The notes under the pieces: model-generated
The model's database searches: none
Told to the model about the DNA's origin: nothing
The model's input: the letters and a program-made list of their open reading frames with translations, nothing else
Shown here: piece by piece, positions 1 to 64,000 of the stretch
Position numbering within the stretch: position 1 is the stretch's first letter
How the letters are laid out: every line of letters begins with the position of its first letter
NCBI GenBank assembly: GCA_016201735.1
Contig: JACQCH010000038.1
Location: forward strand, 19,948 to 83,947
Reading direction: 5' to 3'
Source: Candidatus Omnitrophota bacterium
GTDB lineage: Bacteria > Omnitrophota > Gorgyraeia > 1-14-0-20-64-10
Length of the DNA stretch: 64,000 nucleotides
Translations under genes and position numbers: made by a program

Positions 1-10090: not shown

Positions 10091-10102
10091 TTTGTCGTTC
10101 AT

Positions 10103-10564
10103 ATGGTCCTTCCTTTAGGTCGCCTTGTTCCGGTGGCGCGCCGTTTGAAGGCGGAGGGCAAAAGGATCGCCTTCACGAACGGATGCTTTGATCTGCTTCA
10201 TGCCGGTCATCTGGATTATCTGAAGCGGATCAAGGCAAAGGCCGACTGCCTGATTGTCGCAGTCAACAGCGACGCCTCGGTGAGAAAACTCAAAGGCCCC
10301 GGCCGCCCCATCATTCCCGCTAAAGAACGGGCCGCTCTCGTGGCCGCTTTAAAACCGGTCGACTACGTGACGATCTTCCCGGAATCCACCCCCTTGAGGA
10401 TGATCCGATCGCTCAAGCCGGATATTCTCGCCAAAGGAGGAGACTGGAAGCCGGACCGGATTGTGGGCCGTGAGGAGGTGGAGTCGAGAGGGGGCCGGGT
10501 CCTTACGATTCCTTTTCTAAAGGGGCATTCCACGAGCCGGCTGATCCGGCGCATCCGAAGATGA
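10103..10564 (+). CDS. hldE: D-glycero-beta-D-manno-heptose 1-phosphate adenylyltransferase (RfaE domain II type)
   Basis: IAFTNGCFDLLHAGHLDYL cytidylyltransferase HxGH motif; 153 aa. Confidence 0.8.
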   Translation: MVLPLGRLVPVARRLKAEGKRIAFTNGCFDLLHAGHLDYLKRIKAKADCLIVAVNSDASVRKLKGPGRPIIPAKERAALVAALKPVDYVTIFPESTPLRMIRSLKPDILAKGGDWKPDRIVGREEVESRGGRVLTIPFLKGHSTSRLIRRIRR

Positions 10565-10601
10565 CACTTCGTGTCAGATTTCTCGGCCTGATGGCCTCGA
10601 A

Positions 10602-11036
10602 ATGACGCGGCCGAGGATCTATCTCCGGGTGCTGGACGCCAATTTGAACCGGGCCCGGGAAGGATTGAGGGTTTGCGAGGAGGTAGCCCGCTTGGTCCTG
10701 GAGGAACGCCGCTTGACCCGCCGCTGCCAACAGATCCGGTACGACTTGGGCCGTCTTTCCCAGCAGATGTCCCGCGCCCACCCTCTGAACGGTTCTGCCC
10801 TTCTAAAGGCGCGGGACGCGCGGAAGGATGTGGGGCGTCCCGCGATCCGGGGGACGCCCGCCGCTCATCGCGGGATTCGGGATCTGGTCACGGCCAATTC
10901 CCAACGGGTTCAGGAAGCGCTCCGGGTGCTCGAGGAGTTTACCCGCCTGCGTTCTTCCCCTATTATAGCCAAGGCGTTCAGCGCGCTGCGCTTTCGGGTC
11001 TATTCGGTTGAACAAGATCTCCTTTCAAGATTATAA
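10602..11036 (+). CDS. Hypothetical protein upstream of thiE
   Basis: 144 aa Arg-rich, no confident domain call; overlaps thiE start. Confidence 0.45.
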   Translation: MTRPRIYLRVLDANLNRAREGLRVCEEVARLVLEERRLTRRCQQIRYDLGRLSQQMSRAHPLNGSALLKARDARKDVGRPAIRGTPAAHRGIRDLVTANSQRVQEALRVLEEFTRLRSSPIIAKAFSALRFRVYSVEQDLLSRL

Positions 11037-11646
11037 GCTTTACTGCATCGTGGATCGGGCGGTCCTGGAGGGGAGAGAGCCGGTTCGGGTGGCGGAGTCC
11101 GCGATTCGGGGCGGGGCGGAGGTGATCCAGTGGCGGGACAAGAGGGCCGGCGACCAGGAGTTTCTTGAAGTGGCCCGGCGGCTGCGGGATCTGACTCGCC
11201 GTTTGAAGGCCGCCTTTGTGGTGAACGACCGGGTGGCGGCGGCTCTGTTTTCTCAGGCGGATGGGATCCATCTCGGCCATCAGGATCTTCCGGTGAAAGA
11301 GGTCCGGTCCCTCGTGGGCAGGGGGATGCTGATCGGCCGCTCGACCCATTCCCTGGCCGAGGCGAAGGAGGCCCAGGCCGCCGGGGCCGATTACATCGGG
11401 GTCGGGCCCGTTTTCCCCACTCCCACCAAACCGGATTACCCGGCGGTGGGGCTGGAGCTGATTGGCCAGGTCCGCCAAGCGGTCCGGATTCCATCGGTGG
11501 CCATCGGAGGGATTGACCTTGAAACGCTGCCTCTGGTATTATCGGCGGGTGCCCGATGCGTGGCGGTGGTCCGGGCGGTGGCCGGCGCCCCCAATCCTGA
11601 AAAGGCGGCCCGTTCTTTGAGACAGTTGATGGGATCGGCGGGGTGA
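11008..11646 (+). CDS. thiE: Thiamine-phosphate synthase
   Basis: LYCIVDR...GADYIGVGPVFPTPTK...IGGI signatures. Confidence 0.85.
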   Translation: MNKISFQDYKLYCIVDRAVLEGREPVRVAESAIRGGAEVIQWRDKRAGDQEFLEVARRLRDLTRRLKAAFVVNDRVAAALFSQADGIHLGHQDLPVKEVRSLVGRGMLIGRSTHSLAEAKEAQAAGADYIGVGPVFPTPTKPDYPAVGLELIGQVRQAVRIPSVAIGGIDLETLPLVLSAGARCVAVVRAVAGAPNPEKAARSLRQLMGSAG

Positions 11647-12548
11647 GGCTCCTCATCGTAGGTTCCATCGCGATCGATTCGATTCAGACTCCCTGGGGAG
11701 AGGCGAACCAGATTTTGGGGGGATCGGCGACCTACGCTGCTTTGGCGGCCCGTCTCTGGAGTCCCGTCGATCTGGTGGGGGTGGTCGGGTCCGATTTCCC
11801 GCCCCGGTTCCTCAAGCTCTTTGACAAGTATCGGATGAATGGACAGGGGATTCAGAAGCTGAAAGGGCGGACCTTCCGTTGGAAGGGACGGTACAACGCC
11901 GATCTGCAGCCGAAGACTTTATTTCTCGATCTTGGTGTTTTCAGCGGATTCCAGCCCAAGTTGACGCCCCGCTTAAAGAAGGCGAAGGTTGCTTTCCTAG
12001 GCAACATTCATCCGACCCTCCAATGGCAGGTCTTAAAACAGCTGTCGGCTCCTCGGATCACCGCCTGTGATTCCCGGGACGATTGGATCCTGACCCAGCG
12101 CAGGGGATTTCTCAAACTGCTCAAGCGGGTGGACATTGTTTTTCTCAATGACAGCGAGGCCCGGCTTCTCACCGGAATTCATGGATTGGTCCAGGCGACC
12201 CGTGTTTTGGCCCGGCTGGGTCCGAAGGTGGCGGTCGTTAAAAAGGGAGAGCACGGGGTGCTGGCCGCTTCCCGGGAGGCCTTCTTCTCCTTGCCGAGCT
12301 TTCCCGTCTCCCGGGTGGTGGATCCGACCGGCGCGGGGGATGCCTTTGCGGGGGCCTGCCTGGGATATCTGAACACCCAGCGGAAGGTCACCTGGGCGGC
12401 CCTCTGCCAGGGGATCCAATACGCGTCGGCGGCCGCTTCGATGACCATTGAGGCGTTCGGCCCGGCTCGATTATTGAAAGCCACGCGGGGGGACGTGCTT
12501 CGGCGGGCCCGATCGTTCCGGAACCTGGCCCGCTCCGCCGTCTTGTAA
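11643..12548 (+). CDS. PfkB family carbohydrate kinase
   Basis: Ribokinase-like fold motifs (DPTGAGDAFAGA near C-terminus); GTG start overlapping thiE stop. Confidence 0.8.
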   Translation: MRLLIVGSIAIDSIQTPWGEANQILGGSATYAALAARLWSPVDLVGVVGSDFPPRFLKLFDKYRMNGQGIQKLKGRTFRWKGRYNADLQPKTLFLDLGVFSGFQPKLTPRLKKAKVAFLGNIHPTLQWQVLKQLSAPRITACDSRDDWILTQRRGFLKLLKRVDIVFLNDSEARLLTGIHGLVQATRVLARLGPKVAVVKKGEHGVLAASREAFFSLPSFPVSRVVDPTGAGDAFAGACLGYLNTQRKVTWAALCQGIQYASAAASMTIEAFGPARLLKATRGDVLRRARSFRNLARSAVL

Positions 12549-12692
12549 GGAGGCAGATACCAACCTTTCCTCTTGGGGAAGGGGGCATGTTGGGGATTCC
12601 TCTGGAAGAGGGGGATGTCGGGGGAAGGGCGGTGGTTTTTGCTTTTAAGGGAAAAAGGAATAGTAAGGGAAAAACCGTAGGTTTGTCCCTTA

Positions 12693-12790
12693 CAAAAAGT
12701 TCGACCAACTTGCATCACAATCATAGAATGGAAGAATTTTGTGTGACCTGCATAGAAGGTATACAATTTCTGAGTTGGTCGAACTTTTTG
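12693..12790 (+). promoter_or_regulatory. 18-bp perfect inverted repeat (CAAAAAGTTCGACCAACT / AGTTGGTCGAACTTTTTG) with 62-nt spacer abutting the tRNA-Gly 5' end; candidate -10 TACAAT inside
   Basis: Read directly; right arm ends at the tRNA +1 G; TTGTGT-17nt-TACAAT promoter-like spacing inside the loop. Confidence 0.4.
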
Positions 12791-12860
12791 CGGGTGTAGT
12801 TCAATGGTAGAACGGGAGCTTCCCAAGCTCTTAATGGCGGTTCGATTCCGCTCACCCGCT
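12790..12860 (+). tRNA. tRNA-Gly (anticodon CCC)
   Basis: GCGGGTG acceptor/CACCCGC, D-arm GTTC..GAAC, anticodon stem GGAGC/GCTCT with loop TTCCCAA, T-loop TTCGATT, discriminator U; no encoded CCA. Confidence 0.8.
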
Positions 12861-12863
12861 TTG

Positions 12864-13382
12864 CACGCGCTGGGAGGTCTCTCATTGTTTTTAGCGTCCG
12901 CTGTTAATCTGATTGGTTGCACGCAGTACGTGGAGCCGCCGGGACAGGGGATCCGGATTCCTGGAGAGCGGGTTCAGACAGAGGCGGGTCCTCTCCTGGA
13001 ATCGGGGCGGTCCCGGTTTGTTTGGCCGGTGAAGGGGAAGGTGATTTCAATCTTCGGGATGCGGCAAGGGACCTTTCTCAACAAGGGGATTGATATCCAG
13101 GCCCCGACCGGGACGGAGGTTCGGGCCGCCCGGCCCGGGTTGGTGAGTTTTATCCATGAGGAGTTGCCCGGATTTGGGAAAACCATCATCCTGGATCATG
13201 AGGACGGCTTTGCGACGGTGTACGCCTACGTCGGACAGATTCTGGTCCGGCAGGGGGAGAGGGTTGCCCAGCGCCAGGTGATCGCCCGTGTTGGGAAATC
13301 GGGCCGAGCAGAGGTGTCCGCCCTTCATTTTGAAGTTCGGCGGAACCAGCGGCCACAGAATCCGTTCCATTATTTACCTTGA
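12864..13382 (+). CDS. M23 family metallopeptidase lipoprotein
   Basis: Lipobox LIGC after signal peptide; M23 core (HxxxD...ALHFEVR); ORF-track start 12804 would lie inside the tRNA, so TTG ~12864 preferred. Confidence 0.75.
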   Translation, partial: HALGGLSLFLASAVNLIGCTQYVEPPGQGIRIPGERVQTEAGPLLESGRSRFVWPVKGKVISIFGMRQGTFLNKGIDIQAPTGTEVRAARPGLVSFIHEELPGFGKTIILDHEDGFATVYAYVGQILVRQGERVAQRQVIARVGKSGRAEVSALHFEVRRNQRPQNPFHYLP

Positions 13383-15169
13383 TGAACACGCCTTGGTTTG
13401 ACCGGGAGGAGATTCTGACCCTACTGAAGAAGCGGGTCGAAGGATTTCTCGTCGGTTATCGCCAGAACATCGCTCTTTTGGGCCGGGAGGGAGTCGGGAA
13501 ATCCACCCTGCTCAAACGCCTGATCCAGCAGGAACTTTCGGCAGTTCCCGCCCTGATCCCTCTTTACGTGGAAGTACAAGAGGAAGAAAGTTTTTCTGAA
13601 TGGACGGCCCGGTTCGTCCAAACGGTCCTTCTCCATTTCTCCGATGCGCCTGGAACCGCCGCCGCGACTCAGAGATTACAAGTGGTGCGGCCTCCTCTAG
13701 CCGCAGCCGCGGCCGAGCGCCTATTGGTGCTGGCGGAATCCGGTAGGGCCGAAGAGGTGTACGATCAGCTCTGGGATCTTCCCCACTTGATCACTCAGGA
13801 GAAGGGGCTCCCTTGTCTTCTAGTGCTGGATGAGTTTCATCGGTTGAGTTCTCTGGGGGTGAAGGATCCTTTCGGGCGGTTAGGGCGAAAGATCATGGTC
13901 CAAAGCATGACCATGTACCTCGTTGCCTCCTCCCGGCCCGAGGCGGCTCGTTCTATCTTAAGAGAAGGATTGAATCTTTTGTTTGGGCAGTTCGAGACCC
14001 TGCTTGTGGATCCGATGGATCCCTCCGCCTGCGTCCGAACCATCCGGGCTGCCCTGTTCAATGAAAAAGAAGACCCATTCCTGGAACATCTGCTGGTGGA
14101 ATTGGCGCAGGGATATCCGGGTTACCTGGATCTTCTGCTTCAGGGACTGCTGGATCGGCGGGTTCTTGAAGAAGCTTCAGTGAATAGAGAACGCTCCCTG
14201 CTGGATTTGCTGGAGGAGCTTCTCATCGAACCCCGGGGGGCGCTGCGGATCCGATTTGAGGCGCAGATCCGTTTCTTGCCGGCGCATCAAAATCGTCGGT
14301 CCTGGGTGCAGGTTCTGATGGCCGTTGCCGCGGGAAACCACCGGATTCCTCAGATCGCCGAAGCGACCGGCCGGTCCTTCTCCCAGGTGGCCGGAGCCTT
14401 GAAGGCCTTGGGCGGAGTGGGATTGGTTCAAAAACAGGGAGTTTTCTATCGGATGCCGGACCGGTTATTTCAACTCTGGATGCTGGCTGCTTATCCGGTC
14501 CTGCGGGGGATCGACCTGACCGATCCGGCTCATGCCAGGGTCCGTTTCCGAGATGGGGCCTGGATCTGGATGGCGAAGATCCACGAAGCGATGGTCCGGC
14601 CTCTGGAGGAACATGGGGCGGACCTCTTAAGACAGTGGGGCGGAGAACTTGTTGAGGCGGAGGGACGGCGGGTTCATCTTCCGAGATTCAGCCGCGTGGA
14701 GCTGCGTAAGAATTCCATCGGCCGGGTGGTGATTCTCGCCCACCGAAGCCGCGACTCAGAGGTTACAAGTGGTGCGGCCTCCTCTAGCCGCAGCCATGGG
14801 CCCGACTGGCTGGTGGTTCCCTGGAACGGGTCACTGGACGAGAGCCAGGCCAGGTCTCTGGTTAAAGAACTGCTGGAGCCGCCCTTCAAGGATTATCGGA
14901 AGCTGGTGCTGGGAGCCTGTCCGGTTGAAGTGAACGCCCGTTTGGTGTTCCAGCAGGCCCGGATCCGTTTCTGGGATCTGGCTGTCTTCAATGATCTGTT
15001 GGATCTGTACGGGCTGGCCAGGATCGGTTCTCCGGAAGCAGGCCGCAGATCCCCCTTTGAGACAATCCGGCTCGATCCCAACCCCCTCCCTCCTTCCCGT
15101 CATGACCTAGAGCTTAGAAATGGTTTGGCTTCCTCTAGCCAAAGCCAGGAAAATCTTGCAAACTCCTAA
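13379..15169 (+). CDS. AAA ATPase (archaeal-ATPase/DUF234-like) with in-frame repeat insertions
   Basis: P-loop GREGVGKSTLL, Walker B LVLDEFH; carries two copies of a 44-bp repeat in different frames plus a degenerate copy at the 3' end. Confidence 0.7.
   Translation: MMNTPWFDREEILTLLKKRVEGFLVGYRQNIALLGREGVGKSTLLKRLIQQELSAVPALIPLYVEVQEEESFSEWTARFVQTVLLHFSDAPGTAAATQRLQVVRPPLAAAAAERLLVLAESGRAEEVYDQLWDLPHLITQEKGLPCLLVLDEFHRLSSLGVKDPFGRLGRKIMVQSMTMYLVASSRPEAARSILREGLNLLFGQFETLLVDPMDPSACVRTIRAALFNEKEDPFLEHLLVELAQGYPGYLDLLLQGLLDRRVLEEASVNRERSLLDLLEELLIEPRGALRIRFEAQIRFLPAHQNRRSWVQVLMAVAAGNHRIPQIAEATGRSFSQVAGALKALGGVGLVQKQGVFYRMPDRLFQLWMLAAYPVLRGIDLTDPAHARVRFRDGAWIWMAKIHEAMVRPLEEHGADLLRQWGGELVEAEGRRVHLPRFSRVELRKNSIGRVVILAHRSRDSEVTSGAASSSRSHGPDWLVVPWNGSLDESQARSLVKELLEPPFKDYRKLVLGACPVEVNARLVFQQARIRFWDLAVFNDLLDLYGLARIGSPEAGRRSPFETIRLDPNPLPPSRHDLELRNGLASSSQSQENLANS
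13665..13708 (+). repeat. 44-bp intragenic in-frame repeat, copy A (in ATPase gene)
   Basis: CGACTCAGAGATTACAAGTGGTGCGGCCTCCTCTAGCCGCAGCC; encodes TQRLQVVRPPLAAA in the host frame. Confidence 0.75.
14752..14795 (+). repeat. 44-bp intragenic in-frame repeat, copy B (same ATPase gene, different frame)
   Basis: CGACTCAGAGGTTACAAGTGGTGCGGCCTCCTCTAGCCGCAGCC; encodes DSEVTSGAASSSRS. Confidence 0.75.
15104..15146 (+). repeat. Degenerate copy E of the 44-bp repeat (ATPase 3' end / HIT 5' end)
   Basis: GACCTAGAGCTTAGAAATGGTTTGGCTTCCTCTAGCCAAAGCC, ~75% identity to consensus. Confidence 0.5.
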
Positions 15170-15695
15170 GAGCCCTAAACGCCTCTGGGCTCCCTGGCGG
15201 ATCGGCTATCTCGTCGGGACAAAAAACTCTTCGGCTCGGGGTTGCTTTTTCTGCCGGATCCAACACTCTGCGCTTGACGCCAAGAATCATCTGCTGACTC
15301 GCGGGCGGCGCGGATTTTCCGTCCTCAACCGGTTTCCCTACAACAACGGGCATCTCCTCATCGCTCCCTATCGGCATGTCGGCCGCCTGGGATCCCTCAC
15401 AGCGGAGGAGTGGCTGGACCTCTTGGAGTTGTCGAAGGATGGGCTCCAGCGGCTGAAGCGGGTGATGAGTCCGCATGGGTACAATCTGGGGATCAATCTG
15501 GGTCGCTCCGCCGGGGCCGGCATTCCGGGCCACCTGCACCTGCACATCGTTCCCCGCTGGGTCGGGGACACGAATTTCATGCCGATCATCGCCGAGATGA
15601 AGGTGATTTCCCAGTCGCTCGATTCCGCCTATTCCTCGCTCAAGTGGTCAAGGAAAGGTCATGCCAAGAAGGTCCGCCGAAAACCTCGTCACTAG
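15120..15695 (+). CDS. HIT family hydrolase
   Basis: Histidine triad HLHLHIVPR; N-terminus APWR; start uncertain (15120 ATG overlaps the ATPase 3' end and the degenerate repeat copy). Confidence 0.75.
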   Translation: MVWLPLAKARKILQTPKSPKRLWAPWRIGYLVGTKNSSARGCFFCRIQHSALDAKNHLLTRGRRGFSVLNRFPYNNGHLLIAPYRHVGRLGSLTAEEWLDLLELSKDGLQRLKRVMSPHGYNLGINLGRSAGAGIPGHLHLHIVPRWVGDTNFMPIIAEMKVISQSLDSAYSSLKWSRKGHAKKVRRKPRH

Positions 15696-16821
15696 GAAAC
15701 AACTCGAGGAGCAGGAACGGCGGACGTTGGCCTCCTTCGCCGTCTGTTCTCGCGACTCCCGGGGGCGGGCGCATCCGGAACCGGAGCATCCCTACCGGAC
15801 ATGCTTCCAGCGGGACCGGGATCGGATCATTCACTCGACCGCCTTCCGGCGTTTGGAATACAAGACTCAGGTTTTTGTGATTCACGAGGGGGACTATTAC
15901 AGGACCCGCCTGACGCATACCTTGGAGGTGTCTCAGATCGCGGGCACGATCGCCCGGGCGCTTCGGCTCAATGCGGATTTGGTCGAGGGGGTCGCCCTGG
16001 CCCACGATCTCGGGCACGGACCTTTCGGCCACTCCGGAGAGGATGCGCTGACGTCGCTCATGCAGGGGCACGGAGGGTTTGACCACAACCTCCAGGCCCT
16101 GCGGATTGTCGATCAATTGGAGGAACGGTATCCGAAATTCCCGGGGCTGAATCTGACCTGGGAGGTCCGGGAGAGTCTCAATAAACACCGGGTCCCCCTG
16201 GCTTCCTCGCCGGTTCCCCTACGGCCGAATCTGAATTGTGAGGCGCAGGTCGTCAACATCTCGGATGAGATTGCCTACGATAATCATGATCTGGACGACG
16301 GGATTACCTCGGGATTGATCCGGGAGGAGGCCTTAAGGCAGATTCCTCTTTGGCGGCAGGTCTGGAAAGAGGTGGCGGCAGCTTCTCCGGGGATCAGCCC
16401 GGAGCGGCGGAAGTACCAGATCATTCGACGGCTGATCGATCTTCAGGTGACGGATCTGCTTCGGGAGTCGGACCGGCGGATCCGCTCTTTGAAGATCGTG
16501 AAGCCCGCGGATGCCCAGGATTCTCCGGAATCCTGCATCGCCTTCAGCCCTTCGATGAGCCGCCTCCGGGCTCCGTTAAAAGAGTTTCTCAACGAAGAGC
16601 TGTACCATCATCACAGGGTGGTCCGGATGGCGGAGAAAGCCAAGCGGTTCCTGGCGGGTCTCTTCGAGACTTATTTGCGCAATCCCAAGCAGCTGCCCGA
16701 CACCACCCGCCGCCGCTTGAAGAATGAGGATCCCTATCGGGTGATCTGTGACTACCTTGCCGGGATGACCGACCGGTACGCGATGGATGAGTACAAAAAG
16801 CTGTTCCATCCGGAGGTATAA
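15661..16821 (+). CDS. dGTP triphosphohydrolase-like HD-domain protein
   Basis: RTRLTHTLEVSQIA...AHDLGHGPFGHSGE dGTPase signature. Confidence 0.85.
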   Translation: MPRRSAENLVTRKQLEEQERRTLASFAVCSRDSRGRAHPEPEHPYRTCFQRDRDRIIHSTAFRRLEYKTQVFVIHEGDYYRTRLTHTLEVSQIAGTIARALRLNADLVEGVALAHDLGHGPFGHSGEDALTSLMQGHGGFDHNLQALRIVDQLEERYPKFPGLNLTWEVRESLNKHRVPLASSPVPLRPNLNCEAQVVNISDEIAYDNHDLDDGITSGLIREEALRQIPLWRQVWKEVAAASPGISPERRKYQIIRRLIDLQVTDLLRESDRRIRSLKIVKPADAQDSPESCIAFSPSMSRLRAPLKEFLNEELYHHHRVVRMAEKAKRFLAGLFETYLRNPKQLPDTTRRRLKNEDPYRVICDYLAGMTDRYAMDEYKKLFHPEV

Positions 16822-16842
16822 TTACTCATGGAGCTTCTTTAA

Positions 16843-18342
16843 ATGGAACAGACCTTCGAAAAGTTAAGCCAGCATCCCAGTCTCCGGCGGCTTCACGAGG
16901 TGATCACCGCCCCGGTTTCCCGTCCGATTTGGTGGGTGATTCCCGGCGATGCCCCAAAGACCCTCAATTATTCCCAAGCCTGCCGGACCTGCCGGTTTGT
17001 CCAGAAGCCGGCCAACCGGAGAATCTGCCAGCGCCAGTTTCTTTCCGCTTTGGAGGAGGCCCGCAAGGCCAAGGGGCCGGTCCAGTTTGTCTGTCCCATT
17101 GAGCGGCACGCCGTCTGCCTGCCGGTCATGCAGCAGGACCAGGTGCGGGGGTACCTGGCGATGTGCCACAGCGAACAGCCGGTTCCATCCGCCGAGCTGA
17201 AGCTGGCCGGCCTGACGGTGGCGACCGCGGCGCAGGAGATGGAGCGGACTCAGGAGCTCAAGAACCTCTCCGATGCAATTCAGCCCAGGTGCGTCGCCCT
17301 TTCGACGATCCATACCATTCACCGGCTGATCAGTTCCACCTTGAACTTGAAGGAGCTGCTCCCCCGGGTGGCCCGGCTCTGCTGTCAGGTTCTGCGGGCC
17401 CAATCCTGCGCGATCTGGCTTGTGGACCGGCAAAAGAGGCTCCTGATTCCACGGGCGGTGGTTGAGCTTCGAAAGGGAAAGAGCTGGACCCTGCGTCCCT
17501 GCCGGGTTGGATCCGGTTTTCCGGGGCAGGTGGCTTCCACCTGTCAGGCCCGGTTGTCGAAGCGGATGATGGTGGTTCCTTTGGTGGAGGAAGATTGCGT
17601 TGGCGTGATCATGGTTCGCCGATACCGGCCAAGCCAGCCCTTCAGCACGCTGGATCAAGAGATCCTGACCACTCTCGCCGAGCAGGCCGTGGTGGCTATC
17701 GGCAACGCCCAGATGTACGAGACCCAAGAACGGGTGACCTGGGGAACCATTAAGAGCTTAAGCGAAATTCTAAACAGCATGGAGCCTTATTCTTCCGGGC
17801 GTTCTTTGGGCCATCGGATCCTGGCGGAGGCGGCGGTGGCGATCGCTCAGAAGATGAAGCTCCCTCTCTCCGCGCAGCGGCCGCTTCAGTATGCGGCCTT
17901 GCTCCATGACGCCGGTCGTCTGGGAATTCCACAGGAGATCCTGCGGAAACCCACGAAGCTGGAGCCGGCGGAATTCGCCAAGGTCAAGGAACACACCATC
18001 AAAGGGGCCCGGCTGCTCCAACCCTTCGAGATCCTTGAGCCGGCCCTGCCCATCATCCTCTATCATCATGAACGATACGATGGAACCGGCTACCCCAAGG
18101 GGTTAAAGAAGGATGCGATTCCACTGGGTGCCCGGATCCTGGCGGTGGCCAATGCCTTCGAAGCGATGGTGTGTGAGAGGCCTTATCGGGGGGCCTTTTC
18201 CGTCACCCAGGCGGCGCACGAAATCGCCTCCCATTCCGGGACCCAGTTTGATCCGGCTGTGGTGGAGGCCTTCCTGAGTCTGGTCCAGTCCGGGAAATTG
18301 CAGGAGCTGGTGGATTCTGCCGGTTCCAAGGAAATCCGTTGA
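16843..18342 (+). CDS. GAF-domain HD-GYP c-di-GMP phosphodiesterase
   Basis: N-terminal Cys-rich region, GAF, then HD (LLHDAGRLGIP) and HHERYDGTGYP (HD-GYP). Confidence 0.85.
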   Translation: MEQTFEKLSQHPSLRRLHEVITAPVSRPIWWVIPGDAPKTLNYSQACRTCRFVQKPANRRICQRQFLSALEEARKAKGPVQFVCPIERHAVCLPVMQQDQVRGYLAMCHSEQPVPSAELKLAGLTVATAAQEMERTQELKNLSDAIQPRCVALSTIHTIHRLISSTLNLKELLPRVARLCCQVLRAQSCAIWLVDRQKRLLIPRAVVELRKGKSWTLRPCRVGSGFPGQVASTCQARLSKRMMVVPLVEEDCVGVIMVRRYRPSQPFSTLDQEILTTLAEQAVVAIGNAQMYETQERVTWGTIKSLSEILNSMEPYSSGRSLGHRILAEAAVAIAQKMKLPLSAQRPLQYAALLHDAGRLGIPQEILRKPTKLEPAEFAKVKEHTIKGARLLQPFEILEPALPIILYHHERYDGTGYPKGLKKDAIPLGARILAVANAFEAMVCERPYRGAFSVTQAAHEIASHSGTQFDPAVVEAFLSLVQSGKLQELVDSAGSKEIR

Positions 18343-18593
18343 GCGGATTCTCTCTGACACCGGTCCAGCGGCAGATCTTAAAATTCTTTCAGCAGCATCC
18401 TCAGGCGGTGGAAACAGTCCGGGGAATCGCCAGTTGGTTGGGACACGAAGCGAAGGTTGTCGAGGAGGCTTTGAAGGAGCTGGTCGGCCGCAGGTGGTTG
18501 GCCACGGATGAAACCAGCGCGGTCCGTGGCTACGCCTTGACAGGGGATCGGCGGATGCTGACGCAAATTCAGGAGGCCTTGGAAGGTTCTTAA
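18339..18593 (+). CDS. Hypothetical small protein
   Basis: 84 aa, helical; operonic with neighbours. Confidence 0.4.
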   Translation: MSGFSLTPVQRQILKFFQQHPQAVETVRGIASWLGHEAKVVEEALKELVGRRWLATDETSAVRGYALTGDRRMLTQIQEALEGS

Positions 18594-18597
18594 CGCA

Positions 18598-19284
18598 ATG
18601 CGCAGAAGATGTTTCCGGATCGTTCTGATTCTGCTGGTGTTCGCGGCCTTAAGCATGGTATCGTGGCCGGTAACTTATTCCGTCAATGGACTGTGCCGCC
18701 GTCTGGATGAACGGTCCGGGTGGCGTTTCTCGGTTGCCAGAGCGGCCTGGATTTTCTGGAAAGGTTTTGAGTTGAACGACCTGAAGGTTCAAGTTCCCGG
18801 GGGAGGGAAGATGCATTTCGTGAAGGTGTGGATCGCTCCTAAGCCCCTCTCCCTTCTTCAGGGGCGGGTGTATGCTCAATGCCGGCTCCAGGAAGGGAGG
18901 ATCGACCCGGGATCTTGGGGCATCCGAAACCCCCTTCTGGTGGAGATACTTTCTGCCGGCCCGGTCGTGAATGAAGGGTCCGCTCTCCTTCAAATCCAGT
19001 TAAACCAGATTCTGTTTCAGGAGCTCACACTGCAGGGTTCCATGCTCCGGCTGGAGAGGGGAGGAGGGTTGGTTGGGACGGATCAGGCCCATCTGGAGTT
19101 GAAGGGGGCGCTGGCGAGGAACCTTTTGGCTGAAATGAATTTGTTGAGCCGGGAGAGTCCGGGTGCTCCTTCCTGGGAGCCGTTTCAGTTCAGCCTTCGT
19201 GGTGGGTTTAGAAGTCCAGAGATCTCTTTCTCGTCCAGTTTTCGTTCCATTTCCTTGAAAAGCCGTGGAGAGCATAAACCATGA
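18598..19284 (+). CDS. Hypothetical membrane-anchored protein
   Basis: N-terminal TM LILLVFAALSMV; no confident domain. Confidence 0.45.
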   Translation: MRRRCFRIVLILLVFAALSMVSWPVTYSVNGLCRRLDERSGWRFSVARAAWIFWKGFELNDLKVQVPGGGKMHFVKVWIAPKPLSLLQGRVYAQCRLQEGRIDPGSWGIRNPLLVEILSAGPVVNEGSALLQIQLNQILFQELTLQGSMLRLERGGGLVGTDQAHLELKGALARNLLAEMNLLSRESPGAPSWEPFQFSLRGGFRSPEISFSSSFRSISLKSRGEHKP

Positions 19285-20042
19285 ATCGAGGTCTGGTCCT
19301 TATCCCTGTTTTGTCCATGTTGGCGCTGAGCAGTGCGGCCGGCTGCCGCGGAGGTTTTTCTACGCTTGAGCGGCCCAAGGGCCAGATTGAACTCCAGCAG
19401 CCGGAGCAGAAGGAAAAGGAGATCAAGCCGGTCATCATGGATCCGATGACGGCCGCCCTGTCCAAATCGGGAATCGATGTGACCATCCGGTACGCCACTC
19501 CGGATGAACTGGATCATTTCTTCGAGAAGAAAGAGGTGTTCGGAGTTCTCGCGGGGAAAAACCCTTACCCTCCTGGGACCCTCGTTTTCTACGTGAAGAT
19601 CGCCAATTTCAGCGGCAAGAAGATCAGGGTCAATCCCGAAGATTTTGTTCTTATCGACAATCTGAACATCCAGTATTCGGAGCTTTCGCCGGACAACATC
19701 TCGGCCATTTACGAGTCCAAGGCCAGTATGTTGAACTTTGCCAAGACCACTGGGGATTTGGCCCCAGGTCCCTACGGTCTGCCGCTCAAGGTGGCGGGGA
19801 CATTTGGCGGCGGAGGAGCCCGCAAGATGCATTACTTGATCAAGCAGGTCCGCTTGGCCGGGGGGGTCGTCCATCCGGGCATTGCGTACGATGGGTACGT
19901 GGCTTTTCCGCGCCCGCATCCCAACGCTGTCTCGGTCCGGCTCCTGATCGAGAATCTGAAGACAGACTTCAACGCGGCCGATCTCCCAGCCAGCGCGGTC
20001 GACTTTGAATTCCCATTCGGCATTAAAGAGCCCAAACAGTAA
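19281..20042 (+). CDS. Hypothetical lipoprotein
   Basis: Signal peptide with lipobox LSSAAGC. Confidence 0.5.
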   Translation: MNRGLVLIPVLSMLALSSAAGCRGGFSTLERPKGQIELQQPEQKEKEIKPVIMDPMTAALSKSGIDVTIRYATPDELDHFFEKKEVFGVLAGKNPYPPGTLVFYVKIANFSGKKIRVNPEDFVLIDNLNIQYSELSPDNISAIYESKASMLNFAKTTGDLAPGPYGLPLKVAGTFGGGGARKMHYLIKQVRLAGGVVHPGIAYDGYVAFPRPHPNAVSVRLLIENLKTDFNAADLPASAVDFEFPFGIKEPKQ

Positions 20043-23000
20043 GATCCTTCCCCCGGTGAAGTCCCGGGTTCTTCAGTCACTCAACTCCGAACAGCAGGAA
20101 GCCGTGCAGGCGACGGAAGGGCCGGTATTGATCCTGGCGGGGGCAGGGACCGGAAAGACCCGGGTCATCGCTCACCGGATCGCCTACCTGTTGGAGACAC
20201 ATCCGGACCTGACCCCCGCGAATATCCTGGCCTTGACGTTTTCCCGAAAGGCCTCTCAGGAAATGCTGGAGCGGGTAGAGGATCTCTTGGGCGGCACCGC
20301 GGATGAGTTGGAGGTCTTCACCTTCCATGGTTTTTGCCATCGCTTCATCCAGGATCACCCCCTTGAGGCGGGGATTCCTTCCCGGTTCCAGCTTCTTGAC
20401 CGGATTGAATCATGGATCTTCTTCCGGAAGCTCCTTCCCGAATTAAAGCTCGCCCTCTTCTGGAATTACGCCGACCCGACCGACTGCATCGACGGGTTCC
20501 TGCGGTTCATCAGCCGGGCCAAGGATGAGAGGGTCTCTCCCGAGGAGTTTTCGGCTTACGCGGAGAAGGTCGAGGATCCCCACGAGCGGGCCCGCTGCCG
20601 GGAAGTGGAGCGGGTCTACCGGACGGTCCAGGAAAGGATGCGAGCTTTGGGGGCGCTCGATTTTGGAGACCTGATCGTTCGGACCCTCGGGGCGCTTGAG
20701 CAGCGGCCTGTTCTTCTCGCGCAGCTTCAATCCAAGTATCGCTATATCCTGGTGGATGAATTCCAGGATACCAATGTGGCGCAGATCGCGCTCCTGGGAA
20801 TGCTCGCCGGCAAGGCGGGCAATCTTTGTGTGGTGGGGGACGACGACCAGGCGATCTATCGTTTCCGGGGCGCTTCTTTCGCAAGCTTCCTGTTGATGAA
20901 ACAAATGTTCCCCGGCTTGAAGACCATCCGGCTTACCCAGAACTACCGCTCCACCCCGCAGATCCTGGCCTCGGCTGACCGGCTGATCCGCCATAATGAA
21001 CCGGATCGATACGACCCCGAGAAGAGTTTATGCGCGCAGGCGCAAGGCGGGCTGCCCGTGGAGGCCGTGGTTTGCCGGGATGAGATGGATGAAACTCAGA
21101 AGGTGATCGAGACGATCCGGACCCTCGCGGGGAAGGAACCAGCCACGACTCAGAGCTTACAAGTGGTGCGGCCTCCTCCAGCCGCAGCCACGCGCCGGTG
21201 GGACCGGATTGCCGTCCTCTATCGGGCTCACAGCCACAGGGATCGGCTGGTGCAGGAATTGGACAAGGCGGGGGTTCCTTTTGTTGTTCATGGAGGAGCT
21301 GCCCTTTTTGATCAGATCGAGATCAAGGATCTGATCGCCTTCCTGCGGGTTCTGCTGGATCCTTCCGATTCGGTCCATCTGTTTCGGATTCTTTCGCATC
21401 CGATCTGGGGGATTCCCCCTGCCGATCTGATGGCGATCCCCCGGGCGGCGAAGGAACGTCGGATCTCCTTGATCGAGATGTTAAGGTCTGTCGGGGATCT
21501 GCCCGTCCAGCCGGCGACGCAAGGGGCGGCCTTGGAACTCTTGAGGGAGTTGGACGGCCTCCATCCCCGGGTGATCCGGGAGGGGGTTGGAACGTTGGTT
21601 CCGCGGGTTGTCGAGGAGACTTCCTTGCGGACGGTGTTCCGTCCAACCTCCGGATTTCCCGCAGCGGGGAGATCGGGAAATCCACTGATTTCTCTGGGGC
21701 GATTCCTTCGATTTGTCTACCGGTACAGTCAGACCCACCCGGGATCCGAGGAGTTAAGTTCCTTCCTCTGGTACCTGGATTCCTACCGGCAGGCGGGAGG
21801 GGACGGCCAGGAGGAAGAAGAAGAGATCGCCGGGAATCAGGTCCGTTTAATGACCATTCATCAGGCCAAGGGATTGGAGTTTGAATGGGTGATCCTCCTG
21901 GGGCTGGTTCAAGGGCGGTTCCCCGGGCGGGGCCGGCCGGAAGCGATTCCGTTTCCGGTGGAATTGATGAAGGAGCCGCTCCCTCAAGGGGATTACCATT
22001 TGCAGGAGGAACGCCGCCTCTGCTACGTCGCCTGCACTCGGGCGAGGCAGGGATTGTTTCTGATGACGCAGGAGCGTCTCTACCATCGGCCTTCCCTCTT
22101 TATCCGCCAGATGAGCGACCAGGCTCCGGCTGAGGAGTTTCAGTGGCGCCGGAGCGAGGGCCCGGCCGGAGCCGCCCCTCCCGCCGAATCCTCGGGGAGC
22201 GATTCCTTGGCGGCGGAACGGCATCTCCTGCAGATCCTCAAGGAGATCCGGGCGTTGGATCCAAAGGATGAGGCAGGGTTCTCGGAGCGGGCGCGCCGGA
22301 TGACGGATCTGACGGCGGGTTTATGGAAGGAGCGGGGATCCCAGCTTGAGGAGAAAGGCCCGAGCCCTTTTCCACTCCCGGCGAAATTCAGCTACACACA
22401 GCTGCAGACCTACCGGTACTGTCCCATGAAGTATCAATACAGCTACCTGTACCAGATCCCGGTGCGGCCGACTCCCCAGATGTTCTTTGGAATCGATCTT
22501 CACGGGTGTCTCGAAGGATTCTTCCGGAAGGTGATGGAAGGGCAGGTCCCTTCCCTGGAAGAACTGCTGGAATCTTTCCGGGGGGCCTTCGCCCCCGGCC
22601 GGTACGGGGAGCCGGTTCAGGAACAGGAATATCGCCGTCTGGGGATTGATCTGTTAACCTCCTTCTACAAAAAGAACGAGGGGGCCTTCGGGGTGCCGCT
22701 CTTCGTCGAGAAATCCTTCTCTCTTGCCATGGGGGATGCCTCGGTTCAAGGGGTGATCGACCGGGTGGATCCCCTGGGCGAAGGGGGGATTGAGATCATC
22801 GATTACAAGACCGGGAAGCCGAAATCGGATCTGGGACCGGACGATCAACTACAGCTCCAGCTGTACGCGTTGGCGTGCCGGGAGGTTCTTGGGCTTGTCC
22901 CCAAACGGTTAAGCCTCTATTTCCTCCGCAGCGGCGAAAAGCTTTCTTTCGAGCAGACGCCGGAAACATTGGAGTCCACCAGGAGCCAGGTCCAGGAGAT

Positions 23001-23100
23001 TGTGCGCGAGATCCGCTCCGGAGATTTTTCCCCCACCCCATCCCTGATGAAATGCCGTCGCTGCGACTTCCGGAATCTGTGCCCGGCCAGCATGGCATAG
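20005..23100 (+). CDS. UvrD-family helicase fused to C-terminal PD-(D/E)XK (RecB/Cas4-like, Cys-cluster) nuclease
   Basis: Walker A AGAGTGKTRV, UvrD motifs; C-terminal nuclease with YRYCPMKY...DYKTGKPK...QLQLY...CRRCDFRNLC; carries an in-frame 44-bp repeat. Confidence 0.85.
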   Translation: MNSHSALKSPNSKILPPVKSRVLQSLNSEQQEAVQATEGPVLILAGAGTGKTRVIAHRIAYLLETHPDLTPANILALTFSRKASQEMLERVEDLLGGTADELEVFTFHGFCHRFIQDHPLEAGIPSRFQLLDRIESWIFFRKLLPELKLALFWNYADPTDCIDGFLRFISRAKDERVSPEEFSAYAEKVEDPHERARCREVERVYRTVQERMRALGALDFGDLIVRTLGALEQRPVLLAQLQSKYRYILVDEFQDTNVAQIALLGMLAGKAGNLCVVGDDDQAIYRFRGASFASFLLMKQMFPGLKTIRLTQNYRSTPQILASADRLIRHNEPDRYDPEKSLCAQAQGGLPVEAVVCRDEMDETQKVIETIRTLAGKEPATTQSLQVVRPPPAAATRRWDRIAVLYRAHSHRDRLVQELDKAGVPFVVHGGAALFDQIEIKDLIAFLRVLLDPSDSVHLFRILSHPIWGIPPADLMAIPRAAKERRISLIEMLRSVGDLPVQPATQGAALELLRELDGLHPRVIREGVGTLVPRVVEETSLRTVFRPTSGFPAAGRSGNPLISLGRFLRFVYRYSQTHPGSEELSSFLWYLDSYRQAGGDGQEEEEEIAGNQVRLMTIHQAKGLEFEWVILLGLVQGRFPGRGRPEAIPFPVELMKEPLPQGDYHLQEERRLCYVACTRARQGLFLMTQERLYHRPSLFIRQMSDQAPAEEFQWRRSEGPAGAAPPAESSGSDSLAAERHLLQILKEIRALDPKDEAGFSERARRMTDLTAGLWKERGSQLEEKGPSPFPLPAKFSYTQLQTYRYCPMKYQYSYLYQIPVRPTPQMFFGIDLHGCLEGFFRKVMEGQVPSLEELLESFRGAFAPGRYGEPVQEQEYRRLGIDLLTSFYKKNEGAFGVPLFVEKSFSLAMGDASVQGVIDRVDPLGEGGIEIIDYKTGKPKSDLGPDDQLQLQLYALACREVLGLVPKRLSLYFLRSGEKLSFEQTPETLESTRSQVQEIVREIRSGDFSPTPSLMKCRRCDFRNLCPASMA
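21146..21189 (+). repeat. 44-bp intragenic in-frame repeat, copy C (in UvrD-nuclease gene)
   Basis: CGACTCAGAGCTTACAAGTGGTGCGGCCTCCTCCAGCCGCAGCC; encodes TTQSLQVVRPPPAAA. Confidence 0.75.
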
Positions 23101-23134
23101 CGCTGGTATTTTCGAGGGGAGGATGGTATAGTAA

Positions 23135-23698
23135 ATGGCCATGCAACCGGAGTTATTTCGAGATTTAGAAGGGGAGGCCCAACTTAAAAGGGGACATCCG
23201 CCCCTCTTTCCACACCAATATTTGCGGGTTCGGGTGGCCTATGAAGATTTGATCTTCTCGGGTTTAAGCCTGGTCTTGATTCTGTTGGCTGGGTTCTGCA
23301 TGGGGGTCGAGCGGGGGAAGCGGTTATCGGGGAATCCTGTTCAGGAGATTCCCGCGGCTTCCGCGCAGATGAAACCGGTGAATCTTCCGGTCGGCCCGAT
23401 CGCTCAGGTTTCCGTGGAACCGCAGCGTCCCCTTAGGGCGGTTGTCGCCGGGAGTGGGAAGGAGTTGGGCGGCGGCTCCTACGTCATTCAGTTGGCCAGC
23501 TATTTCGACGCTCGGGCCGCGGAGGAAGAGTCGCAGCGCCTGCGCCGGCAGAGGTTCGACGCCCGGGTGGTAAAACAGGGGAAATATTTTGAGCTGCGCG
23601 TGGTAGGGTATCGGGCCCGGGCGGAGGCGCTGAACGCCTTGCCGGCCTTGAAGAGGACCTATCAGGACGGGTTTATCAAGCGGGTTTCTTCCGGATAA
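23135..23698 (+). CDS. SPOR domain protein
   Basis: TM anchor then C-terminal SPOR-like YVIQLASY...RVVGYRARAEA. Confidence 0.65.
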   Translation: MAMQPELFRDLEGEAQLKRGHPPLFPHQYLRVRVAYEDLIFSGLSLVLILLAGFCMGVERGKRLSGNPVQEIPAASAQMKPVNLPVGPIAQVSVEPQRPLRAVVAGSGKELGGGSYVIQLASYFDARAAEEESQRLRRQRFDARVVKQGKYFELRVVGYRARAEALNALPALKRTYQDGFIKRVSSG

Positions 23699-23707
23699 AA
23701 ACCGAAC

Positions 23708-24070
23708 ATGTCCATCCATTCGAGTCTTAAGTCTGCAGCGACCATGAAGCGGCACCGCTCCGTCCTTTCCCGGTTGGAGCGCGTGAGGCTGCTGCAGGAA
23801 GAGGGTGATTGGGACCTTGAGAAGAGTTCCATCTTGGGTTTGCCCAAGGTCAAGCATTTGAAGATTCGGGTGAGGAAAGAAAAGGCAGCGGCTCCTGCGG
23901 CGGGGACGGCCGCTCCAGGGACCGCCGCGGGTGCAGCGGCTCCCGCGGCTCCTGCTTCCGGGAAAGCGGCCGCAAAGGCCCCTTCCTCCCCGAAGGCTCC
24001 CGCCTCTGCGAAAGCTGCCGGCGCTCAAGCCAAGCCGGAAGCCGGGGCTCCTGCAAAAAAGAAGGAGTGA
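23708..24070 (+). CDS. Small basic protein with Ala/Pro/Lys-rich tail
   Basis: N-terminal MSIHSSLKS...KRHRSVLSRLERV resembles the 'small basic protein' family; low-complexity AKP tail. Confidence 0.45.
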   Translation: MSIHSSLKSAATMKRHRSVLSRLERVRLLQEEGDWDLEKSSILGLPKVKHLKIRVRKEKAAAPAAGTAAPGTAAGAAAPAAPASGKAAAKAPSSPKAPASAKAAGAQAKPEAGAPAKKKE

Positions 24071-24078
24071 AGTTTCTC

Positions 24079-24401
24079 CCCTGGCAACAATAGAGGAATT
24101 TCGGCTCCTTCAACTGAAGGTAGCCACCATCTTGGAAGCCAAGGCGCATCCCAACGCCGACAAGCTGCTGGTCTTGAAGGTGGATACCGGAGAATCTCAG
24201 AAGGAAATCGTCGCTGGCATTGCCCGTCACTACAATCCCGAGGATCTGCTCAACAAACGGATCGTCATTGTCGACAATCTCGAGCCGGCCACGATCCGTG
24301 GCGTGATCTCAAACGGGATGCTGCTGGCCGCCCAGGACGGAGAGAAGCTGTCCCTGATTGTTCCTGAGCGCCCCGTCGCGTCTGGGTCCAAGGTTCAGTG
24401 A
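24079..24401 (+). CDS. tRNA-binding protein (CsaA/EMAP-like OB fold)
   Basis: FRLLQLKVATILEAKAHPNADKLLVLKVDTGE...NGMLLA; no canonical in-frame start seen (start uncertain); stop TGA is the left flank of element copy 3. Confidence 0.65.
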
Positions 24402-24541
24402 CCCCGCCCCTCCGGAGTATGCCCTCGGCAGAGAAGGGGGGATCTTCACAATTTGAGTGGGAGATAGCCGAGGGCATCCGTGCCTTCGGCACAGCGCTTC
24501 CATCCCTGCAGGGATGGAAGCGAAACTCCGGAGGGGCGGGG
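24402..24541. repeat. TGA-flanked palindromic intercistronic element, copy 3 (17-bp TIR CCCCGCCCCTCCGGAGT; TGA at 24399-24401 and 24542-24544)
   Basis: Perfect TIR; interior has three hairpins: ATGCCCTCGGC...GCCGAGGGCAT, GTGCCttcgGCAC (UUCG tetraloop), CGCTTCCATCCCTGCAGGGATGGAAGCG. Confidence 0.75.
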
Positions 24542-25167
24542 TGACGATGGAATCCGTCGTCGGTTTTCTCCTGCTGTTCCCGATCTTCATGGCGGCGGTG
24601 GTTGTCCACGAGGTCAGCCATGGCTGGGTGGCGTTGGCCTTGGGAGACCGGACCGCCCTGGCGGCCGGCCGCCTGACCCTGAATCCTTTCAAGCATATGG
24701 ACCCGATCGGGACGGTGGCTCTTCCGCTCATGCTTACGCTGATCCGTTCCCCATTTGTTTTTGGCTGGGCCAAACCGGTGCCCGTGAATTTCATGAACCT
24801 GCGCCGCCCGAAGAGAGACATGCTCTGGGTCGGGGCCGCGGGTCCGGCGGCAAATTTCACTCTGGCGGCAGCGGTCGCTTTTCTTCTAAGAGGGCTCGGA
24901 TCCGCTCTGCCTCTTTGGGCGATTGGGGCCGCCAAGTATCTGATCCTGATCAATCTGATTTTGGGGGTGTTTAATCTGATCCCCATTCCTCCTCTGGATG
25001 GTTCCCGGATTCTCACGGGCCTGCTCCCCTCCCGTTTTGCGAGGGAGGTTCTCCTTCTGGAGCGGTGGGGAACGGTTCTGGTGGTGATCCTGCTTCTCAT
25101 GGGTCTTCTCGATCGGGTTCTTCTGCCGGCGGTCTCCTTTCTCGCTCGGCTGCTGGGGATCTCATGA
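24541..25167 (+). CDS. Site-2 protease family (peptidase M50) membrane protein
   Basis: HEVSHGWVALALGD HExxH motif in TM helix; start either GTG 24541 (element-supplied, SD GGAGG 24530) or ATG 24547. Confidence 0.8.
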   Translation: MTMESVVGFLLLFPIFMAAVVVHEVSHGWVALALGDRTALAAGRLTLNPFKHMDPIGTVALPLMLTLIRSPFVFGWAKPVPVNFMNLRRPKRDMLWVGAAGPAANFTLAAAVAFLLRGLGSALPLWAIGAAKYLILINLILGVFNLIPIPPLDGSRILTGLLPSRFAREVLLLERWGTVLVVILLLMGLLDRVLLPAVSFLARLLGIS

Positions 25168-26282
25168 GTGCGCGTCGGCTCTATTTCCCAAGCCGGGTTC
25201 CGGTCCGCCTGGGGTCCCGCCGTTATGATGTCCTGATTGGGAGCGGGCAGGTGGATCGTTTTCTCCCCGAGGTCCGTCGTCTGCGGTGCGGGACCCATCC
25301 GGTTGTCTTAAGCAACCCCCCCATTTTGGAGAAACACGGCCGCTCCATCGTCAAGGCCCTGTCGCGCGGCGGCTTTCCGGTTCGCACCCTGACCGTTGCC
25401 GACACGGAGCGAAGCAAAAGTTTAGAGACCCTGGGCCGCCTCTTGCAGGGGTTGGCCGATCTGGATGGGCCGGGGAAGCGTCTCTTCTTGGTTCTCGTCG
25501 GAGGAGGAGTGGTGGGAGATGTCGGGGGGCTGGTTGCCGGTCTCTACCGGAGGGGCATTCCGTACCTGCAGGTTCCGACGACCCTGCTGGCTCAAGTGGA
25601 TTCTTCGATCGGTGGAAAGACGGCGGTGGATCTTCCCCAGGGAAAGAACTTAGCCGGCCTTTTTTATCAGCCCCGCCTGGTCTTTATTGAGTTGGAATTT
25701 TTGCGCACCCTTCCCGCCCGGATCTTTTGTTCCGGCCTGGCGGAAGCGGCAAAATGCGGGGTGATTCGAGACCCGGCCCTTTTCGCTTTTCTGGAGGAGA
25801 CCTCGGTTTTGGAACTCCGTGAGTCCCAGGAAAAGTTGGGGTGGCTGGTCTCGCGGGCCGTGCAGGTCAAGGCGTCGGTCGTTGAGGCGGACGAACGGGA
25901 GACCCTCGGCATCCGGACTGCTTTAAATTTCGGCCACACGTTCGGCCACGCCCTTGAAGCGGCAACCCACTACGCGGGGACCGTCACGCATGGAGAGGCC
26001 GTCGCGGTGGGGATGCGGGTGGCGGCGGAGATCGCCCGTCGTTTAAGGATGATCGGATCTTCCGATGCCGACCGGATCCGGCGGCTTCTCGAACATTTAG
26101 GACTGCCCACGACCGTTCATGGAGTTCCTCTCTCTCGGATCCTTCAGGCGATGTCTCACGATAAGAAATGGAGCGCCGGCCGCAGCTGGGTCCTTCCGAC
26201 GAGGATCGGCCGGGTGGCGGTCGTCAGGGGAGTGGCGCAGCGGCTGGTTCGGGCTGCCGTTCAAACGGTTTTGGAGGAATAG
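25164..26282 (+). CDS. aroB: 3-dehydroquinate synthase
   Basis: GGGVVGDVGG...DSSIGGKTAVD...NFGHTFGHALE; ATG 25164 overlaps M50 stop (ATGA). Confidence 0.9.
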   Translation: MSARRLYFPSRVPVRLGSRRYDVLIGSGQVDRFLPEVRRLRCGTHPVVLSNPPILEKHGRSIVKALSRGGFPVRTLTVADTERSKSLETLGRLLQGLADLDGPGKRLFLVLVGGGVVGDVGGLVAGLYRRGIPYLQVPTTLLAQVDSSIGGKTAVDLPQGKNLAGLFYQPRLVFIELEFLRTLPARIFCSGLAEAAKCGVIRDPALFAFLEETSVLELRESQEKLGWLVSRAVQVKASVVEADERETLGIRTALNFGHTFGHALEAATHYAGTVTHGEAVAVGMRVAAEIARRLRMIGSSDADRIRRLLEHLGLPTTVHGVPLSRILQAMSHDKKWSAGRSWVLPTRIGRVAVVRGVAQRLVRAAVQTVLEE

Positions 26283-26285
26283 AAA

Positions 26286-27019
26286 TCTTCTTTCATTCGG
26301 GGGTCTCTCCGGAGCGGGCAAAGCAGCTTCATCGGCTTGAGAGGGTCTTGGGTCTGCGCTTTCGCCGCCTGAGTCTCCTTAACCAGGCGCTGGTTCACCG
26401 TTCCTACATGCAGACGGCCAAACCCGGTTCGGTCAAGGGAGATAATGAGACGATGGAGTTTCTCGGCGATGCGATATTGGGCCTGGTAATTTCAGAGGAG
26501 TTGTACCGGCTTTATCCGGTTTCCGAAGTGGGGGAGCTGGCGAAGGTCAAGGCACAGGTTGTTTCCCGGGCCACCTTGGGCGAGATCGCCAGCGGGATGG
26601 GACTCGACCAATGGATTCTTTTGGGGCCCGGAGAGACCGCGCACGGGGAGGGCCGGAGGACATCGGTGATCGGATCCACCCTTGAGGCGGTTTTAGGGGC
26701 CCTTTATCTGGATCGGGGATTGGTTCCTACCGCCCGGCTGATCCGGCGCCTGTTTCAACACCAGATTAAAGCGGTGGAGGCCGGGGACCTGGCGGCGGAC
26801 TATAAGTCTCTCCTTCAGGAGTACGTTCTTCGCTATTTCAAGGCGGCCCCGGAGTACCGGGTGATTGAAGAGAGCGGCCCCGGCCACCGACGGCGTTTCC
26901 AGGTGGCCGTCGGCTGGCGGGGGAAATCGTACGGGCAGGGAGTGGGCCCAAGCAAGAAGATGGCGAGCCAAGAAGCGGCCCGGGTTGCGCTGGAACATCT
27001 CCTGGCTCCCTTGTCTTGA
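26286..27019 (+). CDS. rnc: Ribonuclease III
   Basis: ALVHRSY...ETMEFLGDAILGLVISEELY catalytic signature plus C-terminal dsRBD; start unclear (frame open back into aroB, no obvious canonical start near the expected N-terminus). Confidence 0.8.
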
Positions 27020-27071
27020 CAGAGCCAATTTCTTTAAGTACCATAGTTTAATTTCTCTGGGAGGGCTAGGT

Positions 27072-27344
27072 ATGCCAGAAACAACTCCGCTGGGTGAGGA
27101 AATGGGTTTCGTGGTCAGCTTCTTTTCCGTTCCGAGTGCCGCCCTCATTGAAATCACCAAGGGCTCTTTGAAATTGGGCGATACGATCTGGATTCGGGGT
27201 CATACGACCGATCTCAAAGAGACCATTCGCTCCATGCAGATTGAGCGTGAGGTCATTACAGAGGGGAAGGTTGGGCAGCAAGTGGGGGTGAAGGTTTCCG
27301 CCAGGGTAAGAAGACACGACAAGGTATACAAGATTTCTTCTTAA
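27072..27344 (+). CDS. Hypothetical small beta-barrel protein
   Basis: ~90 aa from internal ATG; ORF-track start 26865 overlaps the rnc 3' end. Confidence 0.4.
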   Translation: MPETTPLGEEMGFVVSFFSVPSAALIEITKGSLKLGDTIWIRGHTTDLKETIRSMQIEREVITEGKVGQQVGVKVSARVRRHDKVYKISS

Positions 27345-27800
27345 GTGATTCGGCCTGCTCGAACGGGGGATTCCCCTGCAATCATGAAGTTGGTGACGGC
27401 GATTCTTGCGAAGGAATTTCCTGCGGATCAGGTTGCCTATGCGGCTGACGACCTAAGGAAGTTGGAGAAGACCTACCAAGGACCGGGCTGCACCTTCTTT
27501 GTGGCCGAGGAACAGCATGAGATTGTCGGTACCTGCGGCGTCAAGGCGGAAAATAAACAGACGGCCATCCTGCGGCGCTTGTTTGTGAATCCCCGTTATC
27601 GAGGTCGAGGCATTGGTGCCGGTCTTCTTGAAGAAGCGCTCGCCTTCTGCCGAACCGCGGGGTTCCGGGAAGTAGTCATACGCACCTCGAACCGGATGGA
27701 GCAGGCGATTCGGCTCTGCGGGCATGTCGGGTTTAAGGAAGATGGATCCTGGACTTTGGGACAGGTGACGCTCGTTCGATTTCGCTTGAGGTTAACATGA
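27345..27800 (+). CDS. GNAT family N-acetyltransferase
   Basis: RRLFVNPRYRGRGIGAGLLEEAL acetyl-CoA-binding motif. Confidence 0.8.
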   Translation: MIRPARTGDSPAIMKLVTAILAKEFPADQVAYAADDLRKLEKTYQGPGCTFFVAEEQHEIVGTCGVKAENKQTAILRRLFVNPRYRGRGIGAGLLEEALAFCRTAGFREVVIRTSNRMEQAIRLCGHVGFKEDGSWTLGQVTLVRFRLRLT

Positions 27801-28483
27801 CCCGCCACTCGAAAGATTCCCCTCCGGGAAATGTCCGAGCCCTGACAGAGAGAGAAATCCAGGAACGGTTGTACGGGGAATATCTGGGCCGTCGGAAAAC
27901 ATCGGAGCGACCGGTCCCCGACCCCCCGAACGACCTAACCAGCGGCTATTCCTCTTGGGATTCGGAGTGGACGGGAGCCGAGATTCTGACCTCGGAATTA
28001 AAGAAACTGAGGAACGATCTGATCGCCCTGCGGCAGGAGAGGGAACGGCTTGCCGGCCAGTTGGAACAGCACATTCACTCCTGCCAAACCGCTCCTGGAG
28101 GAGCAGAGACAGGGGTTCAGGTCAATCCTAAGAAATCGGCCTGGGGTCTCTTAAGAAAAGGGACGGTCGCTCTCATACTGGCGGCGTGCGTTGGGATGCC
28201 GGTGGGATTCCAGTTTCTCCATGCTTCTCCGACCGGCAGCGAGCCTTCCCCTTACACCATCCAGGTAGCCGTCTATGATGTTAAGGCGGCGGCGGATCGG
28301 GCTCTCGTCCGTTTGCAGGAACTGGGATATCCCGCTTTTTTCGTGGAATACCCTCGTTATAACGGAAAGCCTCGATACCGGATCTATGTGGGCCGCTTCA
28401 TTACAAAGGTGGAAGCCCAACTGGAGCAGGAACGTTTGATGATGGACCCCCGCTTCTCGGACGCCTTCGTCCGTCTCCAGTAA
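27797..28483 (+). CDS. SPOR domain protein with coiled-coil and TM
   Basis: C-terminal SPOR-like YTIQVAVY...YRIYVGRF. Confidence 0.65.
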   Translation: MTRHSKDSPPGNVRALTEREIQERLYGEYLGRRKTSERPVPDPPNDLTSGYSSWDSEWTGAEILTSELKKLRNDLIALRQERERLAGQLEQHIHSCQTAPGGAETGVQVNPKKSAWGLLRKGTVALILAACVGMPVGFQFLHASPTGSEPSPYTIQVAVYDVKAAADRALVRLQELGYPAFFVEYPRYNGKPRYRIYVGRFITKVEAQLEQERLMMDPRFSDAFVRLQ

Positions 28484-28489
28484 AGGCTG

Positions 28490-28912
28490 TTACCGAAGTT
28501 TCAGCGTTTTAATCTTCCCGTCCGTTTCCAAATCCACTTCGTTCGATGCCACGCGGACTACTTTAGCCCCCTGAATCGGCTGGCCTTCTGCGACGACCTG
28601 ACCGTTGATGAGGGCCAGAGGTTTCCCGTCACCTCCTCGGACAATCCCATTGAGACGCCACTGGCTCTCGGCGGCTCTGAGGAGGTTTAAGCCGATCGGT
28701 TGAAAGGCAGAGGGGGCAGCCGATGTCTGGGACGAGGCGGAAGCCGGCGGCAGGGCGGGAAACCGTATTAAGGAATGGGCCAACAGGATAAGGCCAAGCC
28801 CGAATAGGCCGGCCAACAGATAAGTCCAAACGGGCTTGGGGGGCCGGGGGGATGGGGAGGAGACAGGGAAGGAAATGTTCGCTTTCCGCAAGGCATCCGC
28901 GATTAAACTCAT
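28490..28912 (-). CDS. GspB/ExeB-like secretion accessory protein
   Basis: TM anchor plus C-terminal GspB_C-like region; downstream of ExeA-like ATPase. Confidence 0.5.
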   Translation of the reverse strand: MSLIADALRKANISFPVSSPSPRPPKPVWTYLLAGLFGLGLILLAHSLIRFPALPPASASSQTSAAPSAFQPIGLNLLRAAESQWRLNGIVRGGDGKPLALINGQVVAEGQPIQGAKVVRVASNEVDLETDGKIKTLKLR

Positions 28913-28925
28913 TTTCTCTCCCCAG

Positions 28926-29765
28926 CTAATTTAATGGTATTTCCTCACGCCTTCTTTTCTCATTCGTGAGAGTGGATAAGGCCTGCTCTACCATGGATTC
29001 ATCAATGGTCCGGGATTCCCGAACAAATCCAGCCAGCAGGGCTTGGTCGCAAATCCGATTAATCCGACGCGGAATGCCCTGGGAAATTTCTGCGATTTTA
29101 GCCATTGCGCCCGGGGTGAACAGAGGAATCCCTTTTTCTCCGGCGATCTGGATCCGGTGGTCGATGTAAGAGGCCACCTCTTCTTCAGCGAGGGGCTGGA
29201 TTTGATAGCGGACAGCGATTCGCTGGTGAAGGGCTCTTAATCTGGGGTCCTTATCCAGCCGCTCGGTCAATTCCGGCTGTCCGATCAGGACAATCTGGAG
29301 AAGTTTTCTCTTCGGGGTCTCGACGTTGGAGAGCAGCCGTACCTGTTCAAGGGTGGAACTGCTCAGGGCCTGGGCCTCATCAACAACCAGCACCGCTTCA
29401 CCTCCAGAGGCGGCCTGCTCCAGAAGGAAGATCTCGATGGCTTGAAGGAGCTGGGCTCGTGAGGAGCCGGATGGAGGAACCCCGAAATCCTTCAGCACCG
29501 CTCTTAAGAGCTGCGCGCTGCTTAAGGTCGGATGAAGGATGAGGGCGGTCTTGGCGGAGGAGGGAAGTTTCTCGATCAGTGTTTTGGCCAGTGTCGTTTT
29601 TCCGGTTCCCACCTCGCCGGTGATCATCAAGAAACCGAGCCTTTCTCGGATCCCGTACGTCAAGTGATTGAGCGCTTCCTGGTGCTGGCGGGAAAGATAG
29701 AGGAAGGTAGGGTCTGCAGTGACGTGGAATGGTTTTTCTCTGAATCGATAGAAGACTTTGTACAT
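28926..29765 (-). CDS. ExeA/GspA-like AAA ATPase
   Basis: Walker A GEVGTGKTTL, Walker B LVVDEAQ; internal ATG (MYKVFYRF) likely start. Confidence 0.75.
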   Translation of the reverse strand: MYKVFYRFREKPFHVTADPTFLYLSRQHQEALNHLTYGIRERLGFLMITGEVGTGKTTLAKTLIEKLPSSAKTALILHPTLSSAQLLRAVLKDFGVPPSGSSRAQLLQAIEIFLLEQAASGGEAVLVVDEAQALSSSTLEQVRLLSNVETPKRKLLQIVLIGQPELTERLDKDPRLRALHQRIAVRYQIQPLAEEEVASYIDHRIQIAGEKGIPLFTPGAMAKIAEISQGIPRRINRICDQALLAGFVRESRTIDESMVEQALSTLTNEKRRREEIPLN

Positions 29766-29867
29766 CCCCTCCCCCTTCGGAAAGCAGGGTACCATGATAG
29801 GGAAGATCTTGCAATTTGTTTAACTTTCTTCTATAAAGGGAGTATTCCCAAGGAGGACTTGTAATCC

Positions 29868-30230
29868 ATGTGGCAAGGAATGAATCAACGGCGTTTCCCC
29901 CGAACGAAATGTCAGTGCAAGGTCCGGATGAAGCAGCAGGGGCACACCTTCACAATCTCCACCGTTACGGAGAATGTCGGCCTCGGGGGTGTCTGTGTCT
30001 ACTTGGAGAAGGGACTGGATATCTTCTCTCCGGTTGATCTGGAGCTTATCCTGGGGGATGGAAAGCCTCCGGTCAAGATCCAAGGGACCATTGTTTGGGT
30101 GGTTCGACGGCGCGAGTTCAAGAAGGGGTACTGTTTTGACACGGGGGTGGAGTTTGCCGAGTTGTCGCCGGAGGACAAGGCTCGTCTTGATTCCGTCATC
30201 GATAAAGTCAGCCCCCCTTCGTTCCCTTGA
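29868..30230 (+). CDS. PilZ domain protein
   Basis: RRFPR...DLSxGG-like PilZ motifs (QRRFPRTKC...TENVGLGGVCV). Confidence 0.8.
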   Translation: MWQGMNQRRFPRTKCQCKVRMKQQGHTFTISTVTENVGLGGVCVYLEKGLDIFSPVDLELILGDGKPPVKIQGTIVWVVRRREFKKGYCFDTGVEFAELSPEDKARLDSVIDKVSPPSFP

Positions 30231-30420
30231 CCCCGCCCCTCCATGGGTTTCTCTGGGGCAAGGTGGGATGGAATACGTAGGCTTCAGAATGCCAGGTAGG
30301 ATATTATCCCGTGGGTTCATTTCCGATTTGCCCCAGAGAATAAAAGCTCATGGAGCTTTTCGGGCCGCCCCCGATGCTCCTCAACTAAGTTTAGGCGTCC
30401 CGACCCATGGAGGGGCGGGG
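30231..30420. repeat. TGA-flanked palindromic intercistronic element, copy 4 (19-bp TIR; TGA at 30228-30230 and 30421-30423)
   Basis: CCCCGCCCCTCCATGGGT...ACCCATGGAGGGGCGGGG; inner 13-bp stem TTCTCTGGGGCAA/TTGCCCCAGAGAA and hairpin AAAAGCTCatgGAGCTTTT. Confidence 0.75.
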
Positions 30421-30812
30421 TGACCGACACAAATATTGAGCCCGCTCTTCTGTATTCCGTCCTCTGCGATGACGTCCGTCGGGAAGACAACGGCAAGTTC
30501 ATCCTGCTGGGATTATTTGAGACGATCGGGGCCCGGGAATTTCCCGCCGCCCACCCGGCCCTGTTTATCGTGAACGGCTGGATTGGAGGAGTCGGATCCT
30601 TTCGCCAGTACAGCCGGATCTTGGATCCCGGCGGTCAGGAGATTGCCAGGGATCAGGAGACAACCTTCCAGCTCGCCACCCTCAAGGCCCGCCACTCCGT
30701 CATTGCCCGGTTCAACAATCTGGAGCTTCCCCAGCTGGGGGAGTATGCGGTTGAGGTCCTGTTAAACGGGGACTTAAAGGTTCGCTATCCGCTGGTGGTA
30801 GAGCAGGCCTAG
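30420..30812 (+). CDS. Hypothetical protein
   Basis: 130 aa; GTG start is the last G of the element TIR plus TG of the flanking TGA; SD GGAGG 30409-30413. Confidence 0.55.
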   Translation: MTDTNIEPALLYSVLCDDVRREDNGKFILLGLFETIGAREFPAAHPALFIVNGWIGGVGSFRQYSRILDPGGQEIARDQETTFQLATLKARHSVIARFNNLELPQLGEYAVEVLLNGDLKVRYPLVVEQA

Positions 30813-30853
30813 TACACCCGGCAGGGAATTCGCAGCGGGTGTACAGGCCCTTC

Positions 30854-31405
30854 TTACAGAGAGGGGGGGGCGGTAATGCTCAAGATCAGAGCAGGATGGG
30901 AGCCGATGTTCTTTAAGGAATGGGCCAGGGAGGCCTGAAGGTAGAGGCTGTCTCCCGTGTCCATGCGGATCTGCTCCTTGCCGGCTGTGACCTCCACCTT
31001 TCCTCTCAAGAGATAGAGGAATTTCTCGATTCCCGGGGAGGCCTGTGCTCGCTCGCTGCTCTTCCCAGCCTGCAGATGAAGGACGACCGGGAGCATCTTC
31101 TTTTGGAGCCCTTCCTTGGTGAGGATCGTGAAGCCGGCCCCGTTGCCGGAAGAGAAGCGGTTGGGGGGAATTCCCTTCCGGTGTTCGACCGGAGCGCCGA
31201 CAGGGTCCAGATCGGCATACAACTCTGACAGCCGAATTCCAAAGGCCCGGGCGATCTTGATGTGAGACTCCAGGGTCCCGGTCATCCTACCGGTCTCGAT
31301 ACGGCTCAGGCTTGAAAGGGCCATACTGGACTGCTTGGCCAGATTCGATAAGGTCCAGTGCTTGGCGAGCCGCAGGTCCCTCATCTTCTTTCCGACCGTC
31401 AACAT
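30854..31405 (-). CDS. XRE-family HTH transcriptional regulator with C-terminal cupin domain
   Basis: HTH LSNLAKQSSMALSSLSRIE; cupin-like C-terminus. Confidence 0.75.
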   Translation of the reverse strand: MLTVGKKMRDLRLAKHWTLSNLAKQSSMALSSLSRIETGRMTGTLESHIKIARAFGIRLSELYADLDPVGAPVEHRKGIPPNRFSSGNGAGFTILTKEGLQKKMLPVVLHLQAGKSSERAQASPGIEKFLYLLRGKVEVTAGKEQIRMDTGDSLYLQASLAHSLKNIGSHPALILSITAPPSL

Positions 31406-31526
31406 GGCTCCACGATACCATCCGCCGGCCGAGGACGTCAAGAGGCAACTGTTGCAGGGTCTGCAATCCTTTGGAGAAAATAATCATTGACAATAATGCA
31501 AAATAATATTATTTTCTATAATCATC

Positions 31527-33116
31527 ATGAAGATAAACCGAATTCCGATCTGGGTGATTCTCCTTGGGGCAGGGGGTTTCTTCTTCGGGTGGCTTTGGAT
31601 GCCCAGGGGTTTGGAGGGCAGCCGGCTCTCCGGGGACCTCTCTGAGTCGTCTCATCGGGCCGGCCTCCGGGGCCCCATCTTGGCCGTGGTTCCAACGGCC
31701 GATGTTCTGTACGTGGGAACCCGCCGCGGCCTGTACCGCTCCGCGGATCAGGGAGCCAACTGGAGCCGGATTTTTAATTCCAGCCCTTTCAACAGCCGGA
31801 TCTCCGATGTCGCATGGGATCCATCGAATCCCCGGTCTCTCATTGTTGCCGCCGGATCCGGTCTCTTCGCCTCATCGGATGGGGGCCGCCGGTGGCGCCG
31901 GCTTCTGCCTGCAAACGAGGCGGTTTCCTGCGTTGTCCAGGATATCCACCGCCCGAAACGAATTTTTGTCGGGACGAAGGAAGGGGTTCAGGTCAGCCAG
32001 GACTGGGGGGCCTCTTGGACTCGGCTGCGTGAGAGCTTTCCGGCCGGGCCGGTGCGAGCAATCGTGATGCATCCGACTTTGGCAGATCACTGCTATGTGT
32101 TAACGAGCGCCGGTCTATTCCGTTCGAACGACGGAGGAGTTACTTGGGAGCGGATCTGGGTCAAGGTACGAGGCGAGTCCGAGGAGGGCGGAGCGGAGGA
32201 GACCGAGGAATCGGAGGGAGAACCGGGTTCGGATTTTGGGGATCTGGTGATTGATCGGGTTGAAGGGGTCCTTTATTTAGGAACCGGCAGAGGAGTTTTC
32301 TTAAGTCGGGATGAGGGGGAGACCTGGAGCTCCCTCCCTACCGTCGGTTTTAGAACACCGAAGATTGTGCATCTCTTGCTCGGATCTTCCCGGCCCGGAT
32401 TTCTCTACGCCGTCACCCCGGATGGACTGTTTCGATTCCAAGAGGAAGGTGTTTGGGCACCCCTCCGGGAGGGGAGTCCGCCGGGAGGACAGATCCGGAC
32501 CGCCGCCCTCAGCCCGGAAGGGAGGCAGATCTGGGTGGGTACCGATTCCGGTCTTTTTCAGGTCCCCCTGTCTGAAGAACCTTCTCTCCAGTCTTTGGCG
32601 GCCGATCTTCACGCCCCCGCCTCTTACGAGCCATCGATCCAGGAAGTTCACCGGGCGGCCATACGGTATGCGGAGGTGATGCCAGGGAAGATTCATGGCT
32701 GGCGCAAAGGAGCCGTCTGGAGGAATTGGCTTCCGAAGTTTACGTTGAATCTTAATCGGAACAGGGACCGAACCATCGCCTCTTCTACATCGGCAGGCAA
32801 GACAACCTTCTCGGTTGGACCTGAAGACGAGTCGGTCAGTGTGGGGTTCGGCTTCACCTGGGATCTGGCCAACTTCATTTATAACCCCGACCAAACCAGC
32901 ATCGACGTCCGCTCCCGGCTCATGGTGCAGTTGAGGCAGGATATCTTGGAAGAGGTGACGCGTCTCTACTTCGAGCGGCAGCGCCTTCTCAATGAATTTC
33001 GGAACAACGGCACAGAGGATAATCTCCTTCGGTCTGAACGTTCCTTAAGGATCGAGGAACTGACCGCCCAGTTGGATGCTTTGACGGGATCCTGGTTTTC
33101 CGAGAATTGCAGGTAA
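31527..33116 (+). CDS. BNR/Asp-box repeat (beta-propeller, Ycf48-like) membrane-anchored protein
   Basis: N-terminal TM; at least five SxDxGxxW Asp-box repeats; C-terminal uncharacterised region. Confidence 0.65.
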   Translation: MKINRIPIWVILLGAGGFFFGWLWMPRGLEGSRLSGDLSESSHRAGLRGPILAVVPTADVLYVGTRRGLYRSADQGANWSRIFNSSPFNSRISDVAWDPSNPRSLIVAAGSGLFASSDGGRRWRRLLPANEAVSCVVQDIHRPKRIFVGTKEGVQVSQDWGASWTRLRESFPAGPVRAIVMHPTLADHCYVLTSAGLFRSNDGGVTWERIWVKVRGESEEGGAEETEESEGEPGSDFGDLVIDRVEGVLYLGTGRGVFLSRDEGETWSSLPTVGFRTPKIVHLLLGSSRPGFLYAVTPDGLFRFQEEGVWAPLREGSPPGGQIRTAALSPEGRQIWVGTDSGLFQVPLSEEPSLQSLAADLHAPASYEPSIQEVHRAAIRYAEVMPGKIHGWRKGAVWRNWLPKFTLNLNRNRDRTIASSTSAGKTTFSVGPEDESVSVGFGFTWDLANFIYNPDQTSIDVRSRLMVQLRQDILEEVTRLYFERQRLLNEFRNNGTEDNLLRSERSLRIEELTAQLDALTGSWFSENCR

Positions 33117-33128
33117 GGGATCTCCCAA

Positions 33129-34238
33129 GTGAAAAAGGGTTGCGAACAGAAGGGTAGCTACTACAGGGAAAAGAGCGATACAATGATAGAAAATGAAGGG
33201 TTATCTATGCCGAGTTTGAAAGAGAAACGACGGAAATCGCAGTCACGATATACAGGGAATCATCGCCCCACCTACGCTGTTGTCCGTGATGGAACTATTC
33301 TCGCATCGGCCCCATCAGCCACCCATTGCGATGCTGCAGCTAGCGGGCTGATCGACATTGGTTCTCAGAGAGTCTGCCAATGTGGTCCTACTCACATCAA
33401 TTGCCTCACCGCGAAGGAATGGATGAAGAACCAGCTCGGCGTGTGGCAGTTCTTCTACGAGAGAAGAGACATCCGGGACAAATCTCTTCATCCTGCAACG
33501 TATCCGATTGCGCTCGCCAAGAAATGCATCGAGTTGTTTACCCACAAAGGAGAACTTGCTCTGGATCCTTTCGTTGGATCAGGGACGACTCTGGTGGCGG
33601 CGGCGGATTGCGATCGCAATGCGGTGGGTTTCGATCTCCAAGAGGGATATGTTACCCTCTGCAAGAAGAGGCTCAGTCAGAACCAGTTATTTAACACTTC
33701 CAAGCAGGTTGCCGTTCGGGATGACGCTAGGAACATTTCCGATTATCTTAAACCGGAAACAGTCAGCCTTATCGTCACATCACCCCCGTATGCGAATCTG
33801 CTCAATCGAAAGCGCCTCAACAAGAGCCGCAGGGGCGACCAGCGCAAGAACGACCAGTACCTGAAAATCGAGCAGTACAGCCAAGATAAACGGGACCTCG
33901 GAACCCTGGCTGTCGAGGACTATGCTCGAGAAATGGCGGAGATTTATCGAAAGTTGCTCCCGCTGCTCAGACCAAAAGCCCACTGCGTCATTAACGTGCC
34001 CGACATGTGGTGGGAGAATAAGCGGATTACCATTCACGTGTTTCTTATCCAAGCGTTGCGGGAGGTCGGTTACGAGTTGCGCAACGTCATCATCTGGGAC
34101 CGGACGAACATTGTGAACCAGATCGGCATATTTGGCTGGCCGTCCAACTACATCACGATGGGTGTGACTTTTGAGTATCTCCTCGATTTCTGGCGGCCGC
34201 CTGCTGGAGCAAGCCCGAATGGGACCTCGGCGCATTGA
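33129..34238 (+). CDS. N4/N6 DNA methyltransferase (DPFVGSGTT and SPPY motifs)
   Basis: HPATYPIALAKKCIELFT...LDPFVGSGTT (motif I) followed ~70 aa later by IVTSPPYAN (motif IV); low-GC region. Confidence 0.8.
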   Translation: MKKGCEQKGSYYREKSDTMIENEGLSMPSLKEKRRKSQSRYTGNHRPTYAVVRDGTILASAPSATHCDAAASGLIDIGSQRVCQCGPTHINCLTAKEWMKNQLGVWQFFYERRDIRDKSLHPATYPIALAKKCIELFTHKGELALDPFVGSGTTLVAAADCDRNAVGFDLQEGYVTLCKKRLSQNQLFNTSKQVAVRDDARNISDYLKPETVSLIVTSPPYANLLNRKRLNKSRRGDQRKNDQYLKIEQYSQDKRDLGTLAVEDYAREMAEIYRKLLPLLRPKAHCVINVPDMWWENKRITIHVFLIQALREVGYELRNVIIWDRTNIVNQIGIFGWPSNYITMGVTFEYLLDFWRPPAGASPNGTSAH

Positions 34239-35005
34239 AGATTCTGACCAAAGATGCGCTTATAGAAAAGCTAAAAGAGATCCGATCCAGCGGATGGATC
34301 CCGAATGCTCGTCCTGGAAACTCGGGTGGGGTTGGAAATACCATTGAAGACCTGCTGGGAATTAAAGAAAACAACCTCCCGATTCCCAATGCTGCTGAAT
34401 GGGAACTGAAATGCCAGCGGGTAGGCACCTCGCTGACCACCCTATTTCACCTCGAACCCTCGCCGCGTGCCCTCAAGATTGTCGGTGAAATTCTTTTGCC
34501 AAAGTATGGGTGGAAGCATGCCTCTATCTCCAGCGAGATGAGTTTTCGCCAGACGATCAGCGGACATTCACGGAGTGATCGCGGCTTCATGGTCGTTGTC
34601 GACAGATCCGCAAAGAAAGTCCTTATCTCGTTCTCGGCGGGCGCTGTTGATAAAGAGCGGCATGCAAAGTGGCTGTCTTCAGTGCAGAAAAGGGGTGGGC
34701 TTGGTGAACTCAACCCGCAACCGTATTGGGGTTTCGACGACCTCGGTCACAAGGCGGGAACAAAACTACTGAATTGTTTCTATGTACAGGCACAGGTGAG
34801 GCGAGAGAAGGGGAAGGAATTTTTTATGTATGACAAGATCCTTATCCTTCAGAGGTTCAGCATTGAAAAGTTCCTGAAAGGAATTGGGGAAGGGTTTGTG
34901 TATGTGGATTTCGATGCCAGAACACACCATAACCACGGAACGAAATTTCGGCTTCGACAGGACAGCCTACCCGACCTCTATGAAACAGCTCAAACTGTGA
35001 CATGA
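34235..35005 (+). CDS. Putative type II restriction endonuclease (possibly MvaI/BcnI family)
   Basis: 256 aa, overlaps MTase stop; size and pairing with an SPPY-type MTase fit the monomeric MvaI/BcnI type; family assignment from memory only. Confidence 0.5.
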   Translation: MKILTKDALIEKLKEIRSSGWIPNARPGNSGGVGNTIEDLLGIKENNLPIPNAAEWELKCQRVGTSLTTLFHLEPSPRALKIVGEILLPKYGWKHASISSEMSFRQTISGHSRSDRGFMVVVDRSAKKVLISFSAGAVDKERHAKWLSSVQKRGGLGELNPQPYWGFDDLGHKAGTKLLNCFYVQAQVRREKGKEFFMYDKILILQRFSIEKFLKGIGEGFVYVDFDARTHHNHGTKFRLRQDSLPDLYETAQTVT

Positions 35006-35084
35006 TCGAAGCGGCCGCCTTCTCAAAAAGAATTGGGTCGGCCTACCTAATGGTGGGTACCAGAGGTGGCTTATTCCCGGAGGG

Positions 35085-35870
35085 GTGTTGCGGAAGATAA
35101 ACTGGAATAAATGGCAATTCTGGGCCGCTATTATAGTTGGGGTTCCGAGCCTCCTAATCACTCTTTGGAAGCTGGAGCAGCGAGATGCCAACAAAATTAT
35201 CGCCGACTCGATTAGCCATTCTGAAATAAACCAGATTAGCGGAAGCGGCCATACGATCATTCATGTTGAAAAGTGGGAGGGCAATCTCAGCATCAACGGA
35301 CCGAATCAGTTTTTGTCAGGTCTTGCGATAGCAGAAACCCCTCCTCCTCTTCTTCTTTTACCCAATGGTTTCGACATCGCATATACGGATACTGAGAACC
35401 CGCGCAACCCCCATGCCTTAATTAAGGTAACCGGCGTGAATCTTGGAAGCAGCGGTTGGATAAATGACATTCGTCTTAAATGGGACATACATGATGGCTA
35501 TGATCGCATAACGCCACCCGACGAGTGGCGCCTTTCTCAAGGCGAAAAACCTGTTTCGATACCTCCCGTTGAACCAGGACGTGGCTTCATTTACTTCTAC
35601 GGGCCGGAAATCGGCGGCAATACCCCCAAAGAGTATCCAGAGAATGAGAAGCACCTGGCTCTAAAAGTACACGCAACCTACAGGGTTCGGGATACGGGGA
35701 GAAAATTCGAGTCCTCCTGGGAAGGATATGTGTTTTTTGATAAGAAGCTCGGGCGTTACGCTTTTAAGACTGAGAAATCGAATCCTGGCGTTGACTATAG
35801 GCTGGCAGAATTGGTCTCGAACCAGATTGAACAACGATTCACCGTAGAACCAGGTACCGCAGGGGAATGA
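35085..35870 (+). CDS. Hypothetical membrane-anchored protein (low GC)
   Basis: N-terminal TM FWAAIIVGVPSLLITLW; no recognisable domain; third gene of the low-GC islet. Confidence 0.5.
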   Translation: MLRKINWNKWQFWAAIIVGVPSLLITLWKLEQRDANKIIADSISHSEINQISGSGHTIIHVEKWEGNLSINGPNQFLSGLAIAETPPPLLLLPNGFDIAYTDTENPRNPHALIKVTGVNLGSSGWINDIRLKWDIHDGYDRITPPDEWRLSQGEKPVSIPPVEPGRGFIYFYGPEIGGNTPKEYPENEKHLALKVHATYRVRDTGRKFESSWEGYVFFDKKLGRYAFKTEKSNPGVDYRLAELVSNQIEQRFTVEPGTAGE

Positions 35871-36131
35871 AGTCCCCCTATCCCCTGGATCAGAACCTGC
35901 TGACGAGAAAACATCAACTGAAAAACTGGTTGACACGATGCGGTCTCATCAGTATACTCCCGTACTGTCGTACCCTGATTTAACTTAGGTGAAAGTGGCT
36001 GTTTCGTTGCCATCATCCTTCGTAAGAAGGGGAAGGAGGCCATCCCATGAAAAGGATCGGCCGATTCAGAGGGTACGGCAAAGGATCTCGTAGGCCACGC
36101 TTAGCTACTCCCCGAGCGAGCCGGAATTTTG

Positions 36132-36168
36132 ACGTTTGCGGTCTTTCCGCAGACGTTTTTATTTTTAT
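36132..36168 (+). terminator. Putative Rho-independent terminator
   Basis: GACGTTTGCGG-tctttc-CCGCAGACG stem followed by TTTTTATTTTTAT. Confidence 0.4.
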
Positions 36169-36179
36169 GGGGCCTTTAA

Positions 36180-37025
36180 ATGGATAAGAAACGGGTTCTC
36201 GTGGTGGATGATGAACCGGAGGTCACCTTTGCCCTCCAGGCCTATTTCCTTGGGAAGGGATATGAGATGCTCACTGCCCTGGATGGAATCCAGGCGATGC
36301 GGTACCTGCGTCAGCACGTCATCGATTTGGTTCTTCTGGACATGAAGATGCCGGGCGTCAACGGGATCGAGGTGCTGAAATTCATTCATACCCAGACCCG
36401 TGAGACCAAGGTGATCGTGGTAACTGCCTACGATGTTCAATTTCAGGAGATGGTGGAACGGCTCGGGGTGGACGGTTTCCTGATCAAGCCGTTCGGCATC
36501 GAGGCGCTGACCTCCACCGTGGAACAAGTCCTCTCGGGGCAGAGGGGAAGAGTCCCCAGTGTTCCAGAAGAACCTCTGCCCGTTCCCGGGGCCCCAAATC
36601 CGAAGGCGCGGCTCCTTTTCGTTGAGCCGTCGGAATACACCTACAAATTGAAGGAGGTTTTCTTCTCCAGTCCCGAGAAATGCTTAGGGCTCTACGAGGT
36701 CGCCTCGGCCTACTCGGTGGAGGAGGCCCTTGAGCGGCTGAAAACATTTCAACCCGACATTCTTCTGGTGGAGCTCACGATGCTCGGCCCCTCAGCGGAT
36801 CTGCCGGTCAAGCTCATGGCATCGCCCGGCAGGCCGAAGGAGCTGATCATCCATGGGTCCGGGTCCGCCCTGCCTTTGAATCAGAATGCGAAGATGGAAG
36901 ACTTGAGCAGGCATGGAGTGAAGGTCGTATACAACGAGAGTTTCACCCGGTCGGGGCTCCTCCGTCTGTCGGAGGTGATTCGGAAGATAGCGATCTCCCA
37001 TGGACTTGTGGGAGCGGCGCGATGA
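36180..37025 (+). CDS. Response regulator with tandem receiver domains (second degenerate)
   Basis: VLVVDDEP...LLDMKMPGVNG...KVIVVTAY REC; second REC-like half lacks the phospho-Asp. Confidence 0.8.
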   Translation: MDKKRVLVVDDEPEVTFALQAYFLGKGYEMLTALDGIQAMRYLRQHVIDLVLLDMKMPGVNGIEVLKFIHTQTRETKVIVVTAYDVQFQEMVERLGVDGFLIKPFGIEALTSTVEQVLSGQRGRVPSVPEEPLPVPGAPNPKARLLFVEPSEYTYKLKEVFFSSPEKCLGLYEVASAYSVEEALERLKTFQPDILLVELTMLGPSADLPVKLMASPGRPKELIIHGSGSALPLNQNAKMEDLSRHGVKVVYNESFTRSGLLRLSEVIRKIAISHGLVGAAR

Positions 37026-39109
37026 CAAGTTTCGGGACATGGGGATTCTTCGTCACCGCGTTCATCAGTCTGGGGATGGGTCTGTTTGTTTACGCCAAGA
37101 ACCGGCAGGGGAATATTCACCAGGCTTGGCTGCGGCTTTCCCTGGCCACCTTTCTCTGGTCACTGAGCACCGGCCTGATGGTCCGGGCCTCCAGTTCCCT
37201 TTGGGCCTTTGGATGGGCCCGCATCGCTCAAGCGGCCTTCAGCTTTATTCCGGCCTTCTTCCTTCAGTTCAATCTGGCCCTCTTAAATGTCAACGGCCGA
37301 TACGAAAAGGCCGGTCGCTGGATTCTGCGCCTGGCTTGCGTCTTTGCGGTTCTGGGGATGACTCCCTTGGTGGTCAGCGACCTTCAGACGGAACTGCCGT
37401 TCCAATTTTATCCGGTCGCCGGCCCTTTCTATGGAGTCTTTGCCTCTTGGTTCGTCGGCTCCTTCCTGGTATCCTTCTGGGTTCTGTTAAAGGCCTACCG
37501 GGCCAAGATGGGGGCAAAGCGGAATCAGCTCAAGTACCTGATCCTGGCTTCCATCGTGGGTCTGGGTTCTTTCCTGACCATGTTCCCCTTGGCGTTCCAT
37601 ATCTCGATTCCTCCGATCGGGCAGGGACTGTTGATTTTCTATGCGTTGGTCAGCTACACGATCGTTCGCTGGCGTCTGATGGATGTCTCCATTGTGGTGA
37701 AGAACACCCTGATTTATGCCAGCCTCTACTCGATCCTGGTCGGCTTCTTCGTGGTGGTGGTTGTCTTCTTCGGCCAGTGGTTCTTTTACGGGCCTCAGGC
37801 TCTGGACAAGCGGGTTCTTTGGATGTGCCTGGTTGCTTTAAGCATTGTGACCGGATTGGTTCGTCCTTTGGACGCGTGGCTGACGTGGCTCACCGACCGG
37901 ATCCTCTTTCAGCAGAAATTTGAGTGGCAGCAGACTCTGAAACAGGCCTCCAAGGGGATGACCAAGGTCACCTCCGCGGATCGCCTCTTGAAGCTGATGG
38001 CCCATTTCATCGGGATGCGGGTCCGGGTCACCCACGTGGGGCTACTCCACCGCTCCAGCGACTATTTCACCCTCAAGGTCAGCCGGGGCCGGGACCGGCG
38101 TCCCGTTGGAATCGCCGTTTCGCGTGAGAATCCCCTGGTCTCTTGGCTGGAGGAGAAGAAGGAAGTCTTGACGGCGGATGAGGTCCAGTACTGGCTTCGG
38201 AGCGAGAAATTATTTCCCCACAGGACGGTTTTAAAGCGGACATTGGCGGAGATCAAAATCGAGATGGAGCATCTGGGGGCGGTGGTTTGTATTCCCGCTT
38301 TCAGCAAATCCCAGATGCTGGGTATTCTGGTCCTGGGGGAAAAGCTTTCCGGGGACCCGTACTCCAGAGAGGATCTGGACGTCTTGTCCACCTTGGCGAA
38401 CGAAGGGGCCATCGCTTTGGAGAATGCCAATTTGTATGGAGAGCTCTACCAGCGGATGCATCAGATCGAGGATCTGTACCAGCGGGAGCACAGCCTGTTT
38501 ATTCACACCGCCATCGCGTTGGCCGCCGCCGTCGATGCCCGGGATCCGTACACGCACGGCCACACGGAGCGGTGCACCCAGTACGCGATGACGATCTCGG
38601 ATGAGATGGAGTCCCAGCCGGAGATGTCCCGGATTCCCCGCTTTAAAGAGATGCTCAAGATCGCCGCTCTTCTTCATGACATTGGAAAGATAGGGGTTCC
38701 GGATGAGATCCTCCGGAAGAAAGGGGGATTGACTCCTAAAGAGTCGAAGAAGATGCAGGAGCATCCTTTGGTTGGGGCGATCATCCTGCAGCCGATCAAG
38801 GGAATGGAGGAGGTGGCCAAGGCCGTCAAGGCGCACCAGGAGCAGTACGATGGGAAAGGATATCCGGACAATCTTCGGGGGACGGAGATTCCTCTCATGG
38901 CCAGGATCATCGCCGTGGCCGATACCTTCGACGCGATGACCACCGATCGGCCTTATCGGAAACATTTCCCGGAATCGGTCGCGGTGAAGGAGATTGAAAC
39001 CTGCTCGGGGACTCAGTTCGATCCCGTGGTTGTGCAGGCTTTCCTGCGGGCCTACCAGAAGGGGCGCATCACCCTCCGCCCCGTTGAGGCCGAGAGTATG
39101 TTAGGATAG
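37022..39109 (+). CDS. 7TM sensor-GAF-HD-GYP c-di-GMP phosphodiesterase
   Basis: Seven predicted TM helices, GAF, HD (LLHDIGKIGVP) and HQEQYDGKGYP. Confidence 0.85.
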   Translation: MTSFGTWGFFVTAFISLGMGLFVYAKNRQGNIHQAWLRLSLATFLWSLSTGLMVRASSSLWAFGWARIAQAAFSFIPAFFLQFNLALLNVNGRYEKAGRWILRLACVFAVLGMTPLVVSDLQTELPFQFYPVAGPFYGVFASWFVGSFLVSFWVLLKAYRAKMGAKRNQLKYLILASIVGLGSFLTMFPLAFHISIPPIGQGLLIFYALVSYTIVRWRLMDVSIVVKNTLIYASLYSILVGFFVVVVVFFGQWFFYGPQALDKRVLWMCLVALSIVTGLVRPLDAWLTWLTDRILFQQKFEWQQTLKQASKGMTKVTSADRLLKLMAHFIGMRVRVTHVGLLHRSSDYFTLKVSRGRDRRPVGIAVSRENPLVSWLEEKKEVLTADEVQYWLRSEKLFPHRTVLKRTLAEIKIEMEHLGAVVCIPAFSKSQMLGILVLGEKLSGDPYSREDLDVLSTLANEGAIALENANLYGELYQRMHQIEDLYQREHSLFIHTAIALAAAVDARDPYTHGHTERCTQYAMTISDEMESQPEMSRIPRFKEMLKIAALLHDIGKIGVPDEILRKKGGLTPKESKKMQEHPLVGAIILQPIKGMEEVAKAVKAHQEQYDGKGYPDNLRGTEIPLMARIIAVADTFDAMTTDRPYRKHFPESVAVKEIETCSGTQFDPVVVQAFLRAYQKGRITLRPVEAESMLG

Positions 39110-39110
39110 A

Positions 39111-39494
39111 GTGAAGGCGAAAGGAGTAACGATGTCAATCAAAGAGCGACGGAAATTTATGCGGTTTGTCACAATCCTGCAGGCGGAATACTGGGCGAAG
39201 GGTCCTTCCATGGAAAAGGGTCAGGCGCAGGTGCGTGACTTTTCCCGGGAAGGGATCGGGGTCTTGTTGCCCAATTCAGTCGAGCAGGGCGAGCATGTGG
39301 ATCTTACCCTCAAGGTGCCGGGGGATAACGTTCCGATTTTTGCCACGGGAGAGGTGGCATGGGCAAGAGCCACCCAGGATCAAGCCCAGGTTGGAGCCGG
39401 TCTGCGGCTGCTTTCGATTAAACCACTCGACTTAGCCCGTTTACTGGATTTTGTCTATTCCCGCTGGCTGGGAGGCGTCCGAGAGAGTTTCTAG
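39111..39494 (+). CDS. PilZ domain protein
   Basis: RRKFMRF...DFSREGIGV PilZ c-di-GMP-binding motifs. Confidence 0.8.
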   Translation: MKAKGVTMSIKERRKFMRFVTILQAEYWAKGPSMEKGQAQVRDFSREGIGVLLPNSVEQGEHVDLTLKVPGDNVPIFATGEVAWARATQDQAQVGAGLRLLSIKPLDLARLLDFVYSRWLGGVRESF

Positions 39495-39519
39495 GGGCCC
39501 CTCCCTTTCAACTCTTTCT

Positions 39520-40369
39520 GTTTATCCTCGCGGTCCTTTTCTTCTGGGGAGCGCTGGGTTCGGCGCAGGTTGTCCATCAAGTCCGCTATCTTCCTCCCAC
39601 AACTCCCTCCGATTACGGCCTTTCCTGGGAACCGATTGAACTAACCACCCGAGACCAGGTTGCGATTGCTGGGTGGCTCATCCGGCATCCGAACCCAAGG
39701 GGGCTTCTCATCCTCCTGCATGGTTTTGGAACCTGCAAGGCGGATCTTCTGGACATTGTCCAGGCCTTTGCCCGTCACGGATCTTATTCTCTTCTGCTGA
39801 TTGATTTCCGTGGACATGGGGCTTCCGGAGGGAGGACCGTCTCGTTTGGCCATCGGGAAATCTGGGACATCGAAGCGGCCTTGGGCTTTGCCTCAAGCGA
39901 TCCGACTTTGAAAGGGATTCCAGTTGTCTGTTTTGGGATCTCCATGGGGGGGTCGATCGGGTTGTTGGCCGCCACCCGGTTCCCCCGGATCAAGGCGGTG
40001 ATCAGCGACTGCGCCTATGCCGATTTGGGCAAGGCCATTGCCAGGGCCGTCTGGATGTCCTATCATATTCCTCGGATTCCGTTGGGTCAGATCGTGATCT
40101 GGGGAACGCAGGTCCGCCTCCGGTGCCGGGCGCGGTCCCTGAGTCCCTCTCAATCGGTTGGGAAGATAGCGCCGCGTGGGGTGTTGATCATTCACGGCAT
40201 GGAAGATAAATCCGTCCCTCCAGAATCCGCGCAGGCCCTTTTTGAAGCTGCCGGTCAGCCGAAAGATCTCTGGCTGGTTCCTGAAGCGGAGCACGTGGCC
40301 TGTTTCTATCGGGACAGGGAACAGTATCTGAAAAGGGTTTTCGGGTTTCTCGACGATGTCCTCTCTTGA
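39520..40369 (+). CDS. Alpha/beta hydrolase (signal peptide; start codon unclear)
   Basis: LLHGFG...nucleophile elbow GISMGGS...His near C-terminus; frame open from PilZ stop; first canonical start is TTG 39881, which would truncate the fold, so a non-canonical start (e.g. CTG ~39520) or a sequence error is implied. Confidence 0.65.
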
Positions 40370-40730
40370 TCGGCGCAAATACCCCCGCATCTCCGAGTCT
40401 ATTCCTTGCCAGATCGCCGTCGGCTCCTCCTCTTTTGTCGCTGAAACGAAGAATCTAAGCTGCGGCGGGGCATCGTGCCAGCTTCCTCAGCCGTTGCCTC
40501 TGATGACGAAATTGGAAGTTATCTTGAACCTCCCTCCCTCCGAGAGTTCTTCGAGCCGCCCCATTCGTATCCTGGGGGTTGTTGTTCGCCAGGAACCGGC
40601 GTCTGTATCGGGAGGGTCGGCCTCTTACCTGACAGCGATCTACTTTTCAGAAATCCAGTTGGAGGATCGGCGGCGGATCGCCGAGTTTGTTCTGCAGAGC
40701 ATGCTCTCCCATGATCGTCGGCGTTCCTAA
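40356..40730 (+). CDS. PilZ-like domain protein
   Basis: RRKYPRI...NLSCGGASC PilZ-like motifs. Confidence 0.6.
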   Translation: MSSLDRRKYPRISESIPCQIAVGSSSFVAETKNLSCGGASCQLPQPLPLMTKLEVILNLPPSESSSSRPIRILGVVVRQEPASVSGGSASYLTAIYFSEIQLEDRRRIAEFVLQSMLSHDRRRS

Positions 40731-41823
40731 GGAAATAAAGGAAGACGAGTACCGGGTGGCGCTGGTTCCCTCCGGGACGGCCGCGCTGCGCCGGGACGGG
40801 CATACGGTGTTGGTCCAGTCCGGGGCGGGGATCGGTTCCAATATCTCGGATCGGGAGTACGCCCAGGCGGGCGCCGAAATCGTTGAGTCGACGAAGGAGG
40901 TTTACCGGCGCTCGCAGCTGATCCTCAAGGTCAAAGAGCCGCTTGCCCAGGAGTACGCTCTGCTCAAACCCCATCAGATGGTTTTTACCTTTTTCCATTT
41001 CGCCGCGAACAAAAAACTGGCCCAGGCGATGCTGAAGCAAAAAGCGACCTGCATCGCCTACGAGACGGTGGAGGATGCCAAAGGTCATCTCCCGATTCTG
41101 ATCCCGATGAGTGAGGTGGCGGGCCGGATGGCGGTCCAAGAGGGAGCGAAATATCTGGAGAGGCCGATGAAAGGGAAGGGGATCCTGTTGGGAGGAATCC
41201 CCGGTGTCGCTCCCGCCAACATCCTTGTTCTGGGGGGCGGGATCGTCGGTTCCAACGCGGCCAAGGTCGCGGCCGGGTTTGGGGGGGAGGTGACCGTCAT
41301 GGATGTGGACTTAAATCGCCTCCGGTACTTGGAAGACATCATGCCCAGGAACGTTTCGTTCCTGATGTCCAACGAACACAACATCGCGGAACGGATCCTG
41401 CAGGCGGATCTGGTTTTTTGCTGCGCCCTGCTCCGGGGGGCCCGGTCACCGATCTTGATTCCCCGTTGGATGCTCAAGAAAATGAAACCCCGGTCCGTCA
41501 TCGTCGATGTGGCGATCGACCAGGGGGGCTGCGCCGAAACCTCGCGGCCCACCACCCATGCCGCGCCGGTCTTCCTGGAGGAGTCAATCGTTCATTACTG
41601 CGTCACTAACATTCCGGGGGCGGTGCCGATCACCTCCACGCATGGGCTGACCAACGCAACCCTCCCGTTCGCGCTGGAGATCGCCAACCGGGGACTGGCC
41701 CGGGCCTTAAAAGAGGATCCGGCCCTGGCGTTGGGGGTCAATATCATGAATGGAAAGGTGATCTACCCCTCTCTGGCTCAAGCGCTCAACCAGCCCCACA
41801 CCCCGCTTCGCCGCGTCCTCTGA
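40711..41823 (+). CDS. ald: Alanine dehydrogenase
   Basis: MIVGVPKEIKEDEYRVALVP...VLGGGIVGSNAAKVA Rossmann; full length. Confidence 0.9.
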   Translation: MIVGVPKEIKEDEYRVALVPSGTAALRRDGHTVLVQSGAGIGSNISDREYAQAGAEIVESTKEVYRRSQLILKVKEPLAQEYALLKPHQMVFTFFHFAANKKLAQAMLKQKATCIAYETVEDAKGHLPILIPMSEVAGRMAVQEGAKYLERPMKGKGILLGGIPGVAPANILVLGGGIVGSNAAKVAAGFGGEVTVMDVDLNRLRYLEDIMPRNVSFLMSNEHNIAERILQADLVFCCALLRGARSPILIPRWMLKKMKPRSVIVDVAIDQGGCAETSRPTTHAAPVFLEESIVHYCVTNIPGAVPITSTHGLTNATLPFALEIANRGLARALKEDPALALGVNIMNGKVIYPSLAQALNQPHTPLRRVL

Positions 41824-41833
41824 TAGGTTTTCG

Positions 41834-42613
41834 ATGTTCGTCACTCTCCTAACGGATTTCGGTCTTGAGGACGAATACGTCGGAGTGATGAAGGGGGTGA
41901 TTTTGGGAATCAATCCTTCCGCCACCCTCGTCGATCTCTCTCATCAGGTCCCGCCGGGGGATGTCCGGAAAGCCGGCTGGCTGTTGGCCTGGAGCTGGCC
42001 CTATTTCCCGAAGGGAACGGTTCACCTGGTCGTTGTGGATCCTGGAGTTGGATCCTCCCGGCGGATCCTTTGCCTGGGCCACAGAGGGCACACCTTCCTT
42101 GCTCCGGACAACGGGGTGCTCACTCCTTTACTGGCGGCAATCCGACGGCCCGCGATTTATTCGGTGGAGAACCGGCGTTACGCCCTGGGGAAGATCAGCG
42201 ATACCTTTCACGGGCGGGACATCTTCGCTCCTGCCGCCGGATATTTGTCCAAGGGCTTGTCGGCCTCCCGCCTGGGCCCGAGGGTGAAGGCCTTCAAGGT
42301 GATTCCGATGAGAGGGATCAAGCAGGGCTCCGGTTTTCTGGAGGGGCGGGTGATCGGTTTCGACCGGTTTGGAAACGCGGTGACGAATTTGCCCGCGGAT
42401 AAGATTCAGCGCTTGTTGGCCCGAGGGAAGATCAAGATCCGTATCGGGAGGCATCTCTTGAAAAATATTCATCGCTCCTACGAGGCGGTCGCCCCCGGGA
42501 CTGCCCTTGCGGTGATCGGGAGTCACGACCTGTTGGAGATCGCGGTCTATCGAGGGTCGGCAAAGCGGCGACTCCATTTGACGGAGGGGGAGTCGGTGAG
42601 GGTTGCCGGATGA
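41834..42613 (+). CDS. SAM hydroxide adenosyltransferase family (DUF62/fluorinase-like)
   Basis: LLTDFGLEDEYVGVMKGVI...VVDPGVGS signature. Confidence 0.8.
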   Translation: MFVTLLTDFGLEDEYVGVMKGVILGINPSATLVDLSHQVPPGDVRKAGWLLAWSWPYFPKGTVHLVVVDPGVGSSRRILCLGHRGHTFLAPDNGVLTPLLAAIRRPAIYSVENRRYALGKISDTFHGRDIFAPAAGYLSKGLSASRLGPRVKAFKVIPMRGIKQGSGFLEGRVIGFDRFGNAVTNLPADKIQRLLARGKIKIRIGRHLLKNIHRSYEAVAPGTALAVIGSHDLLEIAVYRGSAKRRLHLTEGESVRVAG

Positions 42614-43041
42614 AGTTTAAGCGGCAGTTCTCGTCCGGAGGAATTGTTTTTCGGAAAACCGGCGCGGGGCTCCGGGTGGCTTTGATCTCCCGCGAGGGAG
42701 GAAAGATCTGGTGTTTGCCCAAAGGGTTGATTGAGAAAGGGGAATCGGTTCAGGAGACGGCGCTGAGAGAGGTCCGGGAGGAGACCGGTTTGATCGGGAA
42801 GATCGTCCGAAAGCTGGGGGATGTGAGCTACTGGTATGTCTCCGATGAGGAAGGAACGAAGTTCTTCAAGAAGGTCTCTTTTTTCCTCCTTAAGCATCAG
42901 GGAGGGAATACCCGTCACCATGATTTTGAGGTGGATGAAGTGGCCTGGATGCCGGTGGAGAAGGCCCTCCGGAAACTGACCTATGAGAGTGAGCGGAGAT
43001 TGATGTTGCGGGCCAAGAGGTTGGTTGGAGGGGCGGGGTGA
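42610..43041 (+). CDS. NUDIX hydrolase
   Basis: Nudix box GLIEKGESVQETALREVREETG; last 4 codons plus stop are a solo element end (GGAGGGGCGGGGTGA). Confidence 0.8.
   Translation: MKFKRQFSSGGIVFRKTGAGLRVALISREGGKIWCLPKGLIEKGESVQETALREVREETGLIGKIVRKLGDVSYWYVSDEEGTKFFKKVSFFLLKHQGGNTRHHDFEVDEVAWMPVEKALRKLTYESERRLMLRAKRLVGGAG
43027..43041. repeat. Solo right end of the TGA-flanked element (GGAGGGGCGGGG+TGA) embedded in the NUDIX 3' end / polX start
   Basis: Exact 15-mer match to the right termini of copies 1, 3, 4; provides SD GGAGG, GTG start of polX (43038) and TGA stop of NUDIX (43039-43041); no left end found upstream. Confidence 0.55.
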
Positions 43042-44765
43042 AGCAGATTGAAGCGGCCGATGCCTTCGATCAAATCGCGGATTTTCTGGAGTTAAAAGGA
43101 GATAACCCTTTCCGGATCCGGGCCTACCGCCGGGCCGCCCTGAATTTGCGGAATCTGACGGAGGATCTGGAGGGGCTGATAAAGAGCGGCTCCTTGGAAA
43201 CAATCCCCGGTGTAGGGAAGGATCTGGCCGCCAAGATTCAGGAGATCGTTTCAACGGGCCGTCTGAAGTTTCTGGAGAATCTCAAGAAGGAGATCCCGGA
43301 AAGTCTCTCGAGTTTGATGACAATTCCTGGGATCGGCCCAAAGACTGCCAAGCGAGTGTACGACCGGTTCAAGGTGAAGTCGATTCAGCACCTGGAGGAT
43401 CTGGTCAAGGCGGGGAAGTTGCGCTCCCTGCCCGGCTTCCAGGAGAAGAAAGAGCAGAATATTCTCCGGGGCATCCAACTGTTGAAGGCCGGGCAGGAGC
43501 GGATGCTTCTGGGGGTCGCGATGGCCTTGGCGGGTCAGTTCATTAAGCCGCTCAAGGGGATGCCGGAAGTCCAGCGGGTTTCCGTGGCGGGATCTCTACG
43601 CCGTTGCTGTGAAACGATCGGGGACCTGGATATTCTGGTTACCTCCAAGAAGCCCGCGAAGGTGATGGACCGGTTCGTCTCCCTTCCTCTCGTTGCCCAG
43701 GTGCAGGCACATGGGGAGACCAAGTCCAGCATCCGGACGGCGCAGGGGGTGCAGGTGGATCTGCGGGTTGTGGAACCGGATGCTTTTGGAGCGGCGCTGG
43801 TTTATTTCACCGGTTCTAAAGCGCACAACATTCGAATCCGATCTCTGGCCAATCGGCTGGGACTGACGATCAATGAATACGGGGTCTTCAAGCTGAAGGG
43901 CGGACGGAAGGTCGCCGGCAGGGAAGAGGAGGATGTTTATAAGACCTTGGGACTTCCTTGGATTCCTCCCGAATTGCGGGAGGACCTCGGTGAACTGGAG
44001 GCGGCTGCGAAGGGCCGGCTGCCCCGTTTGGTAGAGATGAAGGATCTTAAAGGGGATTTTCATATCCATTCCGATTGGTCGGACGGGCACCACCCGATCG
44101 AGGATCTGGCCCGGGCCGCCAAGGCGAAGGGATACCGGTACATGCTTCTGTCCGATCATTCCAAATCCCTTCGGGTGGCCGGGGGCCTGACCGAGTCGGA
44201 GCTGTTGGAACAGATGCGGGAGGTTCAGAAACTGAACCGGCGTTTTCAGTCCTTTCGGATCCTGATGGGGGCGGAGGTGGATATCCTTCCGGACGGCCGG
44301 ATGGATTATTCAGATTCTCTTTTAGCGAAGCTGGATTTGGTGATTGCCGCGGTCCATTCGGCCTTTAAACAGCCGAAGGAGGCGATGACCCGCCGTGTGA
44401 TCCAGGCGTTGACCAATCGATACGTGACGATCCTGGCGCACCCCACGGCCCGCCTGATTGGTGAGCGGGAGCCAATCCAACTGGATATGGAGGAGGTCTG
44501 CAAGGTTGCTTCCCGGACTGGAACGGCTCTTGAAATCAACTGCTACACCCAGCGGCTGGACCTCAACGATGCCCATGCCAGGCAGGCAAAGGAATTGGGC
44601 GCCAAGCTGGTTCTCTCTACGGATACCCATTCGTTGGATCAACTCAACGCAATCGGGTTGGGCCTTGCCATGGCAAGGCGGGCTTGGGTTGAACCGAAGG
44701 GCCTTTTGAACACTCTGGGGCTGGACGATCTTCTGGCCTGGGTTTCAAAAAAACGGAATAAATAA
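43038..44765 (+). CDS. polX: DNA polymerase X family with PHP domain
   Basis: HhH motifs, Pol-beta nucleotidyltransferase (GSLRRCCETIGDLDILV), C-terminal PHP (HIHSDWSDG). Confidence 0.9.
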   Translation: MKQIEAADAFDQIADFLELKGDNPFRIRAYRRAALNLRNLTEDLEGLIKSGSLETIPGVGKDLAAKIQEIVSTGRLKFLENLKKEIPESLSSLMTIPGIGPKTAKRVYDRFKVKSIQHLEDLVKAGKLRSLPGFQEKKEQNILRGIQLLKAGQERMLLGVAMALAGQFIKPLKGMPEVQRVSVAGSLRRCCETIGDLDILVTSKKPAKVMDRFVSLPLVAQVQAHGETKSSIRTAQGVQVDLRVVEPDAFGAALVYFTGSKAHNIRIRSLANRLGLTINEYGVFKLKGGRKVAGREEEDVYKTLGLPWIPPELREDLGELEAAAKGRLPRLVEMKDLKGDFHIHSDWSDGHHPIEDLARAAKAKGYRYMLLSDHSKSLRVAGGLTESELLEQMREVQKLNRRFQSFRILMGAEVDILPDGRMDYSDSLLAKLDLVIAAVHSAFKQPKEAMTRRVIQALTNRYVTILAHPTARLIGEREPIQLDMEEVCKVASRTGTALEINCYTQRLDLNDAHARQAKELGAKLVLSTDTHSLDQLNAIGLGLAMARRAWVEPKGLLNTLGLDDLLAWVSKKRNK

Positions 44766-44780
44766 AGGAAAGGAATCTCG

Positions 44781-45476
44781 TTGAAACCCTCCGCACCCTA
44801 TCTCCGAAGGACGTTGACAAGGATCTATGAAAAGCTCCTTGTCCGATTCGGCCGCCAGCATTGGTGGCCGGGGGAGACCCCTTTTGAGGTGATGGTTGGG
44901 GCGATCCTCACCCAAAATACCGCTTGGAGAAACGCCTCCATCGCCATTGAACGATTGAAGAAGGCCGATCTTCTGAATTCGGCTCGGCTGGACCGGGTGC
45001 CAAAAAGTCGGCTGGCTAAGCTGATCCGTTCATCCGGATATTTCAATCAGAAAGCCAAACGGCTGAAATCCTTTGTCCGGTATTTCCAGAAGAGATATGG
45101 AGGATCTGTTCCTCAAATGAGGCGGATTCCGTTGGATCCCCTTCGGAAAGAACTGTTGAGTTTACCGGGAATCGGCCCCGAAACAGCCGACAGCATTCTC
45201 CTCTACTCTCTGGGAAAGCCGATCTTCGTTGTGGATGCCTATACCCGCCGAATCCTTGCCCGTCACAGCCTGATTTCCTGGGAGGCTTCCTACGAGGAGA
45301 TTCAGGCTCTTTTTCAGCGGAATCTGCTCACCTGGTCCCCTCTTTTCAATGAATACCATGCCCTCTTGGTGGCGTTAGGGAAAGAGCTGTGCCGGACTCA
45401 CCCGGAATGTCATCTTTGTCCCCTCCGCTCCATCGGAAAACTCCGCCTGGAAACCAGTCCGGCCCCTATAGCGTAA
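44781..45476 (+). CDS. Endonuclease III-like HhH-GPD family protein
   Basis: VMVGAILTQNTAW...LPGIGPETADSILLY HhH-GPD. Confidence 0.8.
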   Translation: MKPSAPYLRRTLTRIYEKLLVRFGRQHWWPGETPFEVMVGAILTQNTAWRNASIAIERLKKADLLNSARLDRVPKSRLAKLIRSSGYFNQKAKRLKSFVRYFQKRYGGSVPQMRRIPLDPLRKELLSLPGIGPETADSILLYSLGKPIFVVDAYTRRILARHSLISWEASYEEIQALFQRNLLTWSPLFNEYHALLVALGKELCRTHPECHLCPLRSIGKLRLETSPAPIA

Positions 45477-45783
45477 CCCATTTTTACACAATGGGTTATT
45501 GATATTATTGTAACCCAATATAGATAAATAGGTTAACTCTAGACGGGATAGGGCAGGGGGCTGTTCTGTGTCCGGGAGATTAAATTTAAATTTGTTACCC
45601 CTATTTCTACATAGAGTTACAGCTACTTCCCTTGAATTATGGGCTAAGGGAAGGTATACTTGGATTAGAAGGAAGGAAAAGAGAACCCTCATTCTACTTT
45701 GGCAGTTTTAGGTGGATTGAGGGTTTTCGGGTGTTTAGAAGGACAGTGGCCGGCCAAAAGTCACTGCTCTGGAAAGGAGGTGA

Positions 45784-45939
45784 ATGACAATGAAAGGGGA
45801 GCATGCTGATTTACTGACTGGGATCCTGATTGGTGCCGTCATCGGTGGAATGTACGCGACGCAGCTAGCGACGTATGTTCCGCTATTGGTGGTGATCCTA
45901 GGAGTCGTATTTGGGTTGAAATTCCTAGGACTCCGGTAA
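45784..45939 (+). CDS. Putative small membrane protein (51 aa; below ORF-track cutoff)
   Basis: Strong SD GGAAAGGAGGTG 5 nt upstream of ATG; two predicted TM helices; my own reading, not in ORF track. Confidence 0.4.
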   Translation: MTMKGEHADLLTGILIGAVIGGMYATQLATYVPLLVVILGVVFGLKFLGLR

Positions 45940-46028
45940 GAGTTACCGGTTCCTATCAGAGAACCCACCAGCCCTCCGTCATTTGTGGATGACGGGGGGC
46001 TGTTTTTTTGTTACAATGTTTCACAGCC

Positions 46029-46628
46029 ATGGATTCATCCAATAATCCTAATCGGTTTAAAGTTGCAGGGATCGGGTTGCTTTTGTTGTTCGTCTGTTTC
46101 GCCGGGCGTGCCGAGGCATCTTCCCATTTTCAGGAGAAACGATGGGAACTGCGCGCAGGGTACGGCTATCAGTACACCAACGAATCCCGGCCGAACAATT
46201 TTCAGATTCTCTCTTTGCTGCTTTCTTTATCGGTTCCCTTGACCGATCCGATCGGTTCCTCTTTCTATCGAGGCCGGTGGGAATGGATGCCGGAGCTTCA
46301 TTTGGGTTTGTTCACCCACCCTTATGTCCGGCCGTTATTCGGGATCACGCCTCTTCAGTTCAGCTACAGTTTGGAGCCCTGGGGGCGTTTTTCACCCTAC
46401 GTGTTTGTGGGGGCGGGGGTTCTGCGGGCGTACATCAACCGTCGGGAAACTGGCAGCCGCATCAACTTCAACCCGCAAGGCGGAGTGGGGACCCGTTTCC
46501 GGTTGACGGATAAGATGTCTCTGATCTTGGAATACCGCCACGTCCACATGTCCAACGCCGGTATCGATGATGATAATTCGGGTATAGACACCCATAACTT
46601 TCTGGCTGGAATCTCGCTGAAAGAGTAA
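46029..46628 (+). CDS. Lipid A deacylase PagL-like / acyloxyacyl hydrolase outer-membrane beta-barrel
   Basis: Signal peptide; alternating beta-strand pattern; C-terminal H...N...S.G motif (HVHMSNAG) as in PagL family. Confidence 0.65.
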   Translation: MDSSNNPNRFKVAGIGLLLLFVCFAGRAEASSHFQEKRWELRAGYGYQYTNESRPNNFQILSLLLSLSVPLTDPIGSSFYRGRWEWMPELHLGLFTHPYVRPLFGITPLQFSYSLEPWGRFSPYVFVGAGVLRAYINRRETGSRINFNPQGGVGTRFRLTDKMSLILEYRHVHMSNAGIDDDNSGIDTHNFLAGISLKE

Positions 46629-46839
46629 AACGATGATGGTTCCGTGGTTTAACTTCGACCTCAACCGACCGATGGCTTATGGGATTGCCATCGGTTTGGT
46701 CTTGGCAGCTTTTCTCCGAACAGTCGTCCTTCACGGTTAATTATAACGGGCAGGAACGTCCCACCTCTTTTCGCGCCCAGTTTCTAAAGGCATATATATT
46801 AACATAAGATACATTATCGGACATTACTTGGGAGAAAGC

Positions 46840-47940
46840 TTATCGGACATTACTAAGGATTTGCATTGCCTCTGCGGTTCCTATCCTTTCAAGCGCCCAG
46901 GCAGCATGCTGTCTGACAAGGGGCGAGCTGTCTTTCAAGAGGGTCTCGCCAAGAATGGGGATCCATTGTGGATCCCGGCTGTTTCCTGCAGCGACCGCCG
47001 CATTCCGGACAAGACCGACCCGCTTGGCCCGCATCAGGGGAGTCCCGGCGAAACGTTTGAGGAAATCCTCATCGGAGCGGCATTCCAGCAGCTCTTTTAA
47101 AGGAATTTGGTCCCCTGCCCCCGATTCCGGTCCGAACTCTTCCCAATCGGTTTTCAGACCTTTCCGGTTGTAAGGGCAGACTTCCTGACAGATATCACAG
47201 CCGAAAATCCAGTCCTGCATGAGAGGCCTTAACTCCGGGTCGACGGCCTCTTTGAGCTCAATGGTTAAATAAGAGATACAGCGCCGGGCATCCAGTTCGT
47301 AGGGGCGCGTCAAGGCCTGTGTTGGACAGGCTTCCAGACAAAGGGTGCAGGCCCCGCAGTCCCACCGGATCGGCTCATCCGGTACCAACTCCAGGTTCGT
47401 TAAAAGGGCTCCCAAGAAAAAGAAAGAGCCGCCGTTTGGGCGGATCAGACAGGTGTTCTTCCCGAAAAAACCCAAGCCCGATAACTCCGCGAGCACCCGT
47501 TCTTGGAGGGGACTGGTATCAACGGAGCGGAGAATCCGGGGCGGTGGATCCGGCACCTGGGCCCGGATGAAAGACTCTAATTTCTTGAGGCGCTTATCCA
47601 TCGCCCGGTGGTAGTCGCGGCCCCAGGCATATCGGGCAATCCGGCCGGTGCTGGGGGGCCTGGGTGGATTGACACCGGGGGATGAATCATAGGGGACGGC
47701 AACGACGATGACGCTCTTGATGTCCGGGAAACCTTTTTGTAGGCGGGACTGTCTCTCGAAGAAGGCTTCCATGTATTGGAGGCGGCCCGCGAGCCCGGAG
47801 CTGATCCATTGGGTAAGCTCCGGTTGTCTTGCTTGGAGAGCCGAGGCCGCGGCGATTCCTACGGCCTGGAACCCTAAGGCCAGAGCCCGTTTCTTAATAA
47901 CTTGAGTGAGCAGATTGCTCCCCGACTCGCCACAGTTCAC
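46840..47940 (-). CDS. queG: Epoxyqueuosine reductase
   Basis: Two 4Fe-4S Cys clusters (CGACTLCLEACP...CDICQEVCP), C-terminal HEAT-like repeats. Confidence 0.9.
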   Translation of the reverse strand: MNCGESGSNLLTQVIKKRALALGFQAVGIAAASALQARQPELTQWISSGLAGRLQYMEAFFERQSRLQKGFPDIKSVIVVAVPYDSSPGVNPPRPPSTGRIARYAWGRDYHRAMDKRLKKLESFIRAQVPDPPPRILRSVDTSPLQERVLAELSGLGFFGKNTCLIRPNGGSFFFLGALLTNLELVPDEPIRWDCGACTLCLEACPTQALTRPYELDARRCISYLTIELKEAVDPELRPLMQDWIFGCDICQEVCPYNRKGLKTDWEEFGPESGAGDQIPLKELLECRSDEDFLKRFAGTPLMRAKRVGLVRNAAVAAGNSRDPQWIPILGETLLKDSSPLVRQHAAWALERIGTAEAMQILSNVR

Positions 47941-49897
47941 AGAGATCCTCAGGCAACTCCTGCAGGAAGACGGAGGGGCGCAGCATGATCTCGCCCCGCT
48001 GGTAACTGTACCGGGTCATTGGGTAGGTCAGATACAGCTCCCGCTTGGTCCGGGTGATGGCCACGTAAAAGAGCCGCCTCTCTTCCTCCAGGGCGTCCGG
48101 ATCCTGGATCGACTTGGGATGAGGGAGTTGTCCCTCCACCAATCCGATCAAGAAGAGGGCGCGCCATTCCAATCCCTTGGCTTGATGAATGGTGGAGAGA
48201 ACCAAAAGCTCGTCGGGCTCCTCCCACCCCCGGATCGATTCTCCCTTGAAAGGTTCCCGCAGAGTGATATCTTCAATGAACCGGTCGACCCGCCGATAAT
48301 TGGCGGCTAAGTTGACCAACTGCTCCAAGTCCTCCCGGCGGTCACGCGAATCTTCAAAGTGGGTCTGAAGGCGGGCTTCATATCCGGAGTGCAGAATCGC
48401 CAGGATCATCTCCGCCGGGCGATTGGCGATGGACCGGCCGGTGAGCTCCCGGAGGGTCTGGCAGAACCGCTTCCAAGCCGGTTTTGCCCGGGAGGGGAGC
48501 GAGTCCCCTGCACTGCCTTGGATCGCTTCCTCAACTGGGTTGGCCGCCGTGCTCAGGGCGGTCCAGATTCGGTGAGCGTAAGCGGGTCCGATCCCTTCTT
48601 GAAGCCGAAGGGCTCTCTCCCAAGCCAATTCGTCTTGTGGATTTGCCAGGATCCGAAGGTAGGCCAAGACATCCTTGATGTGGGCCTGTTCAAAGAAACG
48701 GACTCCCCCTCGGACAATGTAGGGGATATTCCGTTTGGCCAGCTCCAGTTCCAACTCGGCGGCCTGAAACCGGGCTCGGAAAAGCACCGCGATCTCTTCA
48801 AGGGGAATCCCCTCCTCCCGTAGTTCCAGCGCCCGTTGGGCCACAAAGGCCGCCTGTTGTTTCGACGACACCAGCGGCACGACCGCTGGAAGGGGTCCCG
48901 TCTCCCGCACGCTTTTGAGCTCCTTGGGAAATTGATGGGTATTAAATCGGATCGAGGCGTTGGCCAGCCGCAGGATCTCCGGCGTGGACCGGTAATTGGT
49001 CTCTAGGCGGTAGATGGTGGTGCCGGAGAAAACCTCAGGGAACTCCAAGAGATTTTTAACCTCCGCGCCCCGGAAGGCATAGATGGCCTGGGCATCATCT
49101 CCGACGGCCAGGATATTGCCGTTGGGTTGCCCCATCTGCCGGATCAGTTCAAACTGGAGGCGGTTGGTGTCCTGGTACTCATCCACGAGGAGGTAGCGGA
49201 ACTGCTCGCTGTACCGTTGGCGGATCTCTTTGTCTTCACGAAGAAGGGTCAGCCAGAGGAAAAGCAGATCGTCGTAGTCCATCAGGTTCCCCTTCTGTTT
49301 CCTGGCCTGGTATGCCTTGGAGACCCGCTCGATGAAGGGGAGAAATTCGGAGAACTGGGAGTACCGCTCTGTCACGACCTGTTCGAGGGATCGGCAGGTG
49401 TTGATGGAGAGACTGAGGATCGATTCCAGGACGTTTGTCTGGGGGTACCGGGTTTCCGCGGAGGGGATTTTAAAATCGCTGACGCAGGACTGGATCAAAT
49501 CCTTGGCATCCTCTTCGTCGAGAATTCCGAAGGAGGGGGTCCGGTGGACCTTCTCCGCATGCTGGCGAAGGAGAAGATTACCGATGTGGTGGAAGGTTCC
49601 TCCCCAGAGAGCCTCCGGATGGTATTTTAGGAGCCGTTCCACCCTCCCGAGCATCTCCCGGGCCGCCTTGACGGTGAAGGTCACCAGCAGAATTTGATTC
49701 GGATCGACCCCCTGTTCGATGAGGTAAGCGACCCGATAAGTCAGAGTCCTGGTTTTTCCGGAGCCCGGGCCGGCCAATACGAGGATCGGCCCATCGGGCG
49801 CGGTGACAACCTGGAGCTGTTCGGAGTTCAGTTCCTTTTCATAGGGGATGGAAGACTTCTGGACTGCTGGTTTCTGAAGGAGGTACCGCTTAGGCAT
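47894..49897 (-). CDS. pcrA: ATP-dependent DNA helicase PcrA/UvrD
   Basis: Walker A AGPGSGKTRT and all UvrD motifs; likely start ATG 49897 (ORF-track GTG 49924 lies inside the 44-bp repeat). Confidence 0.9.
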   Translation of the reverse strand: MPKRYLLQKPAVQKSSIPYEKELNSEQLQVVTAPDGPILVLAGPGSGKTRTLTYRVAYLIEQGVDPNQILLVTFTVKAAREMLGRVERLLKYHPEALWGGTFHHIGNLLLRQHAEKVHRTPSFGILDEEDAKDLIQSCVSDFKIPSAETRYPQTNVLESILSLSINTCRSLEQVVTERYSQFSEFLPFIERVSKAYQARKQKGNLMDYDDLLFLWLTLLREDKEIRQRYSEQFRYLLVDEYQDTNRLQFELIRQMGQPNGNILAVGDDAQAIYAFRGAEVKNLLEFPEVFSGTTIYRLETNYRSTPEILRLANASIRFNTHQFPKELKSVRETGPLPAVVPLVSSKQQAAFVAQRALELREEGIPLEEIAVLFRARFQAAELELELAKRNIPYIVRGGVRFFEQAHIKDVLAYLRILANPQDELAWERALRLQEGIGPAYAHRIWTALSTAANPVEEAIQGSAGDSLPSRAKPAWKRFCQTLRELTGRSIANRPAEMILAILHSGYEARLQTHFEDSRDRREDLEQLVNLAANYRRVDRFIEDITLREPFKGESIRGWEEPDELLVLSTIHQAKGLEWRALFLIGLVEGQLPHPKSIQDPDALEEERRLFYVAITRTKRELYLTYPMTRYSYQRGEIMLRPSVFLQELPEDLCELWRVGEQSAHSSY

Positions 49898-49941
49898 GGC
49901 TGCGGCTAGAGGAAGCCGCACCACTTGTAAGCTCCGAGTCG
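49898..49941 (-). repeat. 44-bp repeat, copy D, immediately 5' of the pcrA start codon (minus strand)
   Basis: Reverse complement CGACTCGGAGCTTACAAGTGGTGCGGCTTCCTCTAGCCGCAGCC abuts the ATG at 49897. Confidence 0.7.
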
Positions 49942-49957
49942 TGCCTGCGCAAAATTT

Positions 49958-50536
49958 TCAGGAGGATTTCTTCTTGGCCCGTCGCTTCGATTTCTTTTTT
50001 GCCAGGCGCTTTGCGGCGAGCCGCTTTTTTTCCCGGGCCAGCCGTTGACGCCGTCGGCGAAGCCGGGCCAACCGCCGTCTGCGTTTCCGCAGGGCCTCTA
50101 ACTGCTTGCGGCGTTTACGGGCCGCCAGCTTCTGTTTCAGAGCTTGATAGCCGGCTTTTAGGGCGGACTCTTCTTTGTGCGAGATTTGTTCAAGGAATTT
50201 AGCGAGAGTTGACTCCCCTGGTTCTTGGAATTCTTTGAAGAAGACCCCGACCTCATGAGATCCTTCCGGCAAAGGCTGCGTTAGGGCTTCACAATGAATG
50301 ATGGTCCCTGTGGCGATGATCGGCTTCGATTCGGAAGGGAGCTCTAGGATGCACTGAACAGGTTCCGCCTGCGGCAAAGGACCTTTGGCGTAAGCCGAAA
50401 CCCCCAAGAGAGAGACGTTGCGGGTGGTCCCTTCTACTTCTTGACTGGCTCCTTTCAATAGAAGAGGAAGGTGTGCCCGAAACCGCGCCCGAAGCCGACG
50501 GTCAACGCCTCGCCGGCGATCCATCCCTCCGGGCAC
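49958..50536 (-). CDS. PilZ domain protein with long Arg/Lys-rich C-terminal tail
   Basis: RRxxR...NVSLLGV PilZ motifs; ~55-aa poly-basic coiled tail (KRRKQLEALRKRRRRLARLRRRRQ...). Confidence 0.6.
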   Translation of the reverse strand: MPGGMDRRRGVDRRLRARFRAHLPLLLKGASQEVEGTTRNVSLLGVSAYAKGPLPQAEPVQCILELPSESKPIIATGTIIHCEALTQPLPEGSHEVGVFFKEFQEPGESTLAKFLEQISHKEESALKAGYQALKQKLAARKRRKQLEALRKRRRRLARLRRRRQRLAREKKRLAAKRLAKKKSKRRAKKKSS

Positions 50537-50678
50537 CGTTACCTTCCTGCCTTGGCGCGATGCGCCTTGCCTGATTTCCGCTTTCGTCGACGACGAGCCC
50601 GCAAACTCCGTGGAACGCCCATAGGGTGTCTCCTAAGTATGCTACACTATAACACAGGATAAAAAGAGTGTAAACCCC

Positions 50679-52193
50679 GTGCAAGAAATCAGATCGTTCA
50701 TTCAAGATGTGCCTCAAATCGTTCCGGAGAGCTGGTGTCTGAAGTGCAAGATCTGCTGCCGTTTTCCGGACACAAAAGAGGTGCAGACTCCGACCTGGTC
50801 TCCTCTGGAAGCGGATTGGGCAGTGAAGGCAGGCGGCCAGCCCTCCTGGTTCGAGAAAAGTCCGGATTCGGTTTCCTTAAACCCCACCCTTCATTCGTGT
50901 GGGGAGAGCGGGTATCGTTGCCCGGCTTTCCAAATGGAGGGGAACATCTGTTCTATTTATTCCGTCCGGCCGCTGGACTGCAGGTTGTATCCTTTCGTTC
51001 TAACGAGAAACCCGGGGAAGACAGAAGTCCTGCTGGCCATGGATACCAAGTGCCCCTACATCCAGGCCCATGGGATGGATCCGGAGGTGGTCCGTTATAC
51101 CGCGACACTGACCCGCACCCTGGAATCTCCGGCGGCGCTGGATTATTTGAGAACGAACCCGAAGATTATCGGTGATTTCTGGCCGGAGTTTCTCTCCGTC
51201 GGGGCGCTTGGGGGGATGACAGCGGACCTTCAGGGACAGAACACGGCCCCCCACCCTGCCCTTCAGCCCCTCGGGTGGTCTCAGCGGTCCCTGCTCGAAG
51301 AATCCTTATCCTTTTTGAAGCACACCTACTCCGGCTACACAGCGGCCGGCATCTTGGGATGGTCGGATCTGATCCGTTACTGGTGGGCCTCTTTAGAGGG
51401 GGCCTTCTGTCTCTTCGCGCAGCAGGGGGGAGGAGTTTTTATGCCCCTGCCCCCTCTGGGTCGGTCGGTTCGGCCGGAAGCTTTTGACGCGGCCTGGAAG
51501 ATTCTTTTCGAGAGCAATCAGGGAAGCGAGGTGTCAAGGATTGAAGGAGTTGAGCCGGCGATGATGACCCAGGAGGTTCTGAACCGGTTCCGATGGAGAG
51601 AGGGGGAGGCGGAATATCTGTATAGGAGAGAAGATCTGGCCGCCCTTCGGGGAGATCGATACCGGTCCCAGAGAGGAGCGATCAATCGCTTCCAGAGGTG
51701 GTTCCCTTCCTTTCGTTCTCGCCCTTTTCAAGATCAGGACATAGTCCCCTGCCTTCAGCTCTATACGTTATGGGCGATTCGGCGCCAGCAGGCGGATCCG
51801 GGATCCTTCTCGAAGGCGCTGGTTCGGGACGGGCTCTTTTTCCATCGGCGGCTGATGATGAGCCATCGGGAACTGGGCCTGACGGGACGGGTCTTAGAGG
51901 TGGAAGGGCAGATCCGGGGCTACACCTTCGGCGCCCCGGTCTCTTCCGATGTTTTTTGCGTTTTTCTGGAGATTGCCGACCGGTCGTTTCCTGGGACAAA
52001 CCAACTGCTGTTCTTGGAATTTTGTAAGGAGCTTGGGGATTATCCTCTCATCAACGCGATGGGAGACAGCGGACTTCCCGGATTGCGCCGGGCGAAGCAG
52101 GCCTACCGGCCGGTTGGGATGGCGCGGGTGGTGGAGCTGGCGGGAGTTGAACCCGCGGCCTCTGCAGTGCGATTGCAGCGCTCTCCCAACTGA
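50679..52193 (+). CDS. Two-domain hypothetical protein (N-terminal CxxCxxCC YkgJ-like zinc/Fe-S domain; C-terminal DUF2156/GNAT-like)
   Basis: WCLKCKICCRF...CPAF...CSIYSVRPLDCRLYPF cluster; the 3' end overlaps tRNA-Ala on the opposite strand. Confidence 0.55.
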   Translation: MQEIRSFIQDVPQIVPESWCLKCKICCRFPDTKEVQTPTWSPLEADWAVKAGGQPSWFEKSPDSVSLNPTLHSCGESGYRCPAFQMEGNICSIYSVRPLDCRLYPFVLTRNPGKTEVLLAMDTKCPYIQAHGMDPEVVRYTATLTRTLESPAALDYLRTNPKIIGDFWPEFLSVGALGGMTADLQGQNTAPHPALQPLGWSQRSLLEESLSFLKHTYSGYTAAGILGWSDLIRYWWASLEGAFCLFAQQGGGVFMPLPPLGRSVRPEAFDAAWKILFESNQGSEVSRIEGVEPAMMTQEVLNRFRWREGEAEYLYRREDLAALRGDRYRSQRGAINRFQRWFPSFRSRPFQDQDIVPCLQLYTLWAIRRQQADPGSFSKALVRDGLFFHRRLMMSHRELGLTGRVLEVEGQIRGYTFGAPVSSDVFCVFLEIADRSFPGTNQLLFLEFCKELGDYPLINAMGDSGLPGLRRAKQAYRPVGMARVVELAGVEPAASAVRLQRSPN

Positions 52194-52204
52194 GCTACAG
52201 CCCC
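52129..52204 (-). tRNA. tRNA-Ala (anticodon CGC), CCA encoded
   Basis: Reverse complement GGGGCTGTAGCTCAGTTGGGAGAGCGCTGCAATCGCACTGCAGAGGCCGCGGGTTCAACTCCCGCCAGCTCCACCA; G3:U70 Ala identity pair. Confidence 0.8.
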
Positions 52205-52210
52205 TTTAGA

Positions 52211-52684
52211 TCAATCGTGCAGTGGATGATCGCCGAAGAACGTTTTCCCTTGGTAAGGTCCCCCTGCCCCGGTGTCATTGATCGGATTCCCTGTCCAGTT
52301 TTGGTCTAACTTCACCGTTTGGCCGGCCCCCGCTTGGCGGGTTGCAGTGGCAGTGAAGCCCACCGAAAAGTCCGCGCTGCTGGTTGAGTAGCTCCACTGG
52401 GCCGAGTTTGGATTGGGGTCCAGGTACGTTCCACTGACGAGCTGATTAAAGGTGCCGTACGACTGATTGGCCAGCTTATACATCTGCTCCGCCCGAAAGA
52501 GGATGGCCAAGGATCCCTGGGCCTCCTTGACCCGGGTTTTCTCAATCGTTCTTTGGTAATTTGGAACGATCAGGGTCGCCAGGGCCCCAACGATCACGAT
52601 GACGATCAATAGCTCAAGAAGAGAGAGTCCCTTGCTACGGTCGTGTGAAACTGATCGTTCGTGTGCCGTCCGTATTAATGACAC
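52211..52684 (-). CDS. Type IV pilin / pseudopilin (prepilin N-terminal methylation domain)
   Basis: KGLSLLELLIVIVIVG class III signal; start uncertain (overlaps the upstream pilin). Confidence 0.7.
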   Translation of the reverse strand: MSLIRTAHERSVSHDRSKGLSLLELLIVIVIVGALATLIVPNYQRTIEKTRVKEAQGSLAILFRAEQMYKLANQSYGTFNQLVSGTYLDPNPNSAQWSYSTSSADFSVGFTATATRQAGAGQTVKLDQNWTGNPINDTGAGGPYQGKTFFGDHPLHD

Positions 52685-53054
52685 CAGTCACCTTGTGGCT
52701 TCCAGCCGTCGCGTGTCCGTGGGTTCCGTTATCTTTTAAAACAACGGTAACTGTGTTCGGCGTAACAGATGTATCAATAGTGATGGAATCTCTATCCCAA
52801 TATTTCATGGTAGGTAAAGCGAATGTCAGGTTACTCTCATTCGTTGTGAAGGTGCTGTTTCCTCCGTTTGGATCCTGGTACCAGGCGTATTCCGAGGTCA
52901 AGACAGAGCCCAATATATTCAAGGCCTCCGTCTCTCGTGACCGATCGATGACCTTACCGAATTGCGGGACCACGACGGTGACCAGGATTCCAATGATAAT
53001 CACCACCACGAGCAGTTCCAACAGTGTGAATCCAGATTTCTTCATCCGTTTCAT
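52635..53054 (-). CDS. pilA: Type IV major pilin PilA
   Basis: MKRMKKSGFTLLELLVVVIIIGIL prepilin leader and N-terminal helix. Confidence 0.8.
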   Translation of the reverse strand: MKRMKKSGFTLLELLVVVIIIGILVTVVVPQFGKVIDRSRETEALNILGSVLTSEYAWYQDPNGGNSTFTTNESNLTFALPTMKYWDRDSITIDTSVTPNTVTVVLKDNGTHGHATAGSHKVTGVINTDGTRTISFTRP

Positions 53055-53096
53055 GGCTTTAGTTCCCTCCCTTAAAAACGCCTGGTTATTTTACCA

Positions 53097-54320
53097 TCAC
53101 CTTGTCACTGTTTGAGAGATTTGGAAGATCGGCAGGTACATGCCGACCACCAAGGTTCCAATCACCAGCCCCATCCCAACAAGCATCGCCGGTTCAAGAA
53201 GCGTGGTCATCCGTTGGATCGCGGTGCTGACCTGCTCCTCGTAGTACCTCTCCAGTTCATCCAGCATCGTGGACAGTTTTCCGGTCTGTTCTCCGACGGC
53301 GATCATCTGGGTGACCATGGTGGGAAAGACATCGGTGTGGCTTAAAGGCTCGGTTAAGGGGTGCCCCTCCCGGACCGAGGAACGGACCTCTTGAAGCACC
53401 GAGACGACCACGGAATTCCTGCAGGTGGAAATAAGGATCTCCAGAGACTGAAGGATTGGCACTCCGGCTTTCAAAAGCGTGCCCAGGTTCGAGGCGAACT
53501 CCTCCGCGGCGATGCCTTGGGTGACTGCTCCGAAAACAGGCATCTTTAACAAAAACTTATCGAATTGCCACCGGCCCCGTTTCGTGTGGATGTAGGAAGA
53601 AAAGAGAAGCCACGCCGCGACGCCCACGGCCAGGAGAAGGAGGAAATAGGTCTGCAGGAATTTCGACAAATGGATGACCATCTCCGTCAAGGGCGGCAGC
53701 TTCGTCCCGATGCTGTAAAACAGATCCGCGAAGGTCGGAACGATTTTCAGGGTAAAGACCAGCAGAGCCGCTACCGCGACAACCATCAGGACTGCGGGAT
53801 ACAGGAGAGCGGAGAGAACCTTTCGTTGGATCGCCCCTCTCTTTTCCAGATAAACGGCAATCTGTTCCAGGGAGTTCGTCAGCTGTCCGGAGATTTCCCC
53901 ACTTTCAACGAGGCCTGCCCAGAAGGGAGAGAAGACCCTGGGATGTTTAAGAATAGCATCTCGAAAAGTGGAGCCGCCCCGGATCTCCCGCACCATTTCC
54001 TTAATCACCGTGTTCATCTGCCGGGATCGGGTTTGCTCTCGGGTGATTTCGAGAGACCGCAGGAGAGGCATCCCGGCCTCTGTCATCGCGGCCAAGGAAC
54101 GGACGAAGACGACCAGATCCGGCTCTCGGACGGAAGAGTGATCCCTTCTCCCTAAGCCGAGTGAAGTGGGTAAGCGGAAGCTGCCCCCCTCGTTGATGGA
54201 AACGACGACCAGATTCCTAGCCTGAAGAATCGAGACGGCCTCGTCCGGGTTGGGGGCTTCCACAGATCCCTTCTCCGGCTCACCCTGTCGGCTTCTTGCG
54301 ATGTACGAATAGACCGGCAT
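53097..54320 (-). CDS. pilC: Type IV pilus platform protein PilC (GspF family)
   Basis: Two T2SS-F repeats, three TM helices. Confidence 0.9.
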   Translation of the reverse strand: MPVYSYIARSRQGEPEKGSVEAPNPDEAVSILQARNLVVVSINEGGSFRLPTSLGLGRRDHSSVREPDLVVFVRSLAAMTEAGMPLLRSLEITREQTRSRQMNTVIKEMVREIRGGSTFRDAILKHPRVFSPFWAGLVESGEISGQLTNSLEQIAVYLEKRGAIQRKVLSALLYPAVLMVVAVAALLVFTLKIVPTFADLFYSIGTKLPPLTEMVIHLSKFLQTYFLLLLAVGVAAWLLFSSYIHTKRGRWQFDKFLLKMPVFGAVTQGIAAEEFASNLGTLLKAGVPILQSLEILISTCRNSVVVSVLQEVRSSVREGHPLTEPLSHTDVFPTMVTQMIAVGEQTGKLSTMLDELERYYEEQVSTAIQRMTTLLEPAMLVGMGLVIGTLVVGMYLPIFQISQTVTR

Positions 54321-54322
54321 CG

Positions 54323-56059
54323 TTAGAGCCGCCCCACCGTTGCGCCAAAGGCCTCCTCGAGAGAAGTGACTCCGGCCGCGGCCTTTGTTATCCCGCTCTC
54401 CAACAGTGTTTGCATTCCCTGTTCCCTTGCCGCTTCTTTAATGATCTCCGAGCGGACCCCCTGAGCAATGAGATCGTGGATCTTATTTCGCACCCTCATG
54501 ACTTCGAAGATTCCAATGCGCCCTCGATACCCTGTGTGTCGGCATGCGGCGCAGCCCTTGGGGCGATAATATTGGCCCGCCGGCAGCTTGGCCTTCTCCT
54601 GAATCGAGGAGAGTGGTTCGTACCGTTCCTTGCATTCCTCGCACAACCTCCGGACCAGCCGTTGCGCTGCCACTAAAACAAGAGAAGGGGAAAGGAGGAA
54701 CGGTTCGATTCCCAGGTCAAGAAGCCGGGTCACCGCCGAGGCGGCGTCATTGGTATGGAGGGTGGAGAGAACCAGGTGGCCTGTGAGAGCTGCTCGAAGG
54801 CAGATTTCCGCTGTTTCCAGGTCGCGCACCTCCCCCACCATGAGGATATCCGGGTCTTGTCTTAAAAAGGCCCGCAGTCCGGCGGCAAAGGTGAGGCCGA
54901 TCTGGGGTTTCGCCTGGACCTGGTTGATCCCGTCAATCTTATATTCCACGGGATCTTCAATGCTCACGATGTTCTTAGACGGGTTCCTCAGGCGATTTAA
55001 GGCGGCGTAGAGGGTCGTCGATTTCCCGCTGCCGGTAGGCCCGGTGAGAAAGATCAGCCCATAAGCCGCGGAGATTGCTTCTTCTATATCCAGGAGGCCT
55101 TGCCCTTCCATGCCAATTTCCTTGAAGTCAAGGATCAGGTTGCTTTTGTCCAGCAGACGGACGACCACCTTTTCTCCGTAAACTACAGGAATCGTGGAGA
55201 CCCGCAGGTCGATTTTCCGCTCGCCCAGCTTTACCGAGAAACCTCCATCCTGAGGGAGGCGCTTCTCGGCGATGTCCATCTTGGCCAGGATCTTGATCCG
55301 GGAAATGATCGCCCGCATCAGATGAGGAGAGGGAGGATCCACAGGCTGCAGAAGGCCGTCGATCCGGAAGCGGATCGAGACCTGGTTGGGGTACGGCTCA
55401 ATGTGGATGTCGCTGGCCCGGGAATTGATCGCTTCGATCAGGAATAGATCAACAAGGCGGACGACCTGAGCTTCCCGGGCCTGCTGCTCGATTTCCTCCG
55501 TAGGAGGTTCGGTTTCTTGGGAAGTCAATATCTCGACCTGCTCGATGAGGGCCTCTTTTCCGCGGCTGGGAACGTCATAAGTTCCGGCCACGGCCTCTTT
55601 CAGGAGATTCTCTTTTCCGTAGACGGCCTCAATGGCCTGGAGGAGGTCCGTCTCGGTGGCGATGACCGGGTTAATGGAGCAGCCGGTCATCCGTTTCAAG
55701 TTGTCCATCAGGATCAGATCCAGAGGATCCGTGAGAGCGACGGTCAGGGATTTCTGGCTCCTCGACAAGGGGAGAACCCGTTGGCTGCGGACCGTTTTCT
55801 CCGGAACCAATTTTTTTAAGGAAGGGTCGTCTGCGGGATTCAATTCTCCCTTGGAAAGTCTCCGGAAGGGGAACCCGAGCTGGTGGCCCAGCGCTTCGGC
55901 GAGCTGGACCTCGGTAAGGAATTGGAGATTAAGAAGGGTTTCCCCCAGCCGTTTCCCCGTCGTCTTCTGGAGCTGGATCGCCTTCTCGAGCTGGACCTCG
56001 GTAATCAGCCCTTCTTTTCGAAGGACGTCTCCAAGTTTTAAATGGGTCTTAACCTCCAT
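54323..56059 (-). CDS. pilB: Type IV pilus assembly ATPase PilB (GspE family)
   Basis: N-terminal T2SSE_N domain, Walker A GPTGSGKSTT, C-terminal tetracysteine CAACRHTGY. Confidence 0.9.
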   Translation of the reverse strand: MEVKTHLKLGDVLRKEGLITEVQLEKAIQLQKTTGKRLGETLLNLQFLTEVQLAEALGHQLGFPFRRLSKGELNPADDPSLKKLVPEKTVRSQRVLPLSRSQKSLTVALTDPLDLILMDNLKRMTGCSINPVIATETDLLQAIEAVYGKENLLKEAVAGTYDVPSRGKEALIEQVEILTSQETEPPTEEIEQQAREAQVVRLVDLFLIEAINSRASDIHIEPYPNQVSIRFRIDGLLQPVDPPSPHLMRAIISRIKILAKMDIAEKRLPQDGGFSVKLGERKIDLRVSTIPVVYGEKVVVRLLDKSNLILDFKEIGMEGQGLLDIEEAISAAYGLIFLTGPTGSGKSTTLYAALNRLRNPSKNIVSIEDPVEYKIDGINQVQAKPQIGLTFAAGLRAFLRQDPDILMVGEVRDLETAEICLRAALTGHLVLSTLHTNDAASAVTRLLDLGIEPFLLSPSLVLVAAQRLVRRLCEECKERYEPLSSIQEKAKLPAGQYYRPKGCAACRHTGYRGRIGIFEVMRVRNKIHDLIAQGVRSEIIKEAAREQGMQTLLESGITKAAAGVTSLEEAFGATVGRL

Positions 56060-56060
56060 G

Positions 56061-57593
56061 CTACCTCATGATATTTTCAATCGTGTCCACAACCGCCCGT
56101 TCCTTCAAAATCCGCTGGTGATGGATTCCCAGAACGCGCTGTTCCTGCTTGGAAAGAGGGGACTGCTCTCTTTCCTCGGCTTGGATGATTTGCGGTTCAT
56201 CTTTTAGAACATGGGGAGTGATGAACAGAATGATCTCGGTGTTCGACCGCTCCGTAGCGGTCCGTTTGAACGGCAAGCCGAGCAATGGGATATCCCCCAA
56301 CCCCGGGATTCGCCGGGACGATTGGGTGTTCTCACTCGAGATCAAGCCGGCGATCATCACGGTCCCCCCGTCCTTTACCATAACGGTGGTTCGTGCGGCC
56401 CGACGGTTCGGATCGAGAAACTTTGTGAAGGCGGAGGATTGGACGACCCGAGAGACCTCCGGCTCAATCACCATGGTGACGTATCCATCCTCGTTGACCA
56501 GAGGGGTTACCCGAAGGATGGTTCCGACGGTATTGCGTTCCACGGTCTCTGTGATGCTCCCTGTGGTTGCCTGCGAGGTAGAGGTAACCCCCGTGACCGC
56601 GTCCGCCACGATCCGTATCTCAGCCACTTCATTGCTTAACGTCAGCAAACGGGGTCTGGCTAAAAATTTGACATCTTTCTCTGTGGCCAGCAGCTTGAAG
56701 AGAATATTGGCCTCAGAGAAAGAGAGAGTTCCCAAGGTGTTCGAAACGGTCGCTCCATCCAGAAGTCCTTTGGCAAGGGGGAAGGTGCTGGCGTGCTTTG
56801 GGCCGACGTAGCTCCCGATGGTTCCAGTGGAGTCGCCGTATTCAAGGCCCAGCCGGCGCAGGGTATCCAGGGTGACCTCAAGGACTTCCGCTTCGATGAA
56901 TATCTGCATCTGTTTGACATCCAATTTCCCAATCGTTTCCTCAACGACCTCCATCCGCTGAGGGATGTCGGTGACAATCAATGAATTGGTCCGCGGGTCC
57001 GAGATCACCGATCCCTGGGGCGTCAGCAAGGACCGAACGATCGGAACAATTCCTCCTTCGATGCCCTGCCCTTCCCCGGATCCGGCAGAGGCGGCGGGAG
57101 CGAAGGCAGCGGCGCTCGCTCCCGTGGGCGCAGTCCCGGTGGCACCGGTGAATCCGGAGGTGATAATGGATCCACCCAGGCCGAAGGTTTTAGCAATGTC
57201 ACCCTTGGTGGGCACGACCCGGGCGTATTTTAACCGGAATACCTTTGTGACGGTGGATACCTTGGGAATGCCGGAGTCCGTGACGACATACAGGTTCTCC
57301 CCCGCCACCGACCTCAAGGTCAACCGATTTGCTTCGAGGATGGTTTTTAAGGCGGCCCGTAAAGGAACCCGGTCCAGATACATGGTGACTCTTTTGCCTT
57401 GGGTTTCCTCGGAGGAGACAAAATTCAGACCCGACTGTTTGGAGAAAAGTTTCAAGACGTCTTCCAAATATGCCTCCGTGACATCAATAGAAATCGTCGG
57501 CTCTTCTTTTTCTGTCCCCTCCGCTCTTAATCGAGATGGGGCGGCAAGTATAAGCCCAATAAGAACTGCAATCCAAAGAATCTTCCGCATCAA
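56061..57593 (-). CDS. pilQ: Type IV pilus secretin PilQ
   Basis: N0/N1 domains and secretin C-domain (IPGLGDIPLLGLPF...LFITPHVL). Confidence 0.85.
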   Translation of the reverse strand: MMRKILWIAVLIGLILAAPSRLRAEGTEKEEPTISIDVTEAYLEDVLKLFSKQSGLNFVSSEETQGKRVTMYLDRVPLRAALKTILEANRLTLRSVAGENLYVVTDSGIPKVSTVTKVFRLKYARVVPTKGDIAKTFGLGGSIITSGFTGATGTAPTGASAAAFAPAASAGSGEGQGIEGGIVPIVRSLLTPQGSVISDPRTNSLIVTDIPQRMEVVEETIGKLDVKQMQIFIEAEVLEVTLDTLRRLGLEYGDSTGTIGSYVGPKHASTFPLAKGLLDGATVSNTLGTLSFSEANILFKLLATEKDVKFLARPRLLTLSNEVAEIRIVADAVTGVTSTSQATTGSITETVERNTVGTILRVTPLVNEDGYVTMVIEPEVSRVVQSSAFTKFLDPNRRAARTTVMVKDGGTVMIAGLISSENTQSSRRIPGLGDIPLLGLPFKRTATERSNTEIILFITPHVLKDEPQIIQAEEREQSPLSKQEQRVLGIHHQRILKERAVVDTIENIMR

Positions 57594-57618
57594 GGGCGTA
57601 CCCTCCCTAATGGTTTCA

Positions 57619-58164
57619 TCAGCGACTCTTTCCCGACGAATGTTTGCCCGATTCCTTCAGGGTAAGTTGGTGTTCTTGGCCGTTGAAGGACAGAGTAACT
57701 CCTTCCGGGGTGATGGAGATGACCTCAGCTTGTTCAATCGTATCCCCAGTGGACAGGATTTTTCGGTTAATGATTGCCTGTGGTTTCTCTCCCCAAATGA
57801 TTCCCTGGAGTTCAAGAGGCGACAAGGAAGGTGTGGAATTCTTAGGCACCCCCTCCGATGCAAACGGCCTCATCTCCCTCACCTCTTTCTTTGTCATTTC
57901 TTTCCGGCGGATCGCTTCTTTTAACAGCGAGGGGGGCTGAAAGAAATCTCGAGTCAGGGTCGGCGCCTTCTCCTGAGGGAGCTGCCTTGAAGCGGGTGTA
58001 GTTTCTAGAGAAGACTCCATCCTTGGCATCTCGCTCCGCAGGGGATTTCCAGCCGCTGTGGTTTCCTGCCCCAATGGAAATTTTCGCCTCAGAGACCGAA
58101 CGGAAACAAAGACCATGAACAACAAGGAGAGGAGTATGATCTGTTGAATCAGCGTCCTGTTCAT
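57619..58164 (-). CDS. pilP: Pilus assembly protein PilP-like
   Basis: Signal/anchor plus C-terminal PilP-like beta domain; position between pilO and pilQ. Confidence 0.6.
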   Translation of the reverse strand: MNRTLIQQIILLSLLFMVFVSVRSLRRKFPLGQETTAAGNPLRSEMPRMESSLETTPASRQLPQEKAPTLTRDFFQPPSLLKEAIRRKEMTKKEVREMRPFASEGVPKNSTPSLSPLELQGIIWGEKPQAIINRKILSTGDTIEQAEVISITPEGVTLSFNGQEHQLTLKESGKHSSGKSR

Positions 58165-58772
58165 AAGGATCCCCCCTGTTTGGAGAAGGCGCTGATCACC
58201 AGGGTGGCTTTCTGGTATTCCCCGGAGGGGACAAGAAGCATCTCTCCCTCAGAACGGGATGACTCCCCAGCGGGGATCTCGCCAATTTCCAGTCGGTCTA
58301 CTTTCAATAAGGGTTCATGTTGTTCCAGGGTGCCGAGAAAATTTAAGAGGTTTAGAAGATTGGAGGTCGCCTCCACCTCTATCTGGAATCTTGTGAAGGA
58401 TCCCAGGTTCAGCTCCGTTCTGGGAGCCACGGATTCGATCTGCAAGCCCGCCTTGGATGCCAAGCGGGACACCTCACTGATGAGGTTCGGGGTGCCCCCC
58501 TGAAGAAGCACTGCTTTCTTGAGCCTCTCAAGTTCAGCGGTTTGTCGGTGAAGAGTAGAGGCCAAGGTCAGGCGTTCCTCTGCCTGTTTTTCCTGCTCCA
58601 ACAGAAGGAGACGGCGTTCAACCCAGGGAGCGTGAATGAATACAAGCCCGGCGGTTCCCGTTGCGACGATCATTCCGATCGTCAGAAGAAGCAGCTTCTG
58701 GGACCGGGGGATCTGTTCCCCCATGGAGGAGAGATGGCTCTTCAGGAGGCCGCGGGCCTTTGACGGACTCAT
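58161..58772 (-). CDS. pilO: Pilus assembly protein PilO-like
   Basis: TM plus coiled coil plus C-terminal domain; synteny. Confidence 0.6.
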   Translation of the reverse strand: MSPSKARGLLKSHLSSMGEQIPRSQKLLLLTIGMIVATGTAGLVFIHAPWVERRLLLLEQEKQAEERLTLASTLHRQTAELERLKKAVLLQGGTPNLISEVSRLASKAGLQIESVAPRTELNLGSFTRFQIEVEATSNLLNLLNFLGTLEQHEPLLKVDRLEIGEIPAGESSRSEGEMLLVPSGEYQKATLVISAFSKQGGSL

Positions 58773-60307
58773 GGGCTGGCCCCTTTCCGTTCTTTTCCGG
58801 ATGCGCAGGTGAGTCGAAACTGAGTGATCTCTTCTTCCCGGAAACGGCTTCGTCGGACGTTGTCTAAATACAGTTCGCCGAACGTCGATTGGAAAAGAGG
58901 ATTTGATCTCAAGGAAGCCAGGAAACGGTTAATTCCTTCCAGTTCTTTTTCTCGGTTGTTGTCATAAGCCGCTCCGACGAGCTTGAGGGTCCGGATCTGC
59001 GGGCCATCCTCCATCAGGGCGTGTTGAACCCATGTTTCCTCCGGGAGGAGCCGGCCAAGTTCGCTGAACAGTTCTGCGGAATTCGTCTTGGTCTTTGAAA
59101 GGGAGCGGAGAAATTGAAGTTCCTTTTGTTGGTTTTCTGAGAGGGTTTTTAAGTTTAAAAGTTCCTGATTCGGCGCAAAACTCACCGACGCTGTTTTTCC
59201 TAACCGGATGAGCTCGGCCTTCTGCTCTAATCCGTGAAGATCCACCATGCTGAAGATAGTCCAAACTCCCAGCAGGATCATCCCCACCGCCCCTTGAAAG
59301 ACAGCCATCTTAAAGAGGCTTTGGAGATTGCGCCGGATCTCTAGGGGCAGCAAGTTCGGTTCCCCCGTCCGCTTCTCCATGCCCCGGAGGGCCAGACCTG
59401 CAGCGACGGCTAATCCCGGAGCGGCCTCTTTATGGTTCAGCGTGATCTTTCGGAAGGGGTGGCCTATTTCGACCGGAACATCCAGCGCCAAGTTAAACTC
59501 TTTCGCTCGTTTGGAATCAATGTTCTTTCCGAACAGAAGCACCCTGCTGACGCTGGGTTCGCCGGGGAAGCGCCTGCGATAGTAATCCATGGAGACGCGC
59601 GTCTCTGTCGTCAAAGTCTCCAGCGGCTCCGCAGGATTTTGGCCAGCTTCTACGGATCCCAAGGTCGTTACATTCCTGCTCAGGTAGAGAAGATCTTGGC
59701 GGGCGATTGAGATGGTTGCCGTGTCCTGTTCTATGCTGAGGAACAGAGCCACCTCACCGGGGAGCAATTGGCCGTTTTGCCGCAATAATCGCATCAGGCT
59801 AAGAGGGGTTGTTTCCAGGCAGAGCGGAGTTAAATCCGCCGAGCTGAGCAGGGACATCACCGCCGCGACCAGGTTTTTCTTGACGCCCAGAAACATTACC
59901 CTCATCAGGGAAGGCGCTTTTCTCTGAATGACAACCTTGAAATCGAAGTCCAGTTCCTCCAGTTTGAATGGGAGATATTTCTTTGCCTCGAACGCGATCG
60001 CCTGTTTTCGTTCCCTGGTAGGAAGGATTGGCATTTGAAAATATCGGATGATGCAGGCCTCTGAGGCGATGGCCGTATAGACTCTCGATGAAGAGGGCTC
60101 TGTCTTTTGCAGGAGGGTCCGTATGGCTTGAACGGCTTCTTGGGGAATTTCGGTCTCCCCCGATTGGGTTTGGCTTCGCCATATTTCTTCTGAAGGCAGG
60201 GGAATACTCCCAAAGCTGAGCAGGCGGGGATGCTGGAATGACCCGGTTAAGCAGACGATGTCCGCGGTTTCTGTTCCCAGATAAAGACCGATCGAAGGAG
60301 ATCCCAT
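58769..60307 (-). CDS. pilM: PilM-PilN fusion (actin-like ATPase plus PilN TM/coiled-coil)
   Basis: N-terminal ~350 aa PilM-like; C-terminal TM (MAVFQGAVGMILLGVWTIF) plus coiled coil as in PilN. Confidence 0.75.
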   Translation of the reverse strand: MGSPSIGLYLGTETADIVCLTGSFQHPRLLSFGSIPLPSEEIWRSQTQSGETEIPQEAVQAIRTLLQKTEPSSSRVYTAIASEACIIRYFQMPILPTRERKQAIAFEAKKYLPFKLEELDFDFKVVIQRKAPSLMRVMFLGVKKNLVAAVMSLLSSADLTPLCLETTPLSLMRLLRQNGQLLPGEVALFLSIEQDTATISIARQDLLYLSRNVTTLGSVEAGQNPAEPLETLTTETRVSMDYYRRRFPGEPSVSRVLLFGKNIDSKRAKEFNLALDVPVEIGHPFRKITLNHKEAAPGLAVAAGLALRGMEKRTGEPNLLPLEIRRNLQSLFKMAVFQGAVGMILLGVWTIFSMVDLHGLEQKAELIRLGKTASVSFAPNQELLNLKTLSENQQKELQFLRSLSKTKTNSAELFSELGRLLPEETWVQHALMEDGPQIRTLKLVGAAYDNNREKELEGINRFLASLRSNPLFQSTFGELYLDNVRRSRFREEEITQFRLTCASGKERKGASP

Positions 60308-60313
60308 GGCACT

Positions 60314-60508
60314 CTATCGCCCCATAATCTTCCGAAGCGTTTGAATATCGTTTTCCGTATATTCCCGCCACCGATTCAGTTGGTTTCGGGTTGCTTTAGG
60401 GAACAGACCTCGAGCCTCATACCTTAGGAGAGTCTGTTTCGAGATTCCCAAGGTCGCCGCAACCTGTGTGGCAGTAAAGTATTTCTTCCCTTTGATTGTT
60501 AGCCGCAT
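60314..60508 (-). CDS. Small MerR/excisionase-like HTH DNA-binding protein
   Basis: YFTATQVAATLGISKQTLLRYEARG HTH. Confidence 0.6.
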   Translation of the reverse strand: MRLTIKGKKYFTATQVAATLGISKQTLLRYEARGLFPKATRNQLNRWREYTENDIQTLRKIMGR

Positions 60509-60657
60509 CTCTTTTTTCTGTATATACTTATCTCTTTAATCTGATAGTACCTGATGCTATTTAAAGGTATCTTAGGTTATTTGATACTATTTGTCAAGGG
60601 GAAGCTATTATTGCCTCTTTATAAAAGTATACAATATTAACTAACTAAAGTAAAGGT

Positions 60658-61053
60658 CTAGACTTGAATATTCTGCTCCAGCCAGTTCAGATAGTTCCGA
60701 TCCCCCCACTCAATGGGAACGGCGATCAATTCTGGAACTTGGTAGGAATGATGTTTCTTCAACAGTTTAGCCAGTTTCGGCAGACAGTCCCGGGAGGTCT
60801 TGACCAGAAGAAGCACTTCTCTTGAATGGTCCAATTTTCCCTGCCACCAGTACCAGGAATTGATTCCTTGAATAAGATTCACGCACCCAGCCAGCCGGCT
60901 TTGAAGAAGAGTTTTAGCCAACTGTTGGGCTTCGGAGAGGGAGCCGGTCGTGGAAAGAAGGAGAAATGGTTTTTTGATCAGCTTTTTCGTAGCCAGACCC
61001 GGTAATCCTTGCCTTCTTTGTTTACAATGACATGGCCTTCCCGGGCCAACCAT
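60658..61053 (-). CDS. cutA: Divalent-cation tolerance protein CutA
   Basis: CutA1 core (VKTSRDCLPKLAKLLKKHHSYQVPELIAVPI); true start probably internal (~105 aa). Confidence 0.75.
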   Translation of the reverse strand: MVGPGRPCHCKQRRQGLPGLATKKLIKKPFLLLSTTGSLSEAQQLAKTLLQSRLAGCVNLIQGINSWYWWQGKLDHSREVLLLVKTSRDCLPKLAKLLKKHHSYQVPELIAVPIEWGDRNYLNWLEQNIQV

Positions 61054-61187
61054 CCCACGCTCATGAGGGACAGATCATGCGGCTGACCGATTCCGGTCAC
61101 CAGCTCAGAGAAGAGAACTTCTCCGTGCTTGTCGAGGTAATGCCAGATTTCTCCGGCAACGATTCCGATTTCAGTAATCCCGATCAT
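60978..61187 (-). CDS. Small winged-helix domain protein
   Basis: 69 aa, wHTH-like; overlaps the cutA ORF 5' extension. Confidence 0.45.
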   Translation of the reverse strand: MIGITEIGIVAGEIWHYLDKHGEVLFSELVTGIGQPHDLSLMSVGWLAREGHVIVNKEGKDYRVWLRKS

Positions 61188-61203
61188 GATGGGTGAACCT
61201 CCT

Positions 61204-64000
61204 TCAAGATACGGCGTTGACTATACCAGATTGAGGAGAACGGTTCAACACCGTTCGCAGGAATTGACCCGTATAGGACCGTTCCACCGAGGCGACCTCC
61301 TCCGGCGTGCCGGTGGCCACGACTCGGCCCCCTTCCTCTCCCCCTTCAGGGCCCAAGTCGATGAGGTAATCGGCGGTCTTGATGACATCCAGGTGGTGTT
61401 CGATCACCAGGACGGTATTGCCCTGATCGACCAGCGCGTGGAGAACCTTGAGGAGTTTGTCGATGTCGGCCAGGTGCAGTCCGGTGGTCGGTTCATCCAG
61501 GATGTAGAGGGTTTTGCCGGTGGCCCGGTGGGAAAGTTCCGTTGCCAGCTTCACTCGCTGGGCTTCACCGCCCGAGAGGGTGGTGGCTGGCTGGCCGACC
61601 TCGATGTACCCGAGGCCGACTTCCGCTAAGGTTTGCAGCCGGGTACGAATCCTGGGAATGGAACGGAACAGACCCAGGGCCTCCTCGACGTTCATCCGGA
61701 GGACCTCGGCGATGGAGTATCCTTTGTAGCGGACCTCAAGGGTCGGTTCGTTGAAACGATTCCCCTTGCAGAGATCACAGGTGACGTAGACAGGAGGAAG
61801 GAAGTGCATCTCCACCTTGATGACACCCTCTCCCTGGCAGGCCTCGCACCGGCCCCCCTTGACGTTGAAGCTGAATCGGCCCAGCCGGTATCCCCGGGCT
61901 CGGGCCTCTGGTGTTTTGGAAAACAGTTCCCGGATCTCGGTGAAAACTCCGGTGTAGGTCGCGGGATTAGAACGGGGGGTCCGCCCGATGGGGGACTGAT
62001 CGATGACGATCACCTTATCGATCTGCTCAATCCCGGAAATCCGGTCGTGGGCTCCCGGTTTCTCCTTAGACCGGTACAGCCGCTGAGCCAGGGCCCGGTA
62101 CAAGATTTCGTCCACCAGGGTCGATTTCCCGGATCCGGAGACCCCGGTGACGCAGGTGAATGTCCCTAACGGGATCCGGACAGAGATTCGCTTGAGATTA
62201 TGTTCTCGGGCTCCAGCTATCTCTAGGAAGGGGCGTTTTCGCCAAGGCCGTCGTGAAAAAGGAAGAGGGATGGAGATTTCTCCTCGGAGGTATTTTCCTG
62301 TAAGAGAGTGCTCCGTTCGGAGGATCTTCTCGATGGGTCCTGCGGCGACCAGATCCCCGCCGTGTTTCCCCGCCCCGGGGCCTAAGTCGACGATAAAATC
62401 AGCCGCCCGGATGGTCTCTTCATCGTGTTCGACGACAATCACCGTATTCCCTAAGTCCCGGAGGGCCTTCAGGGTGTTTAAGAGCCGCCGATTGTCCCGC
62501 TGATGAAGTCCGATGGAAGGTTCATCCAGAATGTACAGAACCCCGACCAGGCCGGCTCCGATCTGAGTGGCCAAACGAATCCGCTGAGCTTCCCCGCCGG
62601 AGAGTGTTGCGCTGGGGCGGTCCAAACTGAGGTAATCCAACCCCACATCCATCATGAAGCGCAGGCGCAGCCGGATCTCTTTGAGAACCTGGGCGGCGAT
62701 GGTGTTTTCCCTCGCCGAGAGTTGGAGGTGCTCAAAGAATTTAAGGGCCTCACCCACGGTCAGCCGGGCCAGATCCACGATCGACTTGCCGTGAATCTTG
62801 ACCGCGACGGCTTCCGGTTTTAACCGGGTTCCCCTGCAGAGGGGGCACGGCAGAACCGACAAGTACTTGGAGATCTCTTCCTTCACGAAATCCGAATCGC
62901 TTTCCTGAAAGAGCCGCTCGAGATTGGAGATGACCCCCTCGAAGGGCCGGCCCCAGATCTCGACTTCCTTCGAGCCGTACAGGATGGCCCGCCGAACATT
63001 TTCCGGGAGTTTCCGGAATGGGGTGGAAAGGTTGACGCTGACCCGATCGGCGAATTCCCGGACGAGGGCCCGGTGATAAAGGATGTAACCCCGTCCGCCC
63101 CGCCGCCAGGGTTCGATGGCTCCTTCCTGGATCGATTTGGAGGTGTCGGGAATCACCAGATCCCGGTCCACCTCCAGCTTGGTTCCCAGCCCGTGGCAGG
63201 AGGGACAGGCCCCGTAAGGGCTGTTGAAAGAGAAGAGGCGGGGTTGAAGTTCCGCCAGGCTGATTCCGCAGGAGGGGCAGCCGTACTGTTCGCTGAACAG
63301 CGACTCGGAAGCGTTGGACTTGATGAGGACGGTTCCCTTGCCCGCTTTCAGGGCCGTTTCGATGGAATCGGTGAGGCGCTCTTTGACGCCTGAGTCAATC
63401 TGCAGCCGATCCACCACCACCTCAATGGTGTGGGTCTTCTTTTTGTCGAGAGGGATCGGTTCCGCAAGCTCTTTTAGAACCCCATCCACCCGGACCCGGA
63501 TGAACCCTTCCTTTTGGATCTGCCGGAACAGCTCCTGGTATTGGCCCTTGCGGCCTCGGACCAGAGGGGCCAGCACCAGGACCGGTTTTCCTTTGGGCAG
63601 GCGCAGGACTTGCTCCACGATCTCCTGAGCCGACTGCCGCTGGATGACTCGGCCGCACCGGTAGCAGTAGGGAGTCCCGATTCGGGCAAAAAGAAGCCGC
63701 AGGTAATCGTAAACCTCTGTTTGGGTTGCGACGGTGGAACGGGGGTTCCCGCCGGCGGTCCGCTGTTCGATGGCGATGGCCGGGGATAATCCCTCAATCT
63801 GTTCCACGTTCGGTTTTTGAAGCTTTTCGAGGAATTGCCGGGCGTAGGCGGAGAGACTTTCGACGTAACGGCGCTGGCCCTCGGCATAGAGGGTGTCAAA
63901 GGCCAGAGAGGATTTCCCGGACCCGGAGAGGCCCGTGATGACGACCAGGGCGTTGCGGGGAATCTCCAGGTTGATCCCCTTGAGGTTGTGTTCCCTGGCG
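61204..64000 (-). CDS. uvrA: Excinuclease ABC subunit A (5' end beyond window)
   Basis: Two ABC ATPase modules and zinc fingers; upstream of the ORF-track Met the frame continues to the window edge and encodes [57 protein letters not shown] (UvrA N-terminus). Confidence 0.95.

Follow-up and report, generated by a model that had tools for sequence, protein, structure and literature searches.

A family of very small hairpin repeats in Omnitrophota genes, probably non-autonomous selfish elements, with RPE-like action and a REP-like look

Rickettsia palindromic elements (RPEs) are repeats of ~100-150 bp that fall into ten families, occur only in Rickettsia and encode one conserved peptide per family (Ogata et al, 2000, summarised in PMC10969869). 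Miniature inverted-repeat elements lying in frame within genes are also on record, namely intragenic ERIC, the Coxiella QMITE and the pneumococcal BOX (PMC10969869, PMC5896051). So far, in-frame selfish DNA has mostly been regarded as a Rickettsia curiosity. Here we describe a 45-nt repeat from a 64-kb stretch of Omnitrophota DNA (hereafter the window), for which we found no published description in the literature.

The window harbors five copies of this repeat (c1 to c5; Table 1), against a chance expectation of 0. A 33-mer of the repeat gives four matches at up to three mismatches, compared to none in 100 dinucleotide shuffles, and a covariance model, searched across the entire window with all filters disabled, scores the five copies at 48-61 bits, all other positions staying at or below 13 bits. 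All five places named in an earlier note on this DNA are thereby confirmed, including the copy within the UvrD-nuclease gene; of the length given there, 44-45 bp, the 45-nt unit stands and the 44 does not. Copies c1 and c2, which differ by a single base, are indeed read in different frames (S2 and S1, respectively) of one and the same ATPase ORF. The copy at the ATPase/HIT junction (c5) had been described as decayed, which is not simply so: two stem changes that compensate each other set its core apart from those of c1-c4, and its 26-nt core is the exact TT/AA stem variant, the most frequent core among low-GC Omnitrophota. The copy located 5' of pcrA on the opposite strand (c4) is present as claimed, with the correction that it is intergenic and runs up to the pcrA ATG.

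Table 1. Repeat copies and host genes in the window (positions in the 64-kb stretch)
Feature	Position	Strand	Description
Copy c1	13664..13708	+	45-nt unit, GCGACTCAGAGATTACAAG + core TGGTGCGGC-CTCCTCTA-GCCGCAGCC; in the AAA-ATPase ORF, Walker A / Walker B interval; element frame S2, giving TQRLQVVRPPLAAAA
Hairpin H2 of c1	arms 13684-13691 / 13700-13708, loop 13692-13699	+	
Copy c2	14751..14795	+	45-nt unit; same AAA-ATPase ORF as c1; frame S1, giving (R)DSEVTSGAASSSRS(H)
Copy c5	15102..15146	+	45-nt unit, separate subfamily; core TGGTTTGGC-TTCCTCTA-GCCAAAGCC
Copy c3	21145..21189	+	45-nt unit, loop variant CTCCTCCA without TAG; in the UvrD-helicase/PD-(D/E)XK nuclease ORF; frame S2, giving TTQSLQVVRPPPAAA; CAGCCACG on either side
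Copy c4	49898..49942	-	45-nt unit; orientation that of pcrA; intergenic
Host gene 1, AAA_22/AAA_16 ATPase with winged-helix and C-terminal domain	13379..15169	+	596 aa; holds c1, c2 and, in its tail, c5
HIT-family gene	15120..15695	+	nine initial codons within c5
Host gene 2, UvrD-family helicase fused to PD-(D/E)XK nuclease	20005..23100	+	1031 aa; holds c3
pcrA-like UvrD-family helicase	47894..49924	-	ATG at 49897; automatic ORF listing reaches GTG 49924 inside c4

The earlier note anticipated that orthologues would lack the inserts and that these would map to loops, and both expectations are borne out. c1 represents an exact gain of 15 aa over orthologue P0002 (76% identical), and the c2 insert is missing from 23/23 aligned ATPase orthologues. 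In the AlphaFold model of the ATPase (mean pLDDT 84.6), c1 overlaps a low-confidence segment (residues 90-102), c2 sits between two beta strands with pLDDT <50 at residues 463-471, and the tail (553-595) is also of low pLDDT. The position of c3 corresponds to a 17-residue gap in the PcrA structures 1pjr/2pjr, from a helix end (...IREA) to a strand (...FAVLYR). c5 is read in two frames by two adjoining genes: in S1 it forms the C-terminal tail of the ATPase (NGLASSSQSQ), and in S2 the start and N-terminus of the HIT protein (MVWLPLAKA). The alignment of the HIT protein with its orthologue L043 starts at LPLA, and the sequence of L043 may retain a decayed remnant, CTTCCCTTGGCT, at the same ATPase/HIT junction. 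c4 begins 16 nt past the stop of the upstream PilZ ORF, ends exactly at the pcrA ATG and holds a GGAG followed, after 7 nt, by the in-frame GTG 49924, which could be an alternative pcrA start.

A search of related genomes with the 26-nt core TGGTnnGGC-YTCCTCYA-GCCnnAGCC, as the earlier note had envisaged, returned 114 further loci (42 genome and 72 metagenome), all from Omnitrophota-type MAGs with a GC content of 39-68%. The element thereby occupies at least 87 unrelated sites (site clusters) in many genomes, at a density of five copies per 64 kb in the window and of about ten exact cores in each MAG elsewhere. No copy was found on viral contigs, and the Rfam 15 covariance models gave no match at either gathering or permissive thresholds. 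GC skew in the orientation of the element is positive in 39/65 loci (p=0.14) and tracks gene orientation; a link between orientation and replication was therefore rejected.

The unit measures 42 nt, or 45 nt in the subfamily of the window, and consists of two directly abutting hairpins on the strand written TGGT... The first, H1, is variable in sequence with a purine-rich tetraloop NGAG, while the second, H2, is nearly invariant with a stem of 8-9 bp and the loop YTCCNNYA. Covariation was measured on 71 distinct 42-nt units, in which H1 had been left unconstrained by the search pattern. Five of the six H1 pairs are changed on both sides, 86% of cells are paired overall, compared to 75% in shuffles, and covariation scores 0.249, against 0.101 in shuffles, a value reached by 0/500 of these, with slid controls at or below 0.09. 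When variants detected by the covariance model are added, 10/14 pairs covary, four of them in H2 (e.g. GCCGC/GCGGC and TTGCC/GGCAA). Where the earlier note saw one small hairpin, the element thus has two, both backed by compensatory changes. A G.A/G.A stem variant is present also in copies antisense to their host gene, which argues for folding of the DNA and not of the mRNA. As for a kissing interaction of the two loops, GAGG in H1 and CCTC in H2, inspection by eye showed no covariation among the variable loop positions. Some copies appear to have been recruited by the host to begin or end a gene: the loop TAG would act as a stop, and a GTG or ATG at the H1/H2 junction, preceded by a GGAG-like H1 loop, as a start.

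The explanation that we favor, with a probability of roughly 0.6, is that these repeats form a family of very small non-autonomous selfish hairpin elements, specific to Omnitrophota, which act like RPEs and look like REPs. Their mobility we infer from their distribution. New copies would arise as whole units, either at new sites or as tandem duplicates, and those at new sites would often be accompanied by a short imperfect copy, on the far side, of the 2-5 nt with which the unit opens. The start of the unit is repeated over at least 3 nt in the right flank of 35% of copies, compared to 6% of controls. By the logic of REP/RAYT or IS200/IS605, the hairpins would serve as the recognition signal for a trans-acting enzyme of single-stranded DNA, as suggested by a stem kept through compensatory changes and by a tandem G.A variant whose stability is confined to one strand. 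Tolerance inside genes stems from a unit length that is a multiple of three, from mostly stop-free frames and from the flexible loops that the unit encodes.

Candidates for such a partner were sought in the window and in the loci recovered. Pfam returned no transposase among the ~40 window genes scanned, a regular expression for the HUH/Y1 motif found none among 2,832 ORFs in ~0.75 Mb of loci, and tblastn of the same ~0.75 Mb with approximate sequences of IS200 TnpA and the E. coli RAYT gave no Y1/HUH ORF; these are weak tests, covering a tiny fraction of each genome. The one tblastn match, at E=0.24 in L027, was judged spurious, as it lies in a shadow frame that reads through the element. In the window, the AAA_22 protein at 28929-29795, with a weak match to TniB, looks like an ExeA-type ATPase adjoining SPOR proteins.

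A clearly less probable explanation is that of a hairpin-prone minisatellite spreading without dedicated machinery, by replication slippage and microhomology-mediated template switching that would copy whole periods from existing, especially tandem, copies. It agrees with the tandem arrays, which repeat exactly every 42 nt and end in partial units, with the quantal gain and loss in EtfA described below and with the lack of a transposase in the genes and loci searched. The variable length of the homology between the start of the unit and the right flank (e.g. at L019, L007, L083 and L091) lends it further weight: at junctions deduced from diverged orthologues and not from near-identical empty/filled allele pairs, it ranges from 0 to 14 nt, being ~5 nt at EtfA and enolase and absent at c2. 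Combined with unit ends (RYNRG... and ...GCCNNAGCC) that, read from the sequence, are not inverted copies of each other, so that terminal inverted repeats are lacking, this range is a poor fit to a classical fixed target-site duplication. Against slippage and switching stand the many unrelated sites and the left boundary of the unit, which has a constant phase in all copies although switching should enter at any phase. Likewise, the 26-nt hairpin is kept with compensatory changes across 39-68% GC, which points to specific recognition, and the 45-nt subfamily is dispersed, with no tandem copies seen. The latter carries GCC|RYG at both junctions, a rule that fails for the 42-nt subfamily, which has no constant left flank. 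H1 was also considered as a copy of the target and rejected, given that the gain at enolase, EtfA and DapA amounts to all 42 nt.

The fate of insertions can be followed at EtfA, for which we surveyed 120 orthologues in an unbiased sample not chosen by nucleotide pattern. The linker measures 8 residues in 32 of them, 22 in 47, 36 in 12 and 50-52 in 3, i.e. 0, 1, 2 or 3 units at +14 aa each, decayed peptides among them. After insertion, copies thus decay, duplicate or are lost in quanta of 14 aa, and the orthologues with the empty 8-residue linker do without the insert. The residues encoded by the H2 stem stay paired (L/Q 57, S/R 15, mixed 2), whereas the loop decays freely at orthologous sites (ASSSQ, ASDSQ, ASSGQ, PSVRQ). 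Compared to the DNA of empty sites, the left flank copy shows synonymous changes (ATAAA to ACAAG) that improve H1 pairing.

The initial nucleotides of the unit, those repeated in the flank, pair and covary with internal positions 18-21. Together with the EtfA pairing and the apparent supply of starts and stops, this leads us to a more speculative proposal, to which we give only a minor share of our confidence. The element would then be no decaying junk but a long-lived replicator, or a module used by the host, that persists throughout the phylum: either a hairpin element of ~40 nt mobilised by a single-strand enzyme of HUH type, domesticated and passed on vertically, with targets chosen by pairing with the H1 foot, or else a hairpin that the host keeps in its ORFs, e.g. 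to signal translation or RNA processing through an anti-Shine-Dalgarno-like loop.

Rather unlikely, in our estimate, is that the hairpin is a functional nucleic-acid signal under host selection, its insertion in genes being incidental, whether as the site for a phylum-specific protein, as an RNA-processing or translation-pausing hairpin (again with an anti-Shine-Dalgarno-like loop) or as a DNA uptake signal. The core is conserved phylum-wide, and the stem residues kept paired at EtfA could mean selection at the level of the host rather than pure selfishness, as could the flank changes just described; however, the S/R group may be one clade, so that the EtfA covariation may reflect a single event. 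As for uptake, one of the genes of the window, adjoining PilB/PilC/secretin genes, codes for a minor pilin of the ComP_DUS family (31 bits, cut-off 27.3), and AAGTGGTGCGG may resemble the Haemophilus uptake core, AAGTGCGGT. Yet the uptake signals on record reach ~1 per kb and originate through point mutation instead of 14-aa insertions, and the density of the element is low in the window and in the MAGs alike. The free decay of the loop, the 32/120 EtfA orthologues with an empty linker and the ~30% of copies that are antisense to their host gene also speak against a host signal.

Reading frames bear on the nature of the repeat itself. Over 115 copies, the element is read in five of six frames, mostly in sense and mostly as G-x-ASSS-x-S, the other readings including VVRPPLAAA, LRLEEASPRP, AAARGSRTT and GFGWRRPHH. 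The majority of copies lie within ORFs, and the 87 site clusters comprise 55 sense and 23 antisense cases, with 18 intragenic readings in S1, 4 in S2 and 6 antisense. The location of most copies in ORFs is as the earlier note expected, and the frames, with S1 and S2 both in use in the window, uphold its view of a nucleotide-level repeat rather than a protein motif. Two of its proposals are not supported. Frame preservation is not selected insertion by insertion, as the unit is inherently 42 or 45 nt long and free of stops in two of three sense frames (and in one or two antisense frames); and targeting of ATPase/helicase genes finds no support in a set of hosts that include, with Pfam support, enolase, SerA, DapA, HemC, Dxr, MDH, IspA, RecJ, UvrA and Pth, and further EtfA, LeuRS, SdhD, QueC and CoaE. 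The commonest reading (G-x-A-S-S-S-x-S and flanks) is a flexible hydrophilic loop located in surface loops, domain linkers and termini. That a conserved peptide or linker of 14-15 residues was acquired by many proteins, the DNA likeness being a by-product, agrees with the dominance of S1 and with a peptide that has persisted in several species at its sites in EtfA, enolase and IspA, and is nonetheless highly implausible given translation of the same DNA in at least five frames or orientations, an untranslated copy (c4), covariation that tracks base pairing and not amino-acid similarity, and close orthologues missing the insert.

A far smaller element than those of Rickettsia resides in core enzymes (enolase, LeuRS, Dxr, MDH, RecJ, UvrA, UvrD) of a whole uncultivated phylum, and, if the family of selfish hairpin elements that we favor is real, the lower size limit of a dispersing element would be ~40 nt. 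The repeats amount to a natural experiment that shows where conserved proteins accept 14 extra residues in a loop and how such insertions are gained, multiplied, decayed and lost. They also provide a nucleotide marker by which Omnitrophota can readily be recognised in metagenomes, and are a source of gene-calling artefacts, in that ORFs read through the element and starts, false or true, fall within it. A partner enzyme, if it exists, would make this a compact hairpin-guided DNA insertion system.

Among known systems, the uptake sequences of Neisseria (DUS) and Pasteurellaceae (USS) are similarly lineage-wide conserved DNA words, often intragenic and read in several frames; they differ in being 9-12-bp words at ~1 per kb, spread by mutation and drive with no hairpin needed, whereas the element consists of 42-nt insertions at 5 per 64 kb. 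In-frame MITEs are likewise small non-autonomous repeats that sometimes fuse their own ORF with host genes, but no counterpart of their terminal inverted repeats and parent IS is seen for the element, nor of their fixed target-site duplication, its flank repeat being enriched but variable in length. The IS200/IS605-derived PATEs have a hairpin near each end, no inverted terminal repeats and no fixed target duplication, and insert beside a short sequence resembling their own end; the element may be alike in these respects, with GCC|RYG at both junctions of the 45-nt subfamily but no such rule in the 42-nt one. PATEs are, however, 100-400 bp long, intergenic and bounded on the left and right by the ends of a known IS, whereas the element is ~40 nt, with no TnpA found in the loci searched.

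In appearance the element resembles REPs (cf. PMC3184786): both are short (20-40 nt for REPs), imperfectly paired hairpins whose 5' foot bears a conserved motif (GTAG in REPs, TGGT in the element), and both show structure-preserving changes, long persistence in a lineage, single or clustered occurrence and no terminal inverted repeats. REPs are extragenic by definition and usually number hundreds per genome, whereas most copies of the element lie in ORFs. Its two hairpins are in direct orientation, unlike the inverted pairs of REPINs, and, unlike REP/REPIN systems, no RAYT accompanies it in the window or in ~0.75 Mb of loci, which are fragments of genomes. In action it resembles RPEs, which are also nucleotide-level repeats found in frame in unrelated housekeeping genes, adding a peptide where the fold permits; RPEs too are found outside coding DNA as well, are palindromic or hairpin-forming and lack their own transposase. 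The RPE-like behavior claimed at the outset therefore holds for insertion in loops of housekeeping proteins and not for family membership. Where an RPE is one long palindrome of ~100-150 bp, the element has 42-45 nt and two short adjacent hairpins, one of them nearly invariant; where each RPE family has one peptide, it is read in several frames and forms in-frame tandem arrays; and where RPEs are confined to Rickettsia, it occurs phylum-wide in Omnitrophota at 39-68% GC. The element is not a member of the RPE, REP or MITE families, and size, architecture and described taxon set it apart from RPEs.

A 33-mer core of the repeat matched four sites in the window at ≤3 mismatches and none in 100 dinucleotide-preserving shuffles, and a covariance model trained on 48 copies, applied to the full window with its filters disabled, recovered exactly five copies (c1-c5; 48-61 bits) and none beyond these above 13 bits, so that the repeat described in the earlier note is present at the places indicated. 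Aligning the five copies gives a 45-nt unit, [A/G]CGACTCAGAG-N-TTACAAG followed by TGGTGCGGC-YTCCTCYA-GCCGCAGCC; of the 44-45 bp first proposed, the upper length holds and the 44-nt bounds do not.

Element copies and neighbouring features (S1 and S2, sense frames on the strand written TGGT...; L, loci outside the window).
Feature	Positions	Strand	Context
c1	13664-13708	+	inside AAA_22/AAA_16 ATPase ORF (13379-15169); S2, read TQRLQVVRPPLAAAA
c2	14751-14795	+	inside the same ATPase ORF; S1, read DSEVTSGAASSSRS
c3	21145-21189	+	inside UvrD-helicase/PD-(D/E)XK nuclease ORF (20005-23100); S2
c4	49898-49942	-	intergenic, 5' of pcrA and in frame with it (S2); in-frame GTG at 49924
c5	15102-15146	+	ATPase/HIT junction; S1, ATPase tail; S2, HIT start
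PilZ ORF	49958-50536	-	stop 16 nt upstream of c4
tRNA gene	12790-12860		69 bits; overlaps 5' end of predicted ORF 12804-13382
ORF	12804-13382		same place as LysM/M23 peptidase of syntenic locus L043
Restriction-modification pair	33129-35002		N6_N4 DNA methylase, MvaI/BcnI-family endonuclease
DNA-maintenance genes	43038-49924		near c4: PolX-type polymerase with PHP domain, HhH-GPD glycosylase, QueG, pcrA; c3-bearing gene further upstream
Pilus genes	52211-57593	-	2.3 kb from c4: minor pilin with Pfam ComP_DUS (DNA-uptake-sequence receptor family; 31.1 bits, cut-off 27.3) and N_methyl, then PilC-like (T2SSF), PilB-like (T2SSE) and secretin genes
L058	105-2433		metagenome contig (GC 0.41); at least 9 copies or variants in 2.4 kb, partly tandem, one inverted
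L033	4982-5029, 4652-4699		two copies in one gene
L064	956-1048		two copies in one gene
L094	1393-1499		one gene reads one copy as DSEITSGAASASRSH, the next as TQRLHLVRPPLAAAT

All sources of the 73 homologues of the ATPase hosting c1 and c2 are Omnitrophica-labelled or unlabelled metagenomes, with a 100% match on a 108-kb 'Candidatus Omnitrophica bacterium' MAG contig. Relatives lacking the inserts, which the earlier note proposed to look for, do exist: in an alignment of 24 homologues the c2 segment is present in the window ATPase alone, and c1 corresponds to exactly 15 extra residues relative to the 76%-identical orthologue P0002. The expected placement in surface loops is also supported. 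Aligned with the PcrA structures 1pjr and 2pjr, c3 occupies a 17-residue gap that follows a helix and precedes the FAVLYR strand. The ATPase as modelled by AlphaFold (mean pLDDT 84.6, pTM 0.79) falls below pLDDT 50 only at residues 90-102, predicted to overlap the first residues of c1 (about 96-110), at 463-471, predicted within c2 (about 458-472), and at 553-572 and 579-595, in the modelled C-terminal tail carrying c5 (about 574-588).

The two remaining copies lie at gene boundaries. As first described, c4 sits just 5' of pcrA, between the PilZ stop and the pcrA ATG, which its end abuts exactly; GGAG stands 7 nt ahead of its internal GTG. Read in frame S2, c5 encodes the start of the HIT gene, its ATG and first nine codons; the HIT orthologue in L043 starts V-I-LPLAHKR, encoded by CTTCCCTTGGCT, perhaps what decay has left of the same insertion. 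Copy c5 itself is not the decayed copy of c1-c4 it was taken for: its core TGGTTTGGC...GCCAAAGCC exactly matches another stem variant, which differs by two compensatory changes. A GTG or ATG at the junction of the two hairpins (H1 and H2, described below) also occurs in frame S2 in L053, L106 and L089, and in the 45-nt type the H1 region carries GGAG/AGAG 7 nt upstream of this codon. Genes that may have their start within the element are pcrA, HIT and, at other loci, CoaE among others; the loop TAG appears to serve as stop codon of the upstream gene in some loci. Elsewhere in the window, the ORF overlapping the tRNA gene probably starts further downstream than predicted, and the restriction-modification pair, lying in the stretch of lowest GC in the window (0.52-0.53 versus about 0.58), suggests an acquired island.

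Most copies are 42 nt long; the 45-nt subfamily of the window accounts for 24 copies, spread over many unrelated genes. The fold of the 42-nt unit consists of two hairpins that directly abut: H1, in which a bulge separates two outer from four inner pairs and an NGAG tetraloop closes the stem, and H2 (GGT-NN-GGC / GCC-NN-A-(G)-CC, loop YTCCNNYA). In the 45-nt subfamily the H1 region hardly varies and does not form a clear hairpin. Since the search pattern left H1 unconstrained, it offers an unbiased test of structure: among 71 distinct 42-nt units, both sides changed in 5 of its 6 pairs, paired cells overall reached 86% (75% in shuffles), and the covariation score of 0.249 (0.101 in shuffles) was attained by 0 of 500 shuffles, slid controls giving at most 0.09. 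The free H2 positions read TT/AA, GC/GC, TG/CA, TC/GA, GT/AC or tandem G.A. The covariance model added about 30 variant copies in loci already found, with further compensatory stems (GCCGC/GCGGC, TTGCC/GGCAA, GGCGC/GCGCC, TTCGC/GCGAA) and YTCC-NNN-A loops; across 128 distinct rows, in an alignment fitted to that model, covariation is seen at 10 of 14 pairs and H2 pairing stands at 94%. The hairpin seen by the earlier reader is H2, its stem kept by compensatory changes, to which H1 is added in 42-nt units. Note that G.T pairs and tandem G.A are stable on the written strand only; as G.A copies are also found antisense to host genes, this hints at single-stranded DNA rather than mRNA as the folded species.

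Gain and multiplication are seen in EtfA. In an unbiased sample of its 120 closest Omnitrophota orthologues (76-100% identity), linker length rises by 14 residues, from 8 (RIMDKKAV; 0 units, 32 proteins) to 22 (1 unit, 47 proteins), 36 (2 units, 12 proteins) and 50-52 (3 units, 3 proteins), besides a few partial forms. Insert peptides are often diverged (GLASDSQSH, GSASDSRSH, GLASSGQSH, GLPSVRQSH); therefore copies, as read from these sequences, decay after insertion, the loop being the most variable part. The stem-encoded residue pair stays matched (L with Q 57, S with R 15, mixed 2; counts that ignore phylogeny), reflecting either in-situ stem selection or changes that arose once or a few times among the lineages. 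Empty sites read ATG GAT AAA | AAG GC (L117, L118) and filled sites G-ACAAG-...-AAAGCC-AYAAR-AAG GC. The first nucleotides of the unit are repeated just 3' of it over ≥3 nt in 35% of copies, versus 6% of mismatched pairs, and over up to 14 nt; the 45-nt subfamily has GCC|RYG at both junctions, and the element carries no terminal inverted repeats. Tandem arrays keep an exact 42-nt period, and low-complexity protein segments of L058 seem built largely from the element. Slippage with template switching, without any enzyme, accounts for the arrays and the variable microhomology, but fits less well with the fixed phase of the unit and the phylum-wide conservation of the hairpins. A host-functional signal fits poorly: the pilin of the ComP_DUS family next to the type IV pilus genes raised the idea of an uptake sequence, but this is unlikely given the low copy density, the insertion origin of the copies and the dispensability of the EtfA insert.

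Frames were assigned by codon usage, the model having been trained on long ORFs from these loci. The 115 non-identical copies reduce to 87 site clusters, of which 55 are oriented with the local gene and 23 antisense to it, and both flanks code in one frame in 28 (S1 18, S2 4, antisense 6); the stop-containing frame is used only where the loop TAG is CAG (L028) or the copy is placed at a gene end. The same DNA read in several frames excludes a protein-level motif, in agreement with the earlier reading of a nucleotide-level repeat. GC skew follows gene orientation, with no independent replication-strand signal. Single genes (IspA, YggS-like, others) can hold two copies that differ in age or frame.

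By translation and Pfam match, the inserts fall in loops that can be recognised in conserved enzymes: in enolase (L034, L097; RDGDK[PAGNGLASSSQSHK]TRY, the Enolase_N match covering 144 residues against a profile of 131 positions), in EtfA between its two 4Fe-4S motifs (L042 and others), after the CAAC motif of LeuRS (L038), between ...KKY and KIE... in Pth (L067), in the hairpin loop ...VGP[insert]VTDW... of a Zn-dependent alcohol/threonine dehydrogenase-like protein (L026; family assigned by eye), in N-terminal loops of SerA, DapA and HemC (L035, L093, L091) and in internal loops of Dxr, MDH and IspA (L014, L023, L033/L065). Repair proteins are also among the hosts, with internal-loop inserts in UvrA, XseA and RecJ (L076, L077, L083). 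Other copies lie at the N-termini of SdhD and, antisense, QueC (both L085), or directly after the signal peptide of giant secreted proteins (L008, L030, L016, L069, L075). The host range is therefore broad, and the helicase/ATPase pattern of the window, once considered as possible targeting, is coincidence.

Scanning 185,579 species-representative genomes with the degenerate core TGGTNNGGCYTCCTCYAGCCNNAGCC, which leaves two stem positions free per side, returned 42 loci, and metagenomes a further 72; viral contigs gave no match to this core. The search of related genomes suggested earlier extends the element well beyond the window, at locus GC of 0.39-0.68. All 42 genome loci belong to MAGs whose titles read either Candidatus Omnitrophota/Omnitrophica or 'uncultured Planctomycetia/Planctomycetales', the latter being ENA co-assembly bins that make up about half of these loci (L002, L004, L007, L008, L031 etc.). 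Because these bins have element subfamilies and even insertion sites (EtfA in L031 and L042) in common with Omnitrophota bins, their titles are probably taxonomic mislabels.

Overall, these data identify a repeat at the nucleotide level that is dispersed, structured and specific to Omnitrophota-type genomes. It has entered the loops and ends of many proteins in whole units of 14 or 15 codons, with a history of gain, tandem multiplication, decay and loss. We infer a selfish, non-autonomous element whose hairpins would be recognised, probably as single-stranded DNA, by a trans-acting enzyme; no partner gene for mobility was found in the window and the loci, which are genome fragments. A length that is a multiple of three, the lack of stops and a Ser/Ala/Gly-rich reading would allow it to persist, and purifying selection on the encoded peptide could produce the sense/S1 bias.

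We found no paper on such an element in Omnitrophota. The likeness to Rickettsia palindromic elements (RPE) proposed earlier holds for behaviour, in-frame and in loops, but not for size (about 150 bp versus 42-45 nt), the two short hairpins or the reading in several frames. The element looks like REP sequences but, unlike them, lies within genes, and the genome fragments yielded no RAYT. MITEs have inverted repeats and a fixed duplication; here inverted repeats are absent and the flank repeat varies in length. The element departs from both RPE and REP in defining features. It is classed with in-frame selfish or palindromic DNA, where it stands out by its minimal size, by a reach that spans the phylum and by the variety of essential proteins that carry it.

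Follow-up and report, generated by a model that had tools for sequence, protein, structure and literature searches.

Start-codon insertions of a miniature inverted-repeat element family in Omnitrophota retain the original start, rebuild a second one and enclose a reading frame that may relay translation

Repeats that occupy start codons have a precedent in the MIRUs, which a 2025 review (PMC12548453, citing Supply et al. 1997) describes as inserting at start codons and containing an internal ORF coupled at -4 nt spacing. The element family analysed here resembles them in being a set of short, apparently mobile repeats at operon-internal start codons with a -4-coupled internal ORF, an arrangement thought to minimise the effect on expression, and the view of the earlier note on this DNA that such an element is not a described class was therefore too strong where the concept is concerned. 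Classical bacterial MITEs (Correia or CREE, RUP, BOX-associated, Nezha and MITEAba12) provide the second point of comparison, since they share inverted termini, target duplication, small size, lack of a transposase, high copy number and hairpin transcripts; they are mostly intergenic and act via promoters, IHF sites, RNA processing and occasional in-frame fusions (PMC3184786). None of them is reported to occupy start codons systematically or to restore them, and our search of the literature on MITEs, start codons and coupling turned up no account of an element of this kind. Neisseria REP2 and Borrelia IR repeats carry a promoter and are without terminal inverted repeats or target duplication, and neither splitting of an existing start nor through-translation is reported for them. 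Rickettsia palindromic elements (RPEs) are likewise palindromic, mobile and compatible in sequence with host translation, and they insert in frame inside genes and become part of the protein. Finally, in unfolding- or reinitiation-type coupling and in the synthetic bicistronic design a leader cistron holds the Shine-Dalgarno (SD) sequence of the gene, its stop overlaps the start and its translation removes the structure, the downstream RBS being silent if the leader is untranslated. Such arrangements are fixed in particular operons, phages and engineered cassettes, whereas here a candidate for the same device is carried by a transposable element.

The window (the whole 64-kb stretch of DNA that was analysed, from a groundwater Omnitrophota MAG) contains three intact copies of the element, one decayed copy and one solo end. 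The window copies share 12-nt termini, CCCCGCCCCTCC on the left and GGAGGGGCGGGG on the right, with a duplicated TGA outside them, and have perfect inverted arms of 18-21 nt. With up to one mismatch the terminal 12-mer occurs nine times in the window, compared with a mean of 2.2 in shuffled sequence, and none of 100 shuffles reached nine. From related genomes and metagenomes we gathered 51 unique copies, which range from 95 to 190 nt with a single exception of 322 nt, and within each copy the arms match perfectly over 12-19 nt, of which 12 nt are invariant across copies. The 51 copies fall into 29 clusters (subfamilies) by interior similarity; they are not independent, and the effective sample is about 29. 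A single-end 15-mer search had returned matches at chance level only (42 single matches, in viral contigs), so paired-end patterns were adopted and perfect 12-nt termini were demanded at both ends, a procedure that over-samples copies whose termini are under selection, for example as SD, and would miss decayed intergenic copies. We also noted that assemblies break at these element repeats.

By its inverted termini, target duplications, small, transposase-free and dispersed copies, and presence/absence polymorphism, the Omnitrophota element is a MITE family. Among the first 38 copies, 28 are flanked by a duplicated TGA or TCA and nine by a 4-bp duplication (TGAA, TAAA, TGGA or TTGA), while one GCG pair was left out as chance. 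The duplication differs from copy to copy and the two sides of any one copy always match, whereas empty sites in relatives carry a single TGA. The idea that the element brings its own stop is not upheld by these data, as the TGA is a target-site duplication of the host and varies between copies. At the site of copy 4, the ortholog L127 (99% identical) is filled, and L129 (93%) and a contig of P0133 (94%) are empty; exact empty sites were obtained from L129 (TTGA) for copy 4 and from L102 for L047 and L067. A natural empty site also exists in the window itself, where an ATGA stop/start overlap (58769..58772, reverse strand) joins a PilM/N-like gene to a T2SS-M-like gene and the orthologous site in L065 holds a 107-nt copy. 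In another case a single orthologous start is filled by unrelated subfamilies in two lineages, and one subfamily was found in both orientations. We searched the window and about 100 loci for a cognate autonomous element or transposase with these termini, using distant terminus pairs (up to three mismatches each and four in total) and long ORFs reading in from a terminus, and found none; extension of the source contig beyond the window revealed no transposase, and no viral carriage of the element was found.

Copy 3 displays the anatomy of an insertion, and the coordinates under which it had first been recorded all check against the sequence. This 140-nt element (24402..24541, forward strand) belongs to the subfamily of the 143-nt copy L067, which lies in the opposite orientation. 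Its left target-site duplication, TGA at 24399..24401 (forward), is the stop of an ORF with a tRNA-binding domain and, preceded by G24398, forms the GTGA that contains the retained start codon; in the ortholog L123 the tRNA-binding-domain gene ends as an ATGA overlap with the next gene. The left terminal inverted repeat, CCCCGCCCCTCC at 24402..24413 (forward), lies in the 5' arm of the closing stem, which reaches 24418, and is read T-P-P-L in the mini-ORF described below. The right one, GGAGGGGCGGGG at 24530..24541 (forward), is read G-G-A-G; it begins with the GGAGG that would serve as SD (24530-24534), and its terminal G24541 is the first base of a new GTG. The right duplication, TGA at 24542..24544 (forward), terminates the mini-ORF and shares bases with GTG 24541-24543 in the -4 configuration. 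The mini-ORF itself (24398..24544, forward; 48 codons, VTPPLRSMPSAEKGGSSQFEWEIAEGIRAFGTALPSLQGWKRNSGGAG and stop) begins at the retained start, crosses the entire element without a stop and ends on the right TGA, and both other frames contain stops. The site-2 (M50) protease gene (24547..25167, forward) begins 2 nt past the mini-ORF stop at ATG 24547, its conserved start. The junction GTG had been described as lying in frame with this ATG, which is correct; the deposited protein begins at ATG 24547, four orthologs begin at the equivalent ATG, and the junction GTG of copy 3 may not be the start used there. No exact empty site was found for copy 3, its orthologs having an extra gene (YjeF_N) at that junction. 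A scan of 24200-24700 found neither promoter nor terminator inside the copy, and the terminator-like matches all lie outside it, two of them at the 5' end of the M50 gene, on a small stem-loop whose T run is weak.

The other intact copies and the solo end lie directly in front of genes as well. Copy 1 is a 96-nt element (251-346) with TGA on either side (248..349, forward), nested inside another palindrome; its length plus duplication is 0 mod 3 and its frame is open, so that TTG 247 reads through the element into Memo. Copy 4, a 190-nt element (30231-30420) again flanked by TGA (30228..30423, forward), splits an ancestral TTGA overlap of PilZ and DUF6941, a junction that is preserved in the 93%-identical relative devoid of the element. 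It supplies GTG 30420 as the new start of DUF6941, and its mini-ORF from TTG 30227 stops after 17 codons. The solo right terminus with its TGA (43027..43041, forward) offers an SD and GTG 43038 to polX and encodes the last four codons (GGAG) and the stop of the preceding NUDIX gene. Given that the element-free polX ortholog junction reads ATGAAGCAG, the solo end is a remnant of an element inserted at the polX ATGA, and it shows, as judged from sequence, a right terminus that apparently went on working as SD, start and stop once the remaining element was lost. The three junction codons GTG 346, 30420 and 43038 had been proposed as starts of Memo, a hypothetical gene (DUF6941 here) and polX; all are in frame with the downstream ORFs and coincide with the deposited NCBI protein starts, which are gene-caller predictions.

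Narrow, too, is the range of sites occupied across the family. Of 42 copies with TGA flanks in other genomes and metagenomes, 41 sit where a start codon has A as its next base (ATGA, GTGA or TTGA); the base preceding the left TGA is A in 25, G in 11, T in five and C in one, and the junction GTG is in frame with a long ORF in 41 of the 42. The left TGA doubles as the stop of a long upstream ORF in 33-34 of these copies. A further seven occupy start-only sites, at which no upstream ORF ends on the left TGA, and at least three start-only copies (L043 at 6006, L113 and L115) have TATAAT-like or AT-rich sequence directly upstream. When 7,773 random TGA sites from the same loci were examined, 1.9% ended one long ORF and at the same time started another, compared with 64% in the first 28 copies, and TGA stops without an overlapping start served as insertion site in 1-2 cases against 41. 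Inspection of the reconstructed targets by eye revealed no SD-like or terminus-like motif at a fixed distance that might explain targeting. This near-exclusive location on start codons points to either a target-selection mechanism or a selective filter. Insertion duplicates the TGA of a start codon plus A, a tetranucleotide that very often is the stop/start overlap of two cistrons. The left junction then keeps the original SD and start codon, together with the upstream stop where there is one, and at the right junction the terminal G of the element and the duplicated TG form a GTG in the frame of the gene, with GGAGG six bases upstream. The reading of the right end that the earlier note had put forward, in which a consensus SD and a 6-nt spacer lead up to the G of a GTG, is borne out, and real empty sites show that the split start is replaced.

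What is new here, as read from the sequences, is the persistence of the original start codon at the left junction, where it opens a stop-free mini-ORF (MTPPL…GGAG). In 37 of the 51 copies the mini-ORF starts on an NTGA overlap and has precisely the right TGA as its stop, which overlaps the new GTG as GTGA; this is the MIRU-type arrangement. The element is under a reading-frame constraint: 36 of 42 copies have no stop in the frame of the retained start, compared with 31% expected from shuffles (P ~2e-13), and the two remaining frames are open in 20 and 16 of the 42. Moreover, length plus duplication equals 2 mod 3 in 40 of the 51 copies (P ~2e-5 when tested over the ~29 clusters) and 0 mod 3 in just three, and lengths within a subfamily differ by multiples of three (149/143/140/152, 155/179 and 128/167). 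The subfamily present in both orientations is open in both. A prediction drawn from the genome set was put to an independent metagenome set, in which all 16 copies were in frame with a long ORF and the relay was present in 12 of the 16. About a quarter of copies depart from the exact relay; in copy 4 and four others the sum is 1 mod 3 and the mini-ORF stops inside the element, while a sum of 0 mod 3 lets copy 1 and L133 be read straight through. Taken together, the frame and length constraints imply selection on translation.

These features set the family apart from its nearest relatives in concept. MIRUs are direct, often tandem units of 46-101 bp in Actinobacteria, and to our knowledge they have no terminal inverted repeats, recognised target duplication or closing hairpin. 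The Omnitrophota copies, by contrast, are single, bounded by inverted repeats and target duplication and able to form hairpins; their terminus itself provides the SD as well as the first base of the new start, and they are open in both orientations. Unlike RPEs, the element prefers a length of 2 mod 3, resulting in a separate cistron that ends on the duplicated TGA.

Folding of 24380-24570 predicted a structure of -113.2 kcal/mol (z = -8.0), closed by an 18-bp stem that takes in the SD and the G and U of the GTG, in agreement with the masking suggested before. The same type of fold is predicted for copies 1 and 4. Predicted energies of elements reach -80 to -115 kcal/mol (TGA copies with G+C-rich interiors), and hairpin stability corresponds to z = -8 to -14. 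In silico, SD and GTG are base-paired within the closing stem to the opening codons of the mini-ORF, which is the arrangement that defines unfolding-type translational coupling. Overall, we consider it probable that the family is a start-codon MITE in which a translated relay cistron opens the stem. Ribosomes would initiate or reinitiate at the original start and translate the mini-ORF of 33-60 codons (M-T-P-P-L ... G-G-A-G), thereby melting a G+C stem of 12-19 bp that would otherwise sequester SD and GTG. Termination on the right UGA, which overlaps the GUG, would create the classic -4 setup for termination-reinitiation or unfolding-type coupling, and the initiation region that originally served the downstream gene would go on controlling it. 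Owing to the symmetrical termini, either orientation should work, most subfamilies being open both ways. A mini-ORF that begins at the retained start explains both types of site, with and without an upstream ORF. We infer on this model that the mini-ORF is probably translated and that coupling would follow, although ribosomes would have to unwind very stable hairpins, which is a point against the relay.

The earlier note had envisaged a different trigger, in which the ribosome that ends the upstream gene covers the 5' arm and melts the stem, making coupling strict; on such a view the interior would stay untranslated. The coincidence of the left TGA with the stop of a long upstream ORF in most copies and a stem that starts directly after that stop both fit this proposal, and early-stop copies such as copy 4 can work only by 5'-arm occupancy of this kind. 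At the seven start-only sites, however, there is no upstream ORF whose terminating ribosome could unmask the stem, and the proposal leaves the stop-free frame, the 2 mod 3 length rule and the triplet indels unexplained; in addition, refolding competes with initiation once the terminating ribosome has departed, according to a review. Masking as such is thus predicted, whereas release by the upstream ribosome fails as a general mechanism, and we regard this explanation as unlikely. Nor do we give much credence to a passive MITE with a preference for TGA, in which the start-codon location would be a residue of purifying selection, SD, GTG and open frame would be by-products and the downstream genes would initiate independently. 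Duplication of TGA or TCA alone does put some insertions at NTGA, copy 3 retains its own ATG and the search with perfect termini favours conserved copies. Yet judged by the conserved N-terminus, the junction GTG is the only in-frame start at copies 1 and 4 and at the solo end, where the original start has been cut off; insertions into stop-only TGAs should be at least equally harmless and are nevertheless almost absent, and the selection on translation implied by frame and length is foreign to a passive element. Still more improbable is that the element acts as protein, either as a functional peptide or as an N-terminal extension of host proteins in the manner of RPEs. Copy 1 (96 nt) and L133 (132 nt), being open and 0 mod 3, can extend Memo and another protein N-terminally, and the NUDIX C-terminus is the element-encoded GGAG, but such a length is confined to three of the 51 copies, and the peptides share only the terminus-encoded MTPPL and GGAG, the rest being entirely different from one of the 29 clusters to the next and from one orientation to the other. 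A structured RNA with a regulatory or processing role (RNase III target, stabiliser or attenuator) that is no translation device would suit the very stable predicted hairpins, and RNase III processing is known from other bacterial MITEs, Correia elements among them, but we judge it the remotest of these readings, given interiors unconserved across clusters, no promoter-like site and only external terminator-like matches in 24200-24700, frame constraints and start-codon position left unexplained, and an Rfam 15 scan of the window in which only two tRNAs scored and the highest-scoring model on the element, one for a plant miRNA, reached 28.9 bits where the gathering value is 96.

Returning to the start-codon MITE with a relay cistron, the family would show that a DNA transposon can colonise start codons and operon stop/start overlaps in a compact genome without polar effects, extending an idea hitherto linked with mycobacterial MIRUs to a true MITE whose insertion anatomy is defined. 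Its dozens of natural variants (exact relay, early-stop, in-frame and solo ends) make the distinction between RNA unfolding and reinitiation testable, and the cassette represents a natural analogue of the synthetic bicistronic design. For annotation, many real starts in these genomes would be element-derived GTGs, and many ORFs of 33-60 codons are probably translated. More tentatively, and just short of an even call, we suggest that the family and its transposase actively select start codons as targets and that the family has evolved into a bicistronic cassette translatable both ways. The inverted terminus would in that case combine three roles, as the end presumed by analogy to be bound by the transposase, as SD plus first base of the start, and as an arm of the silencing stem. 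If this is true, it would be the first DNA transposon shown to be start-codon-specific and dependent on being translated.

Several other sequences were encountered in the course of the analysis. Copy 2 (1207..1353, forward) is decayed, with its left end intact after the Memo stop (ATGA) and its right terminus degenerated to GGAGGGCGGCCGG. A one-mismatch match to the 12-mer at 42340-42351 lies within a conserved coding segment (LEGRVIGFDRFGN) and was discarded as chance. Assignment to the RAYT-mobilised REP/REPIN sequences was rejected, the termini lacking GTAG and a target duplication being present, as was assignment to integron attC sites, the ends reading CCCCGCC and GGCGGGG where RYYYAAC and GTTRRRY are required. 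More than half of the genome-scan matches (class B) were set aside as long palindromes in which the 12-mer is internal and which are without target duplication; palindromes of this class occur in Chloroflexi, Bacteroidota, Armatimonadota and high-GC Actinobacteria.

Across the window, the 12-mer GGAGGGGCGGGG or its complement was matched nine times at no more than one mismatch, compared with a mean of 2.2 in shuffles. Matches at both ends delimit three intact elements, namely copy 1 at 251-346 (96 nt, before the Memo gene), copy 3 at 24402-24541 (140 nt, at the M50 protease gene) and copy 4 at 30231-30420 (190 nt, at the DUF6941 gene). A further match forms the left end of copy 2, which starts at 1210 and whose right end has decayed, and another is a solo right end at 43027-43038; the match at 42340 lies inside a conserved coding segment and was rejected as chance. 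Each intact copy has TGA on both sides and arms that pair perfectly over 18-21 nt, and the interiors are unlike one another. All coordinates and frames in the earlier note proved correct on checking: each of GTG 346, GTG 30420 and GTG 43038 lies in the frame of the ORF downstream of it, and the deposited proteins begin at these codons. The decayed right terminus of copy 2 reads GGAGGGCGGCCGG (1341-1353) and is followed by a 71-codon ORF (1408-1623), putatively DUF1844-like; a related Logan contig terminates 26 nt inside this copy, indicating that these repeats break assemblies. Copy 1 occupies the loop of another palindromic repeat, one unrelated to the element (208-389; GTCATTGCGAGCGAAC..GAAGCAATCTC // GAGATTGCTTC..CTCCTCGCGATGAC; predicted fold -129.8 kcal/mol, z = -14), and since the arms of this palindrome encode the last residues of the preceding ORF (..SLRANEVIEAISH and stop) and the N-terminus of Memo, two repeat families are nested at one gene junction.

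A paired-end terminus pattern scan, using one genome per species, returned at least 80 loci. In the first kind of match, from Omnitrophota MAGs, the ends have short direct repeats beside them; ENA MAGs labelled Planctomycetia were grouped with this kind, CAYJTC01 having the same gene order and an M50 protein that is 71% identical. In the second kind (Chloroflexi, Bacteroidota, Armatimonadota, Actinobacteria), which was set aside, the 12-mer is embedded in longer palindromes that lack a duplication; in Chloroflexi, Bacteroidota and Armatimonadota MAGs (L044, L045, L050, L055 and many other loci) the longer palindromic repeats enclosing the 12-mer pair are G+C-rich and multi-copy within genomes. 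The direct repeats of the first kind read TGA or TCA in 28 copies, and TGAA, TAAA, TGGA and TTGA also occur. Since they differ from copy to copy and are identical on the two sides of one copy, they are target-site duplications lying outside the element, and the proposal that the element carries its own stop is not borne out. Once metagenome contigs had been scanned independently as well, the total came to at least 51 unique copies in 29 interior-similarity clusters. No autonomous partner with these termini was found in the window, in about 100 related loci or in the extended source contig, no Rfam family matched the element, a scan around copy 3 (24200-24700) gave no promoter-like site, and no viral copies of the element were found. 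A lower-G+C branch of the family (L051, L064 and L080), with the 4-bp duplications TAAA and TGAA, is inserted in a small hairpin loop (GGAGCCG-ATAAAT-CCGGCTCC), not at gene starts, and its target preference seems to differ from that of the rest.

When each copy was oriented with the duplication reading TGA, the base 5' of the left TGA was A in 25, G in 11, T in five and C in one of the 42 TGA-flanked copies, as start codons would give (ATG in the main, followed by GTG and TTG), and the reconstructed targets resemble ordinary gene starts (e.g. ..gtataatgtgagcggcATGAAGAAA..). Among these 42, a set obtained with perfect termini required and thus biased toward copies whose termini are under selection, 41 have the junction GTG in the frame of an ORF that is long or runs open to the sequence end; in 33-34 a long upstream ORF also terminates on the left TGA, and seven are start-only. 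Under the same criteria, only 1.9% of 7,773 TGA sites drawn at random from these loci were stop and start at once. Copies at TGA stops without an overlapping start are nearly absent, though such insertions should be harmless. The location of the element points either to active targeting of start codons or to strong filtering.

Relatives whose protein is 93-94% identical to the DUF6941 of copy 4 have a 4-base PilZ/DUF6941 overlap and lack the element, and a relative at 99% has it; the junction reads ..ctcc T TGA ccaac.. in L129, a comparison locus, versus ..ttccc T TGA [190 nt] TGA ccgac.. in the window. Compared with the empty site, the ancestral TTG has become GTG with GGAGG six bases upstream, the replacement of the split start codon consisting of the element's terminal G and the duplicated TG. 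The orthologs of polX start ATGAAGCAG directly after the NUDIX stop; polX in the window starts at the junction GTG of the solo right end, and the NUDIX protein ends in ..KRLVGGAG, with GGAG derived from the terminus, where orthologous C-termini read ..KRLLEPR or ..KRFIEP. By this comparison of sequences, the solo end at polX shows the same start replacement, persisting after decay of the element. That the right end supplies both the Shine-Dalgarno sequence (SD, GGAGG) and the downstream start, as proposed before, is seen in copy 4 against its empty relative and at polX. Solo right termini are kept at gene junctions in the window (43027-43041) and around 6857 in L074, giving ..GGAG and a stop to the upstream protein and SD plus GTG to the downstream one; the window NUDIX is short of about 3 native C-terminal residues relative to orthologs.

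At copy 3, GTG 24541 is in frame with M50 as claimed but is probably not its main start, the deposited protein starting at ATG 24547 and four M50 orthologs at the equivalent ATG. Directly 3' of copy 3, a small stem-loop of 8-9 bp (GACGATGG-AAT-CCGTCGTC, 24542-24562) encloses this ATG and, on inspection of the sequences, appears to be missing from the orthologs L123-L125. A YjeF_N (NAD(P)HX epimerase) gene lies between the tRNA-binding gene and M50 in the orthologs (L123 2326-3001, where it begins at an ATGA overlap, and L124); none was found anywhere in the window, and a deletion between two element copies may have removed it from this junction (24399-24547), leaving copy 3 behind.

Further sites were found both empty and filled: the ATGA overlap at 58769-58772 (minus strand) of the window is the empty counterpart of the filled site in L065, and at sites occupied in L102, L047 and L067 have GTGA, ATGA or TTGA starts. 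The window retains some 20 NTGA overlaps that no element occupies. One orthologous start, (M)KAILLAAGVG.., is filled by unrelated subfamilies in two lineages (L047 1307-1413, 107 nt; L067 772-914, 143 nt), and these unrelated interiors at the same gene start imply either that the site received separate insertions or that one element took the place of another.

The part that the earlier note missed is the original start codon, which is retained at the left junction and opens a mini-ORF whose frame reads (A)CC CCG CCC CTC, or M-T-P-P-L. This frame is stop-free across the whole element in 36 of the 42 TGA copies, compared with 31% from interior shuffles (P about 2e-13); of the two other frames, one is open in 20 copies and the other in 16. 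The mini-ORF ends ..GGA GGG GCG GGG TGA exactly on the right duplication in 37 of 51 copies, with a 4-base overlap with the new GTG; that of copy 3 runs from GTG 24398 to TGA 24544 (48 codons). An exact end of this relay is possible only if element length and duplication together come to 2 mod 3, as observed in 40 of 51 copies (P about 2e-5 with the 29 clusters as units). The exceptions are eight copies at 1 mod 3 and three at 0 mod 3, and for copy 1 (0 mod 3) the predicted product would be an in-frame N-terminal extension. Within clusters, lengths step by multiples of three (149/143/140/152, 155/179, 128/167), a classic mark of constraint on the reading frame. Both orientations were found within one subfamily, and most copies are open whichever way they are read. 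The relay rule was formed on the genome set and then applied to the independent metagenome set, in which all 16 copies share the frame of a long ORF and 12 of the 16 form an exact relay.

The element is best read as a start-codon-resident MITE that would act as a translated relay cistron, and from the anatomy displayed by the copies we infer the following steps of translation and coupling. In the mRNA, SD and GTG would pair with the first mini-ORF codons in a 12-19 bp G+C stem; predicted RNA folds (copy 3, -113 kcal/mol, z = -8; copies 1 and 4 similar) agree with the earlier view that SD and start are locked in a stem. Ribosomes starting at the original initiation region would translate across the element and open the stem, or could enter by re-initiation at the NTGA overlap after terminating the upstream gene and then translate through the element, in either case terminating on the UGA that overlaps GUG. 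A review on translational coupling gives the -4 spacing as the most efficient, and the UGA/GUG arrangement would fit either of the published models, unfolding of the RNA or reinitiation by the ribosome. The host gene would stay under the control of its own initiation region, the strong element-borne SD being silent alone, and we speculate that the ribosome could pause at Pro-Pro (codons 3-4) while covering the 5' arm. In the version put forward in the earlier note, it is the ribosome terminating on the upstream gene that melts the 5' arm; this can apply as a special case, suiting two-gene sites and copies with an early mini-ORF stop such as copy 4, but it cannot account for start-only sites or for the frame constraints. 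The observation itself is confirmed, and its interpretation is supported in part.

The translated relay has precedents in concept. The closest described element, judging from the account of a 1997 study given in PMC12548453, is the mycobacterial MIRU, which inserts at start codons in such a way that an internal ORF comes to be coupled at -4 nt spacing. The concept is thus not new, and the claim of a class not yet described is too strong. In contrast to MIRUs, the vehicle here is a true MITE with inverted termini, target duplication and hairpin; the SD and the initial base of the rebuilt start are encoded in its terminus, and either orientation is open. A promoter, an RBS and an ATG are present on Neisseria REP2 and Borrelia IR repeats, which are not MITEs, and BOX elements can sporadically donate stops or starts. 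In our search of the literature on MITEs, start codons and translational coupling, no description of this kind of element came up; the engineered counterpart of its relay arrangement is synthetic bicistronic design. Rickettsia palindromic elements are translated in frame inside proteins.

Elsewhere in the window, ARAGORN called a 90-nt tRNA-Gly(CCC) at 41181-41270 that Rfam tRNA models did not match at the gathering score; the call is probably false, or else reflects an odd tRNA-like stretch within an ORF. At 12693-12790, two perfect inverted arms of 18 nt lie 62 nt apart, the right arm ending at the first base of a tRNA-Gly (12790-12860).

Follow-up and report, generated by a model that had tools for sequence, protein, structure and literature searches.

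A probable relic of a MITE-like element at the nudix-polX stop/start overlap of an uncultured Omnitrophota bacterium

Introduction

The Correia (NEMIS) elements of Neisseria are short, non-coding sequences of about 100-330 bp, bounded by terminal inverted repeats and flanked by a short target duplication. They occur as many dispersed copies belonging to subfamilies, lie in or next to operons, where they are co-transcribed, and carry expression signals in their repeats. The Rickettsia palindromic elements (RPE) are palindromic mobile repeats which reside within protein-coding sequence and are translated.

Here we describe a family of short elements, and a lone end of one of them, in a window of 64,000 nucleotides from a Candidatus Omnitrophota bacterium (assembly GCA_016201735.1, contig JACQCH010000038.1, positions 19,948 to 83,947); window positions are used below. 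Like the Correia elements, this family is short, non-coding and multi-copy, and has expression signals in its repeats. It differs from them in duplicating TGA, where Correia elements duplicate TA, in that its surviving sites are stop/start overlaps of the form NTGA, and in its hosts, which are MAGs of Omnitrophota and MAGs labelled Planctomycetia. A literature search by sequence and by combinations of MITE, Shine-Dalgarno and stop/start gave no account of such an element.

Results

A 15-mer common to the end of NUDIX and the start of polX

At 43027-43041 (+ strand) the window carries the exact 15-mer GGAGGGGCGGGGTGA, a 15/15 match to the right end of a short palindromic element. Read in codons it is GGA GGG GCG GGG TGA, that is, G-G-A-G-stop of a NUDIX hydrolase whose 143-aa sequence is identical to NCBI-annotated protein P0001 from a 'Candidatus Omnitrophica' MAG. 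The start codon of polX is the GTG at 43038-43040, inside the 15-mer, with a GGAGG 6 nt upstream of it, and the two genes meet in a GTGA overlap (Table 1). A sequence-only reading of the window had described an exact right-end 15-mer without a left end upstream, and the search bears this out, as no CCCCGCCCCTCC-like 12-mer was found within 400 bp upstream of the solo, even at ≤3 errors. It had also stated that these bases encode the last four NUDIX residues and stop and give polX its Shine-Dalgarno sequence (SD) and GTG, in agreement with the ORFs.

Table 1 Features of the window discussed in the text.
Feature	Position	Strand	Description
Full 102-bp element	248..349	+	nested within another palindromic repeat
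Half-decayed element	1207..~1355	+	left end intact; right end decayed (ccaaaGGAGGGCGGCCGGAG; GGAGGGCGGCCGGAG); end coordinate (1355) approximate
Probable older, decayed solo right end	11632..11646	+	GGATCGGCGGGGTGA, 13/15, at thiE/next-gene GTGA overlap
Full 146-bp element	24399..24544	+	left TGA closes 175-codon frame; right GTG opens 208-codon ORF
Full 196-bp element	30228..30423	+	between PilZ and DUF6941 genes; L002 site empty (TTGA overlap)
NUDIX hydrolase gene	42610..43041	+	143 aa; ends ...LVGGAG-stop; last four codons and stop within the putative relic
Solo right end	43027..43041	+	12-bp terminal inverted repeat GGAGGGGCGGGG plus TGA
polX (family X polymerase with PHP domain)	43038..44765	+	575 aa; starts at GTG of the 15-mer

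Counted together with the near-reverse-complement TGACCCCGCCCCTCC, the 15-mer has 9 matches in the window at ≤2 mismatches where 0.72 were expected, and none of the 100 dinucleotide-preserving shuffles that served as a control for chance reached 9 (0/100). Eight of the 9 are the ends of four elements, with right ends matching GGAGGGGCGGGGTGA at 335, 24530 and 30409 and left ends (TGACCCCGCCCCTCC) at 248, 1207, 24399 and 30228; the match at 43027 has no partner. The sequence evidence that the 15-mer derives from a mobile element is strong, and its present use as NUDIX C-terminus and stop, and as predicted SD and start of polX, is supported by the reading frames; we infer that the relic acts as a ribosome-binding site (RBS).

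A family of short elements inserted at TGA

The termini of the family are perfect 12-bp inverted repeats (CCCCGCCCCTCC/GGAGGGGCGGGG) in 3 copies in the window and 25 copies in other loci, and they are flanked on both sides by a duplicated TGA. Family members measure 102-328 bp, with subfamilies of 107, 113, 155, 158 and 161 bp recurring within and between MAGs. Alignment of the four window copies showed interiors that are largely unrelated, the termini alone being common to them. At the half-decayed copy the next long ORF starts ~270 bp further on, and the right end does not serve as a start. The 102-bp element is centred, at ~207-391, in a different palindromic repeat (GTCATTGCGAGCGAA...GAAGCAATCTC on one side, GAGATTGCTTC...CTCGCGATGAC on the other), so that two repeat families are stacked there; the apparent ORF tails and heads flanking this stack are probably repeat-encoded.

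Three pairs of empty and filled sites define the inserted unit and its target. In L002 (GCA_023248075.1), the PilZ and DUF6941 genes, 87% and 93% identical in amino acid sequence to those of the window, overlap as ...TCTCCT TGA CCAACAAC (TTGA), and the filled site in the window reads ...TTCCCT TGA [CCCCGCCCCTCC...GGAGGGGCGGGG] TGA CCGACACA. Set against each other, ...CCT TGA CCAAC and ...CCT TGA[CCCC...GGGG]TGA CCGAC show that the insertion consists of the 12-bp inverted repeats and the interior, with TGA on both sides; the DUF6941 start changes from TTG in L002 to GTG in the window through the last G of the element. The other two pairs come from Planctomycetia-labelled MAGs (L011, L031 and L066) and consist of AGG TGA CGG in L011 against the element at 3513 of L066, and of GGGT TGA CGT in L031 against the element at 7165 of L066. 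Furthermore, L078, a member of the 155-bp subfamily, can be aligned with its relatives only in the orientation antisense to its own TGA..TGA flanks. Interiors are thus found in both orientations between these flanks, which identifies TGA as a target-site duplication rather than an oriented part of the element. Judged from the three pairs, the family is a mobile, MITE-like insertion whose target is the TGA of NTGA stop/start overlaps, and at the level of sequence its copies have the features by which MITEs are defined structurally: inverted repeats, a target duplication, short length, absence of coding capacity and multiple copies.

The same 12-bp repeats also bound AT-rich interiors in L013, L015, L028, L043, L044, L052, L071 and L074, where the flanking direct repeats are 4 bp long (in gene sense TGAA five times, TAAA twice and TGGA once); the pattern points to a sister family that duplicates 4 bp and is less strict in its choice of target. 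In the Omnitrophota MAG locus L007, two elements on the + strand, at 4006-4333 (328 bp, the longest copy seen) and 6003-6109 (107 bp), bracket a single 434-codon ORF in a cassette-like arrangement.

A scan of species-representative genomes for the two 12-mers spaced 71-131 nt apart matched at least 80 loci. Among the matches listed, the TGA-flanked family proper is limited to MAGs of two kinds, several from Omnitrophota and others labelled 'uncultured Planctomycetia'; NCBI taxonomy places Omnitrophota in the PVC group. An apparent spread across phyla (Bacteroidota, Chloroflexi, Armatimonadota, Actinomycetota) was rejected, as many of the matches were unrelated GC-rich palindromes that have no TGA flanks and contain the 12-mer within a longer arm folding on itself. 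This class of palindrome containing the 12-mer, for example ccccacCCCCGCCCCTCCccaaggggGAGGGGagc..., is widespread in Bacteroidota, Chloroflexi, Armatimonadota and Verrucomicrobiota (L008, L009, L014, L017, L019, L020, L022, L024, L045, L047 and others). A search of 34 loci for an autonomous parent found no segment of 0.4-3.5 kb bounded by the terminal inverted repeats (TIRs) and holding a plausible transposase ORF; the long TIR pairs it returned were neighbouring short elements or chance near-matches. A 3-bp duplication of the form T-N-A would point to an enzyme like that of IS5/IS1031.

Orthologous nudix-polX junctions in relatives

The 15-mer is missing from the orthologous junction in 3/3 relatives. 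Where the window reads ...AAGAGGTTGGTTGGAGGGGCGGGGTGAAGCAG, L001 (NUDIX 87% identical in amino acid sequence) has TTGCTCGAGCCGCGGTGAAACAG / ...AAGAGGTTGCTCGAGCCGCGGTGAAACAG, with NUDIX ending K-R-L-L-E-P-R-stop in a GTGA overlap; L002 (76%) has ...ATCGAACCCTAATGAAGCAG, with TAATG and 1 nt common to stop and start; and L091 (69%) has ...TTCCGATGAAGCAG, with an ATGA overlap. The position of the polX start codon is the same in the window and in the relatives (GTG in L001, ATG in L002 and L091). In the alignment NUDIX homology stops no more than 3 nt short of the 15-mer; overall the window junction is longer by 3 nt. Across the NUDIX family the tails after KAKRL are variable, and the closer relatives (69-87% identity) mostly end in R, as in ...LEPR, ...ENLR, ...KAFR and ...LEFR.

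These comparisons of NUDIX orthologues and of nudix-polX junctions in relatives had been proposed by the sequence-only reading, for which a C-terminus and junction shared with distant orthologues would have spoken for an ancestral or coincidental match; GGAG proved unique to the window lineage. By these alignments, the 15-mer took the place of the native tail and the predicted native RBS in this lineage. The same reading had called the insertion ancient, which is at odds with an undecayed 15-mer (15/15) that the closest relative lacks. Its suggestion that the element left a coupling module behind needs one correction. L001 (GTGA) and L091 (ATGA) overlap at the same codon, and judging from these sequences the stop/start overlap geometry at nudix-polX is ancestral, predates the 15-mer and was not created by the element.

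A further relative, L090 (JGI 3300009444; NUDIX 79%), has a 65-nt hairpin insert at the same nudix-polX TGA (564-634), flanked on both sides by GATGA, and there polX starts with ATG. The insert begins AACCCCGCCTTTCTCTGG, and its first 8 nt (ACCCCGCC) match the family left end; its start resembles that left end and the interior of window copy 4, and its right side is not family-like. These resemblances are only suggestive of a family relative at this junction.

Recurrence of solo ends

In 244 kb of family-bearing sequence, the only clean solo besides that at nudix-polX is found in L038 (ERP125453_co1_528), where an FkbM-family methyltransferase ends ...VLEEGGAG-stop and the GTG is the start of a glycosyltransferase; solo left ends in clean form were not seen. 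A 90%-identical relative (L087) has the native GAAGAGGGGTAGGCCAAGATGAAT / GAAGAGGGGTAGGCCAAGATGAATGTC, with a TAG stop, a 6-nt spacer and ATG, and the L038 junction, GAGGAGGGAGGGGCGGGGTGAACGTC, is one base shorter. The L038 solo is independent of the window solo and has the same reading frame. Compared with the native junction, the two clean solos hardly alter the length (+3 nt in the window, -1 nt in L038), and each breaks at the inner edge of the repeat, with 0-3 nt of possible interior left.

Over 27 loci, the differences between native NTGA junctions and the 15-mer have their mode at 7-10/15 positions, no native junction being closer than 2 mismatches. Apart from the exact matches, the near-15-mer junctions are only those at 11632 (2 mismatches) and 37011 (3 mismatches). 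At the thiE junction corresponding to the former, a 74%-identical relative (L089, ~730-748) carries GGAGGGACGGGGTGA, a 14/15 match, and an 83% relative (L088, ~835-853) carries the divergent GAGATCGACCGTCCGTTGA; the thiE site is probably either an older, decaying solo relic or a junction that received repeated insertions. At 37011-37025, GGAGCGGCGCGATGA (12/15) lies at an ATGA overlap between two long ORFs and may be another decayed relic or a chance match.

Placement at gene junctions and predicted coupling

In 25/28 exact pairs an ORF of at least 85 codons begins at the right GTG, against 41% for a background of random GTGA (P about 2e-7), two of the three exceptions being truncated by the end of the locus. 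In 21/28 a frame of at least 80 codons ends at the left TGA, against a background of 11% (P about 8e-15). These counts place the surviving copies at stop/start junctions, mostly NTGA overlaps. The terminal G of the element and the TG of the duplicated target recreate a GTG start in the original frame, and the repeat supplies a GGAGG 6 nt upstream of this rebuilt start. Insertions are tolerated because the left TGA keeps the upstream stop while the right repeat and the target together rebuild the start.

Full copies fold very stably with the two repeats as a basal stem (z -12.8 and -10.9), the copy at 248 at -82.9 kcal/mol and that at 24399 at -103.2 kcal/mol; such a stem sequesters the SD and start, with the upstream stop directly facing them. 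The RNA-unfolding model of translational coupling (PMC12548453) requires an arrangement of this kind, in which the strand paired with the SD and start follows at once on the upstream stop. A ribosome terminating at the left TGA would then open the stem and expose the downstream start. At the solo junction the RNA fold shows no significant structure (z +0.41), leaving SD and start exposed, and this unstructured GGAGG-N6-GTG overlapping the stop would correspond to the arrangement of classical -4 coupling.

Discussion

We think it likely that the solo is the surviving right terminus of a MITE-like element which inserted at nudix-polX and was later removed by deletion. A copy of the element would have inserted at the pre-existing nudix-polX NTGA overlap in the window lineage, and a deletion would then have removed everything from the final few NUDIX codons through the left TGA and the left repeat to the end of the interior. 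NUDIX would from then on read in frame through GGA GGG GCG GGG to TGA, and polX would initiate from GGAGG-N6-GTG overlapping the NUDIX stop. Because no relative with the full element at this junction (of the form ...TGA[CCCCGCCCCTCC...GGAGGGGCGGGG]TGAAGCAG) was found, the order of insertion and deletion, as well as the mechanism of the latter, is something that we infer; among NUDIX relatives the protein collection has a gap from 87% to 100% identity, the range in which an intermediate state might be carried. Length-neutral solos broken at the inner edge of the repeat are not obviously expected from random deletion, and this pattern may also reflect selection that keeps the stop in frame and the C-terminus intact.

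Several routes to a lone end agree poorly with the junctions. As a model for the deletion, simple microhomology slippage between the native GAGG/GAGGGG and the GGAGGGG of the repeat predicts out-of-frame products, unlike those observed. Insertion of a single arm by 'hairpin collapse' would put TGA directly upstream of the 12-mer and add 15 nt, neither of which is seen. A left-end remnant inside NUDIX was also rejected, given that none is detectable at ≤3 errors within 400 bp and that homology with the relatives reaches within 3 nt of the 15-mer; of the two fates that the sequence-only reading had offered for the left part, loss stands and absorption into the gene does not. A short-patch templated replacement, in which an element end elsewhere in the genome served as donor through template switching or gene conversion and no full element ever resided at the junction, seems to us unlikely, even though both clean solos exchange a native stretch almost base-for-base (+3 nt, -1 nt) and have their first base exactly where the 12-bp repeat has its inner edge, retaining nothing of the interior. 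The flank homology which could guide such an event is very short, a GAGG-like stretch of bases to the left and TGA to the right, and the family inserts at exactly such TGA, so that a prior insertion is the simpler premise.

Convergence or chance, whereby selection for a strong SD and a GTGA overlap gave the same 15 bases, is very improbable and effectively refuted. It can draw on the ancestral NTGA overlap and on the G-rich SD regions expected upstream of starts, but the spacer GGCGGG is under no known constraint, the differences of native NTGA junctions have their mode at 7-10/15, the exact 15/15 match is found at two unrelated junctions in two genomes which both bear elements, and the expectation at ≤2 mismatches is 0.72 per window, with none of the shuffles reaching the count observed. 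We give still less credence to the 15-mer being a pre-existing attachment or target site, or an ancestral seed of the family, instead of a remnant: it is located exactly where elements insert, yet the three empty sites are without GGAGGGGCGGGG upstream of TGA, and the junctions of the relatives are without the 15-mer. The least probable alternatives, to which we assign next to no weight, are that the 15-mer is the right end of a large composite element with a left end far upstream, or that it is an assembly artefact. The nearest 12-mer on the '-' strand, with 2 mismatches, does lie 2.6 kb upstream at 40383; however, such matches occur at chance frequency (30 seen vs 27.6 expected), this one has no TGA flank, and L002, although free of element ends, keeps the gene order AlaDH-SAM_HAT-NUDIX-polX. 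As for an artefact, three Logan assemblies (L004, L005, L006), independent of one another and made from other sequencing runs, have the identical nudix-polX junction, which contradicts it.

Insertion followed by deletion remains the reading that we prefer for the solo. More tentatively, as a possibility that we rate slightly less likely than not, we propose that the MITE terminal repeat evolved as a portable translational-coupling module, the ends of which were repeatedly exapted as RBS, start or C-terminal tail (at nudix-polX, at the junction of FkbM and glycosyltransferase, and probably at thiE). An outward-facing SD together with the first base of the start would keep both genes intact after insertion at NTGA, and the folded element would keep coupling ribosome-dependent across 100-200 nt. 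If this is true, a mobile element has adapted specifically to colonise operon gene boundaries in bacteria of the PVC group.

The family is a small mobile element that lives in the 4-nt stop/start overlap, documented here with empty-site controls, and the solos at nudix-polX and in L038 suggest that the ends of an element can outlive it as tail, stop, SD and start. In uncultured bacteria of the PVC group, mobile DNA would thereby have a definite means of rewriting C-termini and the signals for translation initiation. The finding also calls for caution in annotation, as recurrent ...GGAG-stop tails and identical RBS strings can be transposon scars, and the hairpin geometry of the element offers a natural test case for the RNA-unfolding model of coupling.

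Several known classes of repeat were considered and set aside. REP/REPIN sequences are RAYT-mobilised, imperfectly palindromic units with a GTAG head and no target duplication; the 12-mer is not self-complementary, has no GTAG and is flanked by a duplicated TGA. Integron attC sites carry the R''/R' cores RYYYAAC...GTTRRRY, and none are visible in the window copies read, whose termini are CCCCGCC.../...GGCGGGG. Elements derived from IS200/IS605 have no TIR, possess asymmetric subterminal hairpins and insert strand-specifically on the 3' side of a short target, whereas here the TIRs are perfect and both orientations of the interior occur between identical flanks. A covariance-model scan of Rfam at the gathering score gave nothing at any element copy or solo; the only matches in the window were two tRNA genes, at 12790-12860 (+) and 52132-52204 (-).

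Among the systems that the locus does resemble, Correia elements carry promoter boxes, unlike the repeat of the TGA family, which carries an SD and the first base of GTG. The solo is partly translated, as RPE are; unlike RPE, which lie whole and in frame within genes, it contributes 12 nt of one terminus only, providing a four-residue C-terminal tail, and its main role would be at the gene boundary. As a lone terminal repeat left after the loss of its unit, it is comparable to REP singlets, which are decayed REPINs, and to solo LTRs, although solo LTRs come from recombination between direct repeats, which the inverted repeats of the TGA family cannot undergo. Full copies, burying SD and start in a stem opposite the upstream stop, follow the arrangement of the unfolding model, and the solo, a GTGA overlap with an SD upstream, resembles classical -4 (NTGA) coupling. 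It would differ from the classical case in that the signals appear to have been brought by mobile DNA instead of having evolved in place.
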